Positions 1 through 64,000 of a stretch of DNA of 64,000 nt are shown here, piece after piece (within the stretch, counting starts at the first letter, position 1; each line of letters begins with the position of its first letter). The stretch is from Candidatus Woesebacteria bacterium. GTDB lineage: Bacteria > Patescibacteriota > Microgenomatia > UBA8517. The position numbers were made by a program, and so were the translations under genes. Below the pieces are notes generated by a model that worked only from the letters and a program-made list of their open reading frames with translations, was not told the DNA's origin and did not search any database. The stretch spans positions 9,312 to 73,311 of the forward strand of contig CAWASW010000001.1 in the NCBI GenBank assembly GCA_963784785.1. Reading direction: 5' to 3'.

Positions 1-322
1 ATAGTGGATTAGAATGGCGAGGAGAAGACCAATAGGCCAGAGGTTTTTCTTCTTTGTTGAATATTGCATGATTAGGATTGTAGTTATGTGCATTGGAGTC
101 ACTATCAATATTCTAAAAATTGAAGAATCCGGATTCATTGAATAGAAAATAGCTTCTGAGATAGAGAATAATAGCCCTAAGATGATGGCAGTCTTTGTTG
201 TACTTGAATATTTTGCCAAAAAAAACTTGAAAACTTCCTCCACTACATATGGGTAAGGGAGAAAGCTTTCGATTAACAGCAAAAAAAATGGTGAAACTAG
301 GGCAGCAATATATTCCATGTAA

Positions 323-475
323 TTACTCCTCTGATTTATTATTCATCGCTTTTTTAAATTCTTTAATAGAATCTGCAATTCCTTTTGATAATTCTGGAAG
401 TTTTTTACCTCCAAAAAGTACTAAAAGTACTACGGCAATTACAATAATTTCAGTGGTTCCTATATTTTGTAACAA
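323..475 (-). CDS. tatA: Short TatA/E-family protein, third paralogue (about 50 aa, TTG start; below the ORF-track length cutoff)
   Basis: Manual minus-strand translation: LLQNIGTTEIIVIAVVLLVLFGGKKLPELSKGIADSIKEFKKAMNNKSEE*. N-terminal TM helix, FGxKKLPE hinge and amphipathic KEFKKA helix match the TatA layout. It starts 2 nt after the tatC stop. The frame has no ATG, so TTG is assumed. Confidence 0.45.
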   Translation of the reverse strand: MLQNIGTTEIIVIAVVLLVLFGGKKLPELSKGIADSIKEFKKAMNNKSEE

Positions 476-476
476 A

Positions 477-1214
477 TTAAATCACCCCTTTTCTAAAAAA
501 TTTATTCAACAACAATGTAAGTTCAAATAATATCACAAGTGGCAGTGTTAAAAGGGTCAATGACAATATGTCAGTTGGCGGCATCAAAGCGGCAAAAATT
601 ATAGCTATCATATAAGCAACAGGCCTTCCGGCTGAGAATAGTTTATGAGAAACAACATTAAAATCCATCAACAAACTCATTACTATTGGGAATTGGAAGG
701 CTAGTCCCATCAAGGCAGAAGTTACTAAGACTTGATTCAAAAGCTTACTAATATCTAGCATGTTTCCTATATTTAATTGAGTAGAAGTTGTATAAAAAAT
801 TACAATAACCCATTTCATCATCATGAATCCGAATGCAAAACCGCCTATAAATAACAGGATACTAAGAGGTAAGAAAGTAACTAATGATCTGTACTCTTTT
901 GATTTCAAAGCTGGTCTTAAAAATGTCATTAACTGATATATTACGAGGGGTATAGATATAATAAGACCTACTGATAAAAAACAACTAATGGCAAGGTTGA
1001 TATATTGAAATTGATCAGTAAAAACAATATTAACCCCCTTTAAGTCAATTAAACTTATAATGAAAGATATAATCTGTTGATAATACCAGAATCCTAATAT
1101 ACCAAATAGTAAAAATATCGAAAGTATAAATAATAACCTCCTTCTTACCTCAGCAAGAATAGGGTAATACTTGTTGATATTTTCTTGAACCGATGTAGAA
1201 ATATCTTTATCCAC
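477..1214 (-). CDS. tatC: TatC-like polytopic membrane protein (245 aa, about six TM segments)
   Basis: Size, hydrophobicity pattern and N-terminal amphipathic stretch followed by multiple TM helices fit TatC; flanked on both sides by TatA-like genes in one operon. Confidence 0.6.
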   Translation of the reverse strand: MDKDISTSVQENINKYYPILAEVRRRLLFILSIFLLFGILGFWYYQQIISFIISLIDLKGVNIVFTDQFQYINLAISCFLSVGLIISIPLVIYQLMTFLRPALKSKEYRSLVTFLPLSILLFIGGFAFGFMMMKWVIVIFYTTSTQLNIGNMLDISKLLNQVLVTSALMGLAFQFPIVMSLLMDFNVVSHKLFSAGRPVAYMIAIIFAALMPPTDILSLTLLTLPLVILFELTLLLNKFFRKGVI

Positions 1215-1216
1215 GC

Positions 1217-1357
1217 TTATTTTTCTTCCAAAGCTTTTTTAAATTCCTTAACAGATAATCCAATAGATTTGATAAATTCTGGTAATTTTTTGCTTCCAAA
1301 AAAAACTATGACAAGTAATGAAATAACTAATATTTCAGGTGTTCCAAGTTGTGACAT
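1217..1357 (-). CDS. tatA: Short TatA/E-family protein, second paralogue (46 aa; missed by the ORF track)
   Basis: Manual translation: MSQLGTPEILVISLLVIVFFGSKKLPEFIKSIGLSVKEFKKALEEK*. Its ATG overlaps the stop of the upstream tatA (ATGA-type overlap at 1355-1359). Confidence 0.55.
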   Translation of the reverse strand: MSQLGTPEILVISLLVIVFFGSKKLPEFIKSIGLSVKEFKKALEEK

Positions 1358-1542
1358 TAAATAACACCCCCAGTCTTTATTTTTTCAACCTCTTTTTTGG
1401 CAGAGCCAAATTCTTTTTTAATCTTTTTGAGTTCTTTTCCGGCCTCTCCTGCACTTTTTGCCATATCTGTCATTCTTTTTCCTCCAAACAAAATAATTAG
1501 GACCAAAAGAATTAAAATTATTTCAGGTAATCCAATATTCAT
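1357..1542 (-). CDS. tatA: TatA/E-family protein (61 aa)
   Basis: MNIGLPEIILILLVLIILFGGKRM...KELKKIKKEF: TM helix, FGGK hinge and a lysine-rich amphipathic helix. Confidence 0.65.
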   Translation of the reverse strand: MNIGLPEIILILLVLIILFGGKRMTDMAKSAGEAGKELKKIKKEFGSAKKEVEKIKTGGVI

Positions 1543-1560
1543 ATGACTATAATAATCTAA

Positions 1561-2859
1561 CTACTTTAACGAAGCAAGAGTAGCTTTTAATTTTGTAGCC
1601 TTTAATATTTGTCCTGCAGTTCCAGGAGTTGTATGACTTGAAATTATTTCGTCCCAAACGGCGTCGGCTATGTCTGTCGCGCTGGCTCCTCCTGCAGGTG
1701 TTTCGATAAACGTTCCGGTACCAGTGTCCCTTGTGGCACCTAAAGTATTTCCAGAGAAGGTGTGGTTAAGTCTGACGCCTGTTCTTGTGACTCCTGTTGC
1801 TATATCAACTCCGTAGCCAATATTATTAAATATTAAATTGTTTTCAAATATTGTATCGGTTATTGAAGTCCCGCTTACTATTGCACCATTTGCACCATTT
1901 CCTGAGAGAATTGATTGTTGGACTTTAGTTCGTGAGGAACTATCTCCAATACTAATTCCTGCAAGTGTTGAATTTTCAATTGCAGAATTCTCAACTTGTG
2001 TTCTAGCAGAACTTGTAATCCGTAATCCGTTTCCTGTTACTCCATTTACCCAAACATTTTTAACTAAGGCGTTGTCTCCTGTAATTGTAATTCCATTGTC
2101 AGTTCCTCCAGCAGCCGTCGAGACGTAAAAGCCTTCAAATTCCACTGAGTCTCCGGAAATATTAACTGTTGGAGAACCAGAAGTTGATGGAATGATTTGG
2201 AGTTGATACCCAGCACCACGAACTTTAAGTGACGATTTAGTAATAGATAATTTTTCAGTTGTTGTAGTAACTCCACCACTTGCGGTTGCTAGGGCAAAGA
2301 TAATATCGCCTGCACCAGCAGTTGCTAAGGTTTGAGCCTTGGAAAAAGTTGCAACTGCGTTTGACGGCGTCAATCCATCATTTGCGTCACTGCCTGAAGT
2401 TGGATTCCAATACCAAATAACGCCAACAGATCTATTTCTACCCCGCATGCTTTCAAGCATATAAAGCATCCCGTAATTTGCATCTGATTGGATAATAGTA
2501 GGGGATGAACTTTGTGCAATATTTATCTGAGTAAATGCTGTAGCTTTAAGAGGGTTGTTCCCGTATTGATTAATGGCGACTAGATTTCCTCCTGTGACCA
2601 TACAGGAGGTTGTATCAGGTCCACTTCTAGCTTCAAAAGCAATTCTCCAATCGTTTACTAATTCAAGTGTTATTCCTATGTAACTTCCACCCCCTAATGC
2701 TTGTTTACCATACGCATTAGCAATTAGAGGATAATCCATGTTTGTTAATCTTTCTTCATAGAGCCTAATTTGATTTATGAGATCTTGACAAGTTACAGAA
2801 GTTTGAGGCGAATCAACTTGAATTACTTTTTCGGATTTAAAGAAAGTAAGTGTTGCCAT
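1561..2859 (-). CDS. Right-handed parallel beta-helix (pectate-lyase/tailspike-like PbH1) repeat protein, 432 aa, no signal peptide
   Basis: Repeated about 22-residue units such as NGITITGDNALVKNVWVNGVTGNGLRITSSARTQVENSAIENSTLAGISIGDSS typical of PbH1 beta-helices. N-terminus MATLTF resembles the other two large proteins in this block. Confidence 0.55.
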   Translation of the reverse strand: MATLTFFKSEKVIQVDSPQTSVTCQDLINQIRLYEERLTNMDYPLIANAYGKQALGGGSYIGITLELVNDWRIAFEARSGPDTTSCMVTGGNLVAINQYGNNPLKATAFTQINIAQSSSPTIIQSDANYGMLYMLESMRGRNRSVGVIWYWNPTSGSDANDGLTPSNAVATFSKAQTLATAGAGDIIFALATASGGVTTTTEKLSITKSSLKVRGAGYQLQIIPSTSGSPTVNISGDSVEFEGFYVSTAAGGTDNGITITGDNALVKNVWVNGVTGNGLRITSSARTQVENSAIENSTLAGISIGDSSSRTKVQQSILSGNGANGAIVSGTSITDTIFENNLIFNNIGYGVDIATGVTRTGVRLNHTFSGNTLGATRDTGTGTFIETPAGGASATDIADAVWDEIISSHTTPGTAGQILKATKLKATLASLK

Positions 2860-2861
2860 TA

Positions 2862-3689
2862 TTAATTAAAAACCGAGATATTAAGTGTTTTGGTAAGTTT
2901 TCCATCAATCATAGAATAAGTATAGTCTTGACCGATTTTTAAAGCGAGATACTTTTCAGGGATTTCGTCAACTGTTTCCTGTTGAATAAAACTTTGGTTT
3001 TCTGTATCAAAGATAAAATTGATAATATTTAGTTTTGTGTTTTTTGGTAATTTTCTCAAATTAAAACTACTTAAATTGATAATTTTGGAATCTATCTTTG
3101 TAAGTGATATCAAACCTCTATCAAATAACGCAATGAATTGACTAATATTTTCTGCAACTTTAGTTGAAAATTCTGTTACAAACTTTTCATTAGTTTGGTT
3201 ATTGATTAAATATTCTAATAAATGGCGATTTACTAAAACTACTTCACTTTTCTTGTTAGTGCAAAAAAATATTAAAGTATCTCGGTATTGAAAAAGGGGA
3301 TTCAGATGATATAGATTTATTACATTCTTAATATTAGGATCTATTTTGATAGTAGTCAAATCATAAATATTTACGTTATTGGGTAAATAACAATTCAATT
3401 GAGAATTGTAAATTCTACAGCCGATTTCACCGGCTATATTTTTTATTAAATTAATTGTTATGTTGTCATCAGGGGAAACAATAATGGTTAATTGCCCAGA
3501 AGTTTCTACTTTAATATGTGCGGTTGTTGGGGTGCCTATGTAATAAACAGTTGCAGAAGTTTCGTTTTCTTTTTCTATTTCTATGTCACCAGTAAAAGAT
3601 ATAAAATATTCTAAAATTTTACAAAAAGCATTTTTGGAGTCGTAAGGCTCATTGTTTGGCCTTAGATAATAATTTATTTGCGTCATCAA
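2862..3689 (-). CDS. Hypothetical protein (275 aa)
   Basis: Long ORF packed tightly between neighbouring genes; no recognisable motif. Confidence 0.45.
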   Translation of the reverse strand: MMTQINYYLRPNNEPYDSKNAFCKILEYFISFTGDIEIEKENETSATVYYIGTPTTAHIKVETSGQLTIIVSPDDNITINLIKNIAGEIGCRIYNSQLNCYLPNNVNIYDLTTIKIDPNIKNVINLYHLNPLFQYRDTLIFFCTNKKSEVVLVNRHLLEYLINNQTNEKFVTEFSTKVAENISQFIALFDRGLISLTKIDSKIINLSSFNLRKLPKNTKLNIINFIFDTENQSFIQQETVDEIPEKYLALKIGQDYTYSMIDGKLTKTLNISVFN

Positions 3690-3885
3690 TATCGTTAACT
3701 AATGAATCTATCATTCCTTGGACTCTTTCTAATTCAATATTTTCTTTTTCAATTGCTTCTTCAAAAACCATTATATTTTTGTGTATCTTTTCTTTGTATT
3801 TAATTAAATCATTGATTCCAAATTGACGGACTGTCTTTAAATTTTCTAGTTCCTCTCTGGTTTTTGTAATTTTTATCTTTGTCAT
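3649..3885 (-). CDS. Small coiled-coil protein (78 aa)
   Basis: Charged heptad-like sequence (ELENLKTVRQ...IELERVQGMIDSL); start overlaps the stop of the next small ORF. Confidence 0.4.
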   Translation of the reverse strand: MTKIKITKTREELENLKTVRQFGINDLIKYKEKIHKNIMVFEEAIEKENIELERVQGMIDSLVNDIDDANKLLSKAKQ

Positions 3886-4061
3886 CTTGATGTCTCGATA
3901 ATCGCAATCATCTGGAATATCCTATTAATTTGAGCCTCAGATTTAGTGATTTCATCTTGGAAAAGTTTGATACTTTGTCTATGCTTGGCGACTTCTCTTT
4001 CGAGATCTTCCTTTTTGTATCTAAGCGCTTCCTCTTTTGTTACGGGGAGATTAGGATTCAT
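3882..4061 (-). CDS. Small coiled-coil protein (about 59 aa; not in ORF track)
   Basis: Manual translation MNPNLPVTKEEALRYKKEDLEREVAKHRQSIKLFQDEITKSEAQINRIFQMIAIIETSR*; stop overlaps the ATG of 3649..3885 (ATGA). Confidence 0.35.
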   Translation of the reverse strand: MNPNLPVTKEEALRYKKEDLEREVAKHRQSIKLFQDEITKSEAQINRIFQMIAIIETSR

Positions 4062-4076
4062 ATGGTTATGATAGCA

Positions 4077-4469
4077 CTAACTTGTTAGTTTGTCCCAAAA
4101 ACTTTTCCTTTTGAGGTCTTCATCTGTATCTAATTGACTTTTACTAATAAACTTTCCGTCAGGACCTCTTGTAACTCTTTTTTGGGGGACTAACACTTCT
4201 TCAGTGGTGGCAATTGCAACTGGCTCGGTTACAGGTTCTTCAGTAACTATTTCCTCAACCTTAGCTTTCTTTTTATTTTCTTTTTCAAGTTTTTTTTGTT
4301 CTTCTAACTGATTCAAATAATCTTGCTCTTTGATATAATCATCAATTTCTTTTTTCAATTCTTTTTCTGAATTTTCTCGAAATACTACATTTCCTGATGC
4401 GTTTCTTGCAATATGCATATATCGATCTCCATTTAGTGATATTGATAATTCGTGTTTTTTGTAAATCAT
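4077..4469 (-). CDS. Hypothetical protein with Glu/Lys-rich central region (130 aa)
   Basis: ORF between two large genes; low-complexity charged linker. Confidence 0.4.
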   Translation of the reverse strand: MIYKKHELSISLNGDRYMHIARNASGNVVFRENSEKELKKEIDDYIKEQDYLNQLEEQKKLEKENKKKAKVEEIVTEEPVTEPVAIATTEEVLVPQKRVTRGPDGKFISKSQLDTDEDLKRKSFWDKLTS

Positions 4470-4483
4470 ATTAATTTAGATAA

Positions 4484-6907
4484 TTATACAAATATTGTAT
4501 CAGATGTTCTAACGACAGAGACGTTTGTAGGGTTTGCACCAACCACAGACGAGTCCTGTTCAAATGGCAATATATTACCTGCTTGTCTTGCACGAACTCT
4601 GATATATATATCAGAGTCAGTAGATGAGTGGGTGATAGTGATTGCTTCAGATCCTGGGGTTCCTGTTGAACCAGTAGTTTCATACGAATCTATAAATGGT
4701 ATATACCATGTGTCTTGAGGAGAAACTGTTGTAGCAACTGGTAAACAATTAAATTTGATATTATCTGCTGTTGTTTGTCCTGTAATTGCTGGAAAAATTG
4801 TCACGTTATCTGCATCCACAATAGCCGTAATATATGAAACAGCATTAGATTGAGTAATATTCATTACTAAATCTCCAACCACACTTGCAGTTCCTAGCCC
4901 AGTACTCTTGATATTTGTTGTCGTTGTTCCGGCAGCAGCAGATGCTACGTTAGTATATGCAAGCGTAAATGTTGATGAGGTCCAGCTAGAAAATCTAATT
5001 CTATATTCTTTTGTAGCTGATGTGTCAACTAATCTTATGACTCCACCAACAGATTTTCCAGGGGAATCTGTTGTGACAGCTGATCCCATAATCGCAGTTG
5101 TGGCGGCTTGTGCTTGAACTGTTGCATTATATTCAGCCTTGTTTATATCTCCTCCTGAAGCAGTTAATCTAAAGACTGCAACTTTATCTCCTGCACGGGT
5201 ATTTGAAACTGTTATTGTTGCTTTTGTAGGAGCAAGACGTACTGTACCATTGTCATCAACCAGCTGAAAATTGTTTGCATCTCCTGTTTGATAATCAGCA
5301 AGAACTACTCCAGGTGCACAGAAGAATTTTCCACCGGCAAATGTTCCAAATGGGGCAGCTGCAATAGGTGTAACAGCTGATGCTTCAGTATTTGGCGTAA
5401 ATGTTCCTAGAGCTGTATCATCGGTAACAATGTTTGAGGTGTTAAATGTACCTCTTGAATTACGGAGGATAACTATTTTATCTGTAGTATTTACTTCGAC
5501 AATTGTCCCTTTTGCTCCTGACACTGCTTGAGTACATGTATTTCCTTCTGTAAATGACCCAGAAATTGAACCTGAATATCTTAACCTGTAATCTGACCCA
5601 ATATAGAATTGACCTTGTAGTCCATCTGTATCTGTCGTTGCTGTCTCACCACGTCTCGTTACATATTTTGAATATTGATAGACATTGGCCAAAGAATTTT
5701 GATTACAGTCAATTGTGATCGAGTAGTTTTCAGGTGTTCCGTTTTCATCAATGTCGCTTGTTCCTCCATCAGCCATACCACCATGAGTAATAACTGGTGC
5801 TGTACCAAGTGCTGCTGGTCCTGCAGCTGCAGGTGTACCTGCTGTAACTGTTGCCCCTGATGTTGCACCTGTTATTGAAGTGTCTGCATTTGCAAAATTG
5901 GCAATAGGGTCACCAATTAAATAATAAGTTATAACAGGAGTTGTACCAGGAGTTCCTGTTACAGCAGTGATGACCCCTTTTTTGTCAGTTCCAGCTTTGG
6001 CAATAACTTCACCTGCTACAAATGTTCCAGTGCCTGATGATCCTGTAAATGTCCAGAAGCCAGTTTGGTTATCCAAATCGTTACCAGTCTGGAGAGGAAT
6101 AGGGTTACGACCACCATTGGTTAAGTCCACAATGTAATATGAATAAGTTTTGGAATATTGACGGGCTAAAACTGTAATGTATCCTTCATCAGTTTCAACC
6201 CCTAATTCTTTAGTGTTGATCAAAATGTCAATATGTCCATCGCCCCACCAGTCTGTGGTATCTTTGTAGGCTGTTAAGTTAGTACCATTTTGATTAATAT
6301 ATAAATGAGTATTAGATTCGATTGTACCAAGTGTATAGATATTGGCCCAAAGTGATTCACCTGCAGATATACCAACTCCTGATTGTGTATCAGTATGGGC
6401 GTTACAAACGATATTACCAGATGAATAATTAAAATCATGAGTCGAAGCATTGCTTGTAGGCCTAATCCAAAGAGTTGATCCGTTTACATCTAAAAGTGTA
6501 CCAGTAGAAGTTCCATTAGAAGTAATGGTGTTTCCAATATCTCCTGCAACTATGTTTGTACCAGTTCTGGTGACCTTTATTATCCCTGTATTTGTAGTGG
6601 TAACGCGATCCCAAGAAGCTGTTTTTAAAGCACCGCCTGTTAAATGCTCAACTGTTGATCTATCGATGAACCATGGATCCTTATCACCGGCATCAATGAT
6701 ACCTATTGTATATTCAGTAGGGGTTTGGGCAGACATTGGGACACCATCGTCCATCTGATTCAATTCATCAAACAAGTCTTGAAGTGCTGAGTAAAGTTGA
6801 TTTACTGTTCTTGTTCCAGTGGCAGAACCAGTCCACATGATTTGTTTCCTGCGGTTTTCTGCACTGTAATAAACTGTAAAATCTCCACTTAATATTGTGT
6901 CTGCCAT
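4484..6907 (-). CDS. Large Thr/Gly/Ser-rich beta-strand protein (807 aa), paralogue of 8321..12163, no signal peptide
   Basis: C-terminal motif SDIYIRVRARQAGNILPFEQDSS matches [24 protein letters not shown] at the C-terminus of the 1280-aa protein. N-terminus MADTIL resembles the other two (MATLTF, MATITI). Confidence 0.55.
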   Translation of the reverse strand: MADTILSGDFTVYYSAENRRKQIMWTGSATGTRTVNQLYSALQDLFDELNQMDDGVPMSAQTPTEYTIGIIDAGDKDPWFIDRSTVEHLTGGALKTASWDRVTTTNTGIIKVTRTGTNIVAGDIGNTITSNGTSTGTLLDVNGSTLWIRPTSNASTHDFNYSSGNIVCNAHTDTQSGVGISAGESLWANIYTLGTIESNTHLYINQNGTNLTAYKDTTDWWGDGHIDILINTKELGVETDEGYITVLARQYSKTYSYYIVDLTNGGRNPIPLQTGNDLDNQTGFWTFTGSSGTGTFVAGEVIAKAGTDKKGVITAVTGTPGTTPVITYYLIGDPIANFANADTSITGATSGATVTAGTPAAAGPAALGTAPVITHGGMADGGTSDIDENGTPENYSITIDCNQNSLANVYQYSKYVTRRGETATTDTDGLQGQFYIGSDYRLRYSGSISGSFTEGNTCTQAVSGAKGTIVEVNTTDKIVILRNSRGTFNTSNIVTDDTALGTFTPNTEASAVTPIAAAPFGTFAGGKFFCAPGVVLADYQTGDANNFQLVDDNGTVRLAPTKATITVSNTRAGDKVAVFRLTASGGDINKAEYNATVQAQAATTAIMGSAVTTDSPGKSVGGVIRLVDTSATKEYRIRFSSWTSSTFTLAYTNVASAAAGTTTTNIKSTGLGTASVVGDLVMNITQSNAVSYITAIVDADNVTIFPAITGQTTADNIKFNCLPVATTVSPQDTWYIPFIDSYETTGSTGTPGSEAITITHSSTDSDIYIRVRARQAGNILPFEQDSSVVGANPTNVSVVRTSDTIFV

Positions 6908-7037
6908 GCTAAAAAATTATATATACTGCCCTTTAACTAATAATTAGTTTGCACTATTCAATAGAGGCCTGTCAACTGATAATAAGTGTATCAAATGAGT
7001 CGGAATTGATACATTTGCGCCGAGAAAGAAATAGTAG

Positions 7038-7517
7038 TTATGGATTGAGAACCGATGTTTTGGTATTAGGCTCAGATGGTGAAAAGTGAACTTCATTTTT
7101 ATTATTAGGGATTAAAAAGTTAGCTATTCCGGCAAGGACATAGAAAAACATTGGTACTATAAGCATTGCCCCTCCATAGGAAATTGCTAAGGTCCAAAGA
7201 GTTGGGGTAATTTTAACTCCGGTTGCCATCTGTTGAAAGGCATAAATTTCAGCAATAAACGCTAAAAATGCGGATATTCCAAGCTTCGTAAAATATTGTT
7301 TTTCTACCGCCGATAAAATTAAAGTTATAGATAGCATTAGAGCAATTGACCGAGTGATTACAGCAACAAATGTCATTGGGTATGTATTAAAATAAATTTT
7401 ATTTAAGAAAGCTAGAGGAGTTAGAACCCCAAGGTTTAATGATCCTGCAAAATAATCAAGTGCGTAGGCAAGTAAAAACAAACAAATAGTAATAACAAAT
7501 AATATTTCCTTTTTCAT
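7038..7517 (-). CDS. Integral membrane protein (159 aa, 4-5 TM)
   Basis: Hydrophobic segments throughout; function unknown. Confidence 0.45.
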   Translation of the reverse strand: MKKEILFVITICLFLLAYALDYFAGSLNLGVLTPLAFLNKIYFNTYPMTFVAVITRSIALMLSITLILSAVEKQYFTKLGISAFLAFIAEIYAFQQMATGVKITPTLWTLAISYGGAMLIVPMFFYVLAGIANFLIPNNKNEVHFSPSEPNTKTSVLNP

Positions 7518-7588
7518 ATCTAGAATATATACGAGATATCAAAATTAATCAAATTGACATTTTTATGGAGTACGTACTACACTAAAAT

Positions 7589-8296
7589 ATGAGAAAAATT
7601 ACAAAGATTACTGAAGGAGTTTTTTCAACACTTGTTGATATGTCTTTGTTTACTATCTTTTTTGGTATTTCAGGTGATGTCACAGGAAAAGCTGCCTTGA
7701 AGATGAAAGATGAAATTAATTACGATGCTTTGAAAAGATCATACAAAAATTTAGAGAAGAAGGGTTTAGTGCAAGTCATAAAGGAAAAAAATGCACTTCC
7801 CAAGATAACTGAAGAAGGTAAAAAACGTTTAGCTTCAATTTTACCTAAATATAATAAAAACAGAACATGGGATGGTAGGATTTATTTAGTTATATATGAT
7901 GTTCCAAAAGAAAAAAATAAAGTTAGGGACTATTTGCGAAATTATTTAATTAAAATAGGATGCGGAATGCTCCAAGATAGTGTTTGGCTAACTCCGTATA
8001 ATCCAAAAAAGTTAATTGAAGAATTCATAATTAAATATAAATTGGATTTTGATTCAATCATCATTTCTTCAATTGGTAAGGACGGAACTGTTGGGGAGCT
8101 AGAACTGACTGACTTGGTTGTAAAGGTTTATAAATTACAAAGTCTAAATGCTAGATATAATGAATTTTTAAAAACTAAGAGTCCAATGGACTTTTTATCA
8201 GTCCTGAAAGATGATCCTCAACTTCCTTTTGATCTACTACCGGATTGGTGGGTGGGCGATGAAGCTAATATCGTTTTTAACAAATTGACATTTTGA
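7589..8296 (+). CDS. PaaX-family-like transcriptional regulator (N-terminal wHTH, C-terminal PaaX_C/Cas2-like fold)
   Basis: WDGRIYLVIYDVPKEKNKVRDYLRNYLIKIGCGMLQDSVWLTPY matches the conserved PaaX C-terminal core (W-x-W-LVxYDlPe...R..LR..L..GfG.lQ.SVWv). Confidence 0.5.
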   Translation: MRKITKITEGVFSTLVDMSLFTIFFGISGDVTGKAALKMKDEINYDALKRSYKNLEKKGLVQVIKEKNALPKITEEGKKRLASILPKYNKNRTWDGRIYLVIYDVPKEKNKVRDYLRNYLIKIGCGMLQDSVWLTPYNPKKLIEEFIIKYKLDFDSIIISSIGKDGTVGELELTDLVVKVYKLQSLNARYNEFLKTKSPMDFLSVLKDDPQLPFDLLPDWWVGDEANIVFNKLTF

Positions 8297-8320
8297 TGGA
8301 GTACGTACGATAGAGATACG

Positions 8321-11300
8321 TTAGACATTTGGATCAATAAGCTGGCTTACATAGACACTTGAAATAAGTGTGGCATCAATAATTGTATTTGTCTCAAATG
8401 GTATATATCTATTCCCAGTTGAAGACTTTCTTACTCTAATCCTTAAATTGTCAGAAACAGAGGCATTAACTTCCAAGGCAACCGTGCTTGATGAGGCAGT
8501 CCCTGTTGTTAGTTGCGCATCAGTTGTTACATTATAAATTTCATAAGTTGAGCCAGAGATTACATTCGTTAAAGTTAAGGCAACCAAATCAAGCGGATAT
8601 TGGTAACCTTGGGCAGTAGCTGTACTTACAGTTGATATTGCAAGATTAGTTAGTGAATTTGTAGCATTTGAAACAAGTGCCATGAGTCTTACTTTTAATT
8701 TAAATCCAGTTAAGGCTGAAGTTATTGCTTCTCCATTGAGTGCAGAAAAAATCATACTTTGAGAAGTTCCACCTGACACAGAGTTACCTGTAATTGTACA
8801 AGTTGTCATTGCTGCGTTTTTTGCTGTAACCGTTGTACCAAGGGTTAAGTTTCCTGGAGTAGTTAAGTCAAAGACATAATCTCCGACGTTAACACCATAA
8901 AAACTTTGTGTTCCTGTAATTGTAGTTGAAGATTGTGTAACTGTTGTATTAATTGTATATGTTCCAAGACCACCTCTTCCTGTTCCGAATCCGGTAATAA
9001 AATATGTGTTTGCAGTTAGTGAACCACCAGAAAGTAACATATTAAGCATCACAACACCTGATGTAACAGTAGTTACGGTTAAAGTAGTTCCAGAAATATC
9101 TCCAGTAACAACTGCCTTTGTACCGGTTGTAAGTGTTAGAGTTGTAGTATTTGTGACTGCAATATTTGTAACTCCTGGTTCAAGATATAAATTTTTATAA
9201 GTTCCACCAAATCCTGAACCATTATCAATTTGATAGGCAAGCCATTGATTTTGTGGGTTTGTAGAAACCAGTACTGGTGGAGCAGAGGTGGTACTAGAAG
9301 TGAACGCTGTGTGCCCGATTACATAATGCTGATGAGTCCAAGTTAACTGATCACTAGCATTTGGATCTTGAATAACTCCAACGGAATTAAATCCAAAACC
9401 GGTTCCTGCCTGATCAATTGTGTAGGTCGACGCAGACGGTTCGACATTTGTTTTTTCATTACAAGACAATGAAATTTTGCCAGCTGTAGCTGATGAAAAA
9501 TAATCCTGCCAATGGTAACCATAAACAGATGTTTGTCCAGTAGTTGATGCATTTCCCTTTATTCCTTTCATTTGTGCATTAAGTGCACCTAAAATTACGT
9601 TGTCTGCAGTATCTCCCCAAACATTTTCAAATTTTAGTTTATTGATGGAGTTATCAACTGTAGTAAGTGCTGTAAGTCCTGTTGAAAATGCAGACATATA
9701 AACTCTTTTAAATTCAATATTGTTTAACCCTGATCCAGCAGCTGAAACTAAAAGCTGAACGGTAGTATTGGCCGAACCTGCACTAAGAGGAGTTGTAGCC
9801 GTTCCTATATTTCTAACTTTGATATTAATACACCCTGTGATAATTTGAAACATCCCAGTTAGCGGTTGTAAATTAGTAAGCCCAAAGAAATCAACTCCGT
9901 CAATTTTAATTGTGTTACTGTTAGCGCTTAGTGAAAATACATAAGTACCTACTGTTGAACCTGTTGTGCCGCTGATTAAATCTCTATACGATGTCGTCGT
10001 AAATGTAATATCGGTACATGTAACAATAGACATTACTGCACCAGTATTGTCTGTGTTTGTAAATGTAAATCCATTACATCTTGTTAATAATAAATTTGTA
10101 CTGGTTGCAGATCGCCTAATTGGATAGACCCTCATCGTTAGATTTACAAAATCAAAATCAAAACAGTCGGTAAAAGTAGTTCTTGAGACAGCAGTTGTAC
10201 CTGAAGTGGCGACGTGACTATTAAGGGACAAATCAGTAATAGTTCCACCAGCAAAGCAAAGTGAAACAGCAAGGGGAAGAAGTGCTGCGTTTGTGGCTGC
10301 AATACCATTTCCACAACCAACCCGAGTCATTGTAAGAGGTGTGGCAAGCTCTGAAATAAGCATGATGTCCATGTATTGCATGTCGACTAAACTAATTGAA
10401 TAACATTGGGCCATGTTGAAATACCAAGTAGTTGATAGCCTATCTATATTTATGACAGCTGCCTGAGTTGTTGCCAGCTCATATCTATTGGCTGCAGTTG
10501 CTGACGGAGCTGAATTTGCATTTGCTCCAGTAGTTACAGCTTTTGTGCTATTCATCGTTACGACATTTGGAACTCTTATTTTAAGTCCGCTTACAGGTAA
10601 ATAACCGTTATTATTTGTTCCGTCACTTCCAATACGAAGTAACCCTTGTGAAGAAATCCAACAGACCTTGCCGGTCTCAGCATTTGTTGCAACTGTTCCC
10701 ACGGCCGCTGCAAGCCCTGTTGACGGGTAAAATTCATAAGCGTCTGATCCTACAGATGTTTCAATCCAAACTCCTGGGTAGTATGTATTTGCAAGTGTTG
10801 CAGGCAACTGAATTTGTTGATTTGCTACACCTGAAGTACAAATTTGGGTTGAAAAATCTCCTTGGACAGATGCACTTCCCCCGGGGTCAGAAAGCATTGT
10901 GTAGGTTAAAGTATCAGCCGTGGGAACTGATACAACAGTAAATGTGCCATTATATGCAGAAGGTGTAGCGCCTGTAACTGTAATAATACTTCCAACATCT
11001 ACACCGTGAGCAACTAATGTCAAAGTCGCCGTAGTTGTGACATTTGTAATTGTTGTCGATGTTTTTGAAATTAGCCGTGGATAGAACCAATCTCCAGTAA
11101 CCACAAAACTACCAAGTCTTGGAACCGTTAACGTTCCTGCCCCTGCATTATCAGTTCCTCCTGCAATTTCTATCCAACCAGTAAACTCCGGTGTAATTGC
11201 AGTTAATGCCGGAGTTGTACCACCTTCAATAGTTAGTGCACCTCGTGCAAAATTACCACCATTTACATTTTTTACTTTAACCCAGCCGTTTGCTGCCATT

Positions 11301-12163
11301 GCCGCTGCACCATTTGTTCCTGTGGGGTTGGGAAGTGCGTTAAAAGCTGACCAGATACCCAAGAAATTTGAATTAATATTTTTAGTAACTGTTCCAAAGG
11401 CAGAGCCTGATCCTCCAGGGTCAGCTCCTAACCAATAATCAACTGTGTCGGTTGTTGCAGCAACAACAGCAAATGTTCCGTTGTAACCTGCAGGAGTTAC
11501 TCCAGCAACAGCTATCAAATCTCCAACAACGAGGCCATGACCAGCGGACGTTATTTGTGCCACCCATGGTATTGCAGCTCCTGATACAGTCGCGACTGTA
11601 ATAGTTAATGCGTTTCCTGTTGGTTGATAACATCTGAAATATCTTACAAATTTACCGTTCGTTATAGTTGAAGTCCCTGGATCCGTTGAAACTGGATATT
11701 TCATTGTAGTTGATGTTGCTGCAATTGCATTGAATCTTCCGTTGTAACCATTAGGAACAACTGCCCCCATAACTCCACCAACTCTAATCGAGTAAATTGT
11801 TCCAAGAGTTAAGCCGTGGGCCGCCGTTGTGATAGTTACAATTCCAGATGCATATGATGCCGCCGAAATTGCGATGCCTAAAAATAATGCAGGAGGCGTA
11901 CCCGAACCAGATTTATATGGAATAAGCTCGACCGCAGTTCCATCAAAAATTACATCCCCTCCTGTAGTAGGGGAAATTGTAGTGTTATCAAACGATCCAT
12001 TGTTTCCCGTAGCAGCCCCAACATGGCTTGAGCAGTATCTGGTATCAGTATCAACAACTAACTGTGCATTATTGTTAATTGAGAATAAGTTAATTGTGGT
12101 GCTTGCTGTCTGTCCAAATAAGCAATCGTAATTTATATCTGCGTTTATTGTAATTGTTGCCAT
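8321..12163 (-). CDS. Very large Thr/Gly/Ala-rich beta-strand protein (1280 aa), no signal peptide, with three about 50-aa YNGxF repeats
   Basis: Three tandem repeats ([33 protein letters not shown]...DPGTS / [27 protein letters not shown]...DPGGSGS / [28 protein letters not shown]...DPGGSAS). C-terminal IRVR..PFE motif shared with the 807-aa protein. Confidence 0.55.
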
Positions 12164-12165
12164 AG

Positions 12166-13245
12166 TTAATTAGATTTAATCTTTTTTCTGCTTTTCAGTA
12201 ATCTTTTAATTTCTAGATCAAAATCAGATACATAATTTTTATCTTGAACTTTTCTATATTTCTCAAATTCTTGTTCTGCAAGCGCCGTTGCAACTTCATG
12301 GCTAACTTTACCTGCATTTTTTAAAATTCCTTTTCCCAATAATAACAAATATTCGTCAAGTTTAAGTATCCAATCTTTCATAGTCATTGTGAGTTCATCT
12401 CTTGCTTGTATTTCGGCAAATGATAAATAAGCATCGACTATTCGATTTAGTTTTTCAAGTTCGTTTTGATTAAGATAATTTTTGGCGATAGAAATATCTT
12501 TCTGAATAGGGTGGAGCCCTGAAAAATTTGTAAGTCCCATAATGGGTTTATTACTATCCGCACGTTCTGCAATTATTTCTGCAGCAGTCTTACCAGTTAC
12601 AGCAAAATGCATTTTATTTTGAACAGTTTTAAAAAACAGATCAGTTTCTTTTGCATCTTTGCGATAATCAATTGCAGTTGCATAGATATCAGTTACCTTT
12701 TGATACAACACCCGCTCACTTGAACGAATGTCTCTGATTCTTTCCAAAAGCTCTTCAAAATAACGAGATTTATATCCACCTTGTTTTAAACGAGTGTCAT
12801 CCATAGTAAAACCCTTGACCATATATTCCTTTATTTTTTCAGTGGCCCATTGACGGAACAAGGTTCCACGAGTTGAATTAACTCGATAACCAAGTGCGAC
12901 AACGGCCTCCAAACTATACATTTTAGTTACATATTTTTTCTTGTCACGAGCAGTTGTCAAGAAATCCTTGACAACTGAAATTTGATCTAATTCATTTTCC
13001 TTAAATATATTTTTGAGGTGAAGACTAACGTTTTGCTTTGTTGTGTCAAAAAGTTCAGCCATGAGTTTTTGTGATAACCAAACATTTTCGTGTTCAAAAC
13101 GAACTTCAACTCTAGTTTTGCCATTATCTGTTTGGTAGATAATAATTTGTGATGATCTGTTTTCCATGGTATTGGTAGATATTTGAACTTGTAAGAATTC
13201 CTTACAAGTTGAACTGTCGAGAAATCCTCGGTAGTTAATTATCAT
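12166..13245 (-). CDS. RhuM-family protein (Virulence_RhuM / Fic-associated DNA-binding family)
   Basis: N-terminal [48 protein letters not shown] and overall 359-aa length are characteristic of RhuM family proteins. Confidence 0.65.
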
Positions 13246-13284
13246 TGTATACTGAATTAATTTTCAAAAAAAGTATGTTAATTA

Positions 13285-15036
13285 ATGTTAAACTTACAAA
13301 AAATGAAAGTTACGGATTTGATTCAAAAAGGGAACGAAAATGCAGTAACAGGTAACTATAAACTTGCGATAAATTTTTACAAAAAGGTCATAAAAATAGA
13401 TCCAAAAAATGTTATTGCCTGGGGTAATTTAGGCTCAATGCAGGAAAAAATAGGACAAGATGAAGAAGCCTTGTACTCAATAAAAAAGGCAATTGAATAT
13501 GGTCCAGATTATGAAATTGGACTTTACAACTTAGCTCTTCTTTTAATTAAACTAAAAAGGTCAGAAGAAGCTCTAGTTTACCTTGATCGGGCAATTTCAT
13601 TAAATCCTAATAAAATTGATGCGCATTTTAATAAAGGTATCGCAATGCAACGTTTGGGAAATACCGAGGAACAGCTAAAGTCTTTTGAGAAAGTTCTTCA
13701 AATTAAACCAGATTATCCAGATATCATGAATAGATTATGGTTTCTGTACCGTCAAGTGGGAGACTTTGGGAAAGCAGAAAAATTAGAGTTTAAATTGGGT
13801 CAAGGGCATGATCCATTCATAAGTTTAGTTAAATCAGAAGATCCAAAGGAAAACTTGGAGGTAGCCAAAAAAGTTTCTGGTAAGTTATCTGGTTTTGCTC
13901 TAAATTCTAAAATTAAATTTAAATATTCCAAGAGTTCTAAAATTAGACTTGGCTATTTTTCTAATGACTTGAAAGAACACCCAGTTGGCCAAATGGTCTC
14001 TTCAATGTTTAAACATCATGATAGAAATAAGTTTGAAGTTGTGGCCCTATCATACGGTAAAGATGATGGCGGTGAAATAAGAAAAACAATTAAAAAAAAC
14101 GTAGATGAATTTGTAGATTTATCCGGCAGAATGACGGATTTTGAAATGGCCAAGATTATAAATAGTAAAAAAATAGATATCCTGATTGAAATGACAGGGT
14201 ATACAAAAGACACAAGGCTTGGTGTTGCAAGTTTTAGGCCTGCTCCAATTCAACTTCACTTTCTTGGTTTTCCAGGAACACTTGGGGCTGATTTTATAGA
14301 TTATGCAATAGTTGACGAAATAGTTGTTCCCAAAAACGAACAGATTTATTTTACTGAAAAACTTTTGTATTTACCAAGATGTTATCAAGTAAACAGCGAA
14401 GTTAAAATACTAGACAAAATTTACAAAAGAGAGGACTTTGGATTACCCAAAACAGGTTTTGTCTTTGGGTCATTTAATCAGATTTATAAGATAGACAAAA
14501 CAATTTTTACTGTTTGGATGAATATTTTAAAAAGAGTTCCTGAAAGCGTTTTGTGGCTTTTGAACCAATTTCCAGAGTGTGAGATAAATTTAAAAAAAGA
14601 AGCAAAAAGGCAGGGAGTTGATCCTAAACGAATAATATTTGGAAAACATATGCCAAAGTCAGAACATTTAGGACGGCTAAAGTTAACAGATTTGGGGCTA
14701 GATACAATTAATTATGGAGGCCATACAACGACAACTGATTATTTATGGAGCGGAGTACCTGTTATTACAAAATTTGGAAGCCATTTTGCCTCCCGAGTTT
14801 GTTCATCAATTTTATCTGAAGTTGGGTTAAATGAATTAATCGTCAAGGATTTAGAAGCATATGAAGATTTAGCTGTAGAGCTTTCAAATAATCCCAAGAA
14901 ATTAAATAAATATAAAGCTATAATAACTCAAAGTAATTTAAAAACAAACCTATTTGATACAAGTGGGTTTGTCAAAGATTTAGAAAAGATATACACAAAA
15001 ATATATGCTAGATATCACAGAAAAAAGACTAATTAA
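13285..15036 (+). CDS. TPR-repeat protein fused to GT41 (O-GlcNAc-transferase-like) glycosyltransferase domain
   Basis: N-terminal TPR units (AWGNLGSMQEKIGQDEEALYSIKKAIEY...). The C-terminal half has GYFSNDLKEHPVGQMVSS and HTTTTDYLWSGVPVITKFGSHFASRVCSSIL, typical of SPINDLY/OGT-type GT41 catalytic regions. Confidence 0.65.
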   Translation: MLNLQKMKVTDLIQKGNENAVTGNYKLAINFYKKVIKIDPKNVIAWGNLGSMQEKIGQDEEALYSIKKAIEYGPDYEIGLYNLALLLIKLKRSEEALVYLDRAISLNPNKIDAHFNKGIAMQRLGNTEEQLKSFEKVLQIKPDYPDIMNRLWFLYRQVGDFGKAEKLEFKLGQGHDPFISLVKSEDPKENLEVAKKVSGKLSGFALNSKIKFKYSKSSKIRLGYFSNDLKEHPVGQMVSSMFKHHDRNKFEVVALSYGKDDGGEIRKTIKKNVDEFVDLSGRMTDFEMAKIINSKKIDILIEMTGYTKDTRLGVASFRPAPIQLHFLGFPGTLGADFIDYAIVDEIVVPKNEQIYFTEKLLYLPRCYQVNSEVKILDKIYKREDFGLPKTGFVFGSFNQIYKIDKTIFTVWMNILKRVPESVLWLLNQFPECEINLKKEAKRQGVDPKRIIFGKHMPKSEHLGRLKLTDLGLDTINYGGHTTTTDYLWSGVPVITKFGSHFASRVCSSILSEVGLNELIVKDLEAYEDLAVELSNNPKKLNKYKAIITQSNLKTNLFDTSGFVKDLEKIYTKIYARYHRKKTN

Positions 15037-15643
15037 ATTAAAAGATTTAGGTTTTGTGCCGAGAACAGTTTTGGATATTGGTGCATATGTAGGGGACTGG
15101 ACTAAGATGGTTAAAAATATTTGGCCGGCTTCAGAATTTATTATGATTGAAGCAAATGAAGAAGTTGCGCCCAATGGCGCCACTGTTGCACTCTTGGGTA
15201 GAAATGAAGGAAAAGTTACTTATTATAAAACTTCAAATGAATTTAAAACTGGAAACTCAATTTTTTTAGAGCAAACTAGTTATTTCAAAAATAGTGAGAA
15301 AAGAATTTTAGATATGCAGACATTGGATAAATTGGCAATTAAAAACAAATGGAAAAATATAGATTTTATTAAAATTGATACTCAAGGTTCAGAACTAGAA
15401 ATTATTGCAGGTGGATTAAAAACTATTAAAAAGTGCGAGTTCGTACTCTTGGAAACACAAAATTTAACATATAATTTAGGTGCTCCAAAAACGCTAGAGG
15501 TGATGAATAAAATGGATGAACTAGGATTTACTCTCTTTGATATTACAGAACTACACCACATTCCAACAGGGGAAATGCAGGGAGTGGATATGCTTTTTAC
15601 AAGTAAAAAGTCAGAGTTTATTAAGAAGGGATTGTTGTGGTAA
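15005..15643 (+). CDS. FkbM-family SAM-dependent methyltransferase
   Basis: VLDIGAYVGDWT glycine-rich SAM motif; size and layout match Methyltransf_21/FkbM. It overlaps the upstream gene end, so the true start may be further downstream. Confidence 0.55.
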   Translation: MLDITEKRLIKLKDLGFVPRTVLDIGAYVGDWTKMVKNIWPASEFIMIEANEEVAPNGATVALLGRNEGKVTYYKTSNEFKTGNSIFLEQTSYFKNSEKRILDMQTLDKLAIKNKWKNIDFIKIDTQGSELEIIAGGLKTIKKCEFVLLETQNLTYNLGAPKTLEVMNKMDELGFTLFDITELHHIPTGEMQGVDMLFTSKKSEFIKKGLLW

Positions 15644-16698
15644 AAGTGTTAAAAATTGGCTTTGTCAATTTTACACCACTTAAATATGATGTTGATACAC
15701 CACTTCAGGAGCCTTTAGGAGGTTCAGAATCTGCAATGTGCTATCTTGCCGTTCAAATGGCAAGGGATGGACATAGAGTTACACTTTTTAGAAGAAATGA
15801 AGAAGAATTTACTAAAAGTGGGGTACTACATAAATCAGTAAATAAAATAATTACCACCGACCTTGATTTTTTAATTATACAAAACACTCCATTTTTTGGG
15901 TTACAAATAAAAGAAAAAATTAATCCTAAAACAAAGTTAATATATTGGTCACAACATGCCTCAAATCAACCTGCTGTGGAATGTCTTAAAGACTCTAAGT
16001 TCCAAGATATTTACGATGCAATACTACTTTTAAGTGATTACCAAATTGAGGATTATAAAAATGCATTTAAAATTAACCCAACCAAAATAATTAAATTTAA
16101 AAACGCAATTTCACCAGCTTTTGAGAATTTAAATATAGAAAATAAAATCCCATGGTCATATTGCTACACCAGCACGCCATTTAGAGGATTAAAGCTTTTG
16201 CCAGAACTATTTACAAGAGTAAGAGAGGTTAATATTAAGGCAAAACTATTTGTGCATTCAAGCATGGGTACTTATCAAGGAGATAATACAGTGGAGGAAG
16301 AATACCAAGAAATTTATACGGCTATCAAAAACACTGATGGTGCGGTATATAGTGGTTCAATTTCGCAAACTGAACTTTCCGATAAATTATCAAAATATGA
16401 ATATTTGGCCTATCCCAATATTTTTGCTGAAACTTCTTGTATTTCTGTAATGGAAGCTATGGCGGCCGGTTGTCAGGTCGTTACCACCGATCTTGGTGCA
16501 CTACCTGAAACTTCAGCTGGGTTTGCAAGACTTATTAAAATTACAGGTAATGAGGAGGAGTACAAAAGTAGTTTTGTGCGGGAAATGCAAAAACCAATTG
16601 ATAAAAATAGGATAGAAGAACAGGTCAAATTTGTAAGAGAAAATTATACTTGGAAAGTTAGATCTAAAGAGTTGTATACTTTATTACAGAATGTTTGA
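15637..16698 (+). CDS. Glycosyltransferase, GT-B fold (GT4-like)
   Basis: EPLGGSESAMCYLAVQMARDGHRVTLF N-terminal motif and a C-terminal EAMAAGCQVVTTDLGALPE motif typical of GT1/GT4 enzymes. Confidence 0.6.
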   Translation: MVKVLKIGFVNFTPLKYDVDTPLQEPLGGSESAMCYLAVQMARDGHRVTLFRRNEEEFTKSGVLHKSVNKIITTDLDFLIIQNTPFFGLQIKEKINPKTKLIYWSQHASNQPAVECLKDSKFQDIYDAILLLSDYQIEDYKNAFKINPTKIIKFKNAISPAFENLNIENKIPWSYCYTSTPFRGLKLLPELFTRVREVNIKAKLFVHSSMGTYQGDNTVEEEYQEIYTAIKNTDGAVYSGSISQTELSDKLSKYEYLAYPNIFAETSCISVMEAMAAGCQVVTTDLGALPETSAGFARLIKITGNEEEYKSSFVREMQKPIDKNRIEEQVKFVRENYTWKVRSKELYTLLQNV

Positions 16699-17773
16699 TT
16701 TTTTAAATTTCTTTGTAGCTGCTGCCATTTCTTCTTGTACGGTATCCGTTAATCCTGCAAGCTTTGAAAATAATATATCTGATACATTAAATTTTAGTAT
16801 TTCAAATAATGATGAAACAGGTAATCCGATAAGATATATCAGAATTACTTCTCCGTCCTCCAACTTTGTTATAACTTCAGCAAATGGGCCTCAAATTACA
16901 GGCGCTGGAATTAGTGACCAAACAGCAAATATCAAAGTCAATGATATTGATTCTGGTGGGTCTGTTGATATTGGCCTTGGTGTAAATACATTAAATGCAC
17001 AAAATCAGGCTAGCTGGAGTGTTTCTGTTACAGACGATGTTGATGGTAATAATTTAGTTGGGTGCAGTGGAGATACCGGAGTTACCATTACTTCACCTGG
17101 GCAAGCCACGGTAGTAATATCTAATTTATCTGTTGCTGTTTCTGATAGCAGCGCCACAATGTCATGGAGTACAGCGGTTTCTGCCAGTACAATTGTAGAA
17201 TATGGAAAGACCGAGCAATATGGAAGTACCGCAACAGGAACCTCAGAGACTAATCATTCTATAAATTTACCAAGTCTATCTGCAGATACTCAGTATTATT
17301 ACCGTGTAACAAATACTGATGCAGTTGGGAATGTAGCACAAGTCTCAGGAAATTTTAGAACTGCGGTGGCAGGAATAAATACTGAAACAATAGTCACAAC
17401 AACTACGACGGTTACTAATACTGTAAATGTTACAAAAACTTTAGTAGATACTACGCCACCAACAATTCGATTTAAAACTACATTTAAAAAAATATATGAA
17501 GAGGCACCTTTAATTGAAATAGTTTCAACCGATGGGACGGGGATAGCAAGAGTTGAATATTCAATAGATGGGGGAAAGAACTACATACCTATCGGCATTG
17601 AAACTGTTGGAAGTAAACAATTAGTTTCAGAATTTACTCCAGACGCAGTCGAAGATGGAGATTATTCATTACAGGTTAGAGTGACCGATACTACGGGAAA
17701 TAGGACTCTATCTAAAGAAATAAAATTTACGATAGACAGGCTCCCCCGAGACCGTTACATTTCGGTCTCCTAA
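16691..17773 (+). CDS. 5' portion of a surface protein gene (FN3 and Ig-like domains) split by the MITE insertion; its last 9 codons and stop come from the MITE
   Basis: FN3-like segment SATMSWSTAVSASTIVEYGKTEQYGST...DTQYYYRVTNTDAVGN. Removing the MITE and one TSD copy restores an in-frame junction ...FTIDRLP|PRVGPLTVMAGP... with ORF 17930..18700. Confidence 0.55.
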   Translation: MFDFLNFFVAAAISSCTVSVNPASFENNISDTLNFSISNNDETGNPIRYIRITSPSSNFVITSANGPQITGAGISDQTANIKVNDIDSGGSVDIGLGVNTLNAQNQASWSVSVTDDVDGNNLVGCSGDTGVTITSPGQATVVISNLSVAVSDSSATMSWSTAVSASTIVEYGKTEQYGSTATGTSETNHSINLPSLSADTQYYYRVTNTDAVGNVAQVSGNFRTAVAGINTETIVTTTTTVTNTVNVTKTLVDTTPPTIRFKTTFKKIYEEAPLIEIVSTDGTGIARVEYSIDGGKNYIPIGIETVGSKQLVSEFTPDAVEDGDYSLQVRVTDTTGNRTLSKEIKFTIDRLPRDRYISVS

Positions 17774-17942
17774 AACACACTGATTTTACTATACTTTCGG
17801 CCTAAAAAGGTAGTTTCACTAAGTAAACGCTTCTACAACCAATTTCAGCATTGTCCGAGTAATCGGACGAAAGTGTTATTATTTTAACGAAAAACAACAA
17901 ATCATTTAAGGCTAAACAAGTGACCGTTTATGCAACGGTATC
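17748..17942 (-). mobile_element. MITE copy A (about 195 bp), flanked by a 9-bp TSD GGCTCCCCC; inverted relative to copy B
   Basis: 100% identical, reverse-complemented, to 21089..21281. Termini match the TIRs of the IS at 24734..25904. The interior has three hairpins (GAGACCG-N8-CGGTCTC, GTCCGA-ttac-TCGGAC, ACCGTT-N6-AACGGT). The direct repeat GGCTCCCCC abuts both ends. Confidence 0.65.
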
Positions 17943-18700
17943 GGCTCCCCCCGCGTGTTGGGCCTCTTACAGTCATGGCTGGGCCAATTTCTATAAATAG
18001 CGGTATCTCCGAAATAACGGAATTATTGGTAGGTGTTGAGTATAAATTTATACTAACTGCAGCAGGAGGACCTAATAAAATTAATATGAAATGTAAAGAC
18101 AATATTTATAAATTTACAAAAAATAACGACGTAGGAGTTTGGACAACTAAAGTTAAGTTTTCAGAAGAAGGACAATATTTACCTGAAATAGTTGCAGAGG
18201 ACGGAGCAGGAAACATAGAAACAGTGAACAGTGAACAATTGAAAGTTAACGGTTTAGGAAAACTCAAAAATGGAATAATCACTGTTTACTGGTACGATAA
18301 TTTTGAGAAAAAATTTGTGAAGTGGGATGCAGAACCTTATGGACAAGTTAATCCAATTAATACTAATGACTTAGCTGGTTATTCTATATTGTTACCAAGT
18401 GGAAAGTATTATCTTGAGGCAAAAGCTATTGGAAAAAGAACAAGTGTAACTAATATTATAGAGACTCATGAAACAGTTTATATAAATGACGATTGGGAGC
18501 TATCACCGTCATGGAAATTTTGGCAATTTAGAGAACAGAAAATTGTTAATCCTAAAAAGCTTGGTAATGAATCTTGGAAGGATGTTAGTTTTGCTCTTCC
18601 AAAAGTTAACTTAAATAATTTATCGACCTTAGATATTCGAGGAAAAAAACAGTTGTCAGTTTGTTATCTTCATGGCATCCATCTACAAATGATTATCTAA
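17930..18700 (+). CDS. 3' portion of the MITE-split surface protein (Ig-like repeats), reading from an ATG supplied by the MITE terminus
   Basis: Begins atgcaacggtatc|ggctcccc, with the first 13 nt in the MITE. In frame with ORF 16691..17773 once the MITE is removed. AEDGAGN/VTDTTGN Ig-like repeats continue the upstream domain pattern. Confidence 0.5.
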   Translation: MQRYRLPPRVGPLTVMAGPISINSGISEITELLVGVEYKFILTAAGGPNKINMKCKDNIYKFTKNNDVGVWTTKVKFSEEGQYLPEIVAEDGAGNIETVNSEQLKVNGLGKLKNGIITVYWYDNFEKKFVKWDAEPYGQVNPINTNDLAGYSILLPSGKYYLEAKAIGKRTSVTNIIETHETVYINDDWELSPSWKFWQFREQKIVNPKKLGNESWKDVSFALPKVNLNNLSTLDIRGKKQLSVCYLHGIHLQMII

Positions 18701-18966
18701 AAGTAATCGATGAATTAATTAAAAATAAATATAGTGCTTTCCCAATTTTGGTGCAAGAAAAAGAGACATCTGCAACAGCTCTCGAAAGAAGAGGCAAATA
18801 TGGAGCTAATATTTATGCTGATCCAGACGGAGAGATTTTAAATGAAGTTGTCATCTCTGGTTTGCCAACAACTTGGATAGTCAATAGATTTGGACAGGTT
18901 GTAAAAACAAAGGTAGGTGGAATATCCTTTCAGGAAGTGCTTGAAGTACTGAATAGTATAGATTAA
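18661..18966 (+). CDS. TlpA/thioredoxin-like (redoxin) C-terminal segment lacking the CxxC cysteines; joined to 17930..18700 through a frameshift at an A7 run near 18640
   Basis: GLPTTWIVNRFGQVVKTKVGGISFQEVLEVL matches the C-terminal end of TlpA/ResA redoxins. The position of WCPPC reads SSWHPST. One extra A in the ggAAAAAAAcag run fuses the frames (DIRGKKKTVVSLLSSWHPST...). Confidence 0.45.
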   Translation: MLSSWHPSTNDYLKVIDELIKNKYSAFPILVQEKETSATALERRGKYGANIYADPDGEILNEVVISGLPTTWIVNRFGQVVKTKVGGISFQEVLEVLNSID

Positions 18967-19064
18967 CAGATTGCTTCACTTTTGTTCGCAATGACACACA
19001 TAAAAGTATGTACTAAAAGTTATTGGCTTATCAAATTGGGAGTTAGTGCAAGAACAGTCAAACG

Positions 19065-19394
19065 CTATATCAAGTTAATTAATTTCTGGATTTCCTGCAT
19101 GTGTTTTTGAATTGTTTCTTGGTCACGAAAATTTTTTGAAAAATTAGCTAGCCATGGTAATGTTTTCAATATTGATTCTTTTGTTGGATTATCAAAATCT
19201 CCGTTAGTTTCCTCAAAAGCTTGGCTTATAATTTGGGTACAATACAGCCTATTGGAAGTTTCATCAACCTTTTCAGTTAAGTCTGATATCTCTGTTTGAT
19301 TACAATGGGCATCGTAGAAACAACTAACTAAAGCACCTTTTACCATTTCTGGAGTAATTTCTTTTGTTGTATCAATGCTGTAAATCAAACTCAT
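19065..19394 (-). CDS. Hypothetical protein (109 aa)
   Basis: ORF only; no motif recognised. Confidence 0.35.
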   Translation of the reverse strand: MSLIYSIDTTKEITPEMVKGALVSCFYDAHCNQTEISDLTEKVDETSNRLYCTQIISQAFEETNGDFDNPTKESILKTLPWLANFSKNFRDQETIQKHMQEIQKLINLI

Positions 19395-19440
19395 TAGTTT
19401 AATTGTACTACAAATAATGTATTATTAAATAATACTGCCC

Positions 19441-20937
19441 ATGTGGATAATATTTGCCTTAGAAAATTTATATTTTGCTTTAAATATCTTTGCTTCTCTT
19501 ACTTTTTTTTCAGTAGCTTGGCTTTACTTTGATGCGTGGAAGGCCTTGAGATCAAACAGAGAAATTTGGAAGATTGTAGCCTTTATTATTTTAGGAATAT
19601 CTTTTTTGTTTCGAGGAATGGACATGAGAGGTGTTGAAATTTTTCAAAGCTTAGATATTTACTTGAGAGCTTTAGGCTATATGCTGTTAGTTGTAGGTTT
19701 AGTTATAGATCCACTCCAACCTCGTCCTGAGGACGATCGGCCTTTGGCTGATAAAAATATGGCATTTGTTTTGATCGCTTTTCCTCCACTTTTTTTCTTG
19801 TCACCAGTATTAGCTGCAATAGTTGCAGTTCTGTATTTAAGACGGGCTAGTATTGGGCTTGAACGTCATATTTACCCACCTGCAATCTCTTTCTTTTCTC
19901 TATCTATTTATGAATTAACTTTTAGCTTAAATAGTTTTAGAGTTACTGATAATTTAAATTTATTTAATATTTTGGCTCCATTTGGGCCTATGTGGTTGGC
20001 CAATTTAGCATTTTTATTTTTAGCAATTTTATTTTTAGGAAGATGGGTTTTTAGATATTTACTAAAACAATTTCAGTCTCAACTTTTTATGGTTATGATG
20101 AGTTTGGTTTTGTCAGTTTATTTAATAGTTACAGTTAGTTTTACTGGTCTTCTTCTAAACAATTTAAAGACTCAGATACTACAAGAACTTACATCAGAAG
20201 CTAAAGTTTTGGAATTTGCATTTAATGCAAAAAAGAGTGAACTACTGTCACTAGCACAACTTCTTGCAAGGTCGGACCCTGCAGGTTTGGCAGGGTCCGA
20301 CCTTAACACGAGCTCTCACGATTCTTTAGTTGTTTTTGACAAAGATGGCCTTGTCACATATCGTGCTGAAGACACCGAGAGGAAAGGGGATTCGATTTCG
20401 GGGGATAATTTAGTCAAGCAAGTTTTGTCTGGCAAGGAAAATTCAAACATAGTAGTTAAAGAAGGAGTAACGGCTCCAACAGTAATGATAGTTTCAGGTG
20501 CTCCAATAATGGCAAACGGAGTAGTCAGTGGTGGCGTTATCGTCGGTGATTTGATTGATAACTCATATCTTGAGGGTTTTAGTAAGCTAACAGGACTTAA
20601 ATCTGCAGTCTATGGAAATAATATATTAAGTGCAGGTGGAACCGTTGGAATTACTGAAACTGATTCTAAGATAAAAGAGACGGTTTTAACAAAAGGTGAA
20701 ACCGTAGCTCTTGAAAATAGATGGTTAAATTATGCTTTCTTGTCTGTTTATTCGCCACTTAAAGACGTTGACGGAAACCCTGTAGGAATGTACTTTGTAG
20801 GTCGCCCTCAAGTAGAAGTTTTAAATCTTGCTAGTAAAACTTTGGAGTCGGTTTTCTTGGGTACAATCTTCTTGTTGTTATTATCGATGATACCTGCAAA
20901 GCTTATAGCAAATAGTATTACAAAACAAATTAAATGA
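19441..20937 (+). CDS. Polytopic membrane protein with C-terminal extracytoplasmic sensor-like domain and terminal TM, no output domain (truncated-sensor-like)
   Basis: Multiple N-terminal TM helices, a roughly 200-aa soluble region, then TM VFLGTIFLLLLSMIPAKLIA; ends just before a non-coding stretch and MITE-B. Confidence 0.5.
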   Translation: MWIIFALENLYFALNIFASLTFFSVAWLYFDAWKALRSNREIWKIVAFIILGISFLFRGMDMRGVEIFQSLDIYLRALGYMLLVVGLVIDPLQPRPEDDRPLADKNMAFVLIAFPPLFFLSPVLAAIVAVLYLRRASIGLERHIYPPAISFFSLSIYELTFSLNSFRVTDNLNLFNILAPFGPMWLANLAFLFLAILFLGRWVFRYLLKQFQSQLFMVMMSLVLSVYLIVTVSFTGLLLNNLKTQILQELTSEAKVLEFAFNAKKSELLSLAQLLARSDPAGLAGSDLNTSSHDSLVVFDKDGLVTYRAEDTERKGDSISGDNLVKQVLSGKENSNIVVKEGVTAPTVMIVSGAPIMANGVVSGGVIVGDLIDNSYLEGFSKLTGLKSAVYGNNILSAGGTVGITETDSKIKETVLTKGETVALENRWLNYAFLSVYSPLKDVDGNPVGMYFVGRPQVEVLNLASKTLESVFLGTIFLLLLSMIPAKLIANSITKQIK

Positions 20938-21043
20938 CGGACAAAATTATATTTAGTATAGGGATTTTTATTAGTTTGGTAATTGTGTGTACAAGTGGGT
21001 TTTTGTTTTATAAAACCCAAACAGTTAAAATTGCAAGTGACGA

Positions 21044-21064
21044 GTTACGAGTTACGAGTATTCA
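21044..21064. repeat. Heptanucleotide tandem repeat (ACGAGTT x3)
   Basis: acgagttacgagttacgagta read directly from the sequence. Confidence 0.6.
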
Positions 21065-21088
21065 AACCCCTGAACCGACGATGAAAGA

Positions 21089-21281
21089 TACCGTTGCATA
21101 AACGGTCACTTGTTTAGCCTTAAATGATTTGTTGTTTTTCGTTAAAATAATAACACTTTCGTCCGATTACTCGGACAATGCTGAAATTGGTTGTAGAAGC
21201 GTTTACTTAGTGAAACTACCTTTTTAGGCCGAAAGTATAGTAAAATCAGTGTGTTTTAGGAGACCGAAATGTAACGGTCTC
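21089..21281 (+). mobile_element. MITE copy B, flanked by a 9-bp TSD ACGATGAAA
   Basis: Exact reverse complement of 17748..17942; ACGATGAAA is present on both sides. Confidence 0.65.
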
Positions 21282-21284
21282 ACG

Positions 21285-21539
21285 ATGAAACCACAGCCAC
21301 AGATAGATTACAAAAACATTGAAATAGAAGTATTAAATGGGTCGGGAATAAGTGGGCAGGCAAAAATATTTGCTAATAAATTAGAAAAACTTGGCTACAC
21401 AAAAGTTTCAACTGGTAATTATAAAGAAATAGTTGATCGTGGTTTATTGCTTGCTCCAACTGACTTCGGTAAAGAAATTAACATGGTTGATTACATCTAT
21501 CAAAAAGATGAAAAGACAAAAATAATAATTTCAAAATGA
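21285..21539 (+). CDS. LytR_C-like (LCP C-terminal) small domain protein
   Basis: IEIEVLNGSGISGQAKIFANKLEKLGYTKVSTGNY matches the LytR C-terminal domain signature (V.NGtg..GlA..vA..L...Gf.v...gNa). ATG at 21285 lies in the MITE TSD; the ORF-track start at 21249 is inside the MITE. Confidence 0.45.
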   Translation: MKPQPQIDYKNIEIEVLNGSGISGQAKIFANKLEKLGYTKVSTGNYKEIVDRGLLLAPTDFGKEINMVDYIYQKDEKTKIIISK

Positions 21540-21628
21540 AAAACTTTTCTTTATCTAACAAAGTTGTTAGTATGTGCTAAGTTTAGTTTGGTATTTACAT
21601 TTGACGAATCAGTTGCTAAATTATAATT

Positions 21629-21935
21629 ATGTCAACCAAAGTTCTAATTACAGAAGATGATCCTTTGATGAGTAGAATGTATCAAAAGATTTTTACTTTT
21701 GAGGGTTATGAAGTAATTATGGCAGGGAACGGTGAAGAAGGCCTTGAAAAAGCTAAGCTCGAAAAACCTACAATAATTCTTCTTGATGTCATGATGCCAA
21801 AAATGAATGGGTTACAGATGCTTGAGAAACTCAAGCTTGATCCAGATACCAAAAAAATTCCTGTAATTATGCTTACTAATTTGGCTGGCGAAAAAGATGC
21901 AGAAAATGCAATGAGTAAAGGTGCAGTAAAATATA
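21629..21935 (+). pseudogene. CheY-like single-domain response regulator truncated by IS insertion; the displaced 3' end lies at 23067..23169
   Basis: REC domain motifs (ITEDD, ILLDVMMPKMNG, IPVIMLTN, K in AMSKGAVKY) end at the IS boundary. After the IS, the duplicated 8 bp continues the original frame: ...AVKYIVKSEFEPKQIVDMVKEILAGYTRDSIPETK*. Confidence 0.65.
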
Positions 21936-21963
21936 GGCTTAATGGAACTAATGTGTTGTTTTT

Positions 21964-22491
21964 CTAATCCTGTTTTGTTTTATTATCGGCCTTCATTTTT
22001 TCAAAGTTGTAATAATATACAAACCATTTAAGGTAACTTTCCCAACGAGTCTTTTTAAGGCCTTTATGTCTTAACCATCTTTGTCCTATATGCCCAAATG
22101 TAGCTTCAATTTCATTTGTTGTTTTTGGCATAGTTGGGTGGTCTAAAAACTTGAATGAGGTTTTTGGAAGTTTAATTAGGATCCTGACAGCTTTTCTCAC
22201 ACCTTTATGAATATACCAACTGTGGCCAGAATCATCTGTCCTCATCTCTTTCAGAAAGAAGAAATTAGCCTTAACCCAATCTTTTAAGATTGTTTCCCAG
22301 TATTTCAAAGCTTCATGACTTTCTATGAACCAAATGTGGTTTGCAATTTTTATTAATTCTTCAATTCTTCTATCTTTTGAGTGTCTACCAAGTGCATTTA
22401 CAATATCTCTATGCATATGAGCAAGACATATCTGATGTGGAGAGTGGGGGATACACTTCATCAACCGCAGAACAAATGGCAGTTCCTCCAT
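21964..22491 (-). CDS. Transposase C-terminal part (+1 frame relative to 22409..22987; junction at a C5 run)
   Basis: HQICLAHMHRDIVNAL continues the alignment with the 24752 transposase (VWQLCQNHYKHNL). Frames fuse if the C-run in tatCCCCCactc is one shorter. Confidence 0.6.
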   Translation of the reverse strand: MEELPFVLRLMKCIPHSPHQICLAHMHRDIVNALGRHSKDRRIEELIKIANHIWFIESHEALKYWETILKDWVKANFFFLKEMRTDDSGHSWYIHKGVRKAVRILIKLPKTSFKFLDHPTMPKTTNEIEATFGHIGQRWLRHKGLKKTRWESYLKWFVYYYNFEKMKADNKTKQD

Positions 22492-22987
22492 CTGTTACAG
22501 AGCCTGAAAATGTGTATTTTAATTCCTCCTTTATGAACCTCAAATCCTTAACTATTTTTGTTGAAGCCTCTCTACCAGCAATAGATACATGCAAAAGGTA
22601 CAAAGTTCCACTTTGTCTATACAGCATCAAGACAAACCATCTTCCAAACCAAAGCCCATCAATCAAAAGATATGCAGTATCAATTCTTCCAGACAAAGTT
22701 TGATCAAATCTAGGAAGTTTTGGAGGATCAAGAAGCAATAACTTATGAAATTCACCCTCCAAATATCTTACAGACAAACCTGAGACAGAAGACAGCATTT
22801 CATATGTCAAACCCCACAAAATATACTGTCTGAAAAGATCAACTACTTTAAAATCTTTCTTTTTATTGTGGTAAATTCTTGAAGTTTTACAAACTTTACA
22901 AAACCATCTTTTCTTTCCAGTTCCAGTCTTTCCCCACAGAAACATTTTACTATTACAGGATATGCACAAAAGTGTTCTTTGACCCAT
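22409..22987 (-). CDS. Transposase N-terminal part (C4 zinc finger, HTH, start of DDE domain)
   Basis: CISCNSKMFLWGKTGTGKKRWFCKVCKTS zinc finger; LLIDGLWFGRWFVLMLYRQSGTLYLLHVSIAGRE aligns with LLVDGKYVKVKGYDRKIPVIYGIDYLTHDIVHFVFGPSE of the 24752 transposase. Confidence 0.65.
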   Translation of the reverse strand: MGQRTLLCISCNSKMFLWGKTGTGKKRWFCKVCKTSRIYHNKKKDFKVVDLFRQYILWGLTYEMLSSVSGLSVRYLEGEFHKLLLLDPPKLPRFDQTLSGRIDTAYLLIDGLWFGRWFVLMLYRQSGTLYLLHVSIAGREASTKIVKDLRFIKEELKYTFSGSVTDGGTAICSAVDEVYPPLSTSDMSCSYA

Positions 22988-23193
22988 TGAATACTATTCA
23001 AACTCAAAATGAGGCGTATTATCAACTATATCTTTCTGTTATATCAACACACTATGCTATTAAGCCAAAATATATTGTAAAGTCTGAATTTGAGCCAAAA
23101 CAAATTGTAGATATGGTTAAAGAAATCTTAGCAGGTTACACAAGAGACTCAATTCCTGAAACAAAGTAATATTTTAACATCGTACGTACTCCA

Positions 23194-23805
23194 TCAAAAT
23201 ATCACATTAAAATAGTCATAGGTTAGTCCTGTTCTACCAGTCCAGTTGGTAGCAAAATCTGAAGCTCCTTTTGAATACCTATAAGCACCAGTCGATAATT
23301 CTTTTTGTATAAACCAGGCGCCGTCTTTATTCACGAATCCGTAATAAACATCAATACCTGAATCGTCAATTTCAGTAATATTGTAGCCGTCTGTAGGTTT
23401 CTTTTCCGATGGGTCTATGAGGACACCTGTGCTATTTTTAACTGATATAGATCCAGGACCGGGCATGCTACCAAAAAAAGAAGCTTCAGCTTTTCTGGTA
23501 AATACTGTCATCAAGAATAACGAACCTCCAGCAGCACCAATTAGTTTTAAAAATTTACGTCGTTCAGGATCGTAGTCCGTATTTTCAATTTTCTTGATAT
23601 TATCAGGAATTATGTCCAACACTGGCTCAAAACTCAAAGTTTTTGCTTTTCTTGGAATTATTAATGTTGCAAAATAAAAGGCAAGAGGAGTAAATATTAT
23701 CGCAGTGATCAACTCTGGTACGCTGGAAGCAGATAAAATTCCTGTTACCGCCATAAAAGAGGTAACTACAAATGCATAAAAGGTAATTATTTTTCGTATA
23801 ATCAT
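23194..23805 (-). CDS. Protein with an internal canonical twin-arginine signal; likely a Tat substrate whose true start is an internal TTG near 23630
   Basis: DPERRKFLKLIGAAGGSLFLMTVFTRKAEA|SFFG gives SRRxFLK, an h-region and an AxA site. Upstream of it the ORF encodes two TM helices that may be a separate small ORF. Confidence 0.45.
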   Translation of the reverse strand: MIIRKIITFYAFVVTSFMAVTGILSASSVPELITAIIFTPLAFYFATLIIPRKAKTLSFEPVLDIIPDNIKKIENTDYDPERRKFLKLIGAAGGSLFLMTVFTRKAEASFFGSMPGPGSISVKNSTGVLIDPSEKKPTDGYNITEIDDSGIDVYYGFVNKDGAWFIQKELSTGAYRYSKGASDFATNWTGRTGLTYDYFNVIF

Positions 23806-24005
23806 AATATTTTGTTTAACGAAACCAAAGACAATATTAGTATCACACTTGCAAAATAAAATAGTAATTTTTTATTTTTTGCAAGATTGAATTCGTTTGA
23901 ATTTGTTAGAAGAGTTGCAACCAAATACGCTGTTATCGGCAAAAAAAGATATGAATTTATTGAAATAAACGCTGAAACTAATATCAAAAATAATAAATAA
24001 ATCAT
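23802..24005 (-). CDS. Small membrane protein (67 aa)
   Basis: Two hydrophobic helices; weak. Confidence 0.3.
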   Translation of the reverse strand: MIYLLFLILVSAFISINSYLFLPITAYLVATLLTNSNEFNLAKNKKLLFYFASVILILSLVSLNKIL

Positions 24006-24271
24006 GGTAATGGTGTAGCTAATAATAACCCATTTGATTCAATAGATTCTCTTAACGCTCTAATTTCAGCCCGTATAAGTAATAGTTCAGGCTGAGAATT
24101 TGGTAAAGCTGTGGAAGTTGCACCAGGCATTGGTGTTTTGACTAATTGAGTAATAATGGTAGTTGGCTTTTCGGTAGTTTTACTTACTTTAGAAATTATA
24201 ATAATGGAGAATGCCATATTTAAAATACATAAAAAGAAAATAATAACTAAAACTCTAGAGTACTTTTCCAT
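24002..24271 (-). CDS. Small membrane-anchored protein (89 aa)
   Basis: N-terminal TM; weak. Confidence 0.3.
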   Translation of the reverse strand: MEKYSRVLVIIFFLCILNMAFSIIIISKVSKTTEKPTTIITQLVKTPMPGATSTALPNSQPELLLIRAEIRALRESIESNGLLLATPLP

Positions 24272-24323
24272 AATATAAATATTACCACTTTACAAAGAGA
24301 TTAAAATTATGTAAATTACCAAT

Positions 24324-24668
24324 ATGGTCAAAGGAAAGGCAGCTAAAAAAATTAACAAAACAGTAAAGGTGTCTAACATTTTAGAGGCATTTAATGTAGA
24401 GATGATTAATGATCAAATAGTTGAATTAAGAGCAGATATGTCTCGATGTGTAAATGAGTCTATTTCCGTTTCCATATTATCTTTGTTGTTATTTATTGGT
24501 TCGCCTTCAGTTTTTCCTGAAATAATTAACCCTTATCTGCCATCTTCTTTAAAGATAATGCAGGCATTTGTTGCAATTCCTGTAATATTTTGGGTAATAA
24601 CAAGTTTGGGCAATATGGTTCGTTATTTTAAGATACTAAAACTTAAAGATTCCGCTTCCTTACGTTAA
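24324..24668 (+). CDS. Hypothetical membrane protein (114 aa)
   Basis: Two TM segments; weak. Confidence 0.3.
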   Translation: MVKGKAAKKINKTVKVSNILEAFNVEMINDQIVELRADMSRCVNESISVSILSLLLFIGSPSVFPEIINPYLPSSLKIMQAFVAIPVIFWVITSLGNMVRYFKILKLKDSASLR

Positions 24669-24733
24669 TTCAAAGTTGTTTAGTCCTAAAAAGATAGTAT
24701 GATTAATACATGCTCTCTATTAGAACAAAAGTA

Positions 24734-25904
24734 GATACCGTTCATAAACGGTCACTTGATAAGCTTCAGAACGTCTTCAATTTTGTAATTGTCTTTTAAA
24801 GTTTGTTGTAACGATGATTTTCCATTTAGTTTTTTAAATTGTTTGGTGCAGTCTGTAAATGGTTTTAATCGCCTTTTTAAAAAATAAGCATTGAGCCAGA
24901 GTTTCGCTGTTTTGTAGTTTTGAAAACCTTTGATTGTTTTAAGCCTGCCTTGAAGATGTGAGTTGAAACTTTCGATTAAGTTGTTTGTTCTTGGAATGTG
25001 AGGCATCTTTGTATATGCAAAAAGATCAGCTGATCTTTTTGCAATATCAAGCATAACTTTTTTGCATAAATCATCTTTGGTTGCATATTTGTTGTATATT
25101 TTTGAAGCTCTACTTTTAAAATCTTCAGTTGATATTTTGTTTGAAAATAATGTTTCAATTTCATTCATAAAAGGTCTGTAAGTTGGGTCATTGTTTAAAT
25201 TTAAAGTTGTTCTTAAATTGTGTTTGTAGTGGTTTTGGCACAGTTGCCAGACTGCAGTGGGATAAACACTTAAACACGCCTGTGGCGTGTTCTGGTTGTC
25301 ATCTGAAATAATTGCTTGAAGTGGATAATTTGCAAGCTTTAGTGAAGAGAAAAACTTAAGAAGTAAGCTGTAATTTTCTGAAGGTCCAAAGACAAAATGG
25401 ACTATATCATGTGTAAGGTAATCAATGCCATAAATAACAGGGATTTTTCTGTCATAGCCTTTGACTTTGACATATTTGCCATCAACTAAAAGTATCCCAC
25501 AAAACCTGTTGCAATAATTTCTTGTGATATCAATACAAAGTGGCAATCTTTCTAAAACTTCAAAGTAAGCTTCATATGATTTTCCAACTGATATTTTTAA
25601 ATCATCTGCAATTGTTCTAAAAGATAAACCTGACATGTGAGATAACAACAACTTTGAAGAATTTAACTTCTTAGCTCTATTTATTTGAAAATAGCAACCA
25701 CAATCTTTGCAAAAATACTTTAATTTCCCACGTCTAACACCTTTTTTAATTACATCTTTTGAAGAACATCTAGGACAACTATAAACTCTTTTTTCATGCC
25801 TGAATGATACCAGAATTAAGAAAGCTTCACATAGTCAAAACACCAACTTGGATGGAATTATAGGGATTAACTACCAAAATAAGTGACCAAAAATGAACGG
25901 TCTC
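24734..25904 (-). mobile_element. IS element (about 1171 bp) of the same zinc-finger/DDE family; parent of the 195-bp MITE; 24-bp imperfect TIRs; 9-bp TSD ACAAAAGTA
   Basis: Left end GATACCGTTCATAAACGGTCACTTG (24734-24758) against right end AAGTGACCAAAAATGAACGGTCTC (25881-25904). ACAAAAGTA is directly repeated at 24725-24733 and 25905-25913. MITE termini match these ends. Confidence 0.65.
24752..25797 (-). CDS. Transposase (zinc finger + HTH + DDE, about 349 aa), needs a +1 A in an A6 tract directly after the ATG
   Basis: The frame upstream of the track ORF encodes (K)RVYSCPRCSSKDVIKKGVRRGKLKYFCKDCGCYFQINRAKK... The only ATG (25795-25797) sits one frame off: atgAAAAAAgag. Seven A's would give MKKRVYSCPRC... 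Confidence 0.55.
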
Positions 25905-27392
25905 ACAAAAGTAATATTAATTTTAGCTATTGGTACACTTTTTATATTAATTTCTTCAATTGTTTTTACCTCAAAGTTGATTGGTCAGAAATTAGATGAA
26001 CTAGAAGTCCGTAGTGCTGTAATAGACTTACAGAGGATAGATGGAGCTATAGCTTCCGAAAAAAGTAATTTATTGGATAAAATATCTGATTGGGCTTCTT
26101 GGGATGATACATATCAGTTTGTAAAAGATAATAATACTGCTTATATAAAATCAAATTTACAGCAGACTACCTTTGATAGTTTAAGACTTAGCTTTATGAT
26201 CTTCTTGGACGTCAATGGTAATACAGTGCATGAAGTAAAAGCCCCCGTTGGTATTAATAAATATTTAGTAAAAGATGAATTTTTGTTGAAATTTGATAGT
26301 TTAAAGTCAAATAAGTCAGGCATGATAATGCTTCCTGATGGTATGTATTTGGTTGCTTCTAAACAAATACTTAATAGTGCTTCTGAAGGTCCGGCAAGAG
26401 GAACATTAATTTTTGGTAGGTACTTCGGTAAGCAAGAAATAGATAAAATAGCAATTTCAACTAAACATGATGAAATTAGATTGCTTTCGATGGGTTCTCA
26501 AAAAATGAATGACACAGAAATAACTAACACTAATGAAAATATCTTATCTGCTAAAAATGTTGTAAAAGACATTTTTGGTAAAAATATTGCATATTATGTT
26601 GTAGACATAGAACGTGGAATTCATCTACAGGGAATTCAGAGTACTCAATATACGATTGGGTTTTTGATAGGTATTAGCATTATTTTCTTTGTAATGGTTT
26701 TATTTTTCTTAGCATCTCTCGTTTTGTCTCCACTTAAAAAAATATCATCAGATGCAAATAACATAACTCAGTCTAAAAACTTTATGCTTCGAGTGAAACA
26801 TGAATCTAAAGATGAAATTGGGCTACTTTCAAGAAATATAAACGAAATGCTTGACTCACTCCAGTTGGCAAAAGATGCCGTCTATTCAGAGACCGAAAAA
26901 ATTAAGACATTTTTCGATGTCGTTTCGGGAATAGTAGTGGTTATTAACAAAGATGGTGTTGTCGTTTCTGTTAATCAAAAAGGCGCAGAATTTTTAGAAT
27001 ATGAAACAAATGAGATCGTTGGTAGGAATTGGTTTGACGTCTTTATCCCAGAGGAAGATAAAGAAAAAATGAAGCAAACATTTGTCGACATGGTTACTAA
27101 TATCAGCGCAGACAAAAATAAATATTTTGAAAATCTAGTTGTTACAAAGTCCGGTAAAAAATATTTAATGGGATGGCACAATAGTTTGTTGCTAGACAGA
27201 AATAGGAATATCCTAGCATCTGTCAGTCACGGAGAAGATATTACGGACAAAAGGAAGATAGAAGATGATGAAAAATCACAAAAAGAAGAGCTGGAAAAAT
27301 TAAACCAACTAATGATGGGTAGAGAGATTAAAATGATTGAACTTAAAAAGGAAATTGAAAAATTGAAACAGAAAGATGAAAATACGCAATAG
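25893..27392 (+). CDS. Membrane signal-transduction protein (TM - periplasmic sensor - TM - HAMP-like - PAS - coiled coil; no kinase domain) with an IS-derived start codon
   Basis: PAS-like core FFDVVSGIVVVINKDGVVVSVNQKGAEFLEYETNEIVGRNWFDVF. Its ATG lies 12 nt inside the IS right end. The original start MLSIRTKV... is at 24710, on the other side of the IS. Confidence 0.55.
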   Translation: MNGLTKVILILAIGTLFILISSIVFTSKLIGQKLDELEVRSAVIDLQRIDGAIASEKSNLLDKISDWASWDDTYQFVKDNNTAYIKSNLQQTTFDSLRLSFMIFLDVNGNTVHEVKAPVGINKYLVKDEFLLKFDSLKSNKSGMIMLPDGMYLVASKQILNSASEGPARGTLIFGRYFGKQEIDKIAISTKHDEIRLLSMGSQKMNDTEITNTNENILSAKNVVKDIFGKNIAYYVVDIERGIHLQGIQSTQYTIGFLIGISIIFFVMVLFFLASLVLSPLKKISSDANNITQSKNFMLRVKHESKDEIGLLSRNINEMLDSLQLAKDAVYSETEKIKTFFDVVSGIVVVINKDGVVVSVNQKGAEFLEYETNEIVGRNWFDVFIPEEDKEKMKQTFVDMVTNISADKNKYFENLVVTKSGKKYLMGWHNSLLLDRNRNILASVSHGEDITDKRKIEDDEKSQKEELEKLNQLMMGREIKMIELKKEIEKLKQKDENTQ

Positions 27393-28185
27393 AATATTAG
27401 TAACAATACTTTCAGTTGTCATCCTGATTGTTGGACTGGACTCGGTAATAATTTTCTTTTTTGCCCAAAAATATTTAAGTACTGCTTCACAAAATTTGCT
27501 TACAACAACATCTAGATCCAAATCAGAAAACATTTCGACGCTAATTAATGAACAAAAACAGAATGTAATTGATATTGCAACAGCATCAATATTTAGGGAT
27601 TATTATGTTGATACTACAAATATTGTAAATAAAGATAAAGTGCAGCAAAGACTTGAGAGGACAATAAAGGGAAATCCGGCAATTAGGGAGATATATATAC
27701 TCGATGTTTCAGGAGTTGTTCTCTTATCAACTGATGAGGAAGACTTTGGGAAAAATATTATGGCGGATGACAACATTGCAGAGGCCAAAAATGGGCCAAG
27801 TGTTGGAAACGTACGTTTATATGGTGATGACAAAAAAACAATTTATACAATTTCCGCACCGATTTTTAACTCCTCATCGATTCTTGCTGGTATTTTTGTT
27901 GTACGTTTTAATACTAATTTTATAAATACTATAGTTTCTAGTGGATCTGAAACAACAAAAAGTGAAGATGTTTTTTTAGTTGATAAAAATTATTATTTCT
28001 TAACACCAACACGATATTACAATCAGGATGCGGTTTTGTCAAAAAAAGCTGAAACATTAAACGTTCAAAGATGTTTTTCTCAGGACGAAATAATATATGT
28101 TTCGGAGCGATTGACTGGACAAAGATATGTAAATGAACATCGTGGGCATCCTGCAATAACTTTAGCTCATTTTGGCTACACATAA
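27376..28185 (+). CDS. N-terminal part of a sensor histidine kinase (TM + Cache-like extracytoplasmic domain)
   Basis: N-terminal TM then a roughly 230-aa sensor domain; overlaps the next ORF at a T4 run. Confidence 0.5.
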   Translation: MKIRNRILVTILSVVILIVGLDSVIIFFFAQKYLSTASQNLLTTTSRSKSENISTLINEQKQNVIDIATASIFRDYYVDTTNIVNKDKVQQRLERTIKGNPAIREIYILDVSGVVLLSTDEEDFGKNIMADDNIAEAKNGPSVGNVRLYGDDKKTIYTISAPIFNSSSILAGIFVVRFNTNFINTIVSSGSETTKSEDVFLVDKNYYFLTPTRYYNQDAVLSKKAETLNVQRCFSQDEIIYVSERLTGQRYVNEHRGHPAITLAHFGYT

Positions 28186-29737
28186 TTATATTCCTGAAAT
28201 CTCGGCCTGTTTGATTGCAAAAATTGATAAAACTGAAATCAACACTCCTATTTTTAATTCTGCTGTTGCAATTATTGCCACGATGGGTTTGGGTGTGGCC
28301 ATAATCGCTATTATTATTAACTTTTTTTTGAATAAGATTGTTGGTCCGCTTGAGAGTTTGAAAAAGGGAGCTGAAGAGCTTCAGAACGGAAACCTAGAAG
28401 CTGTGATTAAAATCGATTCCAATGATGAAATAGGTGAAGTATCCAAGGCGTTTAACTCCATGGCCGTAAAACTTAATGAGTTATACAAAAATCTTGAGTT
28501 AAAAGTTACGGACAGAACTTTGGAGTTAAATAGCAAATTGTTGCAAATTGAAGATCAAAACAAAAAACTTGACCAAAATAAATCAGCAATGCTTAATTTA
28601 CTAGAAGATTCTAAGACACTTGAAGAGGAATTAAAAGCTGAAAAGCAATCAGTTGAAAAGAAAATTATTGAAAGAACTAGAGAAGTTGATGAAGAAAAGA
28701 CAAAGCTGATGGCCGCTATTGAGGCTTTAACAAAAGCTTTTGTCATGATGGACTTAAATGGAGAAATTATTCTTGTAAATGAAAATCTTAATAAAATTTT
28801 TAATTTAGAGAAACAGAATTGGTTAATATCTGACATACAAGAACAATTAGGCGACAGTTTTGATTTTGTAAAAGCATATAAAAACAATATTCTTGAAAAG
28901 AAAAAGATGGTATATGACGATATAGCATTAGGTTCGAAAATCTTACAAATTCGTTTTAGCCCAGTTTTTGATAAAGATAAAGTGAATGGCGTACTTGCAA
29001 TAATTGGAGACGTAACTGATGAAAAAGTGTTGGCAAGATCCAAAGACGAATTCTTTTCAATAGCCAGTCATGAATTAAGAACTCCTCTTACTGCAATAAG
29101 AGGAAATACCTCAATGATGCTTGATTATTACAAGGAGTCATTTAAAGATCCTGAATTAAATCAGATGCTTTTAGATACTCATGAGGCTAGTGTCAGATTA
29201 ATAGGCATCGTAAATGACTTCTTAGACATGAGTAGGTTAGAGCTTAGTAAGATAGAATTTAAAATGGAAAAAATTATCTTGGGTGATCTCATTGGAGAAG
29301 TTTTGAAAGAATATAAGGTTACAGGTTTACAAAATAAGTTGTATTTGAAATTTGTTGAGTCAAAGACAGAAATACCGGCTGTAAACGCTGATGTTAATAG
29401 AGTTAAACAAGTTGTAATTAATCTTATTGGAAATAGCGTTAAGTTTACTAAAGAAGGTGGTATATCTATTAGCTTGACTTATAACAACGATTTTGTAGAA
29501 GTGCATGTAGCCGATACTGGCTATGGAATACCTCTTGCAAATCAGTCATTGCTGTTTAGAAAATTTCAACAAGCTGGAGATAGTACCTTAACTAGAGATG
29601 GTGCCAAAGGTACTGGCCTTGGACTATACATCTCTAAACTTATGGTTGAGGGTATGGGAGGTAAGATATTTTTGGAAAAATCAGAGGAAAATAAAGGTTC
29701 TACTTTTACATTTAGCCTGCCTGTTTTTAAAAAGTAG
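28172..29737 (+). CDS. Sensor histidine kinase core (TM, HAMP, coiled coil, PAS, HisKA, HATPase_c)
   Basis: HAMP: LESLKKGAEELQNGNLEAVIKIDSNDEIGEVSKAFNSMAVKL. H-box: FFSIASHELRTPLTAIRGN. N/G boxes: INLIGNSVKFT, DTGYGIP, GTGLGLYISK. Confidence 0.75.
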   Translation: MATHNYIPEISACLIAKIDKTEINTPIFNSAVAIIATMGLGVAIIAIIINFFLNKIVGPLESLKKGAEELQNGNLEAVIKIDSNDEIGEVSKAFNSMAVKLNELYKNLELKVTDRTLELNSKLLQIEDQNKKLDQNKSAMLNLLEDSKTLEEELKAEKQSVEKKIIERTREVDEEKTKLMAAIEALTKAFVMMDLNGEIILVNENLNKIFNLEKQNWLISDIQEQLGDSFDFVKAYKNNILEKKKMVYDDIALGSKILQIRFSPVFDKDKVNGVLAIIGDVTDEKVLARSKDEFFSIASHELRTPLTAIRGNTSMMLDYYKESFKDPELNQMLLDTHEASVRLIGIVNDFLDMSRLELSKIEFKMEKIILGDLIGEVLKEYKVTGLQNKLYLKFVESKTEIPAVNADVNRVKQVVINLIGNSVKFTKEGGISISLTYNNDFVEVHVADTGYGIPLANQSLLFRKFQQAGDSTLTRDGAKGTGLGLYISKLMVEGMGGKIFLEKSEENKGSTFTFSLPVFKK

Positions 29738-29763
29738 ATAGGGTATAATATGTTCTATCTATT

Positions 29764-30846
29764 ATGGAAGAGATTTTAGCCTTTGGAGAAGAATTAAAGC
29801 AGTTTTTTATAGACCTTGGTTATTATTTGACCAAGAAGCTTCATTTTTCATTTATTAGGTTCGAGGAAGGAAAAGGTGCTTTTGTAACTTCTCTTTATAA
29901 ACAGCGTGGAAAATATGCTAAAACTCTAGTTCATTCTGGCATGGCAACTTTAGCAGGTGTTGGGATGATGATTGCACCCGTCATTGCCCAAGAATTTCCA
30001 GGTAGGTCAGTCAATCCATGGGATATTGAGAGTAACCCTCAAGTACTTTCAGCAACAACTGAATCAGAAGGAATTGAAACATTAGTTTCTGAGAAGGTCA
30101 GAGATTCAGTTAAGGTTTACAAAGTAGAAGAAGGAGATACAGTTGCCTCAATTGCCAAAAAATTTGGAGTTGATGTAAACACAATTCGTTGGCAAAACAA
30201 CATTTCAAATGACAAAATAAAAGTAGACCAATCTTTAGAGATTTTGCCAGTCACAGGCATTGTACACAAAGTTGCAAAAGGTGACACTGTTTATTCAATT
30301 GCTAAGAAATATGATTCTTCAGCTCAGGCTGTCGTTGATTTTCCATTTAATACATTTAGTAATGACGAAACCTTTGAATTGGCTATCGGTCAAACAGTCA
30401 TAGTCCCAGACGGAGTAAGACCTGCAGAGTCTGTTGCTTCACCTAGAATTAGGCAGATTACACCTGATGCTGGTTCTGTTGTTGCTTCTGGAAACTTTGT
30501 CTGGCCTACAGCAGGAATTATTTCACAAAATTATGCTTGGTATCATACAGGTCTTGATATCGCTAATCGAGCTTCTCCTAACGTAGTTGCTGCTGATTCT
30601 GGTACTGTAATTTATGCTGGCTGCTTATCTTATGGATACGGTTGCCACGTTCAGATAGACCATGGCAATGGTTACAAAACTTTATATGCCCATTTCCAGC
30701 AGATATATGTCAAAGTTGGCCAGAGTGTAGGAAGAGGCTCTCCAATTGGACAAATGGGTTCAACAGGTAGATCAACAGGAACACATCTTCATTTTGAGAT
30801 CTCAAGAAACGGAGTTAAATTAAATCCATTAACTGCCCTTAAATGA
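29764..30846 (+). CDS. LysM-domain (x2) M23-family metallopeptidase
   Basis: Two LysM units (YKVEEGDTVASIAKKFGVDVNTI; HKVAKGDTVYSIAKKYDSSAQAV). M23 motifs HTGLDIA...HVQIDHGNGYKTLYAH...GSTGRSTGTHLHFE. Confidence 0.75.
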   Translation: MEEILAFGEELKQFFIDLGYYLTKKLHFSFIRFEEGKGAFVTSLYKQRGKYAKTLVHSGMATLAGVGMMIAPVIAQEFPGRSVNPWDIESNPQVLSATTESEGIETLVSEKVRDSVKVYKVEEGDTVASIAKKFGVDVNTIRWQNNISNDKIKVDQSLEILPVTGIVHKVAKGDTVYSIAKKYDSSAQAVVDFPFNTFSNDETFELAIGQTVIVPDGVRPAESVASPRIRQITPDAGSVVASGNFVWPTAGIISQNYAWYHTGLDIANRASPNVVAADSGTVIYAGCLSYGYGCHVQIDHGNGYKTLYAHFQQIYVKVGQSVGRGSPIGQMGSTGRSTGTHLHFEISRNGVKLNPLTALK

Positions 30847-30879
30847 AATTAAATAAAAATTTAAAAAAAATATTTTTTT

Positions 30880-32181
30880 TTGTTAATTATAGTTGTTTCA
30901 GTTCCTGTCTCAATCTTCTTATTAAGCCAAAAAACAAGTTTTTTCCAAAAGGCTTCAGGAACACCTGCTAACTTAGTAATCGATGCAGCCAATATGACAG
31001 GAGAAAAAGGTGAATCTTGGAGAAATTTGGCTCAAGGGGGAGAGGACAAGGGAAGGCAACTTCTGCCTGTTATTGATAAAGTTAAGGCCTTAAAACCAAA
31101 GTATATTCGTATTGATCATGTATTTGATTACTATAATGAGCAAGAATTAGATCAAGTGGTTCAAGATATTGTCTCAACTGGAGCAAAACCATTTATTGCA
31201 CTCTCCTATATGCCACCTGCAATTTCCAAAAGTGGCGATGTGACCGATGTTCCAGCTGATTGGTCAGTTTGGGAGAGCTTAGTCCAAAAAACTGTTGAAA
31301 GGATTAGCGGTAGAAATGGATTAAATATAAAAGACGTATATTATGAAGTATGGAATGAACTCGATTTGTTCGGCAAATTCAAGATTTCAGGGAACAAAAG
31401 TTACCTAGATTTATATAGCCATACAGTAAGGGGAGCAACACGAGCAAATAACGTCAATTCCTTTAAAATTGGAGGTCCTGCAACAACTGGATTGTATGAA
31501 AATTGGTTAAATAAATTAGCAATTTTTACTCAGGAAAATAATATAAGGTTAGATTTTATAAGTTGGCATAGATATTCAAAAGATTTAAATCAGTATGAAG
31601 AAGATATGAATAGTGCTACACATTATGGAATAGAAACTGTAATTACGGAACTAGGGCCAAATAGCGAAAACGACAAAGTTTATGATAATAGTTTTGCCGC
31701 GATTCATTTGATCCTAACAACTGCATTAATGGAAGGGAAAATAGATAAAATATTTAATTTTGAAATTAAGGATGGGGCAGGGAGTGAAAAATATTGGGGT
31801 AGATGGGGGATGATTACAAATGAAAAGTGGGGGGTACCAGAAGTAAAACCAAGATACCGTGCTGTTCAATTTTTGAACAATTTAATTGGTGGAAGTAGCC
31901 TTCAACTAGATGGCCAAGGGTCATGGGTTAAGGCAATTGCAAAAAGAACTGATCAAAATATCAAAGTTCTTGTTGTAAATTATGATAATTACGGAAAGCA
32001 TTCTGAGGCTGTTCCCATAAAAATTATAAATTTACCTACTAATACTTTTACTTTAAAAAGAAACGATTTTATAACAGGAAACGTAACAACTATTCCTGTA
32101 ACTGTTACTAATAACACATGGGAAACAATAGTCTATTTTGAGCCTAATTCTGCTACTATTTTCGATCTTTATTTTGAATAA
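30880..32181 (+). CDS. Glycoside hydrolase, clan GH-A-like (GH5/GH39-type)
   Basis: YYEVWNELD acid/base NEP-type motif and a TIM-barrel-like layout; family not assignable by eye. Confidence 0.5.
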   Translation: MLIIVVSVPVSIFLLSQKTSFFQKASGTPANLVIDAANMTGEKGESWRNLAQGGEDKGRQLLPVIDKVKALKPKYIRIDHVFDYYNEQELDQVVQDIVSTGAKPFIALSYMPPAISKSGDVTDVPADWSVWESLVQKTVERISGRNGLNIKDVYYEVWNELDLFGKFKISGNKSYLDLYSHTVRGATRANNVNSFKIGGPATTGLYENWLNKLAIFTQENNIRLDFISWHRYSKDLNQYEEDMNSATHYGIETVITELGPNSENDKVYDNSFAAIHLILTTALMEGKIDKIFNFEIKDGAGSEKYWGRWGMITNEKWGVPEVKPRYRAVQFLNNLIGGSSLQLDGQGSWVKAIAKRTDQNIKVLVVNYDNYGKHSEAVPIKIINLPTNTFTLKRNDFITGNVTTIPVTVTNNTWETIVYFEPNSATIFDLYFE

Positions 32182-32226
32182 TTCGGGGTTGACATTAAAT
32201 AAAATTAATTACATACTTAAATAGAT

Positions 32227-32937
32227 ATGGAACCTGCCACCAATATAATTACTTCTAGTTGGAAGAAATATTCAGTTTATGTTGTAGGGTTTTTGGTGGC
32301 AGTTGCAGTTTATATCTGGATTAGCGCACCACTTGTTGTAACTGTGTCAGGAGTCGGCGAAGTTTCAGCAAAGGCAGAATCAGCAACTTTAACTTTGACC
32401 ATATCTTCGAATAAAGAAAATCCACAGTTAGCTATTTCTGCTGTTAAGGCAACATCACAGAAGATTAAAGAGACATTAGCAACAGCTGGAATATCAAAAG
32501 GTGACATCTCAGAGTCACAAATAGAGGCAGTACCAGCATCAGCAGTAGTTGCAGGGGCAACAGGTTATCAGGCAACGCTTTCAATGGGTGTCAAAACAAG
32601 TATGGTCAACAATCTAGATGGCTTAACCAATAATTTATATTCATTAGGTGCGGTAGTTGTTACACAGCCTGTTTTGTCAGTAGGTGATATCTCTACATTG
32701 GAAAAGGATGCTTATAATTTAGCTATAAAAGATGCTAAGAAAAAGGCTTCAAGTATGGCTCTTTCAAACCTAAAGTTTATCAAAAAGATAATTTTAATTG
32801 AGCAATCTCAAACTCAACCAACATCAACAGTTACAACTAAAGCTGATGTGGCAGCACAGGTGGAGAAGAACCTCTCACCAGATGATGGTTTAATAAAGAT
32901 CGCCAAAGCCGTCTCCATAAGCTACAAGATGTGGTGA
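32227..32937 (+). CDS. SIMPL-domain (DUF541) protein
   Basis: N-terminal TM anchor then LVVTVSGVGEVSAKAESATLTLTIS...AISAVKATSQKIKETLATAGISKGDI, matching the SIMPL family pattern (V.G.G.v...PD.a...l.v...a.ta.eA...n......v...L...Gi...dI.T). Confidence 0.55.
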   Translation: MEPATNIITSSWKKYSVYVVGFLVAVAVYIWISAPLVVTVSGVGEVSAKAESATLTLTISSNKENPQLAISAVKATSQKIKETLATAGISKGDISESQIEAVPASAVVAGATGYQATLSMGVKTSMVNNLDGLTNNLYSLGAVVVTQPVLSVGDISTLEKDAYNLAIKDAKKKASSMALSNLKFIKKIILIEQSQTQPTSTVTTKADVAAQVEKNLSPDDGLIKIAKAVSISYKMW

Positions 32938-33894
32938 TTATCTATTTTTGTTTTCTAAATAACTGTTTATTGCGTTAACTGTCGTTAACCAATTTCTGCC
33001 TTCTTTGTGTGCATCAATCCGACTCTTTCTTGCTAGTAGGTTTAGATGCTTTGTCGATAGATTAGTTATATTGCTAATTTTAGATAGCAACAAATACTTA
33101 TCGTCAATTGATTTTGATTCAGTTATTGTTTCTAAATATATATTCAATGATCTTTCAACTGATTGCGCAATAAACGTAATAAAAGGAATAATGTCTCCAT
33201 TATCAGCTTTTGAAAGCGATTGATAATATTTTTTTCGATCGTTTTTTAAAATTGTAATCAATGGGTATCCTTGTTGTAATAATATAACGTTGATTATCAG
33301 GCGTGATGTGCGGCCATTGCCGTCATCAAAAGGATGAATCGATACTAATTTGTGATGCATTATGCTTGCAAGTTCAATGGGATGCATTTTATTTTGGTTT
33401 TTTTTAAACCAAGAAATAATTTCTGACATGAAATATGGTATTTTTGTTGCGATTGGAGGTTTCAACTTAGATCCTGCTATTGCAACTGATCCAATCCTGT
33501 ATTTACCAGCAATACTTTTATCAATTGGTAAAATAACTAAATTTTGAATTTGTCGAATTAAATTTTGAGACATTATCAGACTGGAATCAAAATCAATTAA
33601 ATCATAGATAAATTCCAATGCATCTTGGTGACTTTTGGCCTCAAGATGATTCTTGAATGATTTACTTTTAACTGTGATTCCTTCACTAATTATTAAATAT
33701 GTTTCTTGATAAGTTAAATTGTTACCTTCAATAGCATTGCTGTTGTATGTCATCTCAATCATGAACCTCTCTCTTAATTTGCTAACAATGGTAGGGGATA
33801 ATGGCCGATAAGTTTTTAACTTATGCCATTTTTCATCAATTCTATTAACCAAATCCTGAGATAAATAGGCTGGTTTATTATGGTATAGCTTCAT
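32938..33894 (-). CDS. Fic/Doc (Fido) family protein
   Basis: Canonical Fic motif HPFDDGNGRTSRLI (HPFx[DE]GNGR). Confidence 0.8.
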   Translation of the reverse strand: MKLYHNKPAYLSQDLVNRIDEKWHKLKTYRPLSPTIVSKLRERFMIEMTYNSNAIEGNNLTYQETYLIISEGITVKSKSFKNHLEAKSHQDALEFIYDLIDFDSSLIMSQNLIRQIQNLVILPIDKSIAGKYRIGSVAIAGSKLKPPIATKIPYFMSEIISWFKKNQNKMHPIELASIMHHKLVSIHPFDDGNGRTSRLIINVILLQQGYPLITILKNDRKKYYQSLSKADNGDIIPFITFIAQSVERSLNIYLETITESKSIDDKYLLLSKISNITNLSTKHLNLLARKSRIDAHKEGRNWLTTVNAINSYLENKNR

Positions 33895-33929
33895 ATTTAG
33901 TATTATACCATAATAGTACTAAAACGTGT

Positions 33930-34322
33930 CTACGGAATGAATTGAATGCTTTCTGTACTTATTTTTTCATAACCGTTTGTCTTCATCCAACTAATTGCTT
34001 CTATCTTAGCCTCCTCATAATTGGTATCGATTATCCTTATTCTGACTATGCCATCATTAGACGTCGTAATTTCAAACTTTGGGTTGTTTATCTTACCGAT
34101 GCTAGCAAGTTTAATTATCTGTTGAAATGACTCGCGTGAATTGATATCTATCGATGGAATATTTCCTGTAGTTTTATATTCGTTACCATCGAATGTAACT
34201 GACTTAATTTTAGTAATGTCAACAGTTTTGTTGGCCTTTTTTGTAAAAAAACTAATATATAGAAGGACCGACAGCGAGATGATTGATATCGTTATAATTA
34301 TGTAGATAATATATTTTTTCAT
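33930..34322 (-). CDS. Small N-terminally membrane-anchored protein (about 131 aa from ATG MKKYIIY), start overlapping the stop of the giant gene
   Basis: ATG at 34320-34322 overlaps the TGA of 34319..38965 (ATGA); TM ITISIISLSVLLYISFF. The track ORF extends to 34397 via an alternative start. Confidence 0.45.
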   Translation of the reverse strand: MKKYIIYIIITISIISLSVLLYISFFTKKANKTVDITKIKSVTFDGNEYKTTGNIPSIDINSRESFQQIIKLASIGKINNPKFEITTSNDGIVRIRIIDTNYEEAKIEAISWMKTNGYEKISTESIQFIP

Positions 34323-37300
34323 GGATTGGATTGTATTGGGAACAAAGCGTCTGGATATCCTCCGTTGTCTCCAACATGATAATTGATTTCGCCACATTTA
34401 ATTGTGTTTGATCCTGCTAAATCACATTTAATTGGTTTTCCATCGCTAAAGTATGAATCTATGGAATAGCAGACACCGTTTTTGCAATCAAATCCTGCAA
34501 CATGGGCTATTTTTTCTGATGAATAATCAGTAGTTACAGTACCGCCATAGATTAGTAGCCCTGAATAATTAGTTAAGTCGTTTGTGCTAACCATTCTATT
34601 TCGTAGTCCATAATCTACAGCATGATCAAATCCATTTTGTTGAAGACTAAGCAGAGTTGCATCAGCAGATGTTTTGGATCCACCGCTCCAATAAAAGGTA
34701 TCGATTATATTTTGTGGGTTTGGGTTATGCTCAGTAATTTTTAATATGTTGATTGATGTCGATGGTGCACACCCTAATTCAGTCAAAGTTGATCCATATC
34801 TGTTAATTGGTTTGCCGTTATCATTTGTTGTTTGCATGAATATCTCAAAATTATTGATGCCTGAATTTGATATCTTTTCACTTGCTTTTTCTTTTTCAAC
34901 GGCAAGATTTTGTTGAGTTGAATTTGCTGAACTATTATTTACATCGATTTCTCCTTTATTGTATTTTGCTGGTTCTACTGTAATTGTTGCTGCTATTGGT
35001 GTAGTGAATTTGTCTTTTAGATAAGCTATAAATTTGTTAATTTGCGGCAAAACCTGTGATTTGTTTGGATTGTTGTACTCGTAATTTATAAAAGCAGCAG
35101 GTAATGCAATAAATGGACTAATTTTTAACCCCGTGCTTATTTTTGCCACATCAAGTCCTGCAGCCGCAACATTTTCAAATCCTTTTGCCAAATTTCCTGC
35201 CAAGGTCGTGACACTAGTTGGCTGGGTGGGGGAATTATTACTTACAACTTGATAGTTATTAACACTGTTTTCAACCAAAAATTCTGGGTATTTGTCAAGC
35301 CTTCTCGAAGCCACATCAATTGTATTGTCGATATCACGCATCAGTTTGCTTAAACCTTTTTTATCAGCAGGATATTTCTGACTATATGCATAGGATAACT
35401 CTGCTTTGATATTGCCTATTGCTTTTTGATATTTTTCGTTTTGAATCATCCGAAGAAGATAATCTTTTTGTAAATCAGTGTTTACGTCCAATAATCTTGG
35501 GTCGTTTTTACGAATTCTTATTTCTACTACCTCACCATCTGTCCCGATATAAGATTTTGCATTTTCAATATCAGTGGTCCAACTACTATAATTACTTTTA
35601 GAACTATCTCCAAGAAGTACATGTCTTATTACTTCCTCTGGAGTTGAAAATGCTTGACCTGATCCTTGAGGAAATTCTGCAGTTAAAATTCTATTCCCCA
35701 AGTCGTCTATTCCAGCTCTTGGATTTGTCGTTGTTGTTAATCCTCCTGGTAAAATTGGAATATTTTGATCTAAGTTTGTGACCCCCTTATATAATGTTAT
35801 GTATTGATTTGCCTCGCTTTCAACAATTCTTTGTCCGTTTATATCTACGACAGGTACATTTTCAATTCTTGGTGCATCGGCTACTCTTGGTCCATCTATA
35901 TTGCCTGGTGCAATTGCCACAATATCATCAAACAATCTGTTTACAGGTCCTGCAACCCAATCATTCCAAACTCTTGTTCCAACATCTGCAACTGCATTTG
36001 CCGGGCGGACTACATAAGCATTCCAACCCAAAGCAAGGGTATTTTGATTTGGTTCTGCTGCCGTTCTGACTGTCTCATGTGCTACAGGTTCAACTCTTGC
36101 AGGTGAATCTGGTAGACGGTAAAGAGAATCTTCAGCATTAGAAACTGAAGATGCAGCATCATCTCCTTGAGATGGCCCAACAGGTGCTTGCGGTCTACTT
36201 TTTGCCAATTTATCGTCGTAAATCTTATTCCTAATATCGTCTATCGTTGATAAATTAATATCTTTTGGTTTGTATCCTTCTTCCAAAAGACTTATTGCTA
36301 TTTCCTCGCTACTTAATACTCCTTTTCCTTCTAAAGAAATCAATGACTTTTCTAAAGCTAATTGATTTGTTTTGTCGAGCCCTAGCAATTCAAGTATAGA
36401 TTTTGATTGTTGCCCTTCTGTTAATGGTACTATTCTAAATCCAGATTCGTCCAATTTGATACTATTTGAATCAAAACCCAAACTTCCAGTGCCAAAAAAA
36501 GCATAATATTTGCCATCTACCACGATGATTCTACCATCCCCGAATACTCTGTCTCCATTTTTTATTGGTTTGAATTGATTATCATTTAATGAGCTATGAT
36601 TTTGTTGTATCTCAACTGTTCCGTCTGTTTTTACTCTTACTACTGATCCTTCAACGTCAATATCTCCAACTGGGCGGTAAGTAGCTGCAATATCCGTGTC
36701 TCCTATACTAACTCTTCCAAAAAGTGTGTCGGCGAATGATCCATTGGCAATATTTTCAACTGTTCTATTTATACCTACTCTTGCATTTTCTACTGCATTA
36801 CTTAAATCTCTGCCAGTATTAGCAAACGCATCTGGATTTATCTTTGCTCTTTCTGTACTCAGCCAATCAGTTACATTGTTTCTTACTTCTGTTAATCTGT
36901 TTACAACAGGAGCAGGGGCATCTAGATTACCCAAATTAGGAGTTATATTAACTCTATTTGCTAGATTATCAAGTACTGCTGCAACTGGTGCATTTGCAAC
37001 TGGTGTATCAATTCGTCCTTCTAGACCACTAACATCAACATTGTTTGCTAATTTAGTTGTCAATGCATTTGTTAAGCTTTCAGACGTTGTAGAAGAAATT
37101 GGCCTTGAAAAACCTAATTCACCTCTATTGAAATCTGCAATTCCACCCCCAACATCTCCAGCAAGTGCTGCAATTGCCATAGCTTTTGAAAGTCCACTTG
37201 AATTTTTATCTTGAAAAATTTGGACAGCATCAACAGAGTCAATTCCAAGGTTTGTTGCTGAAACCCCAGTGTTTAACAACTTGGTTCCAAGGCTTAGTGA

Positions 37301-38965
37301 TTTGCTTGCAAATTGGCTAGTTCCAAGAGTTGCAAAGTTTAGCATTGTTCGGCCAGTTGCTTTTTGGCAACTTAAATCCCAGCCATTTGCTGCACAGTAG
37401 GAAGCAGCATCTCCTGCTTGATAAACTGTCGAAACTACCTGTACTTGGCCTAATGTCGTGACTACAGCAGCGCCTGCACCTCCTTGAACCGCTGCGGTTG
37501 TAACCAATTGTGGAGCAACTGCAATTGCATATGCTTCAAGTGTTAACACTGTTCCAAGTTTTGTAGTGGCTGATAAAGTTTCTCTGTCTGTAGCTCCTTT
37601 GCCTATCAACTTCGTATATTGAGTTGCCGCGTTTGTAAGTCCTAGTGAATCAGTAAGCGTTCCTGATCTATCAATTAAGTTAGTCGTAAAACCTGCAAGT
37701 CCCGCTAAATTGGCGCCGCCTCCATTTTGTTGATTTATCTTTTGGTAACTAGCAACATATGGTTTAAAAGTTTTTAAGGTTACTGTATCAATGGTGTCAA
37801 GTGTAGTACCGCTATTAAATGCAATTTTTTTATAATCCTCTGCAGCTTTACTTTTATAACCGAGTAGCCCAGCTGTATAGCCAATTGGGGTGTAGCTAAA
37901 CATTGTAGCTGCTAGTCCATTTAAATTCGCCCCGCCTTCACTTTTTGCATTCTGTCCCTGCCAGTAATTTTTATAAGTGTCAGATACCACAGTATTATCG
38001 ACTACTGTCATTGCTTTGTTGCATGTAGCGCTACCATTACAGGCTGCATAGTTATTCACTATTGGTTTTGCTTTTGCGGCCGCAGCATCTGCAATTTGTT
38101 TTTCTGCAGCTTTTGCTTGTGTCTCTGAAAGTGAACATGTACTTCCATCCCATGTCCAACCGGCACCTCCACAAGGGTTTGTCTCTGTTTTACTAGGTAA
38201 CTGGATAGGTTTTGTCGTGTAATTTTGAACTGCTTCTTTTCTTTCATCTATAATAGTTGCTGGGGCTTGTGGCTTTTGCGCTAATTCATTTGCAGCCTTT
38301 TGTTCATCTGCAATTTCTTTAAGTCTCAATTCTCTCGCTGCTTCCTGTTTAGCAGCTGCTTGTGCTGCATCAATTCTTTTATCCTTCAAATCTTGTAATT
38401 TTCTAGCTGCAATTTGTCTATTTTTTTCAATTAGTGCTATTTGTGCAGCTTTTGCAGCAGCAGCTTTTGCGGTAGCAGCTTTCTTTTCAGCAATTTTTTG
38501 TGTAAATTCAGCAATTGTGTCTTTGTCTTTGGTGAATGTTTTAATTTTTGTCAATACGAATTTGTCGAGGTCCCCACAGTTTGAATTAAGTGATTTGCAT
38601 ACACTTGCTATATCCTTTGCTACTTTTGGATTTGCGTCACCATTAGCAAATTTTGACATAAGATCAATTTGTTGGCTATTACTCAGGCGATTTCCCGTAC
38701 TGTCTTGTGCAGGATATTCTTTTGGGTGTGCATTTCTATATGCTTGGTTAACTTCAGTATCTGCTGACGCTTCATTTGCTGCTTCACATTCTTTTCTAGC
38801 AGTTGGACTACCAAGACCAGCACAGGCTGCAGTAGTTTTTGCAAAAGATTCTATGACTTGTTTCTGTACTGTATCGTTAGTAATTACAACTGTCACAGCA
38901 ATTGAAGACAATATGAATAGAGTAGAGAATAAGCTTAATACAATTTTTCTAAATGACGGCAGCAT
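34319..38965 (-). CDS. Giant secreted/surface protein (1548 aa): signal-anchor, Ala/Lys-rich coiled coil, long Gly/Thr/Ala-rich region, uncharacterised Cys-containing C-terminal domain
   Basis: N-terminal hydrophobic LSLFSTLFILSSIAVTVVI; KAATAKAAAAKAAQIALIEKNRQIAARKLQDLK coiled coil; unique C-terminal 200 aa with several Cys. Confidence 0.6.
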   Translation of the reverse strand: MLPSFRKIVLSLFSTLFILSSIAVTVVITNDTVQKQVIESFAKTTAACAGLGSPTARKECEAANEASADTEVNQAYRNAHPKEYPAQDSTGNRLSNSQQIDLMSKFANGDANPKVAKDIASVCKSLNSNCGDLDKFVLTKIKTFTKDKDTIAEFTQKIAEKKAATAKAAAAKAAQIALIEKNRQIAARKLQDLKDKRIDAAQAAAKQEAARELRLKEIADEQKAANELAQKPQAPATIIDERKEAVQNYTTKPIQLPSKTETNPCGGAGWTWDGSTCSLSETQAKAAEKQIADAAAAKAKPIVNNYAACNGSATCNKAMTVVDNTVVSDTYKNYWQGQNAKSEGGANLNGLAATMFSYTPIGYTAGLLGYKSKAAEDYKKIAFNSGTTLDTIDTVTLKTFKPYVASYQKINQQNGGGANLAGLAGFTTNLIDRSGTLTDSLGLTNAATQYTKLIGKGATDRETLSATTKLGTVLTLEAYAIAVAPQLVTTAAVQGGAGAAVVTTLGQVQVVSTVYQAGDAASYCAANGWDLSCQKATGRTMLNFATLGTSQFASKSLSLGTKLLNTGVSATNLGIDSVDAVQIFQDKNSSGLSKAMAIAALAGDVGGGIADFNRGELGFSRPISSTTSESLTNALTTKLANNVDVSGLEGRIDTPVANAPVAAVLDNLANRVNITPNLGNLDAPAPVVNRLTEVRNNVTDWLSTERAKINPDAFANTGRDLSNAVENARVGINRTVENIANGSFADTLFGRVSIGDTDIAATYRPVGDIDVEGSVVRVKTDGTVEIQQNHSSLNDNQFKPIKNGDRVFGDGRIIVVDGKYYAFFGTGSLGFDSNSIKLDESGFRIVPLTEGQQSKSILELLGLDKTNQLALEKSLISLEGKGVLSSEEIAISLLEEGYKPKDINLSTIDDIRNKIYDDKLAKSRPQAPVGPSQGDDAASSVSNAEDSLYRLPDSPARVEPVAHETVRTAAEPNQNTLALGWNAYVVRPANAVADVGTRVWNDWVAGPVNRLFDDIVAIAPGNIDGPRVADAPRIENVPVVDINGQRIVESEANQYITLYKGVTNLDQNIPILPGGLTTTTNPRAGIDDLGNRILTAEFPQGSGQAFSTPEEVIRHVLLGDSSKSNYSSWTTDIENAKSYIGTDGEVVEIRIRKNDPRLLDVNTDLQKDYLLRMIQNEKYQKAIGNIKAELSYAYSQKYPADKKGLSKLMRDIDNTIDVASRRLDKYPEFLVENSVNNYQVVSNNSPTQPTSVTTLAGNLAKGFENVAAAGLDVAKISTGLKISPFIALPAAFINYEYNNPNKSQVLPQINKFIAYLKDKFTTPIAATITVEPAKYNKGEIDVNNSSANSTQQNLAVEKEKASEKISNSGINNFEIFMQTTNDNGKPINRYGSTLTELGCAPSTSINILKITEHNPNPQNIIDTFYWSGGSKTSADATLLSLQQNGFDHAVDYGLRNRMVSTNDLTNYSGLLIYGGTVTTDYSSEKIAHVAGFDCKNGVCYSIDSYFSDGKPIKCDLAGSNTIKCGEINYHVGDNGGYPDALFPIQSNP

Positions 38966-39003
38966 TTGATATAATTATATGTAGTTTATATTTTTAAGTA
39001 AAT

Positions 39004-39074
39004 GGGCTGTTAGTATAGTGGTAATACACATCATTCGCATTGATGAAACGCCGGTCCAATTCCGGCACAGTCCA
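39004..39074 (+). tRNA. tRNA-Ala (anticodon CGC)
   Basis: Hand-folded cloverleaf: acceptor GGGCTGT/ACAGTCC with G3:U70 (Ala identity); D-stem GTAT/ATAC; anticodon stem CATCA/TGATG with loop TTCGCAT giving anticodon CGC; T-stem GCCGG/CCGGC; discriminator A; no encoded CCA. Confidence 0.75.
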
Positions 39075-39129
39075 CAATTTATATTGGTTTATATTTTGTC
39101 ATAATATAAATTAACAGTAATTTATATTG

Positions 39130-40896
39130 TCATTCTGCTGTTTTTGGCATGTCTTCCAACTTTTTGAGCTCAGATATGGCTGTTTGGTAGTCGTTGGTAT
39201 TTGCGTCGACAAGTTTTAAGACAAGATTCATTTGTTCTTTGGCTTTATCTATCTGGTTATCTCCTTTATAAGCCATAGCAAGGTTAAAATGGCTATTTGC
39301 AAAGTCAGGTTTGGCAAGAACTGCAAGCTCAAATATTTTAATGGCATCTTTATAATTTCCTTGAGCTAAATAAATACCCCCAAGTTTTATTCTTAAAATT
39401 GGATTAATCGGATTTAAAAATATAGCTTGACCATAGCTTTGAATTGCAAATTTATCAACGTCTTTTATGAAAGGGGAGATGTTAACATAAATGTCTCCCA
39501 TATTTTCCCAAGATGTAGATTTATTTGGATTAATCGATATTGCAGCTTTTGCTTCCTGAATTGACTGCTGTATTAATTGAGTTAATGTTTTTTTATCTTC
39601 TTCCGTAATATCTTTTTTTGTTGAGAGGCTTTGCGCAAGCCTAATATTTATTTCTGCTGATTGCAAATGATATCTATCAACAAATGGATTGGCGTTAACA
39701 GTCTTATTGATTGAATCATAGGTTTTAATAGCCTCATTTTGGGAAATATATCGAGCCGTTTGTTCGAACAAATACTCTGCGTAAAATGCTTTGTAAACAT
39801 AATACATAGATGCAAAAATTAACAAAAATAACGGTATTGTCATCACAACCAGTGGAATATTAGAGTTAAATGTCCCTCCAACCTCTTTTGTTTTGTTATT
39901 TAGTGCAAATAATAAAAATATAATTGGGAAAAAGGCAGGAGAATAGGGATATAGAAAAGAAATTATGAATGCAATTAGGATAGCAGCGTTATATGGATTT
40001 AATTCTAATATATTTTTGAGGCTAAATATAAAGATTGATAAAAACAACAATATTCCAATTATTCCAACTTCAGCCGTTACGGTTAAGAAAGTGTTTGAAC
40101 CTACCAAAAATCTTGAATTCCAATTAGCATACGAATTTGAGATAACTGGTCTGAATCTATCGTAACTTGAGACAAAGTTTGTTGGCCCAACCCCAATTAA
40201 AGGTCTTTCTTTTAATGAATCTACAGCGACAGACCAACTAACTTTGATGTTAGGTAGGAGCGGCGAGGTAACTTTACCAGGGAGAATTGCGTACAGATTA
40301 GTAAATGCGCTTATAAAAATTATTAAACTTGTGATATTAAAAAATATTTTATAGATTACATTTTTATTTTTAATGATTTCAAATACTGATATAGATAGTG
40401 TAACTATTGTGTAAGAAAATGAATTAATAAGGTTGCCAAAATTTGCGTAGTTATTTTTAATTAAGCCAGTAAAGGCCAATATCTGCAAAATTGAAAAAAT
40501 AGTAGAAGATAATACGATCACTTTACTTACATCATCTTTATCTTTGTTATCTAATTGATTTGCAAAAAAATAAATGATTGCTCCAAGAAAAATAAAGCTT
40601 GAAGTTCCGGGTAGGAAGAAAGCATCCATCTTGCTTGGTGATGCAAAGATACCTAGTAAGATGTATATTGATGCTATTCCTAGGATAAATAGGTCAAGAG
40701 CTGATAAATTCATTTTTATCCCTTTTTGAAAAAAAGTCTTTATCAATTTGACTATTAAAATAGTGGCTGTAAACAAAGAAAGCAATAATAGTCTGGATGT
40801 TTCTGGACTATTTGAATAAAATGACAGGAAAAAAAGAGGATAAACAAAAAATAAAATAAGTAGCAAATATTTATCAATTAGTTTTACTATCTTCAT
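39130..40896 (-). CDS. Polytopic membrane protein with O-antigen-ligase-like (Wzy_C-type) core and C-terminal TPR repeats
   Basis: At least 10 TM segments plus a C-terminal soluble TPR region (NMGDIYVNISPFIKDVDKFAIQSYGQAI...GNYKDAIKIFELAVLAKPDFANSHFNLAMAY). Confidence 0.5.
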   Translation of the reverse strand: MKIVKLIDKYLLLILFFVYPLFFLSFYSNSPETSRLLLLSLFTATILIVKLIKTFFQKGIKMNLSALDLFILGIASIYILLGIFASPSKMDAFFLPGTSSFIFLGAIIYFFANQLDNKDKDDVSKVIVLSSTIFSILQILAFTGLIKNNYANFGNLINSFSYTIVTLSISVFEIIKNKNVIYKIFFNITSLIIFISAFTNLYAILPGKVTSPLLPNIKVSWSVAVDSLKERPLIGVGPTNFVSSYDRFRPVISNSYANWNSRFLVGSNTFLTVTAEVGIIGILLFLSIFIFSLKNILELNPYNAAILIAFIISFLYPYSPAFFPIIFLLFALNNKTKEVGGTFNSNIPLVVMTIPLFLLIFASMYYVYKAFYAEYLFEQTARYISQNEAIKTYDSINKTVNANPFVDRYHLQSAEINIRLAQSLSTKKDITEEDKKTLTQLIQQSIQEAKAAISINPNKSTSWENMGDIYVNISPFIKDVDKFAIQSYGQAIFLNPINPILRIKLGGIYLAQGNYKDAIKIFELAVLAKPDFANSHFNLAMAYKGDNQIDKAKEQMNLVLKLVDANTNDYQTAISELKKLEDMPKTAE

Positions 40897-40903
40897 AACT
40901 TTA

Positions 40904-43900
40904 TTATATAGATCCTAGGTCAATTATCCACCAATTAAATTCAACATCTGTATCTATGCTTTCTGAAAAGCCTACAGTAAACATGCCTGCGTCTTTTGAT
41001 TTCACAAATAATACCTTGTTTTGAGTTGAGGAGATAGGTGTTACATAGATTAAGCTGTTTTCCTTAATTTTTGAATTTTTGATTTTAAGTTCTGACAGTC
41101 CAGCTGCAAGTTTTGCAGTTCCTGCTGTTGAGTTTGAGTTAGTCTCGCCAATTATAATCTCCCCAGAAGGCGAGGCGTTTAAAGCATCAGCTGCAACTAT
41201 AAAGTTGCCATCTAATTTAAGATTTCCTGCAACTTCTACGTTTCCTTGGAAGGTTACGTCTCCACTAGTCTCAATTTTAATTTTGCCTGCCATCATCTCG
41301 ATTGGAGCTTGGGCTAATGGTTGAATTGAAAGGGCAGTATCAAGTGACCCAAAGGCTTTAACTGCAATACTATCTGATACAAATAGATTGGTAAATGCTA
41401 CTTGGCCTGTTGCAAACAGGTCTGTGAATTGTCCAGACTCTGTGGCAGTGTTGATATTCCACGATGTACTTTGAGATAGTAAGTTCTGGTTACTTTCGAC
41501 TTCTGTCAACATCTTTTCAATGTTTTTGAGTTTCTCAGATTCTATGTTATCTGCATACAGAGTTCCGGAGATGGTGGCATCATTTGTTTCAATGCTATTA
41601 GATTCTATTTTTCCAGTTGTATCAATTGAAGCTACTATTTCATCATTTTCTCCTTTGATTGCAAGTTTAGATGCATTTTGACTATTGTCAGGTTGTAGAT
41701 CGATTATTAAATCAGCATTTGCTACAGGAGAAATTAAGTTTGTTTCAACTTTTCCAAAAGAGCCAACACCTGCTATAAGTTTAGCTACTGTGGCTGAAGC
41801 AAAGGATCCTATTTTGTCTGTAATGCCATTTGATGTGGCGACTGAGTAGCCGGTGACAGCACTACCGTTTAGTGTGACATCGCCAGTTGAGTTGATGGCT
41901 AGGTCGGGATCAAAATGTGTTGGGTTTGTGAATACTAATATTTTTCCGATTCCAGATGGAGGGTCGATTGGATCTTTATTTACCGTAATATTTGCATCTT
42001 TTCGTACCTTCTCTTGTTCTCTTGTACCCACAGACACTTGTGTAGATCCATCATATTTCTCAAGAGCTTTACCAATTACTCTACTATATTTTGTGGCTTT
42101 CATTGCTACTCCAGGAGTGGAGGAAGATGTAAGCCAATCATTGATTAAAATTGGCCCATTTTCTAATGAGACTTTTATTGGTACTCTACCAGAGAGCCCT
42201 ATGGCTTGAGGATTTTGATCATAACTTATTGTATTTTCTCCAAGCGGGCTACCATTTGGACCACTTGGAGTTGTTGATATTGCTCCAATAATATTTTGGT
42301 CATATACATTAGTTGTTTTAATAGCTCTATAACCGACTTTTGAATTAGAATCTGGTATTAAAGTAAGTAAATCTCCTGGATCAGTATCAGAAATACTTGG
42401 ATAAAATTCAGCTATGTCTGTTGGAGTTGTTGAGCAATCGCGTAGTATTACATCATTTGTTGCACTAGTTATGCCGGAATGACAAACACCAAAAGTGGAT
42501 GTAGTTGTGTCAAGGTCCAGTGTAACGGTACTACTTGTAGTATTTTGATTGAGAGAGACAGCACCGCTTCCAGCTATTGTCATTTTGGTAGAGACTGTTT
42601 GAAGAGTTGTCCCTGTTGTAAGGGTAGTTCCTGTTTGAAAAAAAATATTACTTGATCCGGTGCCTGTACCAACTCCAGATTTCAGAAGAAGATTGCCGCC
42701 AGTAACGTCTGCTGATCCAGCTGTAGTGCTACCTGACTCGATAAGTAAGTTTCTGCCTGTCGTACCAGCAGCACTACTTTCTATCCAAATTTTTTGAGCA
42801 ATATCATTGTTAAAACTAAGAGCGTTTGTGGGTGCTGCTGTTCCAATACCTACAAACCCTGTACTTGTATCTACATAAAATTGGCTTGTATTTACTGTAA
42901 AATCGCCAGTAGTTGATAATGCTATATTCAAATTTGCTCCTGCATTTGGGGTTATTGTTAAAGCTCCTGTTGAAGTAATATCATTGCCATTTATTGCTAT
43001 GTCTCCTGCAGTTGTTATACTTCCTGTTGATCCTACAACATCAAAATTGGTTAAATCTATATTTGCAGTTGTACCTATTATATTGTTATCTCCAATAGAT
43101 AGTGAATTTGTATAGTCAACGTCAGTTAAAATTACTGCAGTTGTTCTAGGGGAGTTTGCAGATAATGTTAATATACCTGTCTCTGCCATATTCCAGTTTT
43201 CTCCTCCAGTAAGAGTAAGTTGGGTTGCTGCGTTAACGTTTCCAATAGTAATAAAGTCAGCGGCTGTTTCGTTTGTTGCAATGTTAATTGTATCTGCTGC
43301 AGATAATGTTACCCCTCCAATATCAATTGTTTTTGTAGTGGTATTGTCCAAGAAATTAAAGGCTGCTGCAGTTGATGTTATGTCTCCGCCGTTAATTGCA
43401 ATGTCGCTTGCAAGAGTTAATAACCCTGCAGTATCAATTGAGGCAACATTTGTTGTGTTGTGATTGTAAATCATCAATGGATTAGTTGTTGCTGGTACAG
43501 AGGTTCCGCTATATCCAAGATTTATGTCTCCAGTAGGATTAATCGACATTTTTGTGACACCTGAAACAGAAGCAGTAAACAAATCTCCAAGTTTTGTTTG
43601 GTCAACTATTAAGGCGGCTTCACCAACATTGGCATTGTTATAAACTGTCCAGTTACTACCAGATAGTGTATTTGAAGATGCTGCAGGTGTTGCAGAAAGA
43701 TTCATTACTGCGGTTCCTGCGGAGTTTGCAATTTGACCTCCCACAAGTTTTAGATTTCCAGATAGGGAAGTGATGGCTGCAGTTAATGCAATTGTTCCAT
43801 CTGTCGTGTTATCAATAGTCTCAGCATTACTAAGTGAAATTTCCTTTGTAAAAGTTCCTGAAAAGTTAAGTCCTGTTGTAAGTGTTCCACCTGCAGTATC

Positions 43901-46900
43901 TACTATATTTAGCCCTGTTGCTAAATCCCCAGCACTATTTGTAATAGTTATTCCATTTGTCATGGCAGAACTTGCAGCTGAGTCTACTTTAATACCATTT
44001 GTAACAATTGTAGTTCCTGCCGTTGTCGTATCTAATTGCTGCACTAATAACAAATTTTCAGTTGTAGTGTCAGTAAAAGATCCTGCAACTGCATTATTAA
44101 TAACTAACCCGTTTTGTGTGGTTGCTGAACCTCCATTGTTTACGATGTTGTATGTCATTGCGTCAAGGCCAGCAGTTGGAGTCCATCCAAATGTTGTTGC
44201 GTTAGTTCCCATTGCTAAAGTGAGAGCTGCATCAGGAGCAGTAAGTTGACTCCACTTAAGTGCAGAGGCAGTTATTGAATTGCTCCAGCTCATGACTCCT
44301 GAAGTATCAGAAGTTAAAAAGTACCCTGTTGCTGCTGCTGACATGGCAGTAGGTAGGGTATATGTAGCATCAGCAGTTTGTGTACCTCCTGTGAATGTTG
44401 TTGAGAATGCATTGTCTCCAGCCCCAATTATTTTTAATGTTCCTGTTGTGTTTGTAGTTCCTGCAGTTTTGTCTTCTCCAATAGTGACTCCTGTTGAGCC
44501 AACTATGTGAAGCGCTGATGCCGGTGCTGTTGTTCCCATTCCTACCTTACCTGCGCTTAAAACCAAAGTGTTTGCAGTTGCTGATGCCTTAATAGCGGTA
44601 AAGACATCAACTGCATTTACATTAATACGAATATCTTGTGCATTTCCTGCTGAATATACTGATGCGTTTCCTCCAGTGTTGAATGTAATTCCAGCCCCAT
44701 AATTTGCAGGAGAGGTTACAGTTATATAGCTTGAAGTTGCTGCCACCGGTCCGAGTGCTAATAACGTCGCCGGAGCAGTTGTACCAATTCCGACTTTCCC
44801 TTTTAATGCAGTTGTTGTGATAGTATCTGCACCAAGTGTGACAGTATTACTTCCAATACCCGTTGCATCATAACCTATTACAATTTCATTCTGATCATTA
44901 TCAGCAAGTCCTTTGGTATTTGTTCCTAGATATAAGGAGAAATCAGATGTTAAATTTGCTGTTGCTCCACCAGTTATGTAAGTTCCTGCGTTTTGTCCGA
45001 TTCCAATGTTGTTATTTCCTGATTGGTTGTATCTTAATGCAAGTTGTCCTATTGCAGCATTTCCAGCTCCTGTGTTTGTTGAGTTTAGCGATTGAGATCC
45101 AACTGCTGTGTTACCGTATCCAGTAGTATCTGATAATAGTGCTTGATAGCCCAAGGCTGTATTGTGGTATCCAGTAGTTACTGCTGGTAAAGTGCTTACA
45201 CCTGAACCTGTGTTATAACTACCTTGGTAGGTTGCAATTGCTGTTGAACCCATTGTAAAGTTTCCTGAATTAACTCCAGTAAATGTGTTATTTCCAAGTG
45301 TTGTGATGCCTCCTCCATTAAGACCATAATTAAAATTATGAATAAACCTGTCTGCTCCTTTGTAAACTATTCCGGATTGGTCCGCAAATGTTGTGGTTGG
45401 AACCTCAATATTTCCTACAACATCTAATTTTTGAGTTGGGGCGGTTGTTCCTATACCAACAAATCCAGTACTTGTTATCCTCATTCTTTCAGAAAGTGCA
45501 GGTCCATCGTCAGGAGTGGTAAAAAATGATAGGAAGGATGGGTAGTCTCCAGTTGTACCTTGCCAATATTGGTCTGCATAAGCTCCGATTTTTGCACCAA
45601 CACCATCTTCACCAGTAAATCTATCGTTGCCTGCAAATTTTATTTCTCCTAGAATATAATCTGTCGTTAAATTTATTCCAGTTGAAGATTGTCGAAAAGA
45701 TAACATTGGGCCTTCTGCTTCAGTACCAGTTTTTAAAATTTCTAATTGACTTTCTGGGGCGGTTGTTCCTATACCAACTCTGTGATTTGTGGCATCGACT
45801 ATTAAAGTATCTGTATCCCAAACAAGTGAATTACCTGTTGCTAGAGTATTTGTTAATGCTCCTGTCATAGTGTCTCCAGCTTTTTCTACCCAAACATCTC
45901 CGGTTCCTCCTGCATCAAGCCCAAGACCTGTTCTTGCTGCTGCTGGTGTTGTTGGGTTGTAATTTGTGCCATCTGCCATTAAAAAGTAATTGGCAGTATT
46001 TGTTCCCATAAATAAATCATCTCCTGTAACTGTTAAGTCTCCTGCCATTGTTGTGTTACCAATTGCACTGACTGAAAATTTGGAAGTAGGGGTCGTGGCG
46101 TCACCACCTAGAAAATTTATAAAGTTATATCCTGTCGCCGTTGACTTTACTGTTCCACCATACAAAGCGCCTGATGTGATGTTTGCATTTGTTGCATTTA
46201 GAAATCCATTTGCAGATAATCCTGCTGCAGCCCCTTCAAAAACTAAATCAAGCGTACCAACACCATCAGGGTTGACTGTTATGACACCGTCTGATGCATT
46301 TGGAGTGGTTATGGTCATTGCAAGTCCTTCTACAGCAAATGTGCCTGATGTTGACTGAATTTTTGGAGATGCGTTTGCAAGAACTACACTACCTGCCGAA
46401 TTGATGTAGGGAATTGTCGATGTACCAGTTCCTGCTGGATAACCTTGTAATGTTTCAGAATTTAAAGAATAGGCGACAGTTGCAATTTGAACTCTTGGTG
46501 TTGCTTCAGCATCTGCTCCCATTGTTGCACCTAACCAAATTGCAGCATTCTCTGAAAAAACTGTCGCTGCGATTTCTGCACCACAAGACGAACCAAGTAA
46601 AGTAGAGAAGACTCCATCTTGGTCAGGAGTAATAGAACATGTTCCAGAATCCCAAAGTGCAGCACCACCCGTTGAAACAGAATAAAGTTTAAAGACCATA
46701 TCGGTCGCTACAGTTTTTGGATTTCCTAGATTATCAGTAAGACGTCCTTGAAAGGACATATATCTGTTAGGTCTTGTGAGTGCTGCAGGAAATGCAAGAG
46801 AGTTATCAGCAGTTTTAAATACTTGGTCGTATAATGCATATCCAGAAACTGAAGTAAATAAAACTAATATAGCGACATGAATATAATTTGCTAGAGGATA

Positions 46901-47272
46901 TGAGTGATATTTTTTGTACCAATTTGGTCGATAAAAAAATATATTGTTTAATAATTTAATTGCCTTTGGCTTGTTACTAAATTTGTTAAGAATATGCTCC
47001 TGCCATGTTGCAGCTACTTTCTTAAAACCCATAAAGGAGCTGAAGCTTTTTAGCGTTGAGATTTTTCTGTTTAACGTTGCAGTGTTAGTAAATACTCTGA
47101 TTGAATTTATATATTCCTGAATTAATTCCTGAGTTATTTTTTTATCGGTTGCCCAAGTTAAAAATCCAACTAAATCAGATTTGTAATATTTCAAAGACTT
47201 GTCAGAAACTCCGTGTAAAGTTAAATATTTTAAGAAGTTGTTTGTTTGTGTCTCTTTATTCATTTTCCGCAT
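40904..47272 (-). CDS. Giant surface protein (2122 aa): N-terminal cytoplasmic phage-integrase-N/SAM-like domain, one TM, then a huge extracellular region with repeated xGIGTTAPxxxL tail-fibre-like motifs
   Basis: N-terminus LKYLTLHGVSDKSLKYYKSDLVGFLTWA... then TM IHVAILVLFTSVSGYALY. Recurring HRVGIGTTAPESQLEI, FVGIGTTAPTQKLDV, GKVGIGTTAPATLLAL, GKVGMGTTAPASALHI, FVGIGTAAPTNALSF. Confidence 0.65.
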   Translation of the reverse strand: MRKMNKETQTNNFLKYLTLHGVSDKSLKYYKSDLVGFLTWATDKKITQELIQEYINSIRVFTNTATLNRKISTLKSFSSFMGFKKVAATWQEHILNKFSNKPKAIKLLNNIFFYRPNWYKKYHSYPLANYIHVAILVLFTSVSGYALYDQVFKTADNSLAFPAALTRPNRYMSFQGRLTDNLGNPKTVATDMVFKLYSVSTGGAALWDSGTCSITPDQDGVFSTLLGSSCGAEIAATVFSENAAIWLGATMGADAEATPRVQIATVAYSLNSETLQGYPAGTGTSTIPYINSAGSVVLANASPKIQSTSGTFAVEGLAMTITTPNASDGVITVNPDGVGTLDLVFEGAAAGLSANGFLNATNANITSGALYGGTVKSTATGYNFINFLGGDATTPTSKFSVSAIGNTTMAGDLTVTGDDLFMGTNTANYFLMADGTNYNPTTPAAARTGLGLDAGGTGDVWVEKAGDTMTGALTNTLATGNSLVWDTDTLIVDATNHRVGIGTTAPESQLEILKTGTEAEGPMLSFRQSSTGINLTTDYILGEIKFAGNDRFTGEDGVGAKIGAYADQYWQGTTGDYPSFLSFFTTPDDGPALSERMRITSTGFVGIGTTAPTQKLDVVGNIEVPTTTFADQSGIVYKGADRFIHNFNYGLNGGGITTLGNNTFTGVNSGNFTMGSTAIATYQGSYNTGSGVSTLPAVTTGYHNTALGYQALLSDTTGYGNTAVGSQSLNSTNTGAGNAAIGQLALRYNQSGNNNIGIGQNAGTYITGGATANLTSDFSLYLGTNTKGLADNDQNEIVIGYDATGIGSNTVTLGADTITTTALKGKVGIGTTAPATLLALGPVAATSSYITVTSPANYGAGITFNTGGNASVYSAGNAQDIRINVNAVDVFTAIKASATANTLVLSAGKVGMGTTAPASALHIVGSTGVTIGEDKTAGTTNTTGTLKIIGAGDNAFSTTFTGGTQTADATYTLPTAMSAAATGYFLTSDTSGVMSWSNSITASALKWSQLTAPDAALTLAMGTNATTFGWTPTAGLDAMTYNIVNNGGSATTQNGLVINNAVAGSFTDTTTENLLLVQQLDTTTAGTTIVTNGIKVDSAASSAMTNGITITNSAGDLATGLNIVDTAGGTLTTGLNFSGTFTKEISLSNAETIDNTTDGTIALTAAITSLSGNLKLVGGQIANSAGTAVMNLSATPAASSNTLSGSNWTVYNNANVGEAALIVDQTKLGDLFTASVSGVTKMSINPTGDINLGYSGTSVPATTNPLMIYNHNTTNVASIDTAGLLTLASDIAINGGDITSTAAAFNFLDNTTTKTIDIGGVTLSAADTINIATNETAADFITIGNVNAATQLTLTGGENWNMAETGILTLSANSPRTTAVILTDVDYTNSLSIGDNNIIGTTANIDLTNFDVVGSTGSITTAGDIAINGNDITSTGALTITPNAGANLNIALSTTGDFTVNTSQFYVDTSTGFVGIGTAAPTNALSFNNDIAQKIWIESSAAGTTGRNLLIESGSTTAGSADVTGGNLLLKSGVGTGTGSSNIFFQTGTTLTTGTTLQTVSTKMTIAGSGAVSLNQNTTSSTVTLDLDTTTSTFGVCHSGITSATNDVILRDCSTTPTDIAEFYPSISDTDPGDLLTLIPDSNSKVGYRAIKTTNVYDQNIIGAISTTPSGPNGSPLGENTISYDQNPQAIGLSGRVPIKVSLENGPILINDWLTSSSTPGVAMKATKYSRVIGKALEKYDGSTQVSVGTREQEKVRKDANITVNKDPIDPPSGIGKILVFTNPTHFDPDLAINSTGDVTLNGSAVTGYSVATSNGITDKIGSFASATVAKLIAGVGSFGKVETNLISPVANADLIIDLQPDNSQNASKLAIKGENDEIVASIDTTGKIESNSIETNDATISGTLYADNIESEKLKNIEKMLTEVESNQNLLSQSTSWNINTATESGQFTDLFATGQVAFTNLFVSDSIAVKAFGSLDTALSIQPLAQAPIEMMAGKIKIETSGDVTFQGNVEVAGNLKLDGNFIVAADALNASPSGEIIIGETNSNSTAGTAKLAAGLSELKIKNSKIKENSLIYVTPISSTQNKVLFVKSKDAGMFTVGFSESIDTDVEFNWWIIDLGSI

Positions 47273-47810
47273 CTAATTAGTTTAGCCTCAAATTATATAC
47301 ATTATACCGATCTGTACTAATGATAATATATCCGCAGGGGTAGTCAAGAGGCTAAAACAAGAGTAAATCAGTAATTCATTAACACAGTAAATCAACAAGT
47401 TTCACACAACTCATAATTTAATTACCGCATGAAGATTTAATGACCTAACTATATCAGACGATACAAAAAGCAAGTATATAGTACGTTTTATAGTAATTAT
47501 CGGATACAAAATATTGTGCCTAGAAACTCCGAAAACTTAAAATGCGGTTAATTGCGGATATTAAATTAACCGTATTTATATTCTGCAATACTTACGGAAA
47601 TCGGATAATTACTGCATTTTTTTAAAAATTTTTAATTTTAAATTTTTAGTTTTTAATCAATTTTTGATTTTTAATTTATGGCTAAATATTGTTTTAGAAT
47701 ACTTAATTCGACGTTTAGGTTTTAGCATTTAGCATTTTTAAGTAGTGAGTGCTAAGCATATTTCTGTGTTGTTTTGTCCCAAATTTATGAGTATATTTAT
47801 AAGATAGATT

Positions 47811-48239
47811 ATGGAAGTTGAGAAGAAAAATTATTTTTGGTTAATTGTTATTTTGGTAGTATTTTTACTGACTTTTGGTGTCTTAGTTTATTACATTAGA
47901 ATAAACGGGTCAACAACTGTAGTTAATACTGTTTCAGAAGGCAAGCTTTCACTGTCAAACTCCTATATTTTTTCATCACCTGTAAAGGCAAAAGCCAATG
48001 GAGACTCTATAAGATTAACAATTTTTATTTTAGACGAATCAGGTAATGGCGTCACTAATAGGATTACAAGTTTAAAGTCTACAGGTGAGTTAGTTAAGAT
48101 TAATGATATTCAACCCTTAACTGATGAGACAGGGAAAGCTATTTTTGATGTATTATCTGAGACTGCTGGAAATTACGAGCTACAAGCCTTTTCGGAAAAA
48201 ACTGCATTAGACCAGAAAATAAGAGTAACTTTTGAATAA
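47811..48239 (+). CDS. Small secreted Ig-like (Big_1-like) domain protein
   Basis: N-terminal TM/signal, then a beta-sandwich-like DSIRLTIFILDESGNGVTNRITSLKSTGELV...GNYELQAF. Confidence 0.45.
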   Translation: MEVEKKNYFWLIVILVVFLLTFGVLVYYIRINGSTTVVNTVSEGKLSLSNSYIFSSPVKAKANGDSIRLTIFILDESGNGVTNRITSLKSTGELVKINDIQPLTDETGKAIFDVLSETAGNYELQAFSEKTALDQKIRVTFE

Positions 48240-48396
48240 TTTATGTTAACTGCTCCTGATATAACAATTGACGCAACTGTCGGCCAAGTAGTTGTCGCAG
48301 AGACCGCCACGCCAACGCCTACAGCTTTACCTACGTCAACACCTATAACCTCGTATCACGTCATCTCCTACAGCGTCTAGTTTAGCTCAAACACCG

Positions 48397-49074
48397 ATGC
48401 CAAGTTTCAAGCCAACATTACTTTCTATTTATGGCTATGGACCTGTTGATTCCGAGGTTACCTTGAGGGGATTTGGAGTGTCTGAGAGAACTAGATCAGA
48501 TAGCATCGGACTATTTCGATTTACATCAATATACAGTTTTGGCTTTAATCAAGGGTTCAATTTTTTATTTCCAGAGTTGTGTATTCAGTCATTTGATAAT
48601 TTAAAAAGAGTTACTGGACCAAGTTGTATTCCAAGTTTAGCGATCGGTAGAAGTGTGCCTTTAGAAATTGGTCCAATCTATTTATCACCAACAATATCAA
48701 TTACTTCTTCTCGTTTTTTAACAGGGTTAACTACTCCTAACACAAATGTCTATTTGCATATTTTTAAAAATAAAAAATATAAATTACCTGTAATAAATTT
48801 AAAGTCTAATGATAGGGGAGAGTTTGAAATAAGTTTACCGACAACAGACCCTGCTAACTATAAATTGTTTGTAACAACAAATGTTGATGGTAACAACTCT
48901 GCTAAAAGTAACACCTTAAAATTCACTGTTATTTCTCCTTCTGAATCGATGTTGCAGTTTATAATTAATTTCTTATTAAGAAACAAAATAATGGCATTCA
49001 TTTTTGTTGAGGTGATAGTCTTCATATTTCTATTTATCAGTGCTTTAAAATCGATTACAAGAAAGTACAATTGA
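48397..49074 (+). CDS. Hypothetical secreted/membrane protein (225 aa). A 48-aa Pro/Thr-rich ORF at about 48243..48386 may belong to the same gene in another frame.
   Basis: ORF with C-terminal TM. The upstream short ORF MLTAPDITIDATVGQVVVAETATPTPTALPTSTPITS... ends 10 nt before this ATG. Confidence 0.35.
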   Translation: MPSFKPTLLSIYGYGPVDSEVTLRGFGVSERTRSDSIGLFRFTSIYSFGFNQGFNFLFPELCIQSFDNLKRVTGPSCIPSLAIGRSVPLEIGPIYLSPTISITSSRFLTGLTTPNTNVYLHIFKNKKYKLPVINLKSNDRGEFEISLPTTDPANYKLFVTTNVDGNNSAKSNTLKFTVISPSESMLQFIINFLLRNKIMAFIFVEVIVFIFLFISALKSITRKYN

Positions 49075-49077
49075 AAC

Positions 49078-49106
49078 TGTGTCATTGCGAGCGAAGCGTG
49101 GCAATC
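49078..49106 (+). repeat. 29-nt repeat TGTGTCATTGCGAGCGAAGCGTGGCAATC (copy 1), abutting the copy B IS insertion
   Basis: Reverse-complement copy at 63916..63944. Contains an imperfect hairpin ATTGC-GAG-CG-AAG-CG-TGG-GCAAT. Confidence 0.55.
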
Positions 49107-49137
49107 CTAGGCTTAATGGAACTAATGTGTTGTTTTT

Positions 49138-49665
49138 CTAATCCTGTTTTGTTTTATTATCGGCCTTCATTTTTTCAAAGTTGTAATAATATACAAACCA
49201 TTTAAGGTAACTTTCCCAACGAGTCTTTTTAAGGCCTTTATGTCTTAACCATCTTTGTCCTATATGCCCAAATGTAGCTTCAATTTCATTTGTTGTTTTT
49301 GGCATAGTTGGGTGGTCTAAAAACTTGAATGAGGTTTTTGGAAGTTTAATTAGGATCCTGACAGCTTTTCTCACACCTTTATGAATATACCAACTGTGGC
49401 CAGAATCATCTGTCCTCATCTCTTTCAGAAAGAAGAAATTAGCCTTAACCCAATCTTTTAAGATTGTTTCCCAGTATTTCAAAGCTTCATGACTTTCTAT
49501 GAACCAAATGTGGTTTGCAATTTTTATTAATTCTTCAATTCTTCTATCTTTTGAGTGTCTACCAAGTGCATTTACAATATCTCTATGCATATGAGCAAGA
49601 CATATCTGATGTGGAGAGTGGGGGATACACTTCATCAACCGCAGAACAAATGGCAGTTCCTCCAT
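49138..49665 (-). CDS. Transposase C-terminal part (copy B)
   Basis: Identical to 21964..22491. Confidence 0.6.
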   Translation of the reverse strand: MEELPFVLRLMKCIPHSPHQICLAHMHRDIVNALGRHSKDRRIEELIKIANHIWFIESHEALKYWETILKDWVKANFFFLKEMRTDDSGHSWYIHKGVRKAVRILIKLPKTSFKFLDHPTMPKTTNEIEATFGHIGQRWLRHKGLKKTRWESYLKWFVYYYNFEKMKADNKTKQD

Positions 49666-50161
49666 CTGTTACAGAGCCTGAAAATGTGTATTTTAATTCC
49701 TCCTTTATGAACCTCAAATCCTTAACTATTTTTGTTGAAGCCTCTCTACCAGCAATAGATACATGCAAAAGGTACAAAGTTCCACTTTGTCTATACAGCA
49801 TCAAGACAAACCATCTTCCAAACCAAAGCCCATCAATCAAAAGATATGCAGTATCAATTCTTCCAGACAAAGTTTGATCAAATCTAGGAAGTTTTGGAGG
49901 ATCAAGAAGCAATAACTTATGAAATTCACCCTCCAAATATCTTACAGACAAACCTGAGACAGAAGACAGCATTTCATATGTCAAACCCCACAAAATATAC
50001 TGTCTGAAAAGATCAACTACTTTAAAATCTTTCTTTTTATTGTGGTAAATTCTTGAAGTTTTACAAACTTTACAAAACCATCTTTTCTTTCCAGTTCCAG
50101 TCTTTCCCCACAGAAACATTTTACTATTACAGGATATGCACAAAAGTGTTCTTTGACCCAT
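49583..50161 (-). CDS. Transposase N-terminal part (copy B)
   Basis: Identical to 22409..22987. Confidence 0.65.
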   Translation of the reverse strand: MGQRTLLCISCNSKMFLWGKTGTGKKRWFCKVCKTSRIYHNKKKDFKVVDLFRQYILWGLTYEMLSSVSGLSVRYLEGEFHKLLLLDPPKLPRFDQTLSGRIDTAYLLIDGLWFGRWFVLMLYRQSGTLYLLHVSIAGREASTKIVKDLRFIKEELKYTFSGSVTDGGTAICSAVDEVYPPLSTSDMSCSYA

Positions 50162-50245
50162 TGAATACTATTCAAACTCAAAATGAGGCGTATTATCAAC
50201 TATATCTTTCTGTTATATCAACACACTATGCTATTAAGCCCAATC

Positions 50246-51262
50246 CTATTTAGGTAACTTATCTTTGAATTTGTTCTTAAGGGATTCAAGCTCTGTAATC
50301 TCTTCTTCAAGTTTTTCTTCCAACACCTCTTGTTTTGCTGTTAGTTTTTTGCTTATTAAATAACCTGCCAAAATTATTATTAATATCGAGAATATGATAA
50401 TTGCAATTAGAGTTACAGGAATTACCCATACGAAATTTTCTGCAAGCAATGTTTTGCCCGTTTCACCATAGTTTGCTACTAAATCAACTTTGTATTTACC
50501 AAACATCCATGTTTGACCTAATTTGGCTTCATAAACTCTTTTAGCATTTGGGAAAATATTTTTATCTTCAAGCGTTACACGCTCAACTTCTTTTCCAAAC
50601 CAATCGGTTAATATTATCTGTCCCTTTGGATTGATATGGTACCCACCTTTATTTACAATCTCAAAATTGACTGGAATCTTACCAAATTCTAAGAATTTTG
50701 GAGTCTTAAATAAATTTACAAATGAAGATTCTTCTACTAATCCATTAACTTTGATACTTAATAGACCAACTATTCGAGGTGACACAAAAGATACGCTTTC
50801 GTTATCTCCTGTCTCATTAATTTGCCCTGTTTGCTCAAAGATTATTGCAGCATATCGACCTCCAGCAGTAGCCTCAGTTGGTACAGTTACCTTGAAATTA
50901 ACCTTTAGAACATCTCCTGATGGAATTACTGCCTTATCAAATGGTAACTTTACCCAATCGTTGATTTGATCTTCCAATAAAACTGGTGCACCATCATCTT
51001 CTGTAACGACGAAATCGACAACCTTTAAATTTCCAGAAATCGGAACAATGCTTTCATTGAAAAATTTAATTTGCAGATTTTCTGATTTTCCGGCATCAAG
51101 CGCCACAGTCTGTCTTGCAGGAGCAACAACCAAAGGAATTTTGGCCTGAGCCAAAACTCCTTGAGGAAATAGGGTATAGGTGATAGCGAATAGGGAAAAC
51201 AGACCAGCAAAAATTAGTTTTATTTGTCTTTTATCTATAACCTGTAATCTATTCGCTATCAT
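50246..51262 (-). CDS. DUF916/DUF3324-like cell-surface protein: signal peptide, beta-rich ectodomain, C-terminal TM anchor and charged coiled-coil tail
   Basis: AQAKIPLVVAPARQTVALDAGKSENLQIKFFNES...; C-terminal TM VIPVTLIAIIIFSILIIILAGYLISKK then EEKLEEEITELESLK. Confidence 0.45.
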   Translation of the reverse strand: MIANRLQVIDKRQIKLIFAGLFSLFAITYTLFPQGVLAQAKIPLVVAPARQTVALDAGKSENLQIKFFNESIVPISGNLKVVDFVVTEDDGAPVLLEDQINDWVKLPFDKAVIPSGDVLKVNFKVTVPTEATAGGRYAAIIFEQTGQINETGDNESVSFVSPRIVGLLSIKVNGLVEESSFVNLFKTPKFLEFGKIPVNFEIVNKGGYHINPKGQIILTDWFGKEVERVTLEDKNIFPNAKRVYEAKLGQTWMFGKYKVDLVANYGETGKTLLAENFVWVIPVTLIAIIIFSILIIILAGYLISKKLTAKQEVLEEKLEEEITELESLKNKFKDKLPK

Positions 51263-52762
51263 CTAAAATGTTGGTACCGCTGTGTACTTAACTTTATTAA
51301 AGTAATATCCTGCTGGTTGTGTTGCTGTTATATCAATTCTATAACAAACATATGCGCTTGACGAGTCGACTGGTCCAACATTTGACATTAACTCTGCAGT
51401 TGATGCACTCCTTGATTCTGATGCTTCTTGATCTGCAAATTGTTTTGCATTGAATACATCTACATTTCCTGCACCGTTGTAGTCAAATATTGCATCTGTT
51501 CCTGTTACATTTTGCAAAGAATAACCTAATCCTGGATATGCTGTTGGGTCTGAACCCCAGTCATAAAAAGTTTGATGGGTACATCCTGTACCATTACAAA
51601 CTGTATCTTTAATACAATTATTTGCTTCACCTGCTGTGGCACCAGTACAGGCAACTCCATCTTTACCCATCTGATCGTTTTCCTCAGCATATAATTTATA
51701 TCCTGCAGATGAATTAGTCGAAACAGTTAATTGATGATTAGTGTTATGAGTTGCTGCTAAATAAGTAGGAGATAATGTTCCCCAAGGTACAGAAGTCGCT
51801 GTAGTATCAGGAGAGCTTGCAGTTCTAGTGACACCACAGTATGATCCTGAATCTGTAGTTATTCCAGCAACTGTTAATGATAATGTTTCATCAATTGTGG
51901 CAGAGATTAAAACTCCTTCAACAGGGGAGACAGATACATCTGAATTATCTAATACGTTGGCCCCTGCATCTCTTGATTTTATGTTTATTTGATATGTATC
52001 TGCTTGACCTTGTGTGTGTGTTGTAAGTGGTGCTGGGTTAATAAGTCCGGGAGTAGAATCAATAGTTACAGTCATTGCAGTGCTTGCCGCACAGACTGTA
52101 GTATTTCTTGTAATTAAAACAGTGTGATCGGTTGTTCCATTTCCTGCTGTAATTGAGGTAACTGTCCAGTTACTGTCGGTACATCCTGTGACAGTAATGT
52201 CAGTTGTTGTTATACCTTTTATGTCGAAACCGTTATTTGCTTTGGTTGCTGCTGTATCTGGAAATCCATCATTTGTTTTACCGGCAGATTTTACGGCTGG
52301 AATTGTGACTAAGATTGTTCCTGAGACTGGAATTTGGTTTACAGTTGTAAATCCTAAGGTCAAACTTCCTGATTGAGTAGCTACAACATAGGCCGTGCTC
52401 TCTAGAGTGGTAGAAAGTGCAGTGGAAGTATTAAATACAGTACCACTAATAATGTTTGCTACATTGTAATTAACACTCCCAAGACACCCTGTTTCAAGAG
52501 ATCCTTCAAAACAGATATTGTCTTTGGGAAATAAATGATTAGTGTCATTATCAGCATTTCCTGAAGCATCAATTGTCACCGTAGATGTTCCTGTTGTTCC
52601 AGAAGTTACACCCGCTTTATATGAAAATCTAGAATTAGATAATGTGGCTGATGCAGCAGTAAAATTAGCACTATGTGTTTTTTTGGCTGGTTTTATAAAA
52701 TTATAGGTCAGTGAAATCACCACTAAAATTAAAGCCCAAAAAACTATTTTCTTTTTTTCCAT
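51263..52762 (-). CDS. Secreted Thr-rich surface protein (499 aa) with conserved C-terminal motif ...KYTAVPTF (WxL-like?)
   Basis: Signal-like N-terminus; C-terminus YYFNKVKYTAVPTF is paralogous to VYKNIIMFTAIPSY of 53688..54473; internal SNWTVTS. Confidence 0.45.
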   Translation of the reverse strand: MEKKKIVFWALILVVISLTYNFIKPAKKTHSANFTAASATLSNSRFSYKAGVTSGTTGTSTVTIDASGNADNDTNHLFPKDNICFEGSLETGCLGSVNYNVANIISGTVFNTSTALSTTLESTAYVVATQSGSLTLGFTTVNQIPVSGTILVTIPAVKSAGKTNDGFPDTAATKANNGFDIKGITTTDITVTGCTDSNWTVTSITAGNGTTDHTVLITRNTTVCAASTAMTVTIDSTPGLINPAPLTTHTQGQADTYQINIKSRDAGANVLDNSDVSVSPVEGVLISATIDETLSLTVAGITTDSGSYCGVTRTASSPDTTATSVPWGTLSPTYLAATHNTNHQLTVSTNSSAGYKLYAEENDQMGKDGVACTGATAGEANNCIKDTVCNGTGCTHQTFYDWGSDPTAYPGLGYSLQNVTGTDAIFDYNGAGNVDVFNAKQFADQEASESRSASTAELMSNVGPVDSSSAYVCYRIDITATQPAGYYFNKVKYTAVPTF

Positions 52763-53676
52763 AATATCAGTATTCCTTTAGACTTAAACAATGTCAATAG
52801 CATAATTATTAAACCTAATAATGAATAGGGGAAGGCAAATGTAGTTATATCTTTTTTATAAACTAATGCCTCATCATCTAATCTAAATTCAATTGATGAC
52901 GTAATCTTTCCGATCCTAAACTTATTTTGAAGTCCACATTCTTTTAAATCTTCATAATTAACACATTTTATAGTTCGCGAAGTTCCTGAAAGTATATTTT
53001 GAGGAGCTAACTTTAATGTTTCGTCTGTAGTTTTAATTTTTCCAATAGGTTTCCAAAAAGAATTTCCGTTATTTTTAATCAATATTTTGTAATTAATTTT
53101 TCCGAATACTGAATCAATTATTTTTGGAGCGCTAAAATCAATAATCTCTGCAGATTTTTTTGGATTTCCGTCTTTTGATATGGTAACTAATATGTTTGTA
53201 CCAATTTGAGTTTGATATAAGGTTGCATTTTGCTCCAAGATATCAGCTGGAGCATCACTTTCAAAAAACAGTGTTAAGAAATGATCTACTTCTTCTGTGT
53301 TTTCTGGAGGGGATATTAATACATTGAAATCAATTTTGTCTCCACCTTTTAATTTTATGGGATCTTTACTGTATTTAATCCACTCTGGAGCTTTATCCTT
53401 TGTTAACTCGATATTTCCATTTGTGTCAGTTGGAGAAAAATAAACCAAATCAGGTATAAGTGTCACATCGCCGCCGTTATTTGTCAGTGTATAAATTTGG
53501 TTAATTTCCTTTCCAGGTTTAATTGTTAATTCAAAAAGGGGAGGGCTCACTGAAAGTGAGATGGCCTGAGCATTAACAGCATTGGCAAAATATAAAGTAC
53601 GAAGTATGAAGTATGAAAAAATGATAACAAATACAGAAATATTTTTTTTTGTTAATTTTCGTAATTCATAATTCAT
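52744..53676 (-). CDS. DUF916/DUF3324-like cell-surface protein (signal peptide, ectodomain, C-terminal TM + basic tail)
   Basis: AQAISLSVSPPLFELTIKPGKEINQIYTLTNNGGDVTLIPDLVYFSPTDTNGNIEL resembles the DUF916 N-terminal signature. C-terminal FAFPYSLLGLIIMLLTLFKSKGILILWKKRK. Confidence 0.5.
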   Translation of the reverse strand: MNYELRKLTKKNISVFVIIFSYFILRTLYFANAVNAQAISLSVSPPLFELTIKPGKEINQIYTLTNNGGDVTLIPDLVYFSPTDTNGNIELTKDKAPEWIKYSKDPIKLKGGDKIDFNVLISPPENTEEVDHFLTLFFESDAPADILEQNATLYQTQIGTNILVTISKDGNPKKSAEIIDFSAPKIIDSVFGKINYKILIKNNGNSFWKPIGKIKTTDETLKLAPQNILSGTSRTIKCVNYEDLKECGLQNKFRIGKITSSIEFRLDDEALVYKKDITTFAFPYSLLGLIIMLLTLFKSKGILILWKKRK

Positions 53677-53687
53677 AATTTGTAATT

Positions 53688-54473
53688 TTAATAGCTTGGT
53701 ATTGCTGTAAACATAATTATATTCTTATAAACACCAGATGGTTGAACTGATCCAACATTAACTTTGTAAGTAATTGTTGCAGTTCTTGCGCTCCCAACAT
53801 TGCTAGAAGTCATAATAGTGGCGGCTGCTTCTGCCGAATTCCTGTCTGAAAATTGTCTAAAATAGGTGCTGTTAGTAAAATCAGCCGCGATGTCGTCTCC
53901 TGTCATATTAAATCCAAATCCGTATTTGGTTGTGGATGTCCAAGTGGCTGCTGTTGTTTCACTGCAAGTTGTATTACATAATGTATCTACAATGTCGTTT
54001 GCTCCGTCTGATGTTTGCATTGGATGATTTTCAGAAGCTTTTATGTTGTAGCCTCCTGCACCACCATTTGAAACTACTAATGTAGAGGTTGCTGTTGCTG
54101 GAGTGTCTGGAGAGAGCGTTCCAAAATTTATTTGTATGTCGCTTACAGAGAAGCTAAAAGGAATTATTGAATTAATATATTGAAATCCTGATTTTGTTCT
54201 ATGCCCAGCTGATGAATATAACCCTGGGGCTGTTTGTCCTATTGTTGTATTCAAATTGTAATTTGTTGATGTTGGTATTCCAGCGCCAGAATTAAAATTA
54301 GGGAAAACTATGCGGTAGTTGGGAGACTCAATTCTTTCCTGAGCATGGACAGGAAATGGCAATAACCAAGCACCAATGATCAAGCAAATTATAAAACTTA
54401 AATTCCAATAAAATAAATTTTTAGATTTAATATTTTGGATTTTGATATTGTTTGGACGTTGGTTATTGAACAT
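53688..54473 (-). CDS. Secreted Thr-rich surface protein (261 aa), paralogue of 51263..52762 (WxL-like?)
   Basis: Signal-like N-terminus; ATWTST motif; shared C-terminal ...FTAIPSY. Confidence 0.45.
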   Translation of the reverse strand: MFNNQRPNNIKIQNIKSKNLFYWNLSFIICLIIGAWLLPFPVHAQERIESPNYRIVFPNFNSGAGIPTSTNYNLNTTIGQTAPGLYSSAGHRTKSGFQYINSIIPFSFSVSDIQINFGTLSPDTPATATSTLVVSNGGAGGYNIKASENHPMQTSDGANDIVDTLCNTTCSETTAATWTSTTKYGFGFNMTGDDIAADFTNSTYFRQFSDRNSAEAAATIMTSSNVGSARTATITYKVNVGSVQPSGVYKNIIMFTAIPSY

Positions 54474-54795
54474 TGGTCATTCTTTGAATCTCTGATTCGA
54501 GTACTTTTTCTTCAGTTTTAAGTTCTCTAACCACTTCTTCTGCTTTTACTTTTTTTGCTTCAACTGCTCGTAGGCGAGTAATTAAGTAAATGATTATTCC
54601 TAAAGATAGAAAGAAATAAATTATGATCCAAAAAGATAATTGAAATATTTCGACCCAAGCAATAACTAGAATCGAAGTGACGATTGCTGTAGCTAAATCA
54701 ATCCATTTCCTGACATGTATATAAATTTCGTTTTTACGAAACAAAAAATGTGAGCTAATATAAAGAATAATAATAAAGGCCAAAATCCAAAGCAT
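54463..54795 (-). CDS. Small membrane protein with C-terminal charged coiled coil (110 aa)
   Basis: Two TM helices then EAKKVKAEEVVRELKTEEKVLESEIQRM. Confidence 0.35.
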   Translation of the reverse strand: MLWILAFIIILYISSHFLFRKNEIYIHVRKWIDLATAIVTSILVIAWVEIFQLSFWIIIYFFLSLGIIIYLITRLRAVEAKKVKAEEVVRELKTEEKVLESEIQRMTNVQ

Positions 54796-54809
54796 GTTTT
54801 TATTCTAGA

Positions 54810-55070
54810 CTATTCTTCCAATCCTGTATAGATAAATTGTTTTATTAGTGTTTGATAGGGGATATCTTTCTGATGAGCTTTTACTTTTACCCTATTTAAC
54901 AATGCTTCAGGCATTCTTATCGTAATTGGCGCTGATGTTAGTTTTAGATTTGGAAATATCCATTTTTCAGCCTTCGACCAGTCTACATATTCAGTAGAAT
55001 CAGCTTTTTGCCAGAAAAGTCTTTCTTCTTTTTCTGTTTTAAATTTTGGTATCTTTTTTAAATTTGACAT
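54810..55070 (-). CDS. brnA: BrnA antitoxin (type II TA, CopG-like)
   Basis: KIPKFKTEKEERLFWQKADSTEYVDWSKAE...PNLK...ITIRMPEALLNRVKVKAHQKDIPYQTLIKQFI follows the BrnA consensus. Confidence 0.75.
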   Translation of the reverse strand: MSNLKKIPKFKTEKEERLFWQKADSTEYVDWSKAEKWIFPNLKLTSAPITIRMPEALLNRVKVKAHQKDIPYQTLIKQFIYTGLEE

Positions 55071-55356
55071 ATTTTAGCACCTCCTTTTTATGCATTTTCC
55101 TTGCAGATATCACTCGAACCTTTTTATTTCTTAGTGTAAACACTATAAATAGATTTGATTTGTTCAATGTCTGGCCCACAATTATAAATCTCTCTTCAAC
55201 CTGAGCATGTTTTATGTCGGGAATCACAAATGATCCATCGTTTATAAAAACTTCCTCAGTTTCTTTTGGTAAAACTCCATGTTTTAGATAACTTTTGTCT
55301 AAATTTCCACTATCCCAATCAAACCTGGTAAATTTACCCTTAACCTGCATGTACAT
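55039..55356 (-). CDS. brnT: BrnT toxin (DUF497 ribonuclease)
   Basis: FDWDSGNLDKSYLKHGVLPKETEEVF...EERFIIVGQT...RVISARKMHKKE matches BrnT family conserved blocks; overlaps brnA by 32 nt. Confidence 0.75.
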   Translation of the reverse strand: MYMQVKGKFTRFDWDSGNLDKSYLKHGVLPKETEEVFINDGSFVIPDIKHAQVEERFIIVGQTLNKSNLFIVFTLRNKKVRVISARKMHKKEVLKYVKFKKDTKI

Positions 55357-55405
55357 ATATTATATGTACATTTAGTATTTGTCAATATATGTTAAAATGT
55401 GAATT

Positions 55406-57727
55406 ATGATAAATAGCTATGATCACAAGAAGATAGAAGCCAAATGGCAAGAGCAGTGGGAGAAGGATGGAACATACAAAACATCAACAAAAAAAGGTAA
55501 GAAAAGATACGTTTTGGATATGTTTCCTTATCCTTCAGGTGCTTCAATGCATGTTGGTCATTTAGAGGGTTATGTAGGGACTGATATTATAAGTAGATAT
55601 TTAAGGATGAAAGGCTTTGATATTTTGCATCCAATGGGCTGGGATGCTTTTGGACTACCTGCAGAAAACTTTGCAATTAAAACAGGAGTACATCCTAACA
55701 AAGAGACACACAAAAATATAGAAATTTTTAAGAAACAGTTAATAGCTTCTGGTCTTTCTTACGACTGGGACAAAGAGATAGATACTTCAAGCCCTGAATT
55801 CTACAAATGGACACAGTGGTTATTCATAGAGTTATTTAAAAAAGGCTTAGCATATAAAAAGAAATCTCCAGTTAATTGGTGCCCAAAAGACGAAACTGTT
55901 CTTGCTAATGAACAAGTAGAGGATGGAAAGTGTGAGAGATGTGACACACCTGTTGTCAAAAAAGATCTTGATCAATGGTTTTTCAAAATTACTGATTATG
56001 CTGATAGATTAATAGACGGTTTGAGTGGTATTGATTGGTTAGAAGAAGTCAAAACCCAACAGAAAAATTGGATAGGGAAGTCAGAGGGGATGAAAATAAA
56101 GTTTGCAGTCAAGAATTCTGACGAAATTTTAGAAGTTTTTACAACTCGCCCTGATACTCTAGATTCTGTTACATTCCTGGCGATAGCCACCGGTCTAGTT
56201 ACTGCATCTAAAAAGTTTGAAGCCCTAGACAAAGTAAAAGAAAAACTTGGAGAATTTACAGGGAAGTTTGCAATCTCTCCACTTGATGGGCGAGAACTTC
56301 CTATTTGGGAAACAAATTATGTAGTTGAAGGTTATGGAACTGGTGTTGTTATGGGGGTCCCTGCATATGATGAACGTGATGCAGACTTTGCTACTAAGTA
56401 TTGTATTGATATAGTTAAAAAGCCATTAAACAACGATCTTTGGGAAATTCTAGAAAAGAAAAAGTTAGGAGTAAAAGAGACAAATTATCATATACGTGAC
56501 TGGCTGATAAGTAGACAGCGTTATTGGGGTTGTCCAATTCCTATGATTTACTGTGAGAAATGTAAATGGAATCCTGTTCCAGAAGATCAGTTGCCAGTAC
56601 TTTTACCAACTGATGTTGATTTCTTGCCACACGGCGAATCTCCAATCGCAAGATCTACTAGTTTTCAGAAAGATGTAGTGTGTCCTAGTTGTGGTAAGCC
56701 AGCTAAAAGAGAAGTTGACACCATGGACACATATGTTGATTCCTCATGGTACTTTCTAAGATTCTGCGATCCAAAAAATAAGAAAGAATTTGCAAGTAAA
56801 GACAAAATTATTCCTGTTGATGATTATGTTGGTGGAGGTCACGTAGTTCAGCATTTGTTATTTGCCAGATTTTTTTGGAAAGTATTGTTTGATTTAGGTT
56901 ATATAGATAAAAGCGTTGGTGATGAACCATTTCTAAAATTAAGAGCTCCAGGTTGGATACTTGGACCAGACTCTAGAAAGATGAGTAAAAGGTGGGGAAA
57001 TGTGGTTACACCTGATGATATTATTCCAAAATTTGGAGCAGATACCTTAAGAGTTTATGAAATGTTTATGGGGCCATTTGACATTATGAAACCTTGGAGC
57101 GTGGAGGGTGTTGAAGGTGCTCATCGTTTCCTTGGGCGTGTCTGGCGATTATTCCAGAACGAAGGCAAACTCCTCGGGGGTGGCCGAATGGACTCCCCAG
57201 AGGTGGGTGCCGTTGTCAGTAAAATGCACAAGACAATTAAAAAAGTGGGAGAAGATATTGAAAATTATAAGTTCAATACGGCAATTTCTTCCATAATGGA
57301 GTTTGTTAATACAATTTCTTCAGTTGACAGCGGGTCCTCGCTCCTTCGGGTTGCTTCGCAGACCAGTCGCTCAGCTTCCGCCGATCAACACGAAATTTTG
57401 ACCAATTTATGTAAATTGCTTGCTCCATTTGCACCACACATGATGGAGGAAGTTTGGCACGAAGTATTGGGCAATAAGACTTCAATTCATTTGTCGAAGT
57501 GGCCTGAATACGATGAAAAGTATTTACAAGTAGAACAGGTAGTAATGGTATTACAGGTTAACGGCAAGCTGCGAGGCACAGTTACAGTGAATAAAGAACA
57601 GGCTACGGACAAAGAATTTGTCATAAAACTTGCAAAATCTGACGAAAAAGTAGCACAATGGTTGATAAATGGAGGAATTACGAAAGAAATATTCATCCCT
57701 AACAAACTTGTTAACTTCGTCGTCTAA
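55406..57727 (+). CDS. leuS: Leucyl-tRNA synthetase (bacterial type) with a much shortened CP1 editing insertion
   Basis: HMGH (ASMHVGHLEGY), TTRPDT, GTGVVMGVPAYDERD and KMSKS (RKMSKRWGN) motifs. Only about 68 aa separate TTRPDT from GTGVVM. Confidence 0.9.
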   Translation: MINSYDHKKIEAKWQEQWEKDGTYKTSTKKGKKRYVLDMFPYPSGASMHVGHLEGYVGTDIISRYLRMKGFDILHPMGWDAFGLPAENFAIKTGVHPNKETHKNIEIFKKQLIASGLSYDWDKEIDTSSPEFYKWTQWLFIELFKKGLAYKKKSPVNWCPKDETVLANEQVEDGKCERCDTPVVKKDLDQWFFKITDYADRLIDGLSGIDWLEEVKTQQKNWIGKSEGMKIKFAVKNSDEILEVFTTRPDTLDSVTFLAIATGLVTASKKFEALDKVKEKLGEFTGKFAISPLDGRELPIWETNYVVEGYGTGVVMGVPAYDERDADFATKYCIDIVKKPLNNDLWEILEKKKLGVKETNYHIRDWLISRQRYWGCPIPMIYCEKCKWNPVPEDQLPVLLPTDVDFLPHGESPIARSTSFQKDVVCPSCGKPAKREVDTMDTYVDSSWYFLRFCDPKNKKEFASKDKIIPVDDYVGGGHVVQHLLFARFFWKVLFDLGYIDKSVGDEPFLKLRAPGWILGPDSRKMSKRWGNVVTPDDIIPKFGADTLRVYEMFMGPFDIMKPWSVEGVEGAHRFLGRVWRLFQNEGKLLGGGRMDSPEVGAVVSKMHKTIKKVGEDIENYKFNTAISSIMEFVNTISSVDSGSSLLRVASQTSRSASADQHEILTNLCKLLAPFAPHMMEEVWHEVLGNKTSIHLSKWPEYDEKYLQVEQVVMVLQVNGKLRGTVTVNKEQATDKEFVIKLAKSDEKVAQWLINGGITKEIFIPNKLVNFVV

Positions 57728-57880
57728 TTTAGTTATCTTTTTTCTTCTAGGACTTATCTTAATCGGTTTTGGGGTGTTGACGTATAAAACAGATGCATTT
57801 TCCAGTGGAGATAAAGTAGAGATCTTAAATCTTCTGCACATTAATCCCCAGCCTTTAGGCTGGTGGAGCAAGTATAGTTT

Positions 57881-58315
57881 GTGGCATACTTGAGGGAAAT
57901 GTTAAAGTACTGGCATGGTGCACACACAAAGCACAGAATTATGATTCATTTGGTATTTTTACCAAAATACAGAAAAAGGATATTACGTGGCAAAGTAGCT
58001 ACAAGACTTAAAGACTTATTCTTCAAAGCATGTGAGGTTAACAACTGGTGGATTGAAGAAATTACAATATTGCATGATCATGTACATATGCTTATACAAA
58101 TCCAACCAAACTTGTCCATCTCAAAAGTTGTTAACCAACTGAAAGGTGGTTCATCAAGAATCTTAAGGAAAGAATTTCCAGAGTTAGAAGAATTTCTTTG
58201 GGGTGACTCATTCTGGTCTGATGGCTACTTTGCAGAATCAGTGGGTGCAACAAGTTTCATCCAGGTTAAAAAATACATTAAAAATCAAGTGGAAAGTATG
58301 CCACAGAAGGGGTAA
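57881..58315 (+). CDS. tnpA: IS200/IS605-family TnpA (Y1 HUH transposase); no tnpB adjacent
   Basis: HDHVHMLIQ (HuH) and DGYFAESVG (catalytic Tyr) motifs; about 144 aa. Subterminal hairpin CCAGCCtttaGGCTGG at 57848-57863. Confidence 0.8.
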   Translation: MAYLREMLKYWHGAHTKHRIMIHLVFLPKYRKRILRGKVATRLKDLFFKACEVNNWWIEEITILHDHVHMLIQIQPNLSISKVVNQLKGGSSRILRKEFPELEEFLWGDSFWSDGYFAESVGATSFIQVKKYIKNQVESMPQKG

Positions 58316-58335
58316 AACCATGGCATTTATGCCAT

Positions 58336-58821
58336 GTGTTTTTTATTTCAACTAACGCAGGTCCTGAGATTTCTCAGGACTTGGTAGTTGAAATTTCTGG
58401 AGCTGTTCAAAATCCTAATGTCTACAAATTGCCAAGTGGGTCAAGGATTGATGATTTGTTGATTTCCGCAGGAGGTCTTGCGGCAGATGCTGATAGAATT
58501 TGGGTCGAGAAAAATATTAATAAAGCAGCCAAATTAGTTGATGGACAGAAGTTGTACATATATCACTTAGGAGAGGCGAGTGCTAAAAATGATGGGGGTA
58601 TCAAACCATATCAAGAGGTAATAGGGTATAGTGCACAGGGTTTAGTTAATATCAACACATCTAGCCGGTCGGAGCTGGAGGAGCTGACTGGAATTGGCCC
58701 TGTTTACGCCACAAATATCATTGAACACAGACCTTACTCAGATGTTCAAGAATTAGTAACTAAGGGAGCAATTAATCAAAAAGTTTTGGAAAAAATCAAA
58801 AATGCGATTTCTACATATTAG
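58336..58821 (+). CDS. comEA: ComEA-like competence protein (SLBB + tandem helix-hairpin-helix)
   Basis: NINTSSRSELEELTGIGPVYATNIIEHRPYSDVQELVTKGAINQKVLEKIKN is a typical HhH C-terminal region. Confidence 0.75.
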   Translation: MFFISTNAGPEISQDLVVEISGAVQNPNVYKLPSGSRIDDLLISAGGLAADADRIWVEKNINKAAKLVDGQKLYIYHLGEASAKNDGGIKPYQEVIGYSAQGLVNINTSSRSELEELTGIGPVYATNIIEHRPYSDVQELVTKGAINQKVLEKIKNAISTY

Positions 58822-59860
58822 TTGGTTAATTATATTTTTACTAATTTTATTAAGATTTTATTCTACTAAACCAACTTTTAAAAACGGCGATTTAGTAAGG
58901 ATAACGTCAAGGGTTTACAGCGAACCAATTAATTTTGACAGACAACAATATCTAAAACTTCAAGGACTTAAAGTATATCTTCCCAAAATTCCAGAAATAA
59001 CATATGGGGATAACATTGTTATAACCGGTCAAGTTAGTCAAGACAAACTTGTTAGTCCAAAACTTGAATCGATAGATGATTCAAGATTTATGATTTACGA
59101 TTTAAGAGAAAAACTAATATTTTTCTACAAGACTACGCTTCCTGAACCATATTCTAGCCTTGTTGCGGGCATAGTAATTGGTTCAAAAAATATGCCCCAA
59201 AACTTCTGGGATAAGTTAAAAGCAACTGGAACTGCCCATGTCGTCGTTGCCTCAGGTACAAATGTGACAATGACTGTTGGATTTTTAATTGCCATCCTCA
59301 CCACCTTTATAAAAAGAAGGACTGCAATTTGGATTACACTCTCGGGAATTTTAGGCTATGTAATTTTATCAGGCATGGAAGCTCCAATTGTTAGAGCCGG
59401 AATAATGGGAAGCATATTACTTTTTAGTCAGGAAGAGGGGAGGATCGCAAATACTTGGAGAATACTTATATATTCTGGAGTAATAATGCTACTTATTAAG
59501 CCCGCATGGCTAACTGATCTTGGTTTTATACTCTCATATGTGGCAACTATTTCCCTCATGCTAATGCAGAAAAAAATAGATTTAAGGCTAAAATTAATTC
59601 CCGCAGTCTTCCGTGAAGGATTATCTACCTCAATTGCAGCTCAGATCGGTGTCGCTCCAATTATTTACATGACCTTTGGACAGTTTAATATTCTGTCACC
59701 AATCATAAATGCCTTAATACTTTGGACAATTCCCTATATCATGGTCTTGGGAGCAGTTGGTGGGGCAGTAGGTCTAATCGTGCCTGTAATTGGCAAAATG
59801 ATACTATATGTTATGTTTCCACTATTATGGTATTTCGAAAAAATATTATCTATTTTCTAA
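58802..59860 (+). CDS. comEC: ComEC/Rec2 competence channel, N-terminal (DUF4131 + competence) part
   Basis: Conserved VAGIVIGSKNMPQNFWDKLKATGTAHVVVASGTNVTMTVGFL competence-domain core; polytopic. Confidence 0.7.
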   Translation: MRFLHISWLIIFLLILLRFYSTKPTFKNGDLVRITSRVYSEPINFDRQQYLKLQGLKVYLPKIPEITYGDNIVITGQVSQDKLVSPKLESIDDSRFMIYDLREKLIFFYKTTLPEPYSSLVAGIVIGSKNMPQNFWDKLKATGTAHVVVASGTNVTMTVGFLIAILTTFIKRRTAIWITLSGILGYVILSGMEAPIVRAGIMGSILLFSQEEGRIANTWRILIYSGVIMLLIKPAWLTDLGFILSYVATISLMLMQKKIDLRLKLIPAVFREGLSTSIAAQIGVAPIIYMTFGQFNILSPIINALILWTIPYIMVLGAVGGAVGLIVPVIGKMILYVMFPLLWYFEKILSIF

Positions 59861-60594
59861 TTTTAATTGCAGCCTCAATTTGGCTTGCTGTTTTTAGCAT
59901 AGATGACCGGCTTCATATTATTGCTTGTGACGTTGGTCAAGGCGATGCAATTTTAATTCAAAAGAATACAACACAGATTTTAATTGATGGTGGGCCTAAT
60001 AAAAGTGTCTTAACCTGCTTGGGTAAGTACATGCCATTCTATGATAGGCAAATAGAGCTTGTAATTTTGACTCATCCTCAAGCAGATCATTATGGTGGGC
60101 TACTAGATGTCTTTAAAACTTATAACGTGGCTAAGTTTGCAGAGTATAATCGTAATTCTAGCAGTCCAGACTATAGAGTGCTACAAAATGCAGGTGTTTT
60201 GCCTATAAATCTAACAAAAGGTACTAAGATGAGGTTAGGTTTGATCTACTTAGATATAGTAGTTGAATCTAAAGAACAGGGGATCGTAACATTGCTTAGG
60301 TATTTGGATCATAAGGCCTTATTCATGGCTGATGTGGAAAATAAAGTGAGTGATGAGCTTTCAGAAAATAGCGAAATACAAAATACCGAATATATCAAAT
60401 TGAATCACCATGGTTCTAAGAATGGAATAACTCAAAAGCTACTTGATGCAGTCAAGCCTAAAACAGCTATCATAAGTGTGGGGAAGAATAGTTATGGACA
60501 TCCGAGTGAAGAAGTAATAAGGATATTGAGTGATATGAATATAAAAATAAAAAGAACTGATCAACTGGGAGATATTGATGTAGTAGTCGATTAA
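59722..60594 (+). CDS. comEC: ComEC C-terminal metallo-beta-lactamase domain (frames fuse with one extra A in an A6 run at about 59846)
   Basis: ACDVGQGDAILIQ...LIDGGP...LTHPQADHYGG...NHHGSKNG...YGHPS: MBL motifs of ComEC. cgAAAAAAtatt with seven A's gives ...LWYFEKNIIYFLILIAASIW... Confidence 0.7.
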   Translation: MDNSLYHGLGSSWWGSRSNRACNWQNDTICYVSTIMVFRKNIIYFLILIAASIWLAVFSIDDRLHIIACDVGQGDAILIQKNTTQILIDGGPNKSVLTCLGKYMPFYDRQIELVILTHPQADHYGGLLDVFKTYNVAKFAEYNRNSSSPDYRVLQNAGVLPINLTKGTKMRLGLIYLDIVVESKEQGIVTLLRYLDHKALFMADVENKVSDELSENSEIQNTEYIKLNHHGSKNGITQKLLDAVKPKTAIISVGKNSYGHPSEEVIRILSDMNIKIKRTDQLGDIDVVVD

Positions 60595-60659
60595 AACAAA
60601 ACAAGACCGCTGGTGTTTGATAAAAATCATCAAAATACCATACGGTCTTGTTACTAAAT

Positions 60660-61286
60660 TTAGGGAAGGGGGACAATTTTGTCAAAAATGGCTGATGTAG
60701 CTTTTGACATAAAGGTTACCCAACCAATTCGGAGTTCATTTTGTTCCGGTATCGGAGAGATTACGCGAAAAACTTCGCCTGCTCCGATCAGAAAAACTAT
60801 CGTCCGCGCTCTATAATTTCTTTCGCAGACGATCATCCACTCTGTCCCATTTATTTTTTCCGAGATGGATGTTTCTCCATCTAGAAAAACGTTTTCGGAA
60901 CTGACTGGGTTCATCCCACTGGCATCTTCTGTCAATGAAACTGTGCCAACTGGGCCAATTTCGATGGTAAAATCTCCAACGCTTATTGCAGTGGAGTTAC
61001 CGTCAATTTTGACTGAGCAGACACTTTCTCCTCCAAAAACTTTTACTTCCCGCAGAGGAGTTATTCCTTTGCGTGGAACTAGATTTTTGGGTATCAATGC
61101 TGTTTCCGTAGCCAAATACTGGTGAGCAGGGCTCATCAGTGTCGGAAACGGCGATGGCGTTGGTGCAGGCGCGGTCGAGTTGACCGGTGCACAAGCGTTC
61201 ACAAACAGAATTACAAATATCGCTAGTAAAAGCAATACTCCTTCATAGGTGAAAAAACTTATGGCTAAAAATTTATTTCTTGACAT
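60660..61286 (-). CDS. Putative lipoprotein (lipobox VNAC, Pro/Thr-rich linker)
   Basis: LLAIFVILFVNAC|APVNSTAPAPTPSPFPT; located in the GC-rich island. Confidence 0.45.
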   Translation of the reverse strand: MSRNKFLAISFFTYEGVLLLLAIFVILFVNACAPVNSTAPAPTPSPFPTLMSPAHQYLATETALIPKNLVPRKGITPLREVKVFGGESVCSVKIDGNSTAISVGDFTIEIGPVGTVSLTEDASGMNPVSSENVFLDGETSISEKINGTEWMIVCERNYRARTIVFLIGAGEVFRVISPIPEQNELRIGWVTFMSKATSAIFDKIVPLP

Positions 61287-61361
61287 GATCTTCTCCTTAT
61301 TTGCAAAACAAGGTCGTACCGATTATAAAAAAATCAATCGGTACAACCCGTGCATAAAAAA

Positions 61362-61844
61362 TTATTTAATATTATCCATATAAGTTGGGGACATCTGTCC
61401 ATCCACTTGAACCCAGGCAACTAGTTGGTTTCCAATAAAAATTTGGAATGAGATTATTGCAGGATTTTGATCCTCCATCAATATTCGCTTTGTAATTGAT
61501 TGGTGATCTGTTACAGTTGGGAACTGTTGGTTCTTGGCGCAGACGGATTGATTTACACATGTGTAGAAAAAGATATTACTTAAATCAATCGAGGTCCATG
61601 ATTCAACTGTCATGTCAAACCCAATTACCCCTTTTTCATTTCGAAATGGCGCAACGACGATACGTCCTGCGCTCTTTGAAATTTCCACCTTTGCAAAAGG
61701 CAGTGGCGTAGCGCTTGGAGTTACATAAAAGTAACTCGTCGGCATCGGTGTCGCGCTCGGAGTGGGCATTGGCGCGGGCATGTTGCAGGCGAGAAGCGCT
61801 AGTATTACAAAAGTAAAAAACAAAATTTTATATTTTTTATTCAT
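61362..61844 (-). CDS. Putative lipoprotein (lipobox LLAC)
   Basis: MNKKYKILFFTFVILALLAC|NMPAPMPTPSATPMPT. Confidence 0.45.
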   Translation of the reverse strand: MNKKYKILFFTFVILALLACNMPAPMPTPSATPMPTSYFYVTPSATPLPFAKVEISKSAGRIVVAPFRNEKGVIGFDMTVESWTSIDLSNIFFYTCVNQSVCAKNQQFPTVTDHQSITKRILMEDQNPAIISFQIFIGNQLVAWVQVDGQMSPTYMDNIK

Positions 61845-62185
61845 GGTGTTATCCTCCTTAAGATAACTTTAGAAAATAATTTGAACTTACACGACATTGG
61901 GCCTACTGGCCTTTATTTTTCAAACTGTACATTTCGTAGCTTACTGACAATACAATTAATGCTACGATGTGTACAATCAAGAATATAACTTCTGTCTTGA
62001 TTCCGAATGCCATCTTTTAATACTCCTTTCCCTAAAATTTTAACGAACAAAACAAAAAAATATCCGCATGTGTGGATATTTCCTATAGTATTATATCAGA
62101 AGACTAGTTTAAAGGCAAAAAAATAACCTGACTAGTGTTTTGTGTTGACACCAGTCAGGTTATATATGTAAAAAACGGAATAAAT

Positions 62186-63001
62186 TTAAGGCGCCGGCCA
62201 GATGAAGGCAACCCCCCCGCATAATCCGTCATTGGCGATAATTTGATACCAGTTTCCTGTATATGGCATCCAATTATAGCTTTCGCCATTTTCAATTTTG
62301 CATTGGAATTCATTCGTTTCGCTATCAATTACATTTATTGACCATAGCATTTTATTTACTGTAAGTGTCCATGGGTTTTCGTGTGGCCCGTTCTTGTCCG
62401 GTAGAGGTGTCGCTAATGCTTGTGTGTATGTAGCCTTTATTTGGTATTTCTCCGTTTCATTGATCGTATCCCTACAATCAATAAAATTGTAATCACCAAG
62501 ACATACGAAATACAGGCTGTCATAGAAACCGTTATTTTTGTAAATAGCGAGTTTGCCTAACCCTTGCCCGATATCCCAAACGAATTCCCCGTCAATTTTG
62601 AGATCGGCAAATTCTCCTGTTGGAAGCAAATAGCAAGTTGCTGCTTCCCGACCAGTTAGGGGGATCCCTATTGTGGTAATGTTCGCACCCCCACATGATT
62701 CCCAAAGAATTTCGTTTCCAACAACTTGCACGGCTCTTACTGGATACGAATTTGAAGATGCAGCTTTTGTTGCTGTCATCTGTGGAATCGCGATTACAGT
62801 AGGAATTTCGTACGGAACGGCTGTCAATATGATTGCCGTTGCAGTCGACTGCACGGTTGGCTGGTCGGTGTTGATGACTGGCAGGACAACATCATTGCTT
62901 GTTGCCGCGGTGCCGCAGGCGGTAATTATTAATGCAAGTAAAAGGATTGACAAATATACAATTTTCAAACTTTTCATTTCTTCCTCCGAAGAAAAAAACA
63001 T
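62186..63001 (-). CDS. Putative lipoprotein (lipobox IITAC)
   Basis: LLLALIITAC|GTAATSN; the RBS context TTTTTCTTCGGAGGAA is shared with the next gene. Confidence 0.45.
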   Translation of the reverse strand: MFFSSEEEMKSLKIVYLSILLLALIITACGTAATSNDVVLPVINTDQPTVQSTATAIILTAVPYEIPTVIAIPQMTATKAASSNSYPVRAVQVVGNEILWESCGGANITTIGIPLTGREAATCYLLPTGEFADLKIDGEFVWDIGQGLGKLAIYKNNGFYDSLYFVCLGDYNFIDCRDTINETEKYQIKATYTQALATPLPDKNGPHENPWTLTVNKMLWSINVIDSETNEFQCKIENGESYNWMPYTGNWYQIIANDGLCGGVAFIWPAP

Positions 63002-63180
63002 AAATATAATAGGACGATCACGGCGACAAAATAGGCAAATCCAATTAAATCAGATTCTGTAAAAATCTGGATCCAATGGGGGATGCCTACGATTAATACG
63101 GCTAGGCCGACTAATCTTAATACAATTTGAATGGCAAGATATGCCAGCCAAGGCAAATCAGAAATCTGTATTCCTTTCAT
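62974..63180 (-). CDS. Small two-TM membrane protein (68 aa)
   Basis: Same upstream GGAGGAA RBS context as 62186..63001. Confidence 0.35.
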   Translation of the reverse strand: MKGIQISDLPWLAYLAIQIVLRLVGLAVLIVGIPHWIQIFTESDLIGFAYFVAVIVLLYLCFFLRRKK

Positions 63181-63319
63181 TTTTCCTCCGAAGAAAAATT
63201 TTTGTTTCTAATTCCGTTTTTTTATCAACGAGCTTTGCGGATTATATAATATTTATTTAAATTTGACAACTATGGGTTAATTTTGATATAATTCAGCCTT
63301 GGTTTAAGATTAATGTTCC

Positions 63320-63814
63320 TTGAAAACTTGCTCAATTAAACGTATTACGGTCTTCAATTTTGTGCATATTTTGTGCTTAAAACTGAAGATCGTCTATACG
63401 AGATCTAAAAAATTTTTATTTTTGCTTAGGAGGCAAAAAATGTTAAAACGTTTGTTCGCTCTGTTATCTGTGTTGGTTTTTGCAAGTTTGTTGATCGCCG
63501 CATGTGGAAGTGCCTCGATGTGTGACAATCAGTACGGAGGTGCAGATTTTTGCACTCCTGAAGCTGAACCAACAACAATGCCTCAGGTTGTTGTACCGAC
63601 TGAAGTCACTCGTGGAAACCCTGTTTTAGTTTCAACTTTGACTGTCGTAAATTCGACGTATGAGCAAATCACCCTAGTAGGATTTACTATAGACGGAGCT
63701 ACAGTAAAAGGTAGTGACGGGATTGAAGTTTCTGTTCCGTTATCGGGGGTTTATGTTGATGGATACCTGCTGTTGGCGCGTCCCGGATGGGTGGAAATTT
63801 GGTCAAACCAGTAA
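63320..63814 (+). CDS. Putative lipoprotein (lipobox LIAAC); probable true start MLKRLFALL at about 63440
   Basis: MLKRLFALLSVLVFASLLIAAC|GSASMCDN preceded by GGAGG; followed by a long imperfect palindrome at 63838-63889. Confidence 0.45.
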   Translation: MKTCSIKRITVFNFVHILCLKLKIVYTRSKKFLFLLRRQKMLKRLFALLSVLVFASLLIAACGSASMCDNQYGGADFCTPEAEPTTMPQVVVPTEVTRGNPVLVSTLTVVNSTYEQITLVGFTIDGATVKGSDGIEVSVPLSGVYVDGYLLLARPGWVEIWSNQ

Positions 63815-63915
63815 TTTTTTTGAGCAAGTAGAATAAAAGTAGCGGATGCTAACAATAAATAACCAACAAATTGTTACGTATCCGCTACTGAAAGACCCCT
63901 AAAACTTCACTTTCA

Positions 63916-63944
63916 GATTGCCACGCTTCGCTCGCAATGACACA
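63916..63944 (-). repeat. 29-nt repeat, copy 2 (inverted)
   Basis: Exact reverse complement of 49078..49106 by eye. Confidence 0.55.
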
Positions 63945-64000
63945 ATATCGCAATTTTGTATCCACTTCTTGACAAATATGTGTAAATCTGTAATAATTTT

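Follow-up and report, generated by a model that had tools for sequence, protein, structure and literature searches.

A phage receptor-binding gene module turned tat-linked chromosomal gene set of Microgenomates and WWE3 bacteria

Background

The closest precedent for the locus described here is WceF of Pantoea stewartii, also for Tat export of a tailspike-fold enzyme. WceF is a chromosomally encoded, trimeric exopolysaccharide hydrolase (a glycosidase) with the tailspike fold, a phage-like N-terminal domain and a Tat signal; its target is a glycan of the producing cell itself, and a phage origin has been proposed for it (PMC7949094). Our p432 (proteins are named here by their length in amino acids) is likewise the product of a bacterial chromosomal gene and has a tailspike-type right-handed β-helix after a phage-type N-terminal domain. 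However, WceF is a single gene in an exopolysaccharide cluster, whereas the block analyzed here encodes three large proteins, p1280, p807 and p432, together with small ones. WceF has a cleavable twin-arginine signal, whereas the block proteins have no signal peptide and their link to Tat is genetic, i.e. through the same gene string. The N-terminal domain of p432 belongs to a different family than that of WceF, and the host is a CPR bacterium.

The second group of related systems comprises the phage multi-tailspike complexes (CBA120 TSP1-4, G7C gp63.1/gp66, P22/Det7 tailspikes). The β-helix of p432 matches CBA120 TSP2 and Det7, and the common features include conserved N-terminal domains with variable distal parts, as well as consecutive genes whose products probably dock, as gene order and domain sharing suggest. 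Unlike in the phage complexes, the upstream proteins of our block are conserved at the C-terminus rather than at the N-terminus, and the copy lies outside any virion gene set. XD/gp10-like adaptor domains and the P22 head-binding domain have no sequence or fold match in the block proteins. Tailocins (R-/F-type pyocins) also consist of domesticated phage structural genes and exchange fibre genes with phages, but their clusters need tube, sheath, baseplate and lysis genes, none of which was found in the block, in the window or in syntenic loci.

Two other systems bear on the organization of the block. In Bacillus subtilis phoD-tatAd-tatCd, a substrate gene is co-transcribed with its own Tat translocase; similarly, the candidate cargo gene p432 immediately precedes tatA and tatC within a single unit, but PhoD has a canonical twin-arginine signal, which p432 and its partners lack. 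Small coiled-coil proteins of the T4 gp57A type act as chaperones for fibre assembly, and p59 and p78 (α-helical, about 60-80 aa, probably coiled-coil, between fibre genes) may resemble them.

The gene block and its surroundings

All the minus-strand ORFs reported in an earlier analysis of the bare DNA (hereafter the sequence-only reading) are present at the stated coordinates in the window, i.e. the whole 64-kb stretch of DNA that was analyzed. The block and the genes that lie within it are as follows:

8321..12163, minus strand: p1280, large variable fibre/spike protein of the class ending in the C-terminal module (C-module)
7589..8296, plus strand: PaaX-like/Cas2-like regulator between p1280 and p159 (Pfam PaaX_M, E 1.6e-15, and PaaX_C)
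7038..7517, minus strand: p159, small multi-pass membrane protein, recurring upstream of p807 or beside tatA
4484..6907, minus strand: p807, all-β, multi-domain protein carrying the N-terminal domain (N-domain) and the C-module
4077..4469, minus strand: p130, small protein whose N-terminal domain is conserved (SLNGD..IAR) and is accompanied by a linker rich in Lys/Glu
3882..4061, minus strand: p59, small coiled-coil protein that also belongs to the phage module
3649..3885, minus strand: p78, tandem paralogue of p59
2862..3689, minus strand: p275, present in cellular loci only
1561..2859, minus strand: p432, tailspike-like protein

The three large proteins begin with MATIT (p1280), MADTI (p807) and MATLT (p432) and are rich in Thr (12-16%), Gly (10-11%), Ser (8-10%) and Asn (6-7%), as had been reported. 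Their lack of signal peptides was borne out: the N-termini contain no hydrophobic stretch, and since no earlier start codon lies between the preceding stop and the start of each protein, an in-frame upstream extension is impossible. Neither a twin-arginine nor any other signal peptide was found in the block proteins of the window and of about 150 related loci.

Upstream of the block lie the expected glycosylation genes (GT41, FkbM-methyltransferase, GT1). The window contains mobile elements (IS66-like, Mutator, RhuM), and the block has as neighbors a RhuM/PDC-S05 candidate defence gene and the Cas2-like regulator, which has no conserved place in the block, being absent from the equivalent position in other loci. 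The absence of an intact prophage stands: no ORF of the window matches capsid, portal, terminase or integrase families.

Relationships among the large proteins

The fold prediction is clearest for p432. Its anchor-type domain at the N-terminus (aa 1-125) belongs to a family that has no solved structure; a right-handed β-helix follows at about aa 150-380, and the C-terminal part is helical and contains the motif AVWDE..H..G..G. The β-helix proposed in the sequence-only reading was confirmed by a Pfam Beta_helix match (residues 240-365, E 3e-9) and is found in the AlphaFold model (pLDDT 85). Structural searches with the AlphaFold models, the check suggested in that reading, were informative for p432 but returned only weak matches for p807. 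In Foldseek, p432 matched both polysaccharide enzymes (AlgE4/AlgE6 epimerases, pectate lyase Pel9A, rhamnogalacturonan lyase) and phage proteins (Geobacillus virus E2 ORF18, CBA120 and Det7 tailspikes), and its family profile matched AlgE4 with an E-value of 5e-4. More than 300 homologues are 54-89% identical to p432 along the full length.

The most conserved member of the module is p807, for which more than 1000 homologues were identified in Microgenomates and WWE3, with full-length identities of 54-86%; its relatives form 878 representative clusters and occur in 87 IMG/VR loci. Its AlphaFold model (pLDDT 81) has no convincing match in the PDB and weakly matches phage structural and baseplate proteins in BFVD.

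No Pfam domain matches p1280. However, a tblastn search identified a homologous CDS (32717-35281) in the late module of the complete phage MW202577 (37% identity, E 7e-90), with homology in the N-terminus (aa 1-92) and in the core (aa 422-986). A repeat in p1280 (copies at about aa 100-165, 190-255 and 366-436) is 55-60% identical to segments of proteins from Yersinia, Pantoea and Klebsiella phages, some of which are annotated as endosialidase; PHROG 9998 matches aa 366-436 (E 4e-10).

10856..11866, minus strand: p1280 repeat, three copies of about 60 aa (AHGL..G....V.G......YNG.F.V), from the translation
8333..8638, minus strand: p1280 C-module, aa 1176-1277 (E 6e-28 with an HMM built from C-termini of other loci)
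4493..4663, minus strand: p807 C-module, aa 749-805 (SDIYIRVRARQAGNILPFE), related by HMM and tblastn to the p1280 C-module

The sequence-only reading regarded the three large proteins as paralogues. With composition correction, blastp gives no pairwise match among them at E<0.01; matches appear only with the correction off and therefore reflect composition. Whole-length paralogy was thus rejected, and homology is confined to the C-module and a remote N-domain relationship. The C-terminal module proposed to be common to p807 and p1280, about 90 aa long, does exist. The HMM of the p1280 C-terminus scores p807 residues 749-805 at E 1.7e-4; since this HMM took in some p807-class C-termini, the independent evidence comes from tblastn, in which the p1280 C-terminus finds p807-class C-termini at seven loci of other genomes. 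The N-domains of p807 and p432 are remotely similar (hhalign E 2.4e-5, probability 75%) when the profiles include phage members, as opposed to E 0.15 with CPR-only profiles.

Counterparts in phages

The tail-fibre or receptor-binding cassette suggested in the sequence-only reading is supported: bona fide phage contigs, including IMG/VR phage loci and the complete phage MW202577, encode homologues of p807, p59, p130 and the p432 N-domain with their order unchanged. Phage-derived homologues, whose absence would have spoken against such a cassette, are abundant. In phages, a large protein with the C-module at its end is encoded first, followed by a p807-like gene, in most cases a small coiled-coil gene resembling p59, and a gene that opens with the p432 N-domain; this order recurs in 57/57 IMG/VR loci, beside portal, head and terminase genes. 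Of the 77 ORFs immediately preceding p807-like genes, 73 end in the C-module, and p1280-like genes occupy this position in seven loci, among them L050. The p432 N-domain opens the gene downstream of the p807-like one in 57/57 viral (IMG/VR) and 52/56 genome loci. In MW202577 a p1280-class gene is followed by a weak p807N-like gene and a stand-alone p432 N-domain gene. Genes of the p59/p78 type (predicted α-helical, probably coiled-coil) sit between fibre genes in phages and cells alike; p59, a previously uncalled ORF with an ATGA overlap to p78, is indeed a real conserved gene, and in 32 viral loci p59-like genes were found 0-250 nt past the stop codon of the p807-like gene. Its blastp match to p78 has an E-value of 0.026, and the HMMs of both converge on one gene set. 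Conserved among cellular loci, p130 has N-domain counterparts in 5 phage loci, where they begin 2-177 nt past the stop codon of the p807-like gene.

The cellular versions add two genes without phage counterparts, p275 and p159. All 53 homologues of p275, a protein with no domains found, are from CPR bacteria, with none in viral loci. The membrane protein p159 is found in many genome loci at 27-70% identity (tblastn), and an iterative HMM search placed it in 38 cellular and 0 viral loci.

In a crude neighbor-joining tree, the polyphyletic cellular alleles of p807 intermingle with those of phages, to which they are up to 60% identical along the full length, and the phage copies of p432 diverge widely beyond the N-domain. 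These features, as well as the highest conservation and most uniform architecture being found in cellular copies, could be explained by transfer in the reverse direction, i.e. repeated capture by CPR phages of ancestral CPR envelope proteins (e.g. self-assembling surface fibres) for host adhesion. We find this unlikely: the phage copies sit within canonical late structural modules, where ORFs upstream of viral p807-like genes match PHROGs for major head, portal, terminase and protease, and the N-domains and C-module are also found in phages or prophage-like contigs of unrelated hosts (L050 with 67% GC, Desulfarculales, Gemmatimonadota, archaeal bins). Moreover, the p1280 repeat is present in tail proteins of enterobacterial phages, and the cellular proteins have no secreted-envelope feature, unlike the surface giants p1548 and p2122 of the same window, which do carry signal or transmembrane segments.

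The identity of the block as a prophage or a tailocin was rejected, as no other phage structural or lysis genes were found in the window and the syntenic loci; the "tailocin-like" option fell with the absence of sheath, tube, baseplate and lysis genes. The fibres might instead belong to a phage-like particle (a tailocin, gene transfer agent or defective prophage) with tube, sheath or head genes elsewhere in the genome, in keeping with the conserved N-terminal anchor-type domains and the exchange of fibre alleles with phages; gene transfer agents with split loci are known. This appears very doubtful, considering that neither the 64-kb window nor the regions flanking over 100 related cellular loci yielded tail, sheath, baseplate, head or lysis genes, and that CPR genomes are about 1 Mb in size; to our knowledge, no such conserved particle has been reported in CPR.

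Linkage to tat genes and conservation in cells

The Tat operon had been described as lying immediately downstream, and this is correct:

1357..1542, minus strand: TatA/TatB-family protein, 61 aa, starting 18 nt after the p432 stop codon (NCBIfam tatAE/tatB, E 1e-9 to 1e-11, below the curated cut-offs)
1217..1357, minus strand: TatA, 46 aa, start overlapping the stop of the 61-aa gene (Pfam TatA_B_E on an identical gene of another locus)
477..1214, minus strand: TatC, 245 aa, last gene of the string (Pfam TatC on an identical gene of the same other locus)

The tat genes are, however, more than merely downstream: they are members of the same conserved, tightly packed gene string, which the sequence-only reading missed. 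In more than 60 loci of Microgenomates and WWE3, the genes p159-p807-p130-p59-p78-p275-p432-tatA-tatA-tatC stand close together in this order and share one orientation; synteny of the block extends over Woese-, Roizman-, Beckwith-, Levy-, Davies- and Shapirobacteria as well as WWE3. The flanks differ, and beside the block the cellular syntenic loci yielded no further phage genes. Full-length p432 is followed by same-strand tat genes in 61 loci, with apparent gaps of at most 200 nt in 24 of them, and no terminator-like site was detected on the minus strand inside the gene string. When the search was begun from TatC, a p432 match was found directly upstream in 27/39 metagenome loci. Conversely, p432 is missing from about 30% of related TatC loci and nearby tat genes from a few blocks, so the linkage could be inherited synteny. 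An ordinary Tat substrate (at least one in the genome) is encoded at 23194-23805; Tat is therefore not dedicated to the block.

The block proteins evolve slowly. In the same genome pairs, dN is 0.10-0.13 for p807 and p432 compared to 0.20-0.25 for TatC, and conservation of p432 exceeds that of TatC in 45/59 loci; p275 evolves faster, with dN about twice that of p807. A decaying prophage remnant without cellular function, beside tat by chance, would account for the phage origin of the genes and for IS66-like, Mutator and RhuM in the window, but is strongly disfavoured and highly improbable: the ORFs are full-length and intact in hundreds of genomes, dN/dS is at most about 0.09 (with dS saturated), order and spacing are kept across class-level lineages despite differing flanks, and cell-specific genes have been added.

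Retention by the cell could also be explained by an anti-phage decoy or exclusion system, in which copies of the fibre/spike proteins of the cell's own phages block related phages, either by being built into progeny virions, which are thereby crippled, or through a receptor-destroying β-helix that removes or masks the phage receptor. The N-terminal anchor-type domains are kept, the candidate defence gene and the Cas2-like regulator are nearby, and the interleaved p807 alleles suggest continuing exchange, which also fits an arms race. Nonetheless, a decoy is improbable in our view: defence genes are usually patchy, with fast turnover, whereas few genes of the locus evolve as slowly as p807 and p432, and the block is near-universal, not sporadic, over many class-level lineages. 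PADLOC returned zero matches, and the linkage to tat would be left unexplained.

Proposed function

The block is a phage receptor-binding (tail-fibre/tailspike) gene module turned chromosomal gene set of Microgenomates and WWE3. Among the options offered by the sequence-only reading, "domesticated" fits best because the block sits in the chromosome, occurs throughout the lineage and evolves under purifying selection. We favor, with a probability of roughly 55%, a domesticated module that would act on a surface glycan and be exported folded by Tat. According to this scenario, p1280, p807 and p432 would assemble in the cytoplasm into one fibre/spike complex, for which the small coiled-coil proteins may serve as chaperones or adaptors. 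The recurring pair of the C-module in one gene and the N-domain in the next suggests head-to-tail docking, although the C-module could be a folding or trimerisation nucleus instead of a docking site. The complex would be exported already folded, most plausibly via the presumably co-transcribed Tat translocase; it could take a non-canonical route that needs no signal peptide, or hitch-hike. Its target may be a conserved surface glycan, an envelope polymer of the cell itself or of a partner cell, with p432 as the putative glycan-binding or glycan-cutting subunit; the fold matches of the p432 β-helix and the glycosyltransferase genes adjoining the block support a glycan role.

Conclusions

Host-recognition fibre/spike genes of phages have thus become fixed across a whole group of ultra-small (CPR) bacteria. 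As the module is fixed in the chromosome, linked to tat and subject to strong purifying selection, it appears to serve the cell itself.

Organization of the gene block

The genes from p1280 to tatC (proteins are named here by their length in amino acids) form a minus-strand block in a window with a G+C content of ~33%. The sequence-only reading had described three paralogous large proteins of a tail-fibre cassette, tailocin-like or domesticated, and was largely correct; the terms "paralogous" and "tailocin-like" were not supported.

Genes of the block in the window
8321-12163, minus: p1280
7589-8296, plus: PaaX/Cas2-like (PaaX_M/Cas2-like) regulator, after p1280, interrupting the block
7038-7517, minus: p159, multi-pass membrane protein
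4484-6907, minus: p807
4077-4469, minus: p130
3882-4061, minus: p59
3649-3885, minus: p78
2862-3689, minus: p275
1561-2859, minus: p432
1357-1542, minus: 61-aa TatA/B-like gene
1217-1357, minus: 46-aa TatA gene
477-1214, minus: TatC

The block genes are tightly packed, with intergenic gaps of 2-18 nt where they do not overlap: p59 and p78 are joined by an ATGA overlap, the two tatA genes overlap, and p432 is followed by tatA after 18 nt, so that the Tat operon is indeed immediately downstream and in one string with the block. No minus-strand terminator-like site was found inside the gene string, and a promoter scan gave a result at chance level. The three large proteins (N-termini MATLT, MADTI, MATIT) cannot be extended upstream, are rich in Thr, Gly, Ser and Asn, and have no hydrophobic N-terminal segment, which bears out the reported lack of signal peptides. 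When all block proteins were compared with Pfam, PHROGs, NCBIfam and PADLOC, the sole matches were Beta_helix and PHROG 9998; the PADLOC defence-system models matched none of them, only the neighboring RhuM gene (candidate defence PDC-S05) and the Cas2-like regulator. The RhuM-family gene (12166-13245, minus) abuts p1280, and RhuM is also found near p1280-like genes in two related loci (L088 and L107).

The remainder of the window is an ordinary CPR chromosome (Leu-tRNA synthetase, two-component sensors, glycosyltransferases, ComEC, IS elements), whose closest named relatives are Woesebacteria; the exact contig is contained in Logan run ERR12037365. Two 1133-bp copies, 100% identical (21934-23066 and 49108-50240), carry an IS66-like ORF pair, and a perfect 195-bp inverted repeat (17748-17942 and 21087-21281) brackets the region from ~17.9 to 21.1 kb. 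A Wzy_C/TPR membrane protein (39130-40896) is encoded between two minus-strand giants of 1548 and 2122 aa (34319-38965 and 40904-47272), both Thr/Gly/Ser-rich, the latter opening with a phage-integrase SAM-like domain.

Glycosyltransferase genes adjoin the block, but the association is inconsistent across loci. A GT41/TPR gene lies beside it at 13285-15036 (plus), others recur beside the block or tat genes (L093, L100, L102, L118, L121, L192, L226; L221, L229, L230, L231), and TatC loci devoid of p432 have two to three tandem GT41/TPR copies directly upstream of tatA/tatC. N-x-S/T sequons, expected if GT41 acted in N-glycosylation, are not enriched in the large proteins.

Phage homologs of the block genes

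The proposal of a domesticated tail-fibre cassette is supported both by phage homologs in late modules and by chromosomal fixation in the lineage. Late structural modules of bona fide phages, among them MW202577 and contigs from IMG/VR, encode homologs of the block. The MW202577 genome (Caudoviricetes, Manatee Spring) is circular and complete at 39.6 kb; an 854-aa protein encoded at the end of its late region matches p1280 with 37% identity (E 7e-90) over residues 422-986, as well as at the N-terminus and in the C-terminal module that p1280 shares with p807 (C-module). This p1280-class gene is followed by one for a 467-aa "structural protein" with a weak match to the p807 N-region and one for a 152-aa protein that corresponds to the N-terminal domain (N-domain) of p432 alone (E 1.5e-6). 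Three ~60-aa repeats of p1280 (AHGL...YNG.F) match PHROG 9998 and segments of Yersinia, Pantoea and Klebsiella phage proteins, some of them annotated as endosialidase.

Searches of GenBank phages with p807 and p432 gave no matches, while the p807 family alignment retrieved 87 loci from IMG/VR (26-60% identity). The IMG/VR contigs with p807-like genes are phages, with the qualification that some of 350-450 kb may be cellular: in one of them (L016) a portal and a head-like protein are encoded upstream on the same strand, and 89 ORFs upstream of p807-like genes include PHROG matches to major head (6) and portal (7) proteins, large terminase, prohead protease, tail and replication proteins.

The gene order of the module is essentially invariant. 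The C-module was found in 73 of the 77 ORFs (511-3655 aa) that end at most 400 nt upstream of a p807-like gene, and downstream of the p807-like gene, a gene that begins with the p432 N-domain is present in all 57 viral and in 52 of 56 genome loci. In 32 viral loci, a p59-like coiled-coil gene is located 0-250 nt past the p807-like stop codon; a p130-like gene is so placed in 5. In the phage p432-type genes the region past the N-domain is highly variable (total length 109-887 aa), and many copies share the AVWDE..H..G..G motif and the ..KFLGLK tail with p432. A conserved N-domain with a variable distal part is the pattern expected of a receptor-binding protein, i.e. an anchor with a swappable end. 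PDB sequence searches with single proteins and family profiles detected no solved relative of the module domains.

Contigs assigned to unrelated bacteria and to archaea likewise carry the p807 N-region next to the p432 N-domain, with the order unchanged, namely archaeal bins (L142, L143, L150), Desulfarculales (L146, L147), the Gemmatimonadota chromosome CP070792.1 (L152) and viral contigs with 67% GC (L050, L055). The module is therefore distributed far more widely than CPR phages. Segments matching the p807 profile, sometimes in several copies, are also found inside the giant proteins P0269 (4263 aa), P0387 (3159 aa) and P0327 (2250 aa).

The block itself is not an intact prophage, as had been stated: the search for attachment sites and for integrase, terminase, portal and capsid genes found none, no head, tail or packaging genes were found in the window or in syntenic cellular loci, and the only integrase trace is the SAM-like domain of the unrelated 2122-aa protein, 29 kb away. 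The comparison with tailocins is not supported, as tube, sheath or tape-measure, baseplate and lysis genes are absent from the window and the related loci. As for an S-layer or a Sec-dependent adhesin, the block proteins have no cleavable Sec signal, SLH, LPXTG or other wall anchor, in contrast to the giant surface proteins p1548 and p2122 and to p771 (encoded past TatC), which do carry N-terminal signal or transmembrane segments.

Fixation in CPR chromosomes

The p807 family comprises more than 1000 members (54-86% identity over the full length) on contigs of up to 841 kb from Woese-, Beckwith-, Levy-, Roizman- and Blackburnbacteria and WWE3, and the p432 family more than 300, nearly all of 431-445 aa, on contigs of up to 1.05 Mb. 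The string p807-small genes-p275-p432-tatA-tatC is syntenic in Microgenomates (L003, L004) and WWE3 (L005, L006); its outer flanks differ between the lineages, one having a sensor kinase on one side, the other HrcA/NusA/IF-2. Our collection scans were pattern-limited and do not amount to a census; among GTDB species representatives they returned 66 loci, in ~40 of which a p807-like gene shares its strand with a full-length p432 (43-88% identity) and with tat genes. Taking all cellular loci together, 61 have a full-length p432 followed by a same-strand tat gene within 4 kb, with an apparent gap of at most 200 nt in 24. In the reciprocal scan, started from an alignment of six TatC sequences and counting metagenome loci with enough upstream sequence, p432 lies directly upstream in 27 of 39 loci (full length in 23). 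Genes for p275 and p159 were found in cellular loci only. Many GTDB loci titled "uncultured Gammaproteobacteria" or "Pseudomonadales" (L089, L091, L094-L101 and others) carry the CPR-type block with 60-88% identity; these titles are probably wrong.

Selection on the block genes is strong. In comparisons with four relatives, dN in the closer pairs is 0.10-0.13 for p807 and p432 versus 0.20-0.25 for TatC, with dS saturated and dN/dS at most about 0.09, and in 45 of 59 loci the similarity of p432 exceeds that of TatC. In a crude neighbor-joining tree of the first 300 residues, tat-linked cellular p807 sequences form at least six groups interleaved with phage clades, which suggests repeated allele exchange at a fixed locus, such a tree being only indicative.

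In the WWE3 loci, p432 and the tat genes are flanked by four-helix-bundle genes of the bAvd/23S_rRNA_IVP type (L005: 1194-1574, 8088-8366; L006: 6219-6572, 8817-9245), which serve as accessory genes in diversity-generating retroelements, and an IS200-type Y1 transposase gene lies upstream of p807.

Relationships and predicted structures of the large proteins

Paralogy of the three large proteins over their whole length was not recovered: pairwise blastp with composition correction gave nothing at E<0.01, and the uncorrected matches are a composition effect, because they appear only without the correction. Two local relationships are real. The C-module (~60-100 aa, ..IRVR....PFE..) is common to p1280 and p807; its HMM scores p807 at E 1.7e-4, and since some p807-class C-termini were included in that HMM, the independent evidence is provided by tblastn, in which the p1280 C-terminus finds p807-class C-termini of other genomes. 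The N-domain relates p807 to p432, whose first ~100 residues have the same strand-strand-strand-helix order in AlphaFold models; hhalign gave E 0.15 for CPR-only profiles and E 2.4e-5 (probability 75%, 74 columns) with phage members in the profiles.

For p432, the suggested β-helix is confirmed by concordant Pfam (Beta_helix), AlphaFold and Foldseek results. The model, of a monomer, comprises the N-domain, a right-handed β-helix opening with the usual "GSD.NDG...P...A......GD" cap, and C-terminal helices. Foldseek matches include enzymes (alginate C5-epimerases, pectate lyase Pel9A, rhamnogalacturonan lyase, pectin methylesterases) and phage proteins (Geobacillus virus E2 ORF18, CBA120 and Det7 tailspikes), and the family profile has a weak β-helix match in PDB to AlgE4 (E 5e-4). 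The invariant Asp, Glu and Arg residues along the helix are compatible with an enzyme, without being proof of one. The p807 model is a string of β-domains (all-β, pLDDT 81), for which fold searches returned no convincing structural neighbor. The T7 nozzle protein gp12 was considered as a counterpart of p807 and rejected, being absent from its Foldseek matches.

Beyond homology and synteny, what we say of function we infer. The three large proteins would form one complex, in which p1280 would dock head-to-tail to p807 and p807 to p432; this is suggested by the fact that a C-module ends one gene and a homologous N-domain starts the next. The C-module could alternatively be a folding nucleus. Since binding to the CPR surface is required of the phage copies, which share up to 60% identity with the cellular ones, the complex in the cells probably recognizes an envelope glycan conserved in these bacteria; the target may instead lie on a partner cell.

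Linkage to the Tat system

The neighborhood of tatA/tatC and the block genes are linked in scans from both directions, and this linkage is only statistical and operonic. No twin-arginine signal (S/T-R-R-x-F-L-K followed by a hydrophobic region) was found in block proteins of the window or of related loci, and in AlphaFold models their N-termini are β-strands of folded domains. The only window ORF matched by TIGR01409 (20.8 bits, above the cut-off) is unrelated to the block: the product of 23194-23805 (minus) has a canonical twin-arginine signal (..ERRKFLKLIGAAGGSLFLMTVF..AEA) and probably starts at an internal Met (~142-147 aa). This protein is an ordinary Tat cargo, and Tat is thus a general system in this genome.

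For cargo such as a folded β-helix oligomer, Tat is the obvious export route. Going by their sequences and gene context, the block proteins may be exported via Tat without a signal, may hitch-hike on another exported protein, or may not be exported at all. The linkage gains weight from a published precedent: WceF of Pantoea stewartii is encoded on the chromosome, trimeric and of tailspike fold, and this glycosidase has a P22-like N-domain and bears a Tat signal for folded export (PMC7949094). Like WceF, p432 is a chromosomal β-helix protein with a phage-type N-domain kept in a lineage; unlike WceF, which is associated with an exopolysaccharide cluster and has a Tat signal, it has no such signal. 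The WceF chain was not among the PDB sequence or fold matches listed for the block proteins.

Beyond TatC (12662-15437 of the related locus L002, left of the window; window 1-318, minus) lies a gene whose 119-aa product is a CPBP-like membrane protein. The opposite strand past TatC encodes a third TatA (47 aa) and the 771-aa protein, which has a Sec-type signal and repeated "AVWGY..RTLT" motifs recalling the phage-fibre AVWDE motif.

Implications

We put at roughly one in five the probability of the following reading as a whole: that in Microgenomates and WWE3 the block encodes a phage-derived fibre and spike complex of three proteins, built in the cytoplasm and exported folded, without a signal, by the co-transcribed Tat translocase, perhaps with the help of p275 and p159 as cell-specific adaptors, and that this complex works at the cell surface as an organelle that attaches the cell or cuts glycans. 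If true, Tat would have a new class of cargo, and this CPR group the first surface apparatus identified as specific to it. A literature search for this cluster in CPR bacteria found no description, and a query combining Tat and tailspike gave WceF. Four points are new: the phage receptor-binding module, with its invariant core of three genes, had not been described before; it has become fixed across Microgenomates and WWE3, where it shares a gene string with tatA and tatC; its conservation there exceeds that of TatC; and cell-specific genes have been added to it.

Much of bacterial diversity belongs to the CPR bacteria, which are thought to live attached to other cells; to our knowledge, their surface machinery is almost unknown. 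The block, a lineage-wide and strongly conserved gene set whose phage ancestry is clear, offers a specific candidate for this machinery, or alternatively for a conserved phage interaction, with p432, p807 and p1280 as testable proteins, and it raises a sharp question: can Tat move cargo that has no signal? The receptor-binding module is widespread in environmental phages and has no solved structure, and the N-domains of p807 and p432 together with the C-module can serve as sequence markers for connecting uncultured phages with CPR hosts.

What the first reader, a model, noticed from the sequence alone, without database searches (positions are those of the whole stretch)
16691..18966. A surface-protein gene split by the MITE, with an A-run frameshift and a cysteine-less redoxin-like C-terminus
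Deleting MITE-A plus one TSD copy joins ORF 16691..17773 in frame to ORF 17930..18700 (...FTIDRLP|PRVGPLTVMAGP...). One ancestral gene of about 750 aa (FN3 + Ig-like repeats) was interrupted. The MITE supplies the stop for the 5' half. Its terminus also supplies an outward ATG (atgcaacggtatc|ggctcccc = MQRYRLPP) that is in frame with the 3' half, so the distal half could be re-expressed. Further downstream, an A7 run at about 18640 separates the Ig-like part from a TlpA/ResA-like redoxin fold in which the WCxxC active site reads SSWHPST. That would be a redox-inactive thioredoxin-like module on a surface protein.
Basis: partly seen in the sequence, partly recalled or inferred. Interest (0 to 1): 0.55.

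Follow-up and report, generated by a model that had tools for sequence, protein, structure and literature searches.

The report
MITE-split surface-protein gene with cysteine-less thioredoxin domain
A gene for a roughly 690-residue secreted protein of a Woesebacteria-like bacterium has been cut in two by a 195-base mobile element and also carries a one-base frameshift. Its cysteine-free thioredoxin-like end is real, but it is normal for the whole protein family, so this is an ordinary, recently broken gene.

Summary
A 195-nt non-coding element (17748-17942) sits between perfect 9-bp direct repeats (GGCTCCCCC). An identical inverted copy lies at 21087-21281 with its own 9-bp repeats, and a third identical copy lies in another assembly.

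Removing the element plus one repeat (204 nt) recreates the family's most conserved motif, IDRLPPRVGP. Adding one A to the A7 run at 18643-18649 gives a 690-aa protein. More than 40 homologues of 515-766 aa match it as single ORFs over 98-100% of its length.

The C-terminal 130 residues are a ResA/TlpA-type thioredoxin fold (profile E 3e-18; Foldseek TM about 0.7). The active site reads W-H-P-S-T. 180 of 181 family representatives lack both cysteines, so the redox-dead state is ancestral and not decay of this copy.

The element's ends and repeat length match an IS256-family insertion sequence at 24734-25904.

In six loci the gene heads a conserved Cache/PAS sensor-kinase cluster. Here that cluster holds four insertions and probably a second frameshift, so it is being dismantled.

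Whether the A7 frameshift is real or a Nanopore homopolymer error is unresolved. Re-expression from the element's ATG is possible in sequence terms but unlikely to yield a functional surface protein.

The parts
16691..17747 (+). 5' half of the ancestral gene (codons 1-352): short signal-like N-terminus, conserved N-terminal beta-sandwich with a Cys16/Cys125 pair, an FN3 / Pur_ac_phosph_N-like domain, a Thr-rich linker and a Big_13 Ig-like domain
   Evidence: ORF list; Pfam Big_13 3.9e-16, Pur_ac_phosph_N 2.8e-07; AF2 model pLDDT 88; alignment to homologues
17739..17747 (.). Left copy of the 9-bp target-site duplication GGCTCCCCC
17748..17942 (+). MITE copy 1. It is 195 nt with stops in all six frames. 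The termini are GAGACCGTTACAT... and ...ATGCAACGGTATC, and each terminus forms a hairpin. It carries the TAA stop (17771-17773) for the 5' half, a terminator-like hairpin at 17851-17870 and an outward ATG at 17930.
17943..17951 (.). Right copy of the 9-bp target-site duplication GGCTCCCCC
17952..18649 (+). 3' half up to the A-run: two Ig-like beta-sandwiches (Big_3_4-like), a CarboxypepD_reg/transthyretin-like sandwich, and the first ~30 residues of the thioredoxin-like domain
   Evidence: (precomputed PF13620 on homologues)
18643..18649 (+). A7 run. A8 (or a -1 shift) is needed to stay in the family reading frame (..RGKKTVVSLLSSWHPST..).
   Evidence: homologue DNA has no shift at this site
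18572..18966 (+). C-terminal ResA/TlpA-like thioredoxin-fold domain (residues ~560-690 of the repaired protein). It is read in two frames because of the A7 run. The active-site position reads W-H-P-S-T, and the cis-Pro (LPTT) is retained. The stop is at 18964-18966.
21087..21281 (-). MITE copy 2, 100% identical and inverted, with 9-bp duplications ACGATGAAA at 21078-21086 and 21282-21290. It splits a LytR_C gene (20934.., 133 aa when repaired).
24734..25904 (-). Putative autonomous relative: a 1171-bp IS256-family insertion sequence (Zn-binding variant transposase). Its termini are GATACCGTTCAT... and ...ATGAACGGTCTC, with a 9-bp duplication ACAAAAGTA (24725-24733 and 25905-25913).

Best explanation
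Region 16691-18966 is the remnant of one gene. It encoded a ~690-aa exported protein with these parts in order:
- a signal peptide;
- an N-terminal beta-sandwich;
- an FN3-like domain and a Thr-rich linker;
- three or four Ig-like / transthyretin-like sandwiches;
- a C-terminal ResA/TlpA-type thioredoxin fold with no cysteines.

The gene belongs to a family restricted to Woesebacteria-like Patescibacteria. In that family it is the first gene of a Cache/CHASE4/PAS histidine-kinase cluster.

Shown here:
- A 195-bp non-autonomous IS256-type element (MITE) transposed into the codons of the invariant DRLPP linker motif and duplicated 9 bp.
- The element terminates the 5' half after 8 foreign codons.
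- The 3' half additionally needs a -1 correction in an A7 run.

Inferred:
- The insertion is very recent, because three copies are 100% identical.
- It was catalysed in trans by an IS256-family transposase such as the one at 24734-25904.
- The gene is now non-functional as a whole. At most a truncated exported N-terminal fragment (residues 1-352, which ends at a domain boundary) is made.
- The loss belongs to a wider decay of the sensor cluster. That cluster holds four insertions and probably two frameshifts within 13 kb.

The cysteine-less thioredoxin domain is an ancestral, conserved feature. It most likely acts as a binding module and not as an oxidoreductase.

Sub-probabilities:
- MITE insertion into a single ancestral gene: 0.95.
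- A7 frameshift being a real mutation and not a Nanopore consensus error: about 0.6.
- Thioredoxin-like module acting as a binding domain: 0.6.
For: MITE:
- Identical inverted copy.
- Perfect 9-bp duplications at both window copies.
- A third identical copy with a 7-bp duplication in L004.
- Stops in all frames, and nothing in Rfam.
- An independent de Bruijn assembly of run ERR12037365 breaks exactly at the copies.

Parent-type IS:
- Same terminal 12-26 nt and the same 9-bp duplication.
- IS256 family transposase: PF00872 6.6e-12, NF033543 3.5e-20, NF048019 1.2e-12.

Single ancestral gene:
- 41 homologues are single ORFs covering 98-100% of the repaired protein.
- The repaired junction KFTIDRLPPRVGPLTVMAGP is identical to P0001-P0003. 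D349, R350, L351 and P353 are invariant.

Frameshift:
- ResA and 3hdc alignments run across the A-run.
- Homologues read GK..VV.L.SSWHP without a shift.

Thioredoxin fold without cysteines:
- ResA 3.3e-18; TM 0.65-0.76.
- 180 of 181 representatives lack the CxxC, while W, P, the cis-Pro, E and DxDG stay conserved.

Operon context and decay:
- Synteny with Cache/LytR_C/CHASE4/PAS/HisKA genes in L002, L003, L008, L009 and L010.
- In the window: the LytR_C gene is split, the response regulator is split by a second IS, an IS sits in the first codons of the CHASE4 gene, and a dCache-HAMP-HisKA kinase is split at a T4 run.
Against: - No intact or A8 allele of this gene exists in the 15-billion-protein collection, so the pre-insertion state is reconstructed and not observed.
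- The contig spans 100% identical 1.1-kb repeats, so it must come from long reads. The assembly that shares identical elements with it (MFD02832.bin.3.209) is Nanopore-only with one Medaka round. Its authors report problems with homopolymers longer than 6 in low-GC genomes (PMC12313526). The A7 run could therefore be a consensus error.
- The MITE resembles the IS at 24734 only over the terminal ~26 and ~20 nt. It is not a simple deletion derivative of that copy.
- Function of the protein family and mobilisation of the MITE are both untested.
Confidence: 0.85

Rival explanations
1. The only real lesion is the MITE. The A7 run is a Nanopore/Medaka homopolymer undercall of a true A8, so the 3' part of the gene is intact in the organism.
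For: The window contig must be long-read derived, because it spans two 100% identical 1131-bp IS copies and two MITE copies. It shares identical elements with a Microflora Danica Nanopore-only MAG. That project reports trouble with homopolymers longer than 6 in low-GC MAGs. The MITE copies are 100% identical, so little time has passed for a second mutation.
Against: Only 1 of 56 A/T runs of 7 or more in the window gives a clear frameshift, and the run-length spectrum looks like that of Illumina-derived relatives. A k-mer assembly of the same run gives the same A7, though from the same reads. A second probable frameshift in the same operon lies in a T4 run, where Nanopore errors are rare. Lesions cluster in this operon and are not spread over the window.
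Confidence: 0.4
2. The distal half is re-expressed from the ATG carried in the MITE terminus (MQRYRLPP...). The insertion would then convert one gene into two expressed products.
For: The ATG at 17930 is in frame. Most genes in this window have no Shine-Dalgarno sequence, so its absence is not an obstacle. The related IS at 24734-25904 also supplies an in-frame terminal ATG (MNGL+TKVIL...). That ATG replaces the first five codons of the CHASE4 sensor gene. The gene caller behind the public collection called the 256-aa ORF.
Against: The product would lack the signal peptide of an otherwise exported protein, and it ends prematurely at the frameshift. A terminator-like hairpin (17851-17870) lies upstream of the ATG inside the element. 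No promoter-like site lies between that hairpin and the ATG. The ATG sits in the loop of the terminal hairpin. Being in frame has a 1-in-3 chance. The ATG at the element's other terminus is followed at once by TAA.
Confidence: 0.1
3. The A7 run is a programmed -1 frameshift or transcriptional-slippage site that normally yields the full-length protein.
For: GGA AAA AAA C contains an A AAA AAA slippery heptamer in the correct phase. A-run slippage is known to rescue frameshifted genes in AT-rich genomes (general knowledge).
Against: All 41 homologues are continuous ORFs. The two examined at DNA level read GGA AAA AAC TCA and GGT AAG AAT AGT, with no shift. The site is therefore not conserved. 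The gene is also interrupted upstream.
Confidence: 0.05
4. Two or three naturally separate genes lie at this position, and the apparent continuity is coincidence.
For: Gene callers report three ORFs of 360, 256 and 101 aa.
Against: The junction restores an invariant motif. The thioredoxin fold is split across two frames.
Confidence: 0.01

Closest known systems
Bacterial MITEs derived from insertion sequences (for example Correia elements of Neisseria and RUP of Streptococcus pneumoniae; here IS256-family type)
   Same: Short (195 nt) and non-coding, with imperfect terminal inverted repeats, fixed-length target duplications (9 bp, as for IS256-family elements), several identical copies, insertion into genes, and termini shared with a transposase-encoding IS in the same genome.
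   Different: It is not a simple internal-deletion derivative of the IS copy in the window. Only ~26 nt and ~20 nt at the ends are alike. The host is a Woesebacteria-like Patescibacteria lineage. One full-text search for MITE + candidate phyla radiation + insertion sequence returned nothing on this subject. Mobilisation has not been shown.
ResA / TlpA / CcmG (DsbE) / StoA extracytoplasmic thiol-disulfide oxidoreductases
   Same: Same fold, including the N-terminal hairpin and central insert. The W before the active site, the cis-Pro loop, an acidic residue after beta3 and the DxDG motif are conserved. The location is also extracytoplasmic.
   Different: Both active-site cysteines are absent, reading W-[S/L/H/A]-P-x-[A/S/T], in 180 of 181 representatives. 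The domain is the C-terminal module of a ~730-aa multi-Ig protein and not a membrane-anchored single domain. Thiol-disulfide chemistry is therefore excluded.
Redox-inactive thioredoxin-fold modules such as the b and b' domains of protein disulfide isomerase (general knowledge, not tested here)
   Same: A thioredoxin fold that has lost the CxxC motif and is kept as a structural or ligand-binding domain within a multidomain secreted protein.
   Different: No sequence relationship was shown. The fusion partners (an Ig-like chain) and the genomic context (a sensor-kinase operon) differ. Binding function is inferred only.
Multi-Ig bacterial adhesins and S-layer proteins (SiiE, ice-binding adhesin, SbsB)
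   Same: The full-length model is a chain of beta-sandwich domains, and its best structural matches are these proteins. Pfam finds Big_13, Big_3_2 and fn3-like domains.
   Different: It is much shorter, has no repeat expansion, ends in a thioredoxin fold, and is conserved next to sensor kinases and not next to secretion systems.

Membership tests
MITE (non-autonomous IS-derived transposon) | Small size and no coding capacity | tested here: met
   195 nt, stops in all six frames
MITE (non-autonomous IS-derived transposon) | Terminal inverted repeats | tested here: met
   GAGACCGTTACAT / GATACCGTTGCAT, 11 of 13 identical. The consensus occurs only at the four termini in the window, against 0.18 expected.
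MITE (non-autonomous IS-derived transposon) | Target-site duplication at each copy | tested here: met
   9 bp at both window copies; 7 bp at the L004 copy
MITE (non-autonomous IS-derived transposon) | Several copies at unrelated sites | tested here: met
   Three 100% identical copies: two in the window and one in L004
MITE (non-autonomous IS-derived transposon) | A transposase-encoding element with matching termini and duplication length | tested here: met
   IS at 24734-25904 with the same terminal motif, a 9-bp duplication and an IS256-family transposase
MITE (non-autonomous IS-derived transposon) | Mobilisation in trans by that transposase | not testable with these tools
   Needs a transposition assay
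ResA/TlpA/CcmG thiol-disulfide oxidoreductases | TlpA-type thioredoxin fold | tested here: met
   Profile against PDB: ResA 3.3e-18. AF2 domain model pLDDT 88. Foldseek hits to ResA, Etrx1 and TlpA at TM 0.65-0.76.
ResA/TlpA/CcmG thiol-disulfide oxidoreductases | WCxxC active-site dithiol | tested here: not met
   WHPST in the window. No Cys in the domain in any of the 41 homologues. 180 of 181 representatives lack it.
ResA/TlpA/CcmG thiol-disulfide oxidoreductases | cis-Proline loop opposite the active site | tested here: met
   P658 is invariant. Its cis conformation is not verifiable here.
ResA/TlpA/CcmG thiol-disulfide oxidoreductases | Redox activity | not testable with these tools
   Needs a biochemical assay. 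It is expected to be absent without cysteines.
Woesebacteria-type ~730-aa Ig-chain protein with C-terminal Cys-less thioredoxin fold (unnamed family) | Collinear full-length match to family members | tested here: met
   After repair, 98-100% coverage with E down to 2.9e-244
Woesebacteria-type ~730-aa Ig-chain protein with C-terminal Cys-less thioredoxin fold (unnamed family) | One uninterrupted ORF with a typical signal peptide | tested here: not met
   Three ORFs in the window. The N-terminal leader is only 15 aa with no basic residue, against 25-30 aa in homologues.
Woesebacteria-type ~730-aa Ig-chain protein with C-terminal Cys-less thioredoxin fold (unnamed family) | Position directly upstream of Cache/PAS sensor-kinase genes | tested here: met
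   Window plus L002, L003, L008, L009 and L010
Programmed -1 frameshift site | Out-of-frame arrangement and slippery run conserved in relatives | tested here: not met
   Homologues are continuous. L002 and L003 DNA has no shift at this site.

The most novel reading that the evidence does not exclude
The protein family itself, and not this broken copy, may be a previously undescribed extracellular component of a two-component signalling system in Woesebacteria-like Patescibacteria. It would be an Ig-domain stalk carrying a redox-dead ResA-like head that binds a ligand or partner and passes the signal to the adjacent Cache/CHASE4/PAS kinases. In this genome the whole module is being dismantled by a burst of IS256-type elements, whose termini carry outward start codons that can re-start interrupted genes.
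Probability: 0.25. Interest if true: 0.5.

Novelty: new member of a known kind. Interest (0 to 1): 0.3.

Why it matters
As a single locus it matters little. It is a clean, datable example of gene inactivation by a MITE in a lineage with a small genome, and a warning that the three ORFs called here are fragments of one gene.

Two by-products are more useful.
- First, the analysis delimits an unnamed, widespread family: at least 138 clusters at 50% identity. These are exported Ig-chain proteins whose ResA-like end has universally lost its cysteines, and they always sit in front of sensor kinases. That gives a testable idea for a ligand-binding accessory protein in organisms whose surface biology is largely unknown.
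- Second, it documents an active IS256-type IS/MITE pair, with outward-facing start codons in its ends, in a Patescibacteria-like genome.

Tried and rejected
- Rfam and tRNA scans found nothing at the element. It is not a known RNA gene or intron.
- Invertible segment between the two inverted MITE copies: rejected. Each copy keeps its own matching pair of duplications, so no inversion has happened since insertion.
- The 1131-bp IS at 21936 as parent of the MITE: rejected, because its termini differ (GGCTTAATGG...).
- Testing for systematic homopolymer undercalling gave no clear result. Three cases were examined:
  - The A6 case at the start of the IS256 transposase also occurs in an independent Illumina-derived homologue (L005), so it is a conserved feature and not an error.
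  - The ComEC split at A6 (59838) is ambiguous. The downstream ORF has its own plausible ATG and membrane anchor.
  - The homopolymer length spectrum is unremarkable.
- Exact look-up of the repaired allele, the A8 allele and the MITE-free allele found none in the collection.
- Supplementary tables of PMC12313526, which might tie run ERR12037365 to the Nanopore data set, are not held.
- Foldseek with the full-length model returned only generic multi-Ig proteins. The domain model was needed to see the thioredoxin fold.
- Pfam did not extend the dCache_1 match across the putative kinase frameshift, so that second frameshift stays probable and unproven.
- One full-text search for papers on MITEs in candidate phyla radiation bacteria and one for cysteine-less TlpA-like domains returned nothing directly relevant.


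Full report
**1. The observation**

The region contains three same-strand ORFs: 16691..17773 (360 aa), 17930..18700 (256 aa) and 18661..18966 (101 aa).

Between the first two lies a 195-nt segment, 17748-17942. It is 100% identical to an inverted copy at 21087-21281. Its terminal 30-mer occurs exactly twice in the window, against 0 expected.

Copy 1 is flanked by a perfect 9-bp direct repeat, GGCTCCCCC. Copy 2 is flanked by ACGATGAAA. Each copy keeps its own matching pair, so the 3.1-kb segment between the inverted copies has not flipped since insertion.

The element has stops in all six frames. It has no Rfam or tRNA match. Its tips are imperfect inverted repeats, GAGACCGTTACAT and GATACCGTTGCAT. 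That consensus is found only at the four termini in the window.

A third 100% identical copy, with a 7-bp duplication, lies in a 379-kb contig of another assembly: L004, MFD02832.bin.3.209. A k-mer assembly of run ERR12037365 breaks about 29 nt into each copy, as expected for a genuine repeat. It is otherwise identical to the window over 7.3 kb.

**2. One gene, interrupted**

Deleting the element and one repeat (204 nt) fuses the first two ORFs in frame. Adding one A to the A7 run at 18643-18649 fuses the third. The result is a 690-aa protein.

The in-frame fusion is automatic, because 195 + 9 is divisible by three. The strong evidence comes from homology:
- A search of 5.8 billion protein clusters returned 49 hits. 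Forty-one of these are single ORFs of 515-766 aa, aligned, and most cover 98-100% of the repaired protein, with E down to 2.9e-244.
- The repaired junction, KFTIDRLPPRVGPLTVMAGP, is identical to the three closest homologues.
- The junction lies in the family's most conserved motif. D349, R350, L351 and P353 are invariant.

The 5' fragment ends 8 codons into the element (RDRYISVS, then TAA at 17771-17773). This is exactly at a domain boundary, so a truncated exported fragment could still fold.

The N-terminal leader here is only 15 residues and has no basic residue. Homologues have a 25-30-residue signal peptide. This may be a further defect.

**3. The frameshift**

PDB sequence matches (3hdc 2.8e-08; ResA about 5e-06) align continuously from about 20 residues before the A-run to the C-terminus. 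Homologues read ...IRGK(x)xVVxLxSSWHP... without interruption. The shift therefore lies inside the thioredoxin-like domain and not between domains.

Homologue DNA reads GGA AAA AAC TCA (L002) and GGT AAG AAT AGT (L003) at this site. There is therefore no conserved slippery site, and a programmed frameshift is unlikely.

I could not settle whether A7 is real.

For an artefact:
- The contig spans 100% identical 1.1-kb repeats, so it must be long-read derived.
- It shares identical elements with a Microflora Danica MAG. Those MAGs are Nanopore-only with one Medaka round, and the authors note problems with homopolymers longer than 6 in low-GC genomes (PMC12313526).

For a real mutation:
- Only one of 56 A/T runs of 7 or more gives a clear frameshift, and the run-length spectrum resembles that of Illumina-derived relatives.
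- A second probable frameshift, which splits a dCache-HAMP-HisKA kinase at 28165, lies in a T4 run, where Nanopore errors are rare. Pfam did not confirm continuity there.
- All lesions cluster in this one operon.

I put the odds at about 60:40 for a real mutation. No repaired, A8 or MITE-free allele is present in the public protein collection.

**4. The thioredoxin-like end**

- Pfam Redoxin and AhpC-TSA hits on the single sequence fall below their thresholds.
- A profile built from 22 family members hits ResA at 3.3e-18. It also hits StoA, CcmG/DsbE, Etrx and TlpA.
- An AlphaFold model of the domain has pLDDT 88 and the expected beta-alpha-beta order. It superposes on ResA, Etrx1 and TlpA at TM 0.65-0.76.
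- The WCxxC position reads W-H-P-S-T.

This is not peculiar to the window. None of the 41 homologues has any cysteine in the domain. A profile search of 1.84 billion representatives found 138 proteins at E of 1e-30 or better. Among 181 family sequences, 180 lack the motif, reading W-[S/L/H/A]-P-x-[A/S/T]. The W, the following P, the cis-Pro, an acidic residue after beta3 and DxDG stay 88-100% conserved.

The domain is therefore a fold member of the ResA/TlpA group, but it cannot be a thiol-disulfide oxidoreductase. Strong conservation without catalytic residues points to a binding or structural role. That role is inferred, by analogy with the redox-inactive b and b' domains of protein disulfide isomerase (general knowledge).

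**5. The rest of the protein and its context**

The full-length model (pLDDT 88) is a chain of beta-sandwiches ending in the thioredoxin fold. Its structural neighbours are adhesins and S-layer proteins. Pfam finds Big_13, Big_3_2 and an FN3 / Pur_ac_phosph_N-like domain. The named homologues come from Candidatus Woesebacteria.

In all six loci examined, at 28-55% identity, the gene lies directly upstream of, and on the same strand as, genes for:
- a Cache-domain membrane protein;
- usually a small LytR_C protein;
- CHASE4/PAS/HisKA kinases;
- response regulators.

This suggests an extracellular accessory role in a signalling module (inferred).

In the window this module is riddled with lesions:
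- MITE copy 1 in the surface-protein gene.
- MITE copy 2 in the LytR_C gene.
- A different 1131-bp IS (21936-23066, 8-bp duplication AAAATATA) in the response-regulator gene.
- An IS256-family element in the first codons of the CHASE4 sensor gene.
- The probable kinase frameshift at 28165.

**6. Origin of the MITE**

The 1171-bp element at 24734-25904 has termini GATACCGTTCAT... and ...ATGAACGGTCTC. These match the MITE over about 26 nt at one end and about 20 nt at the other. It has a 9-bp duplication (ACAAAAGTA) and an IS256-family transposase of the zinc-binding variant. The MITE is therefore a non-autonomous member of this IS group. It is not a direct deletion derivative of this copy.

**7. 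The outward ATG**

The CAT in the terminal repeat gives an outward ATG at each end. At the MITE's right end it is open and in frame with the 3' half (MQRYRLPP...). At the left end it is followed by TAA.

At the IS, the terminal ATG replaces the first five codons of the CHASE4 gene in frame: MLSIR becomes MNGL, followed by TKVILIL.... That gene may well still be expressed.

For the surface-protein gene, functional re-expression is unlikely:
- The product would lack a signal peptide.
- It would still be frameshifted.
- It lies behind a terminator-like hairpin with no promoter-like site in between.
- Its ATG sits in a terminal hairpin.

The absence of a Shine-Dalgarno sequence is not an argument against re-expression, because most genes in the window lack one.

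**8. Verdict**

This is a recently inactivated member of an uncharacterised but widespread Patescibacteria protein family, broken by an IS256-type MITE. It is a new member of known kinds and of modest interest. The family-level points have more value: the universally cysteine-less ResA-like head and the constant linkage to sensor kinases.

Noticed in passing
window 20934-21539 (MITE copy 2 at 21087-21281): The second MITE copy splits a small membrane-anchored LytR_C-domain gene. The gene is 133 aa when repaired. Intact 135-146-aa orthologues sit at the same position in L002, L003 and L008. An ATG inside the duplicated target could restart the LytR_C part without its anchor.
   Followed up: partly
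window 24734-25904 and 25893-27392: A 1171-bp IS256-family element with a 9-bp duplication is inserted after codon 5 of a CHASE4-HAMP-PAS sensor gene. The ATG in the IS terminus is in frame and gives a new start (MNGL replaces MLSIR). The gene may therefore survive the insertion.
   Followed up: partly
window ~25785-25800 (minus strand); L005 ~1165-1180: The transposase of this IS needs a -1 shift right after ATG AAA AAA G to reach its N-terminal zinc-finger (CPRC...CKDC) frame. No in-frame start exists otherwise. The same arrangement occurs in a 75%-identical copy from an independent groundwater metagenome. It therefore looks like a conserved frameshift or slippage signal and not an error.
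   Followed up: partly
window 21936-23066 and 49110-50240; L004 856-1986: A second IS of 1131 bp, with termini GGCTTAATGG.../...ATTAAGCC, is present in three 100% identical copies. Its transposase is in two overlapping ORFs (192 + 175 aa) with a C5 run in the overlap. The copy at 21936 has an 8-bp duplication (AAAATATA) and cuts the last ~25 codons off a response-regulator gene (21629..).
   Followed up: partly
window 27376-29737 (junction near 28165-28172): A dCache_1 ORF (269 aa) and a HAMP-HisKA-HATPase ORF (521 aa) overlap in different frames. Removing one T from a T4 run gives a canonical 786-aa sensor kinase. This is probably a second frameshift in the same operon, but Pfam did not confirm it across the junction.
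   Followed up: partly
window 58802-60594 (A6 run at 59838): The ComEC competence domain and its metallo-beta-lactamase domain are in two overlapping ORFs. One extra A in an A6 run would fuse them. The second ORF also has its own ATG followed by a membrane anchor. The split may therefore be natural or may be a frameshift.
   Followed up: partly
window 18970-18997, 49073-49106, 63916-63949: A short, partly palindromic motif of about 30 nt (GTGTCATTGCGA...GCAATC) occurs three times, against 0.16 expected for its 12-mer. One copy lies directly after the stop codon of the gene studied. It may be a small repeat or a terminator element.
   Followed up: no
L004 (CAVZPH010000003.1): The record is titled 'uncultured Actinomycetota bacterium'. 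Yet the 8-kb stretch is 35% G+C and carries elements 100% identical to the window, whose named protein relatives are Woesebacteria. The taxonomic label looks wrong, or the bin is mixed.
   Followed up: no
window 13285-16698: A TPR + GT41 (O-GlcNAc-transferase-like) gene, an FkbM-type methyltransferase gene and a GT1/GT4 glycosyltransferase gene lie directly upstream. The last one overlaps the start of the surface-protein gene. A TPR-GT41 gene is also adjacent in L008, which hints that the exported protein may be glycosylated.
   Followed up: no
window 16691-16740: The leader peptide of the broken gene (MFDFLNFFVAAAISS|C) is about half the length of those in homologues and lacks the basic n-region. 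The 5' end may have been truncated when the upstream glycosyltransferase genes were juxtaposed.
   Followed up: partly

Follow-up and report, generated by a model that had tools for sequence, protein, structure and literature searches.

An inverted pair of 195-bp MITE insertions in a Patescibacteria genome and their probable origin from divergent IS256-like insertion sequences

MITEs derived from insertion sequences (ISs) are a well-known class of mobile element, and for this reason the finding reported here changes no concept. Members of the IS256 family, with which the elements considered below are compared, measure 1.2-1.5 kb, and the genomes of Patescibacteria are very small and streamlined. 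Described IS-derived MITEs of bacteria include MITEAba12 of Acinetobacter (PMC6382973), MITEPsy1/2 of Pseudomonas syringae (PMC3189936) and the MITEs of Coxiella (PMC5896051). In common with these, the 195-bp unit studied here is shorter than 300 bp and non-coding, shares terminal inverted repeats with an autonomous IS, has a target duplication (TSD) typical of its family, is present as several identical copies, some of them in genes, and would depend on a transposase acting in trans. It is unlike them in its Patescibacteria/CPR host, in its low copy number (three), in the ends of the window MITE, which are of another subtype than those of the co-resident IS, and in that each terminus is a small palindrome. 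Full-text literature searches found no description of a MITE for Patescibacteria/CPR.

The window, meaning the whole 64-kb stretch of DNA that was analysed, belongs to a Patescibacteria (Woesebacteria-like) bacterium. The two copies of the unit, their target duplications (checked by script) and the genes around them are as follows.

16691..18966, plus strand: Ig-like/fn3/redoxin surface-protein gene, split by MITE copy 1 and also frameshifted at an A7 run (18643-18649)
17748..17942, plus strand: MITE copy 1, 195 bp, a perfect inverted repeat with copy 2; left end GAGACCGTT..., right end ...AACGGTATC
17739-17747 (left) and 17943-17951 (right): 9-bp TSD of copy 1, GGCTCCCCC
17952..21077: 3.1-kb block bracketed by the inverted MITEs, containing the end of the Ig/redoxin gene (its 3' part), a minus-strand ORF of 109 aa and a membrane sensor of 498 aa with a Cache domain
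21087..21281, minus strand: MITE copy 2, 195 bp, in reverse orientation relative to copy 1
21078-21086 (left) and 21282-21290 (right): 9-bp TSD of copy 2, ACGATGAAA
21285-21539: small LytR_C-domain gene (Pfam LytR_C, 5.7e-08), with MITE copy 2 inserted exactly at its start codon

A reading made from the sequence only had described the copies as exact reverse complements that arose by two independent insertions. Repeat search and string comparison found the arms to be 100% complementary over 195 nt at a spacing of 3144 nt; this part of the description stands, with the correction that the second arm starts at 21087, the earlier value of 21089 being off by 2 nt. The independence of the insertions is likewise upheld by the separate, exact 9-bp TSD at each copy and by a third identical copy with other flanks. 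The terminal 22-25-mers of the unit occur nowhere in the 64-kb window except at these two sites, against an expectation of 0 from shuffles. Its terminal inverted repeats (GAGACCGTTACAT..CGGTC and GATACCGTTGCAT..CGGTC) match at 8 of the first 9 nt and, over the first 22 aligned positions, at ~18. None of the six frames stays open for more than 41 codons, and no ORF within the unit carries a Pfam domain. The element is a real, non-autonomous MITE that has been inserted twice separately in the window.

Both insertions affect genes. When copy 1 and one TSD are removed in silico, the Ig/redoxin gene regains a continuous 601-codon frame, in which the junction motif KFTIDRLPPRVGPLTVMAGP is identical to that of the uninterrupted homologues P0002, P0005 and P0011 (607-712 aa) and the TSD encodes the conserved (R)LPP, the homologues used for this comparison being 51-69% identical. 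The TSD of copy 2 contains the ATG of the LytR_C gene, and the right TSD copy retains that ATG. Together, two MITE and two IS insertions fall within 8 kb, all of them in sensory, regulatory or surface-protein genes, which documents recent gene-disrupting transposition in a Patescibacteria genome. Exact-protein look-ups for a same-strain empty-site allele returned the filled site at most: no record existed for the response regulator or for P0054, and the glycosyltransferase led only to contig L001. The latter, from an independent assembly (Logan ERR12037365), equals window positions 12953-17776 at 100% identity and ends 29 nt into copy 1, as is expected of an assembly that meets a repeat.

Outside the window, the unit recurs as a third identical copy and as a diverged variant in another metagenome. 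The third copy (L002:2013-2207, contig CAVZPH010000003.1) is 100% identical, has unrelated flanks with a 7-bp direct repeat, not 9, and adjoins a tRNA-Met gene. L002 probably comes from the same genome as the window, given that its IS#2 and MITE sequences are 100% identical. The copy number of the MITE rests on three known copies, the two in the window and L002, and so low a number is a point against the MITE account. Classical MITE families are often far more numerous. The diverged variant (L009, JGI contig Ga0208375_1016394) is from an unrelated metagenome and is also 195 nt long, with 147 of 197 aligned columns identical; the right 90 nt are 93% identical to the window MITE, and the left half ~55-60%. 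It carries ends of the type A subtype described below, and a clean TSD was looked for around it and is not present; this and the 7-bp repeat at L002 also speak against the MITE account. Viral contigs scanned with the shared right end and a MITE-specific 27-mer gave 0 matches. Two further candidates, L005 and L033, were rejected as MITEs; they have only ~30-38 nt of the right end and no left end within 2.5 kb, and are therefore treated as remnants.

These copies also bear on whether the pair could be a segmental duplication or an artefact of assembly or polishing, a reading prompted by the perfect identity over 195 nt in a metagenome assembly that has at least one homopolymer frameshift (A7 at 18643). 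Such an origin is effectively refuted: the two copies have separate, exact 9-bp duplications, a conserved protein motif reappears on excision, a third copy lies at another locus, the junction on the left of copy 1 is reproduced with 100% identity by the independent Logan contig L001, and a JGI metagenome contains a related element of 195 nt.

Downstream of the pair lies the only IS seen in the genome that belongs to the same family.

24734..25904, minus strand: resident autonomous IS, 1171 bp, with 24-nt imperfect terminal inverted repeats (19/24 matching) and 9-bp TSDs, interrupting a CHASE4-HAMP-PAS sensor gene after its codon 8
24725-24733 and 25905-25913: 9-bp TSD of the resident IS, ACAAAAGTA
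24752..25797, minus strand: transposase gene, encoding a 4-Cys zinc ribbon and a Mutator/IS256-type DDE domain; 348 codons if read as MKK joined to RVYSCP

The boundaries given earlier for this IS are matched by Logan contig L038, which is exactly 1171 bp long, 89.6% identical, and starts with GAGACCGTT and ends with AACGGTATC; 9-bp TSDs are also found around the IS relatives L006, L025 and L035. Some other copies (L016, L025, L026 and L035) have swapped flanks in a pattern that goes beyond simple reciprocal exchange and may include assembly chimeras. The transposase scores 45.4 bits against Pfam Transposase_mut (PF00872; gathering cut-off 21) and passes the N-terminal IS256_N_4Cys model (NF048018) with 30 bits against a cut-off of 27. 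It falls short of the NCBIfam cut-offs of 150 for both IS256 (NF033543; 3.5e-20, 72.3 bits) and IS256_Zn_var (NF048019; 1.2e-12, 47.7 bits), so that it is best assigned to a divergent IS256-like clade. Residues D106, D166/167 and E276 and the four cysteines are invariant in 17 homologues (alignment A1) and are present in the window protein. Judged by these matches, the element is a divergent IS256-like IS with an N-terminal zinc ribbon.

It shares with the IS256 family and its zinc variant (NF048019) a DDE domain with the motif ...TNNLIESxNSHLxxRLK, a single transposase gene, an N-terminal 4-Cys motif, 8-9-bp target duplications and ~24-nt imperfect terminal repeats. The family TSD is reported to be 8-9 bp (PMC3189936), which the 9 bp observed here fits. 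Unlike the family at large, the element has a length (1171 bp) at or slightly below the usual size, and the start codon of its clade is out of frame with the ORF. The clade, otherwise uncharacterised, is widespread in groundwater CPR metagenomes; its ends, its TSD and a non-autonomous derivative are now defined, which should be useful for annotation and for recognising assembly breakpoints.

From its termini, the MITE had been proposed to be a deletion derivative of this resident IS. The termini do match, at 29 of 32 positions for the right end and 14 of 15 for the left, with one 1-nt gap each, and the terminal 9 nt (GAGACCGTT / AACGGTATC) are invariant across every IS relative and both MITE variants. 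In direct comparison with the resident IS the match is confined to the termini. Homology to the family as a whole was established by a colinear-offset test and a search with a MITE profile. The left ~85 nt of the MITE are colinear with the 5' end/UTR of the IS family and the right ~55 nt (52-58) match IS 3' ends, including the last transposase codons, the MITE keeping ...LRLNK-TGA where the ISs have ...LRLIK-TGA. For MITE positions 31-82, the same-register offset to the IS 5' UTR was the best of ~1075 in six of the seven IS relatives, with identities of 37/52 to L017 and 24/52 to the resident IS, the least alike. The two-variant MITE profile matches positions 1-83 of the L017 IS (E = 2.4e-7) and also IS 3' ends at profile positions ~146-197. 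Local alignment of the MITE interior (26-140) to whole ISs rose above shuffles for L017 only, and a profile of IS 5' ends only matched the interior weakly (E = 0.19 for L009, 3 for the window MITE); a source for the middle ~55 nt was sought and none was detectable. As both arms are homologous to the family, the colinear left ~85 nt and the matching right ~55 nt identify the MITE as an internal-deletion derivative of an IS of this family, and to this extent the earlier proposal holds.

The same proposal fails with respect to the resident copy. In subtype, the ends of the MITE differ from those of the only IS seen in the genome by an extra base after GTT and before AACGG, and the MITE carries GGTCTC where the resident IS, of type A, has GGTCAC. 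GGTCTC together with the extra bases is the pattern of the type B relatives (L006, L016, L017, L018, L022 and L034), whose ends read GAGACCGTTACAAAATGGTCTC / GTTTATGTAACGGTATC. By its end subtype and by the low identity of its 5' segment (24/52), the MITE does not derive from the resident IS copy; in both respects it is closer to other members of the family.

We consider it very probable that the 195-bp unit is a MITE from a Patescibacteria-borne clade of divergent IS256-like ISs that combine a zinc ribbon with a Mutator-type DDE domain. Internal deletion of a family IS would have spared ~85 nt on the left (end plus 5' UTR) and ~55 nt on the right. A family transposase acting in trans would recognise the invariant terminal 9 nt and the subterminal palindromes and excise or copy the unit, and the staggered cut made on insertion would be repaired to a 9-bp duplication. 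At least three recent insertions would have taken place in the host genome, all copies being identical. That the resident transposase could mobilise the MITE in trans is a plausible inference; the identity of the transposase that moved it, and that the MITE is still active, are likewise presumed, and because the end subtype of the MITE is unlike that of the resident IS, cross-recognition is assumed. An alternative scenario, possible though somewhat unlikely, is that the MITE owes its amplification to a type B IS since lost or never assembled and is now an orphan, the resident type A IS being unable to move it and the copies being fixed fossils. In support of this scenario are the extra base at both termini and the GGTCTC that the MITE shares with type B relatives, unlike the resident IS, the proximity of its 5' segment to L017, and the L002 genome record, in which, outside the window, the sole family IS match is the MITE itself. 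However, the 0 differences in 195 nt among three copies imply movement so recent that the resident IS was probably in place by then, the two end types do not differ in their terminal 9 nt, and the type A ends of L009 indicate that MITE ends track different IS subtypes. Furthermore, IS copies may be missing from the assembly, which is a MAG.

The inverted arrangement of the two MITE copies makes them a potential substrate for homologous inversion of the 3.1-kb block, and RecA-mediated inversion, as suggested earlier, is plausible; the perfect inverted pair is a place in which strain-level inversion could be sought. Intact, matching TSDs indicate that, in the assembled orientation, no net inversion has occurred since insertion. 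A stronger proposal would treat the pair and the block as one unit, either a composite transposon or an invertible, phase-variable segment controlling the sensor and Ig genes. The identical inverted ends do enclose a block of genes, and the two outer termini, each of them a left end, could in principle be used together. In addition, the swapped flanks of IS relatives (L016 and L026 as against L025 and L035) reflect, or imitate, recombination between copies of the family. Nevertheless, we regard this proposal as highly improbable. Each MITE has its own TSD, which argues against composite arrival of the block, and a composite-transposon origin was rejected because the outer flanks, GGCTCCCCC / ACGATGAAA, are not a duplication. 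The block contains no recombinase gene and shows no compositional anomaly, and the insertions break or abut genes and carry no promoter, the count of promoter-like sites being no higher than in shuffles. The two copies are best seen as separate MITE insertions that happen to face each other.

The MITE was also said to fold into at least three hairpins, and this is correct: there are two terminal palindromes and one internal 8-bp stem (TTGTCCGA-GTAA-TCGGACGA). The further suggestion of a small structured RNA found no support. In its fullest form it would make the unit, originally or by co-option, a structured small RNA or a cis-regulatory cassette with a terminator-like hairpin and an outward-facing ATG. 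Consistent with such a role, folding gives z-scores of -2.9 on one strand and -3.0 on the other, a terminator-like hairpin lies within the unit, the right 90 nt are far better conserved between the MITE variants (93%) than the left half, and the right-end ATG shares its frame with the remainder of the split Ig/redoxin gene downstream. However, the terminal palindromes supply much of the predicted stability, the terminator-like matches being the MITE hairpins themselves, and the internal stem drops two pairs in L009 without compensation, in a comparison for which only two MITE variants exist. An ATG would be in frame by chance in 1 case out of 3, and at the opposite end the sequence is ATG-TAA. 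An Rfam scan of 16-27 kb gave no match at E <= 1, and a promoter scan found promoter-like sites at levels not above shuffles. A regulatory or RNA function is accordingly very unlikely.

The aspect of this system likeliest to reward further study is the conserved out-of-frame start of the transposase. In IS1, an A6C motif gives a -1 frameshift in the transposase gene. More generally, transcriptional slippage is known in IS elements (PMC1088944), as is -1 frameshifting at AAA-AAA (PMC1851650, PMC4066793). Here, the transposase ATG (25797-25795) is followed by an A6 run (25794-25789), and the long ORF is in the -1 frame (ATG-A6-G); this need for a frame change directly after the ATG of the resident transposase is another point against the MITE account. 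The window IS and eight further distinct relatives (70-90% nt identity) all have ATGAAAAAAGA followed by an ORF in the -1 frame, and so does L039 (55% aa identity). L040 is in frame and L041 is +1 off. Sequencing error was considered as the source of this apparent frameshift, as the neighbouring Ig/redoxin gene has one of the A8-to-A7 type, and was rejected on the ground that the arrangement recurs in relatives from independent datasets. Its conservation suggests recoding, while translation may instead start at a conserved in-frame CTG. The likeness to A-run recoding in known IS transposase genes lies in an A6 where the frame must shift by -1 (or gain one A) and in conservation across diverged copies. 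In contrast to known cases, the shift would fall at codons 2-3, right after the ATG, two substantial ORFs are not joined, and no counterpart of the regulatory proteins InsA or OrfA is made upstream.

A broader and tentative reading, on balance doubtful, is that the MITE, together with its partner ISs, constitutes an IS256-like system specific to Patescibacteria, in which transposase is made only through conserved recoding at the A6 tract and MITE variants exchange or co-evolve their ends with IS subtypes. Production of the enzyme would require a -1 ribosomal slip or RNA-polymerase slippage on the A6 tract, on an apparently leaderless mRNA behind a conserved TGnTATCAT extended -10 box, and end exchange would account for a right 90 nt conserved at 93% beside a replaced left half. 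If true, recoding would determine how often both the IS and the MITE transpose in very small genomes.

The sequence-only reading had described two exact reverse-complement copies of a MITE, each flanked by its own 9-bp direct repeat. Both statements hold, the arms being fully complementary over 195 nt, although the second copy starts at 21087 rather than at 21089. The elements concerned and their target-site duplications (TSDs), those of the MITE copies and the resident IS having been read off and checked by script, are as follows.

17748-17942, plus strand: MITE copy 1, inverted partner of copy 2 (195 nt, 100% complementary)
17739-17747 and 17943-17951: 9-bp TSD of copy 1, GGCTCCCCC
21087-21281, minus strand: MITE copy 2, inverted partner of copy 1 (195 nt, 100% complementary)
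21078-21086 and 21282-21290: 9-bp TSD of copy 2, ACGATGAAA
24734-25904, minus strand: resident IS256-like IS, 1171 bp
24725-24733 and 25905-25913: TSD of the resident IS, ACAAAAGTA
21936-23066 and 49110-50240, and ~858-1988 of contig L002: three copies of a second IS (IS#2), 1131 bp

The inter-arm distance of the MITE pair is 3144 nt (repeat search; identity rechecked by string comparison), and the terminal 22-25-mers occur at no other site in the 64-kb window, 0 being expected from shuffles. L001, a Logan assembly made independently from run ERR12037365, matches window positions 12953-17776 at 100% identity and ends 29 nt into copy 1, as k-mer assemblers do at repeats.

The proposal that the MITE is a deletion derivative of the resident IS stands for the IS family, to which both arms are homologous, but not for the resident copy, with which the termini alone match (29/32 at the right end and 14/15 at the left, with a 1-nt gap in each). 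The boundaries of the resident IS are confirmed by Logan contig L038, which is exactly 1171 bp long and 89.6% identical, and starts GAGACCGTT and ends AACGGTATC; these terminal 9 nt are invariant across ten full-length relatives. Type A ends (GAGACCGTTCAT..GGTCAC and GTTTATG-AACGGTATC) are found in the resident IS, in L037 and L038 and in a diverged MITE at metagenome locus L009, and type B ends (GAGACCGTTACAAAATGGTCTC and GTTTATGTAACGGTATC) in the relatives L006, L016, L017, L018, L022 and L034. The window MITE carries an extra base at both ends together with GGTCTC, and its ends are therefore type-B-like. Inward of the termini, MITE positions 31-82 align ungapped with IS positions ~30-81 in the 5' UTR, a register that outscores all others among ~1075 offsets in six of seven relatives; identity is 37/52 to L017 as against 24/52 to the resident IS, and a MITE profile matches positions 1-83 of the L017 IS (E = 2.4e-7). 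The 52-58 nt at the right end of the MITE correspond to IS 3' ends and retain ...LRLNK-TGA where the ISs have ...LRLIK-TGA. The end subtypes, coupled with this homology beyond the termini, thus mark the MITE as an internal-deletion derivative of a member of this family other than the resident copy. For ~55 nt in the middle of the MITE, including an 8-bp hairpin, the IS comparisons gave no source.

Each terminus of the MITE and the IS is itself a small palindrome (17748-17769, 17920-17942, 24734-24757 and 25881-25904), in which the end 6-9 nt are inverted again 4-10 nt inward, e.g. GAGACCG-N8-CGGTCTC and ACCGTT-N5-AACGGT; the zinc-ribbon transposase may bind there as a dimer. Separately, exchanged flanks are seen in four IS copies on JGI metagenome contigs (L016, L025, L026 and L035) that are 99.6-100% identical. 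The 9-bp TSDs match in L025 and in L035; L016 has its left flank in common with L035 and its right flank with L025, and L026 shows another hybrid combination. Either recombination among IS copies within natural populations or chimeric assembly would be consistent with this pattern.

Copies of the MITE also exist beyond the window pair. A scan of GTDB species-representative genomes with the shared right end returned seven loci, and a metagenome scan 28, many at contig ends. A third, 100% identical copy lies at 2013-2207 of L002 (contig CAVZPH010000003.1, 379 kb), with unrelated flanks and a 7-bp direct repeat, CGAATTA. Because IS#2, present twice in the window, occurs in L002 too at 100% identity, L002 probably derives from the same genome or population. 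It is titled 'uncultured Actinomycetota bacterium', yet its GC content is 35% and it has mobile elements 100% identical to those of the window, whose leucyl-tRNA synthetase and surface-protein genes are clearly Patescibacteria/Woesebacteria-like; the title is probably a taxonomy-label or binning problem. The L009 variant (Ga0208375_1016394) is likewise exactly 195 nt long and identical to the window MITE in 147 of 197 aligned columns. Compared as reverse complement 3081-3275 with 17748-17942, it is a mosaic, with 93% identity over the right 90 nt and ~55-60% over the left ~105 nt. Each of the two MITEs carries both ends of a single IS subtype, type A in L009 and B-like in the window, which suggests that ends were replaced or that MITEs recombined with different ISs. 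A two-variant profile found no additional copies in the fetched loci, and viral contigs gave 0 matches. In several cases an insertion of the family is found 3-8 nt from the 3' end of a tRNA gene: the L002 MITE is 8 nt from that of tRNA-Met (L002:2208-2288), an IS end adjoins tRNA-Ser(tga) at L007:2716-2810 (the same locus as L032), and a right-end remnant adjoins tRNA-Val at L033:2068-2181. Such positions may be preferred targets, or may serve as safe havens where genomes are compact.

Mobilisation in trans is the best explanation of these data. A family transposase would recognise the invariant termini and subterminal palindromes of the MITE and insert it through a 9-bp staggered cut. Mobility has indirect support. 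The three copies show 0 differences, which implies recent movement. As to the enzyme responsible, we infer a transposase of this family; the resident IS is the sole candidate seen, but is of the other end subtype. Given RecA-dependent recombination, homologous inversion between the two 195-bp inverted copies would be mechanistically plausible; the matching TSDs still present at each copy indicate no net inversion in the assembled state. Neither a recombinase gene nor a GC anomaly was found in the intervening 3.1 kb. The further suggestion of a structured small RNA is unsupported: an Rfam scan of 16-27 kb at E <= 1 gave no match, fold z-scores of ~-3 are in good part due to the terminal palindromes, and the internal stem has lost pairs without compensation in L009.

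MITE copy 1 interrupts an Ig-like/fn3/redoxin surface-protein gene. ORFs 16691-17773 and 17930-18700 share a frame, MITE plus TSD amount to 204 nt, and in-silico deletion of 17748-17951 gives an uninterrupted 601-codon frame. The resulting junction is KFTIDRLPPRVGPLTVMAGP, and its motif FTIDRLPPRVGPLTVMAGP is identical in three uninterrupted homologues (P0002, P0005 and P0011; 607-712 aa, 51-69% identical), the closest thing available to an empty site. An A7 run downstream (18643-18649) causes a frameshift in this gene; with A8 the frame would read ...DIRGKKTVVSLLSSWHP..., like the homologues, and continue into the redoxin C-terminus (ORF 18661-18966). Either the gene is decaying and this is a true second lesion, or the homopolymer was misread in sequencing. 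The TSD of copy 2 includes the ATG of an intact 84-codon LytR_C gene (21285-21539), and this insertion places 204 nt between the gene and its upstream region. The resident IS splits a CHASE4-HAMP-PAS sensor gene (24710-24733 and 25893-27392) behind codon 8. The left end of the IS provides an in-frame ATG (ATG AAC GGT CTC / ACA AAA GTA), from which a near-full-length sensor could be made; the MITE right end likewise gives one (17930) to the half of the Ig gene that lies downstream. Both are one-in-three coincidences.

In the resident transposase gene, on the minus strand, an ATG (25797-25795) is followed by A6 (25789-25794) and GAG, and the long zinc-ribbon/DDE ORF (HEKRVYSCP...) lies in the -1 frame relative to this ATG, with no ATG, GTG or TTG ahead of Met55. 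The sequence ...TGNTAT(C/T)ATTCA(G/C)GCATGAAAAAAGA... recurs in all eight further distinct relatives (70-90% nucleotide identity, independent datasets). The out-of-frame ATG-A6-G, near IS position 108, is present in L006, L016, L017, L018, L022, L034, L037 and L039, the last with 55% amino acid identity, and a TGnTAT(C/T)AT box 6 nt upstream of the ATG is kept in all close relatives. L040 has ATG-AAA-AAA in frame, and L041 GTG-A7, +1 off. The frame offset is thus conserved across independent relatives, which rules out both a sequencing error and a dead gene, and it accounts for the many database homologues annotated as 294 aa from Met55. Programmed slippage is suggested by this arrangement, and the mRNA may be leaderless. 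The slippage might take the form of a -1 slip on AAA-AAA (cf. PMC1851650 and PMC4066793) or be transcriptional (PMC1088944); initiation at a conserved in-frame CTG is a possible alternative. This putative conserved recoding is a more novel lead than the MITE itself.

The repaired 348-aa reading frame scored 45.4 bits with Pfam Transposase_mut (cut-off 21) and, among NCBIfam models, 72 bits with IS256 (cut-off 150), 48 with its Zn-binding variant (cut-off 150) and 30 with IS256_N_4Cys (cut-off 27). D106, D166/167, E276 (NLIESxNSH) and four cysteines, invariant in an alignment with 16 homologues, are all present in the window protein. The 9-bp duplication falls within the 8-9 bp reported for the IS256 family (PMC3189936). 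Of the ~1240 transposase homologues, nearly all are metagenome proteins without a name, encoded on contigs of ~1.2 kb. The host belongs to the Patescibacteria: the best named matches of the leucyl-tRNA synthetase (74-82% identity) are in Patescibacteria, Woesebacteria and Microgenomates, named Ig/redoxin homologues are in Woesebacteria and Saccharimonadia, and the GTDB representative scan located IS relatives in Woesebacteria MAGs. By structure the element is an IS-derived bacterial MITE, being small and non-coding, with terminal repeats, a TSD, IS-homologous arms and dispersed identical copies. In full-text literature searches, no relevant paper connected Patescibacteria/CPR with MITEs, and the group is absent from a large MITE survey of 2024. 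Such MITEs are a known class; this one comes from an unusual host and from an uncharacterised IS256-like clade.

The two window copies of IS#2 differ by one mismatch. The element starts GGCTTAATGGAAC..., ends ...GCTATTAAGCC and has 8-bp TSDs (AAAATATA, CAATCCTA and CGAAAACT); of its two overlapping minus-strand ORFs, one has a weak DDE_Tnp_IS66 match (7.5e-05). The copy at 21936 removes the 3' end of a response-regulator gene starting at 21629. Within 16691-27392, four mobile-element insertions (two MITE copies, IS#2 and the IS256-like IS) fall in ~8 kb, each within or at a sensor, response-regulator or surface-protein gene. The region is either a local insertion hotspot or a cluster of genes on which selection is relaxed.
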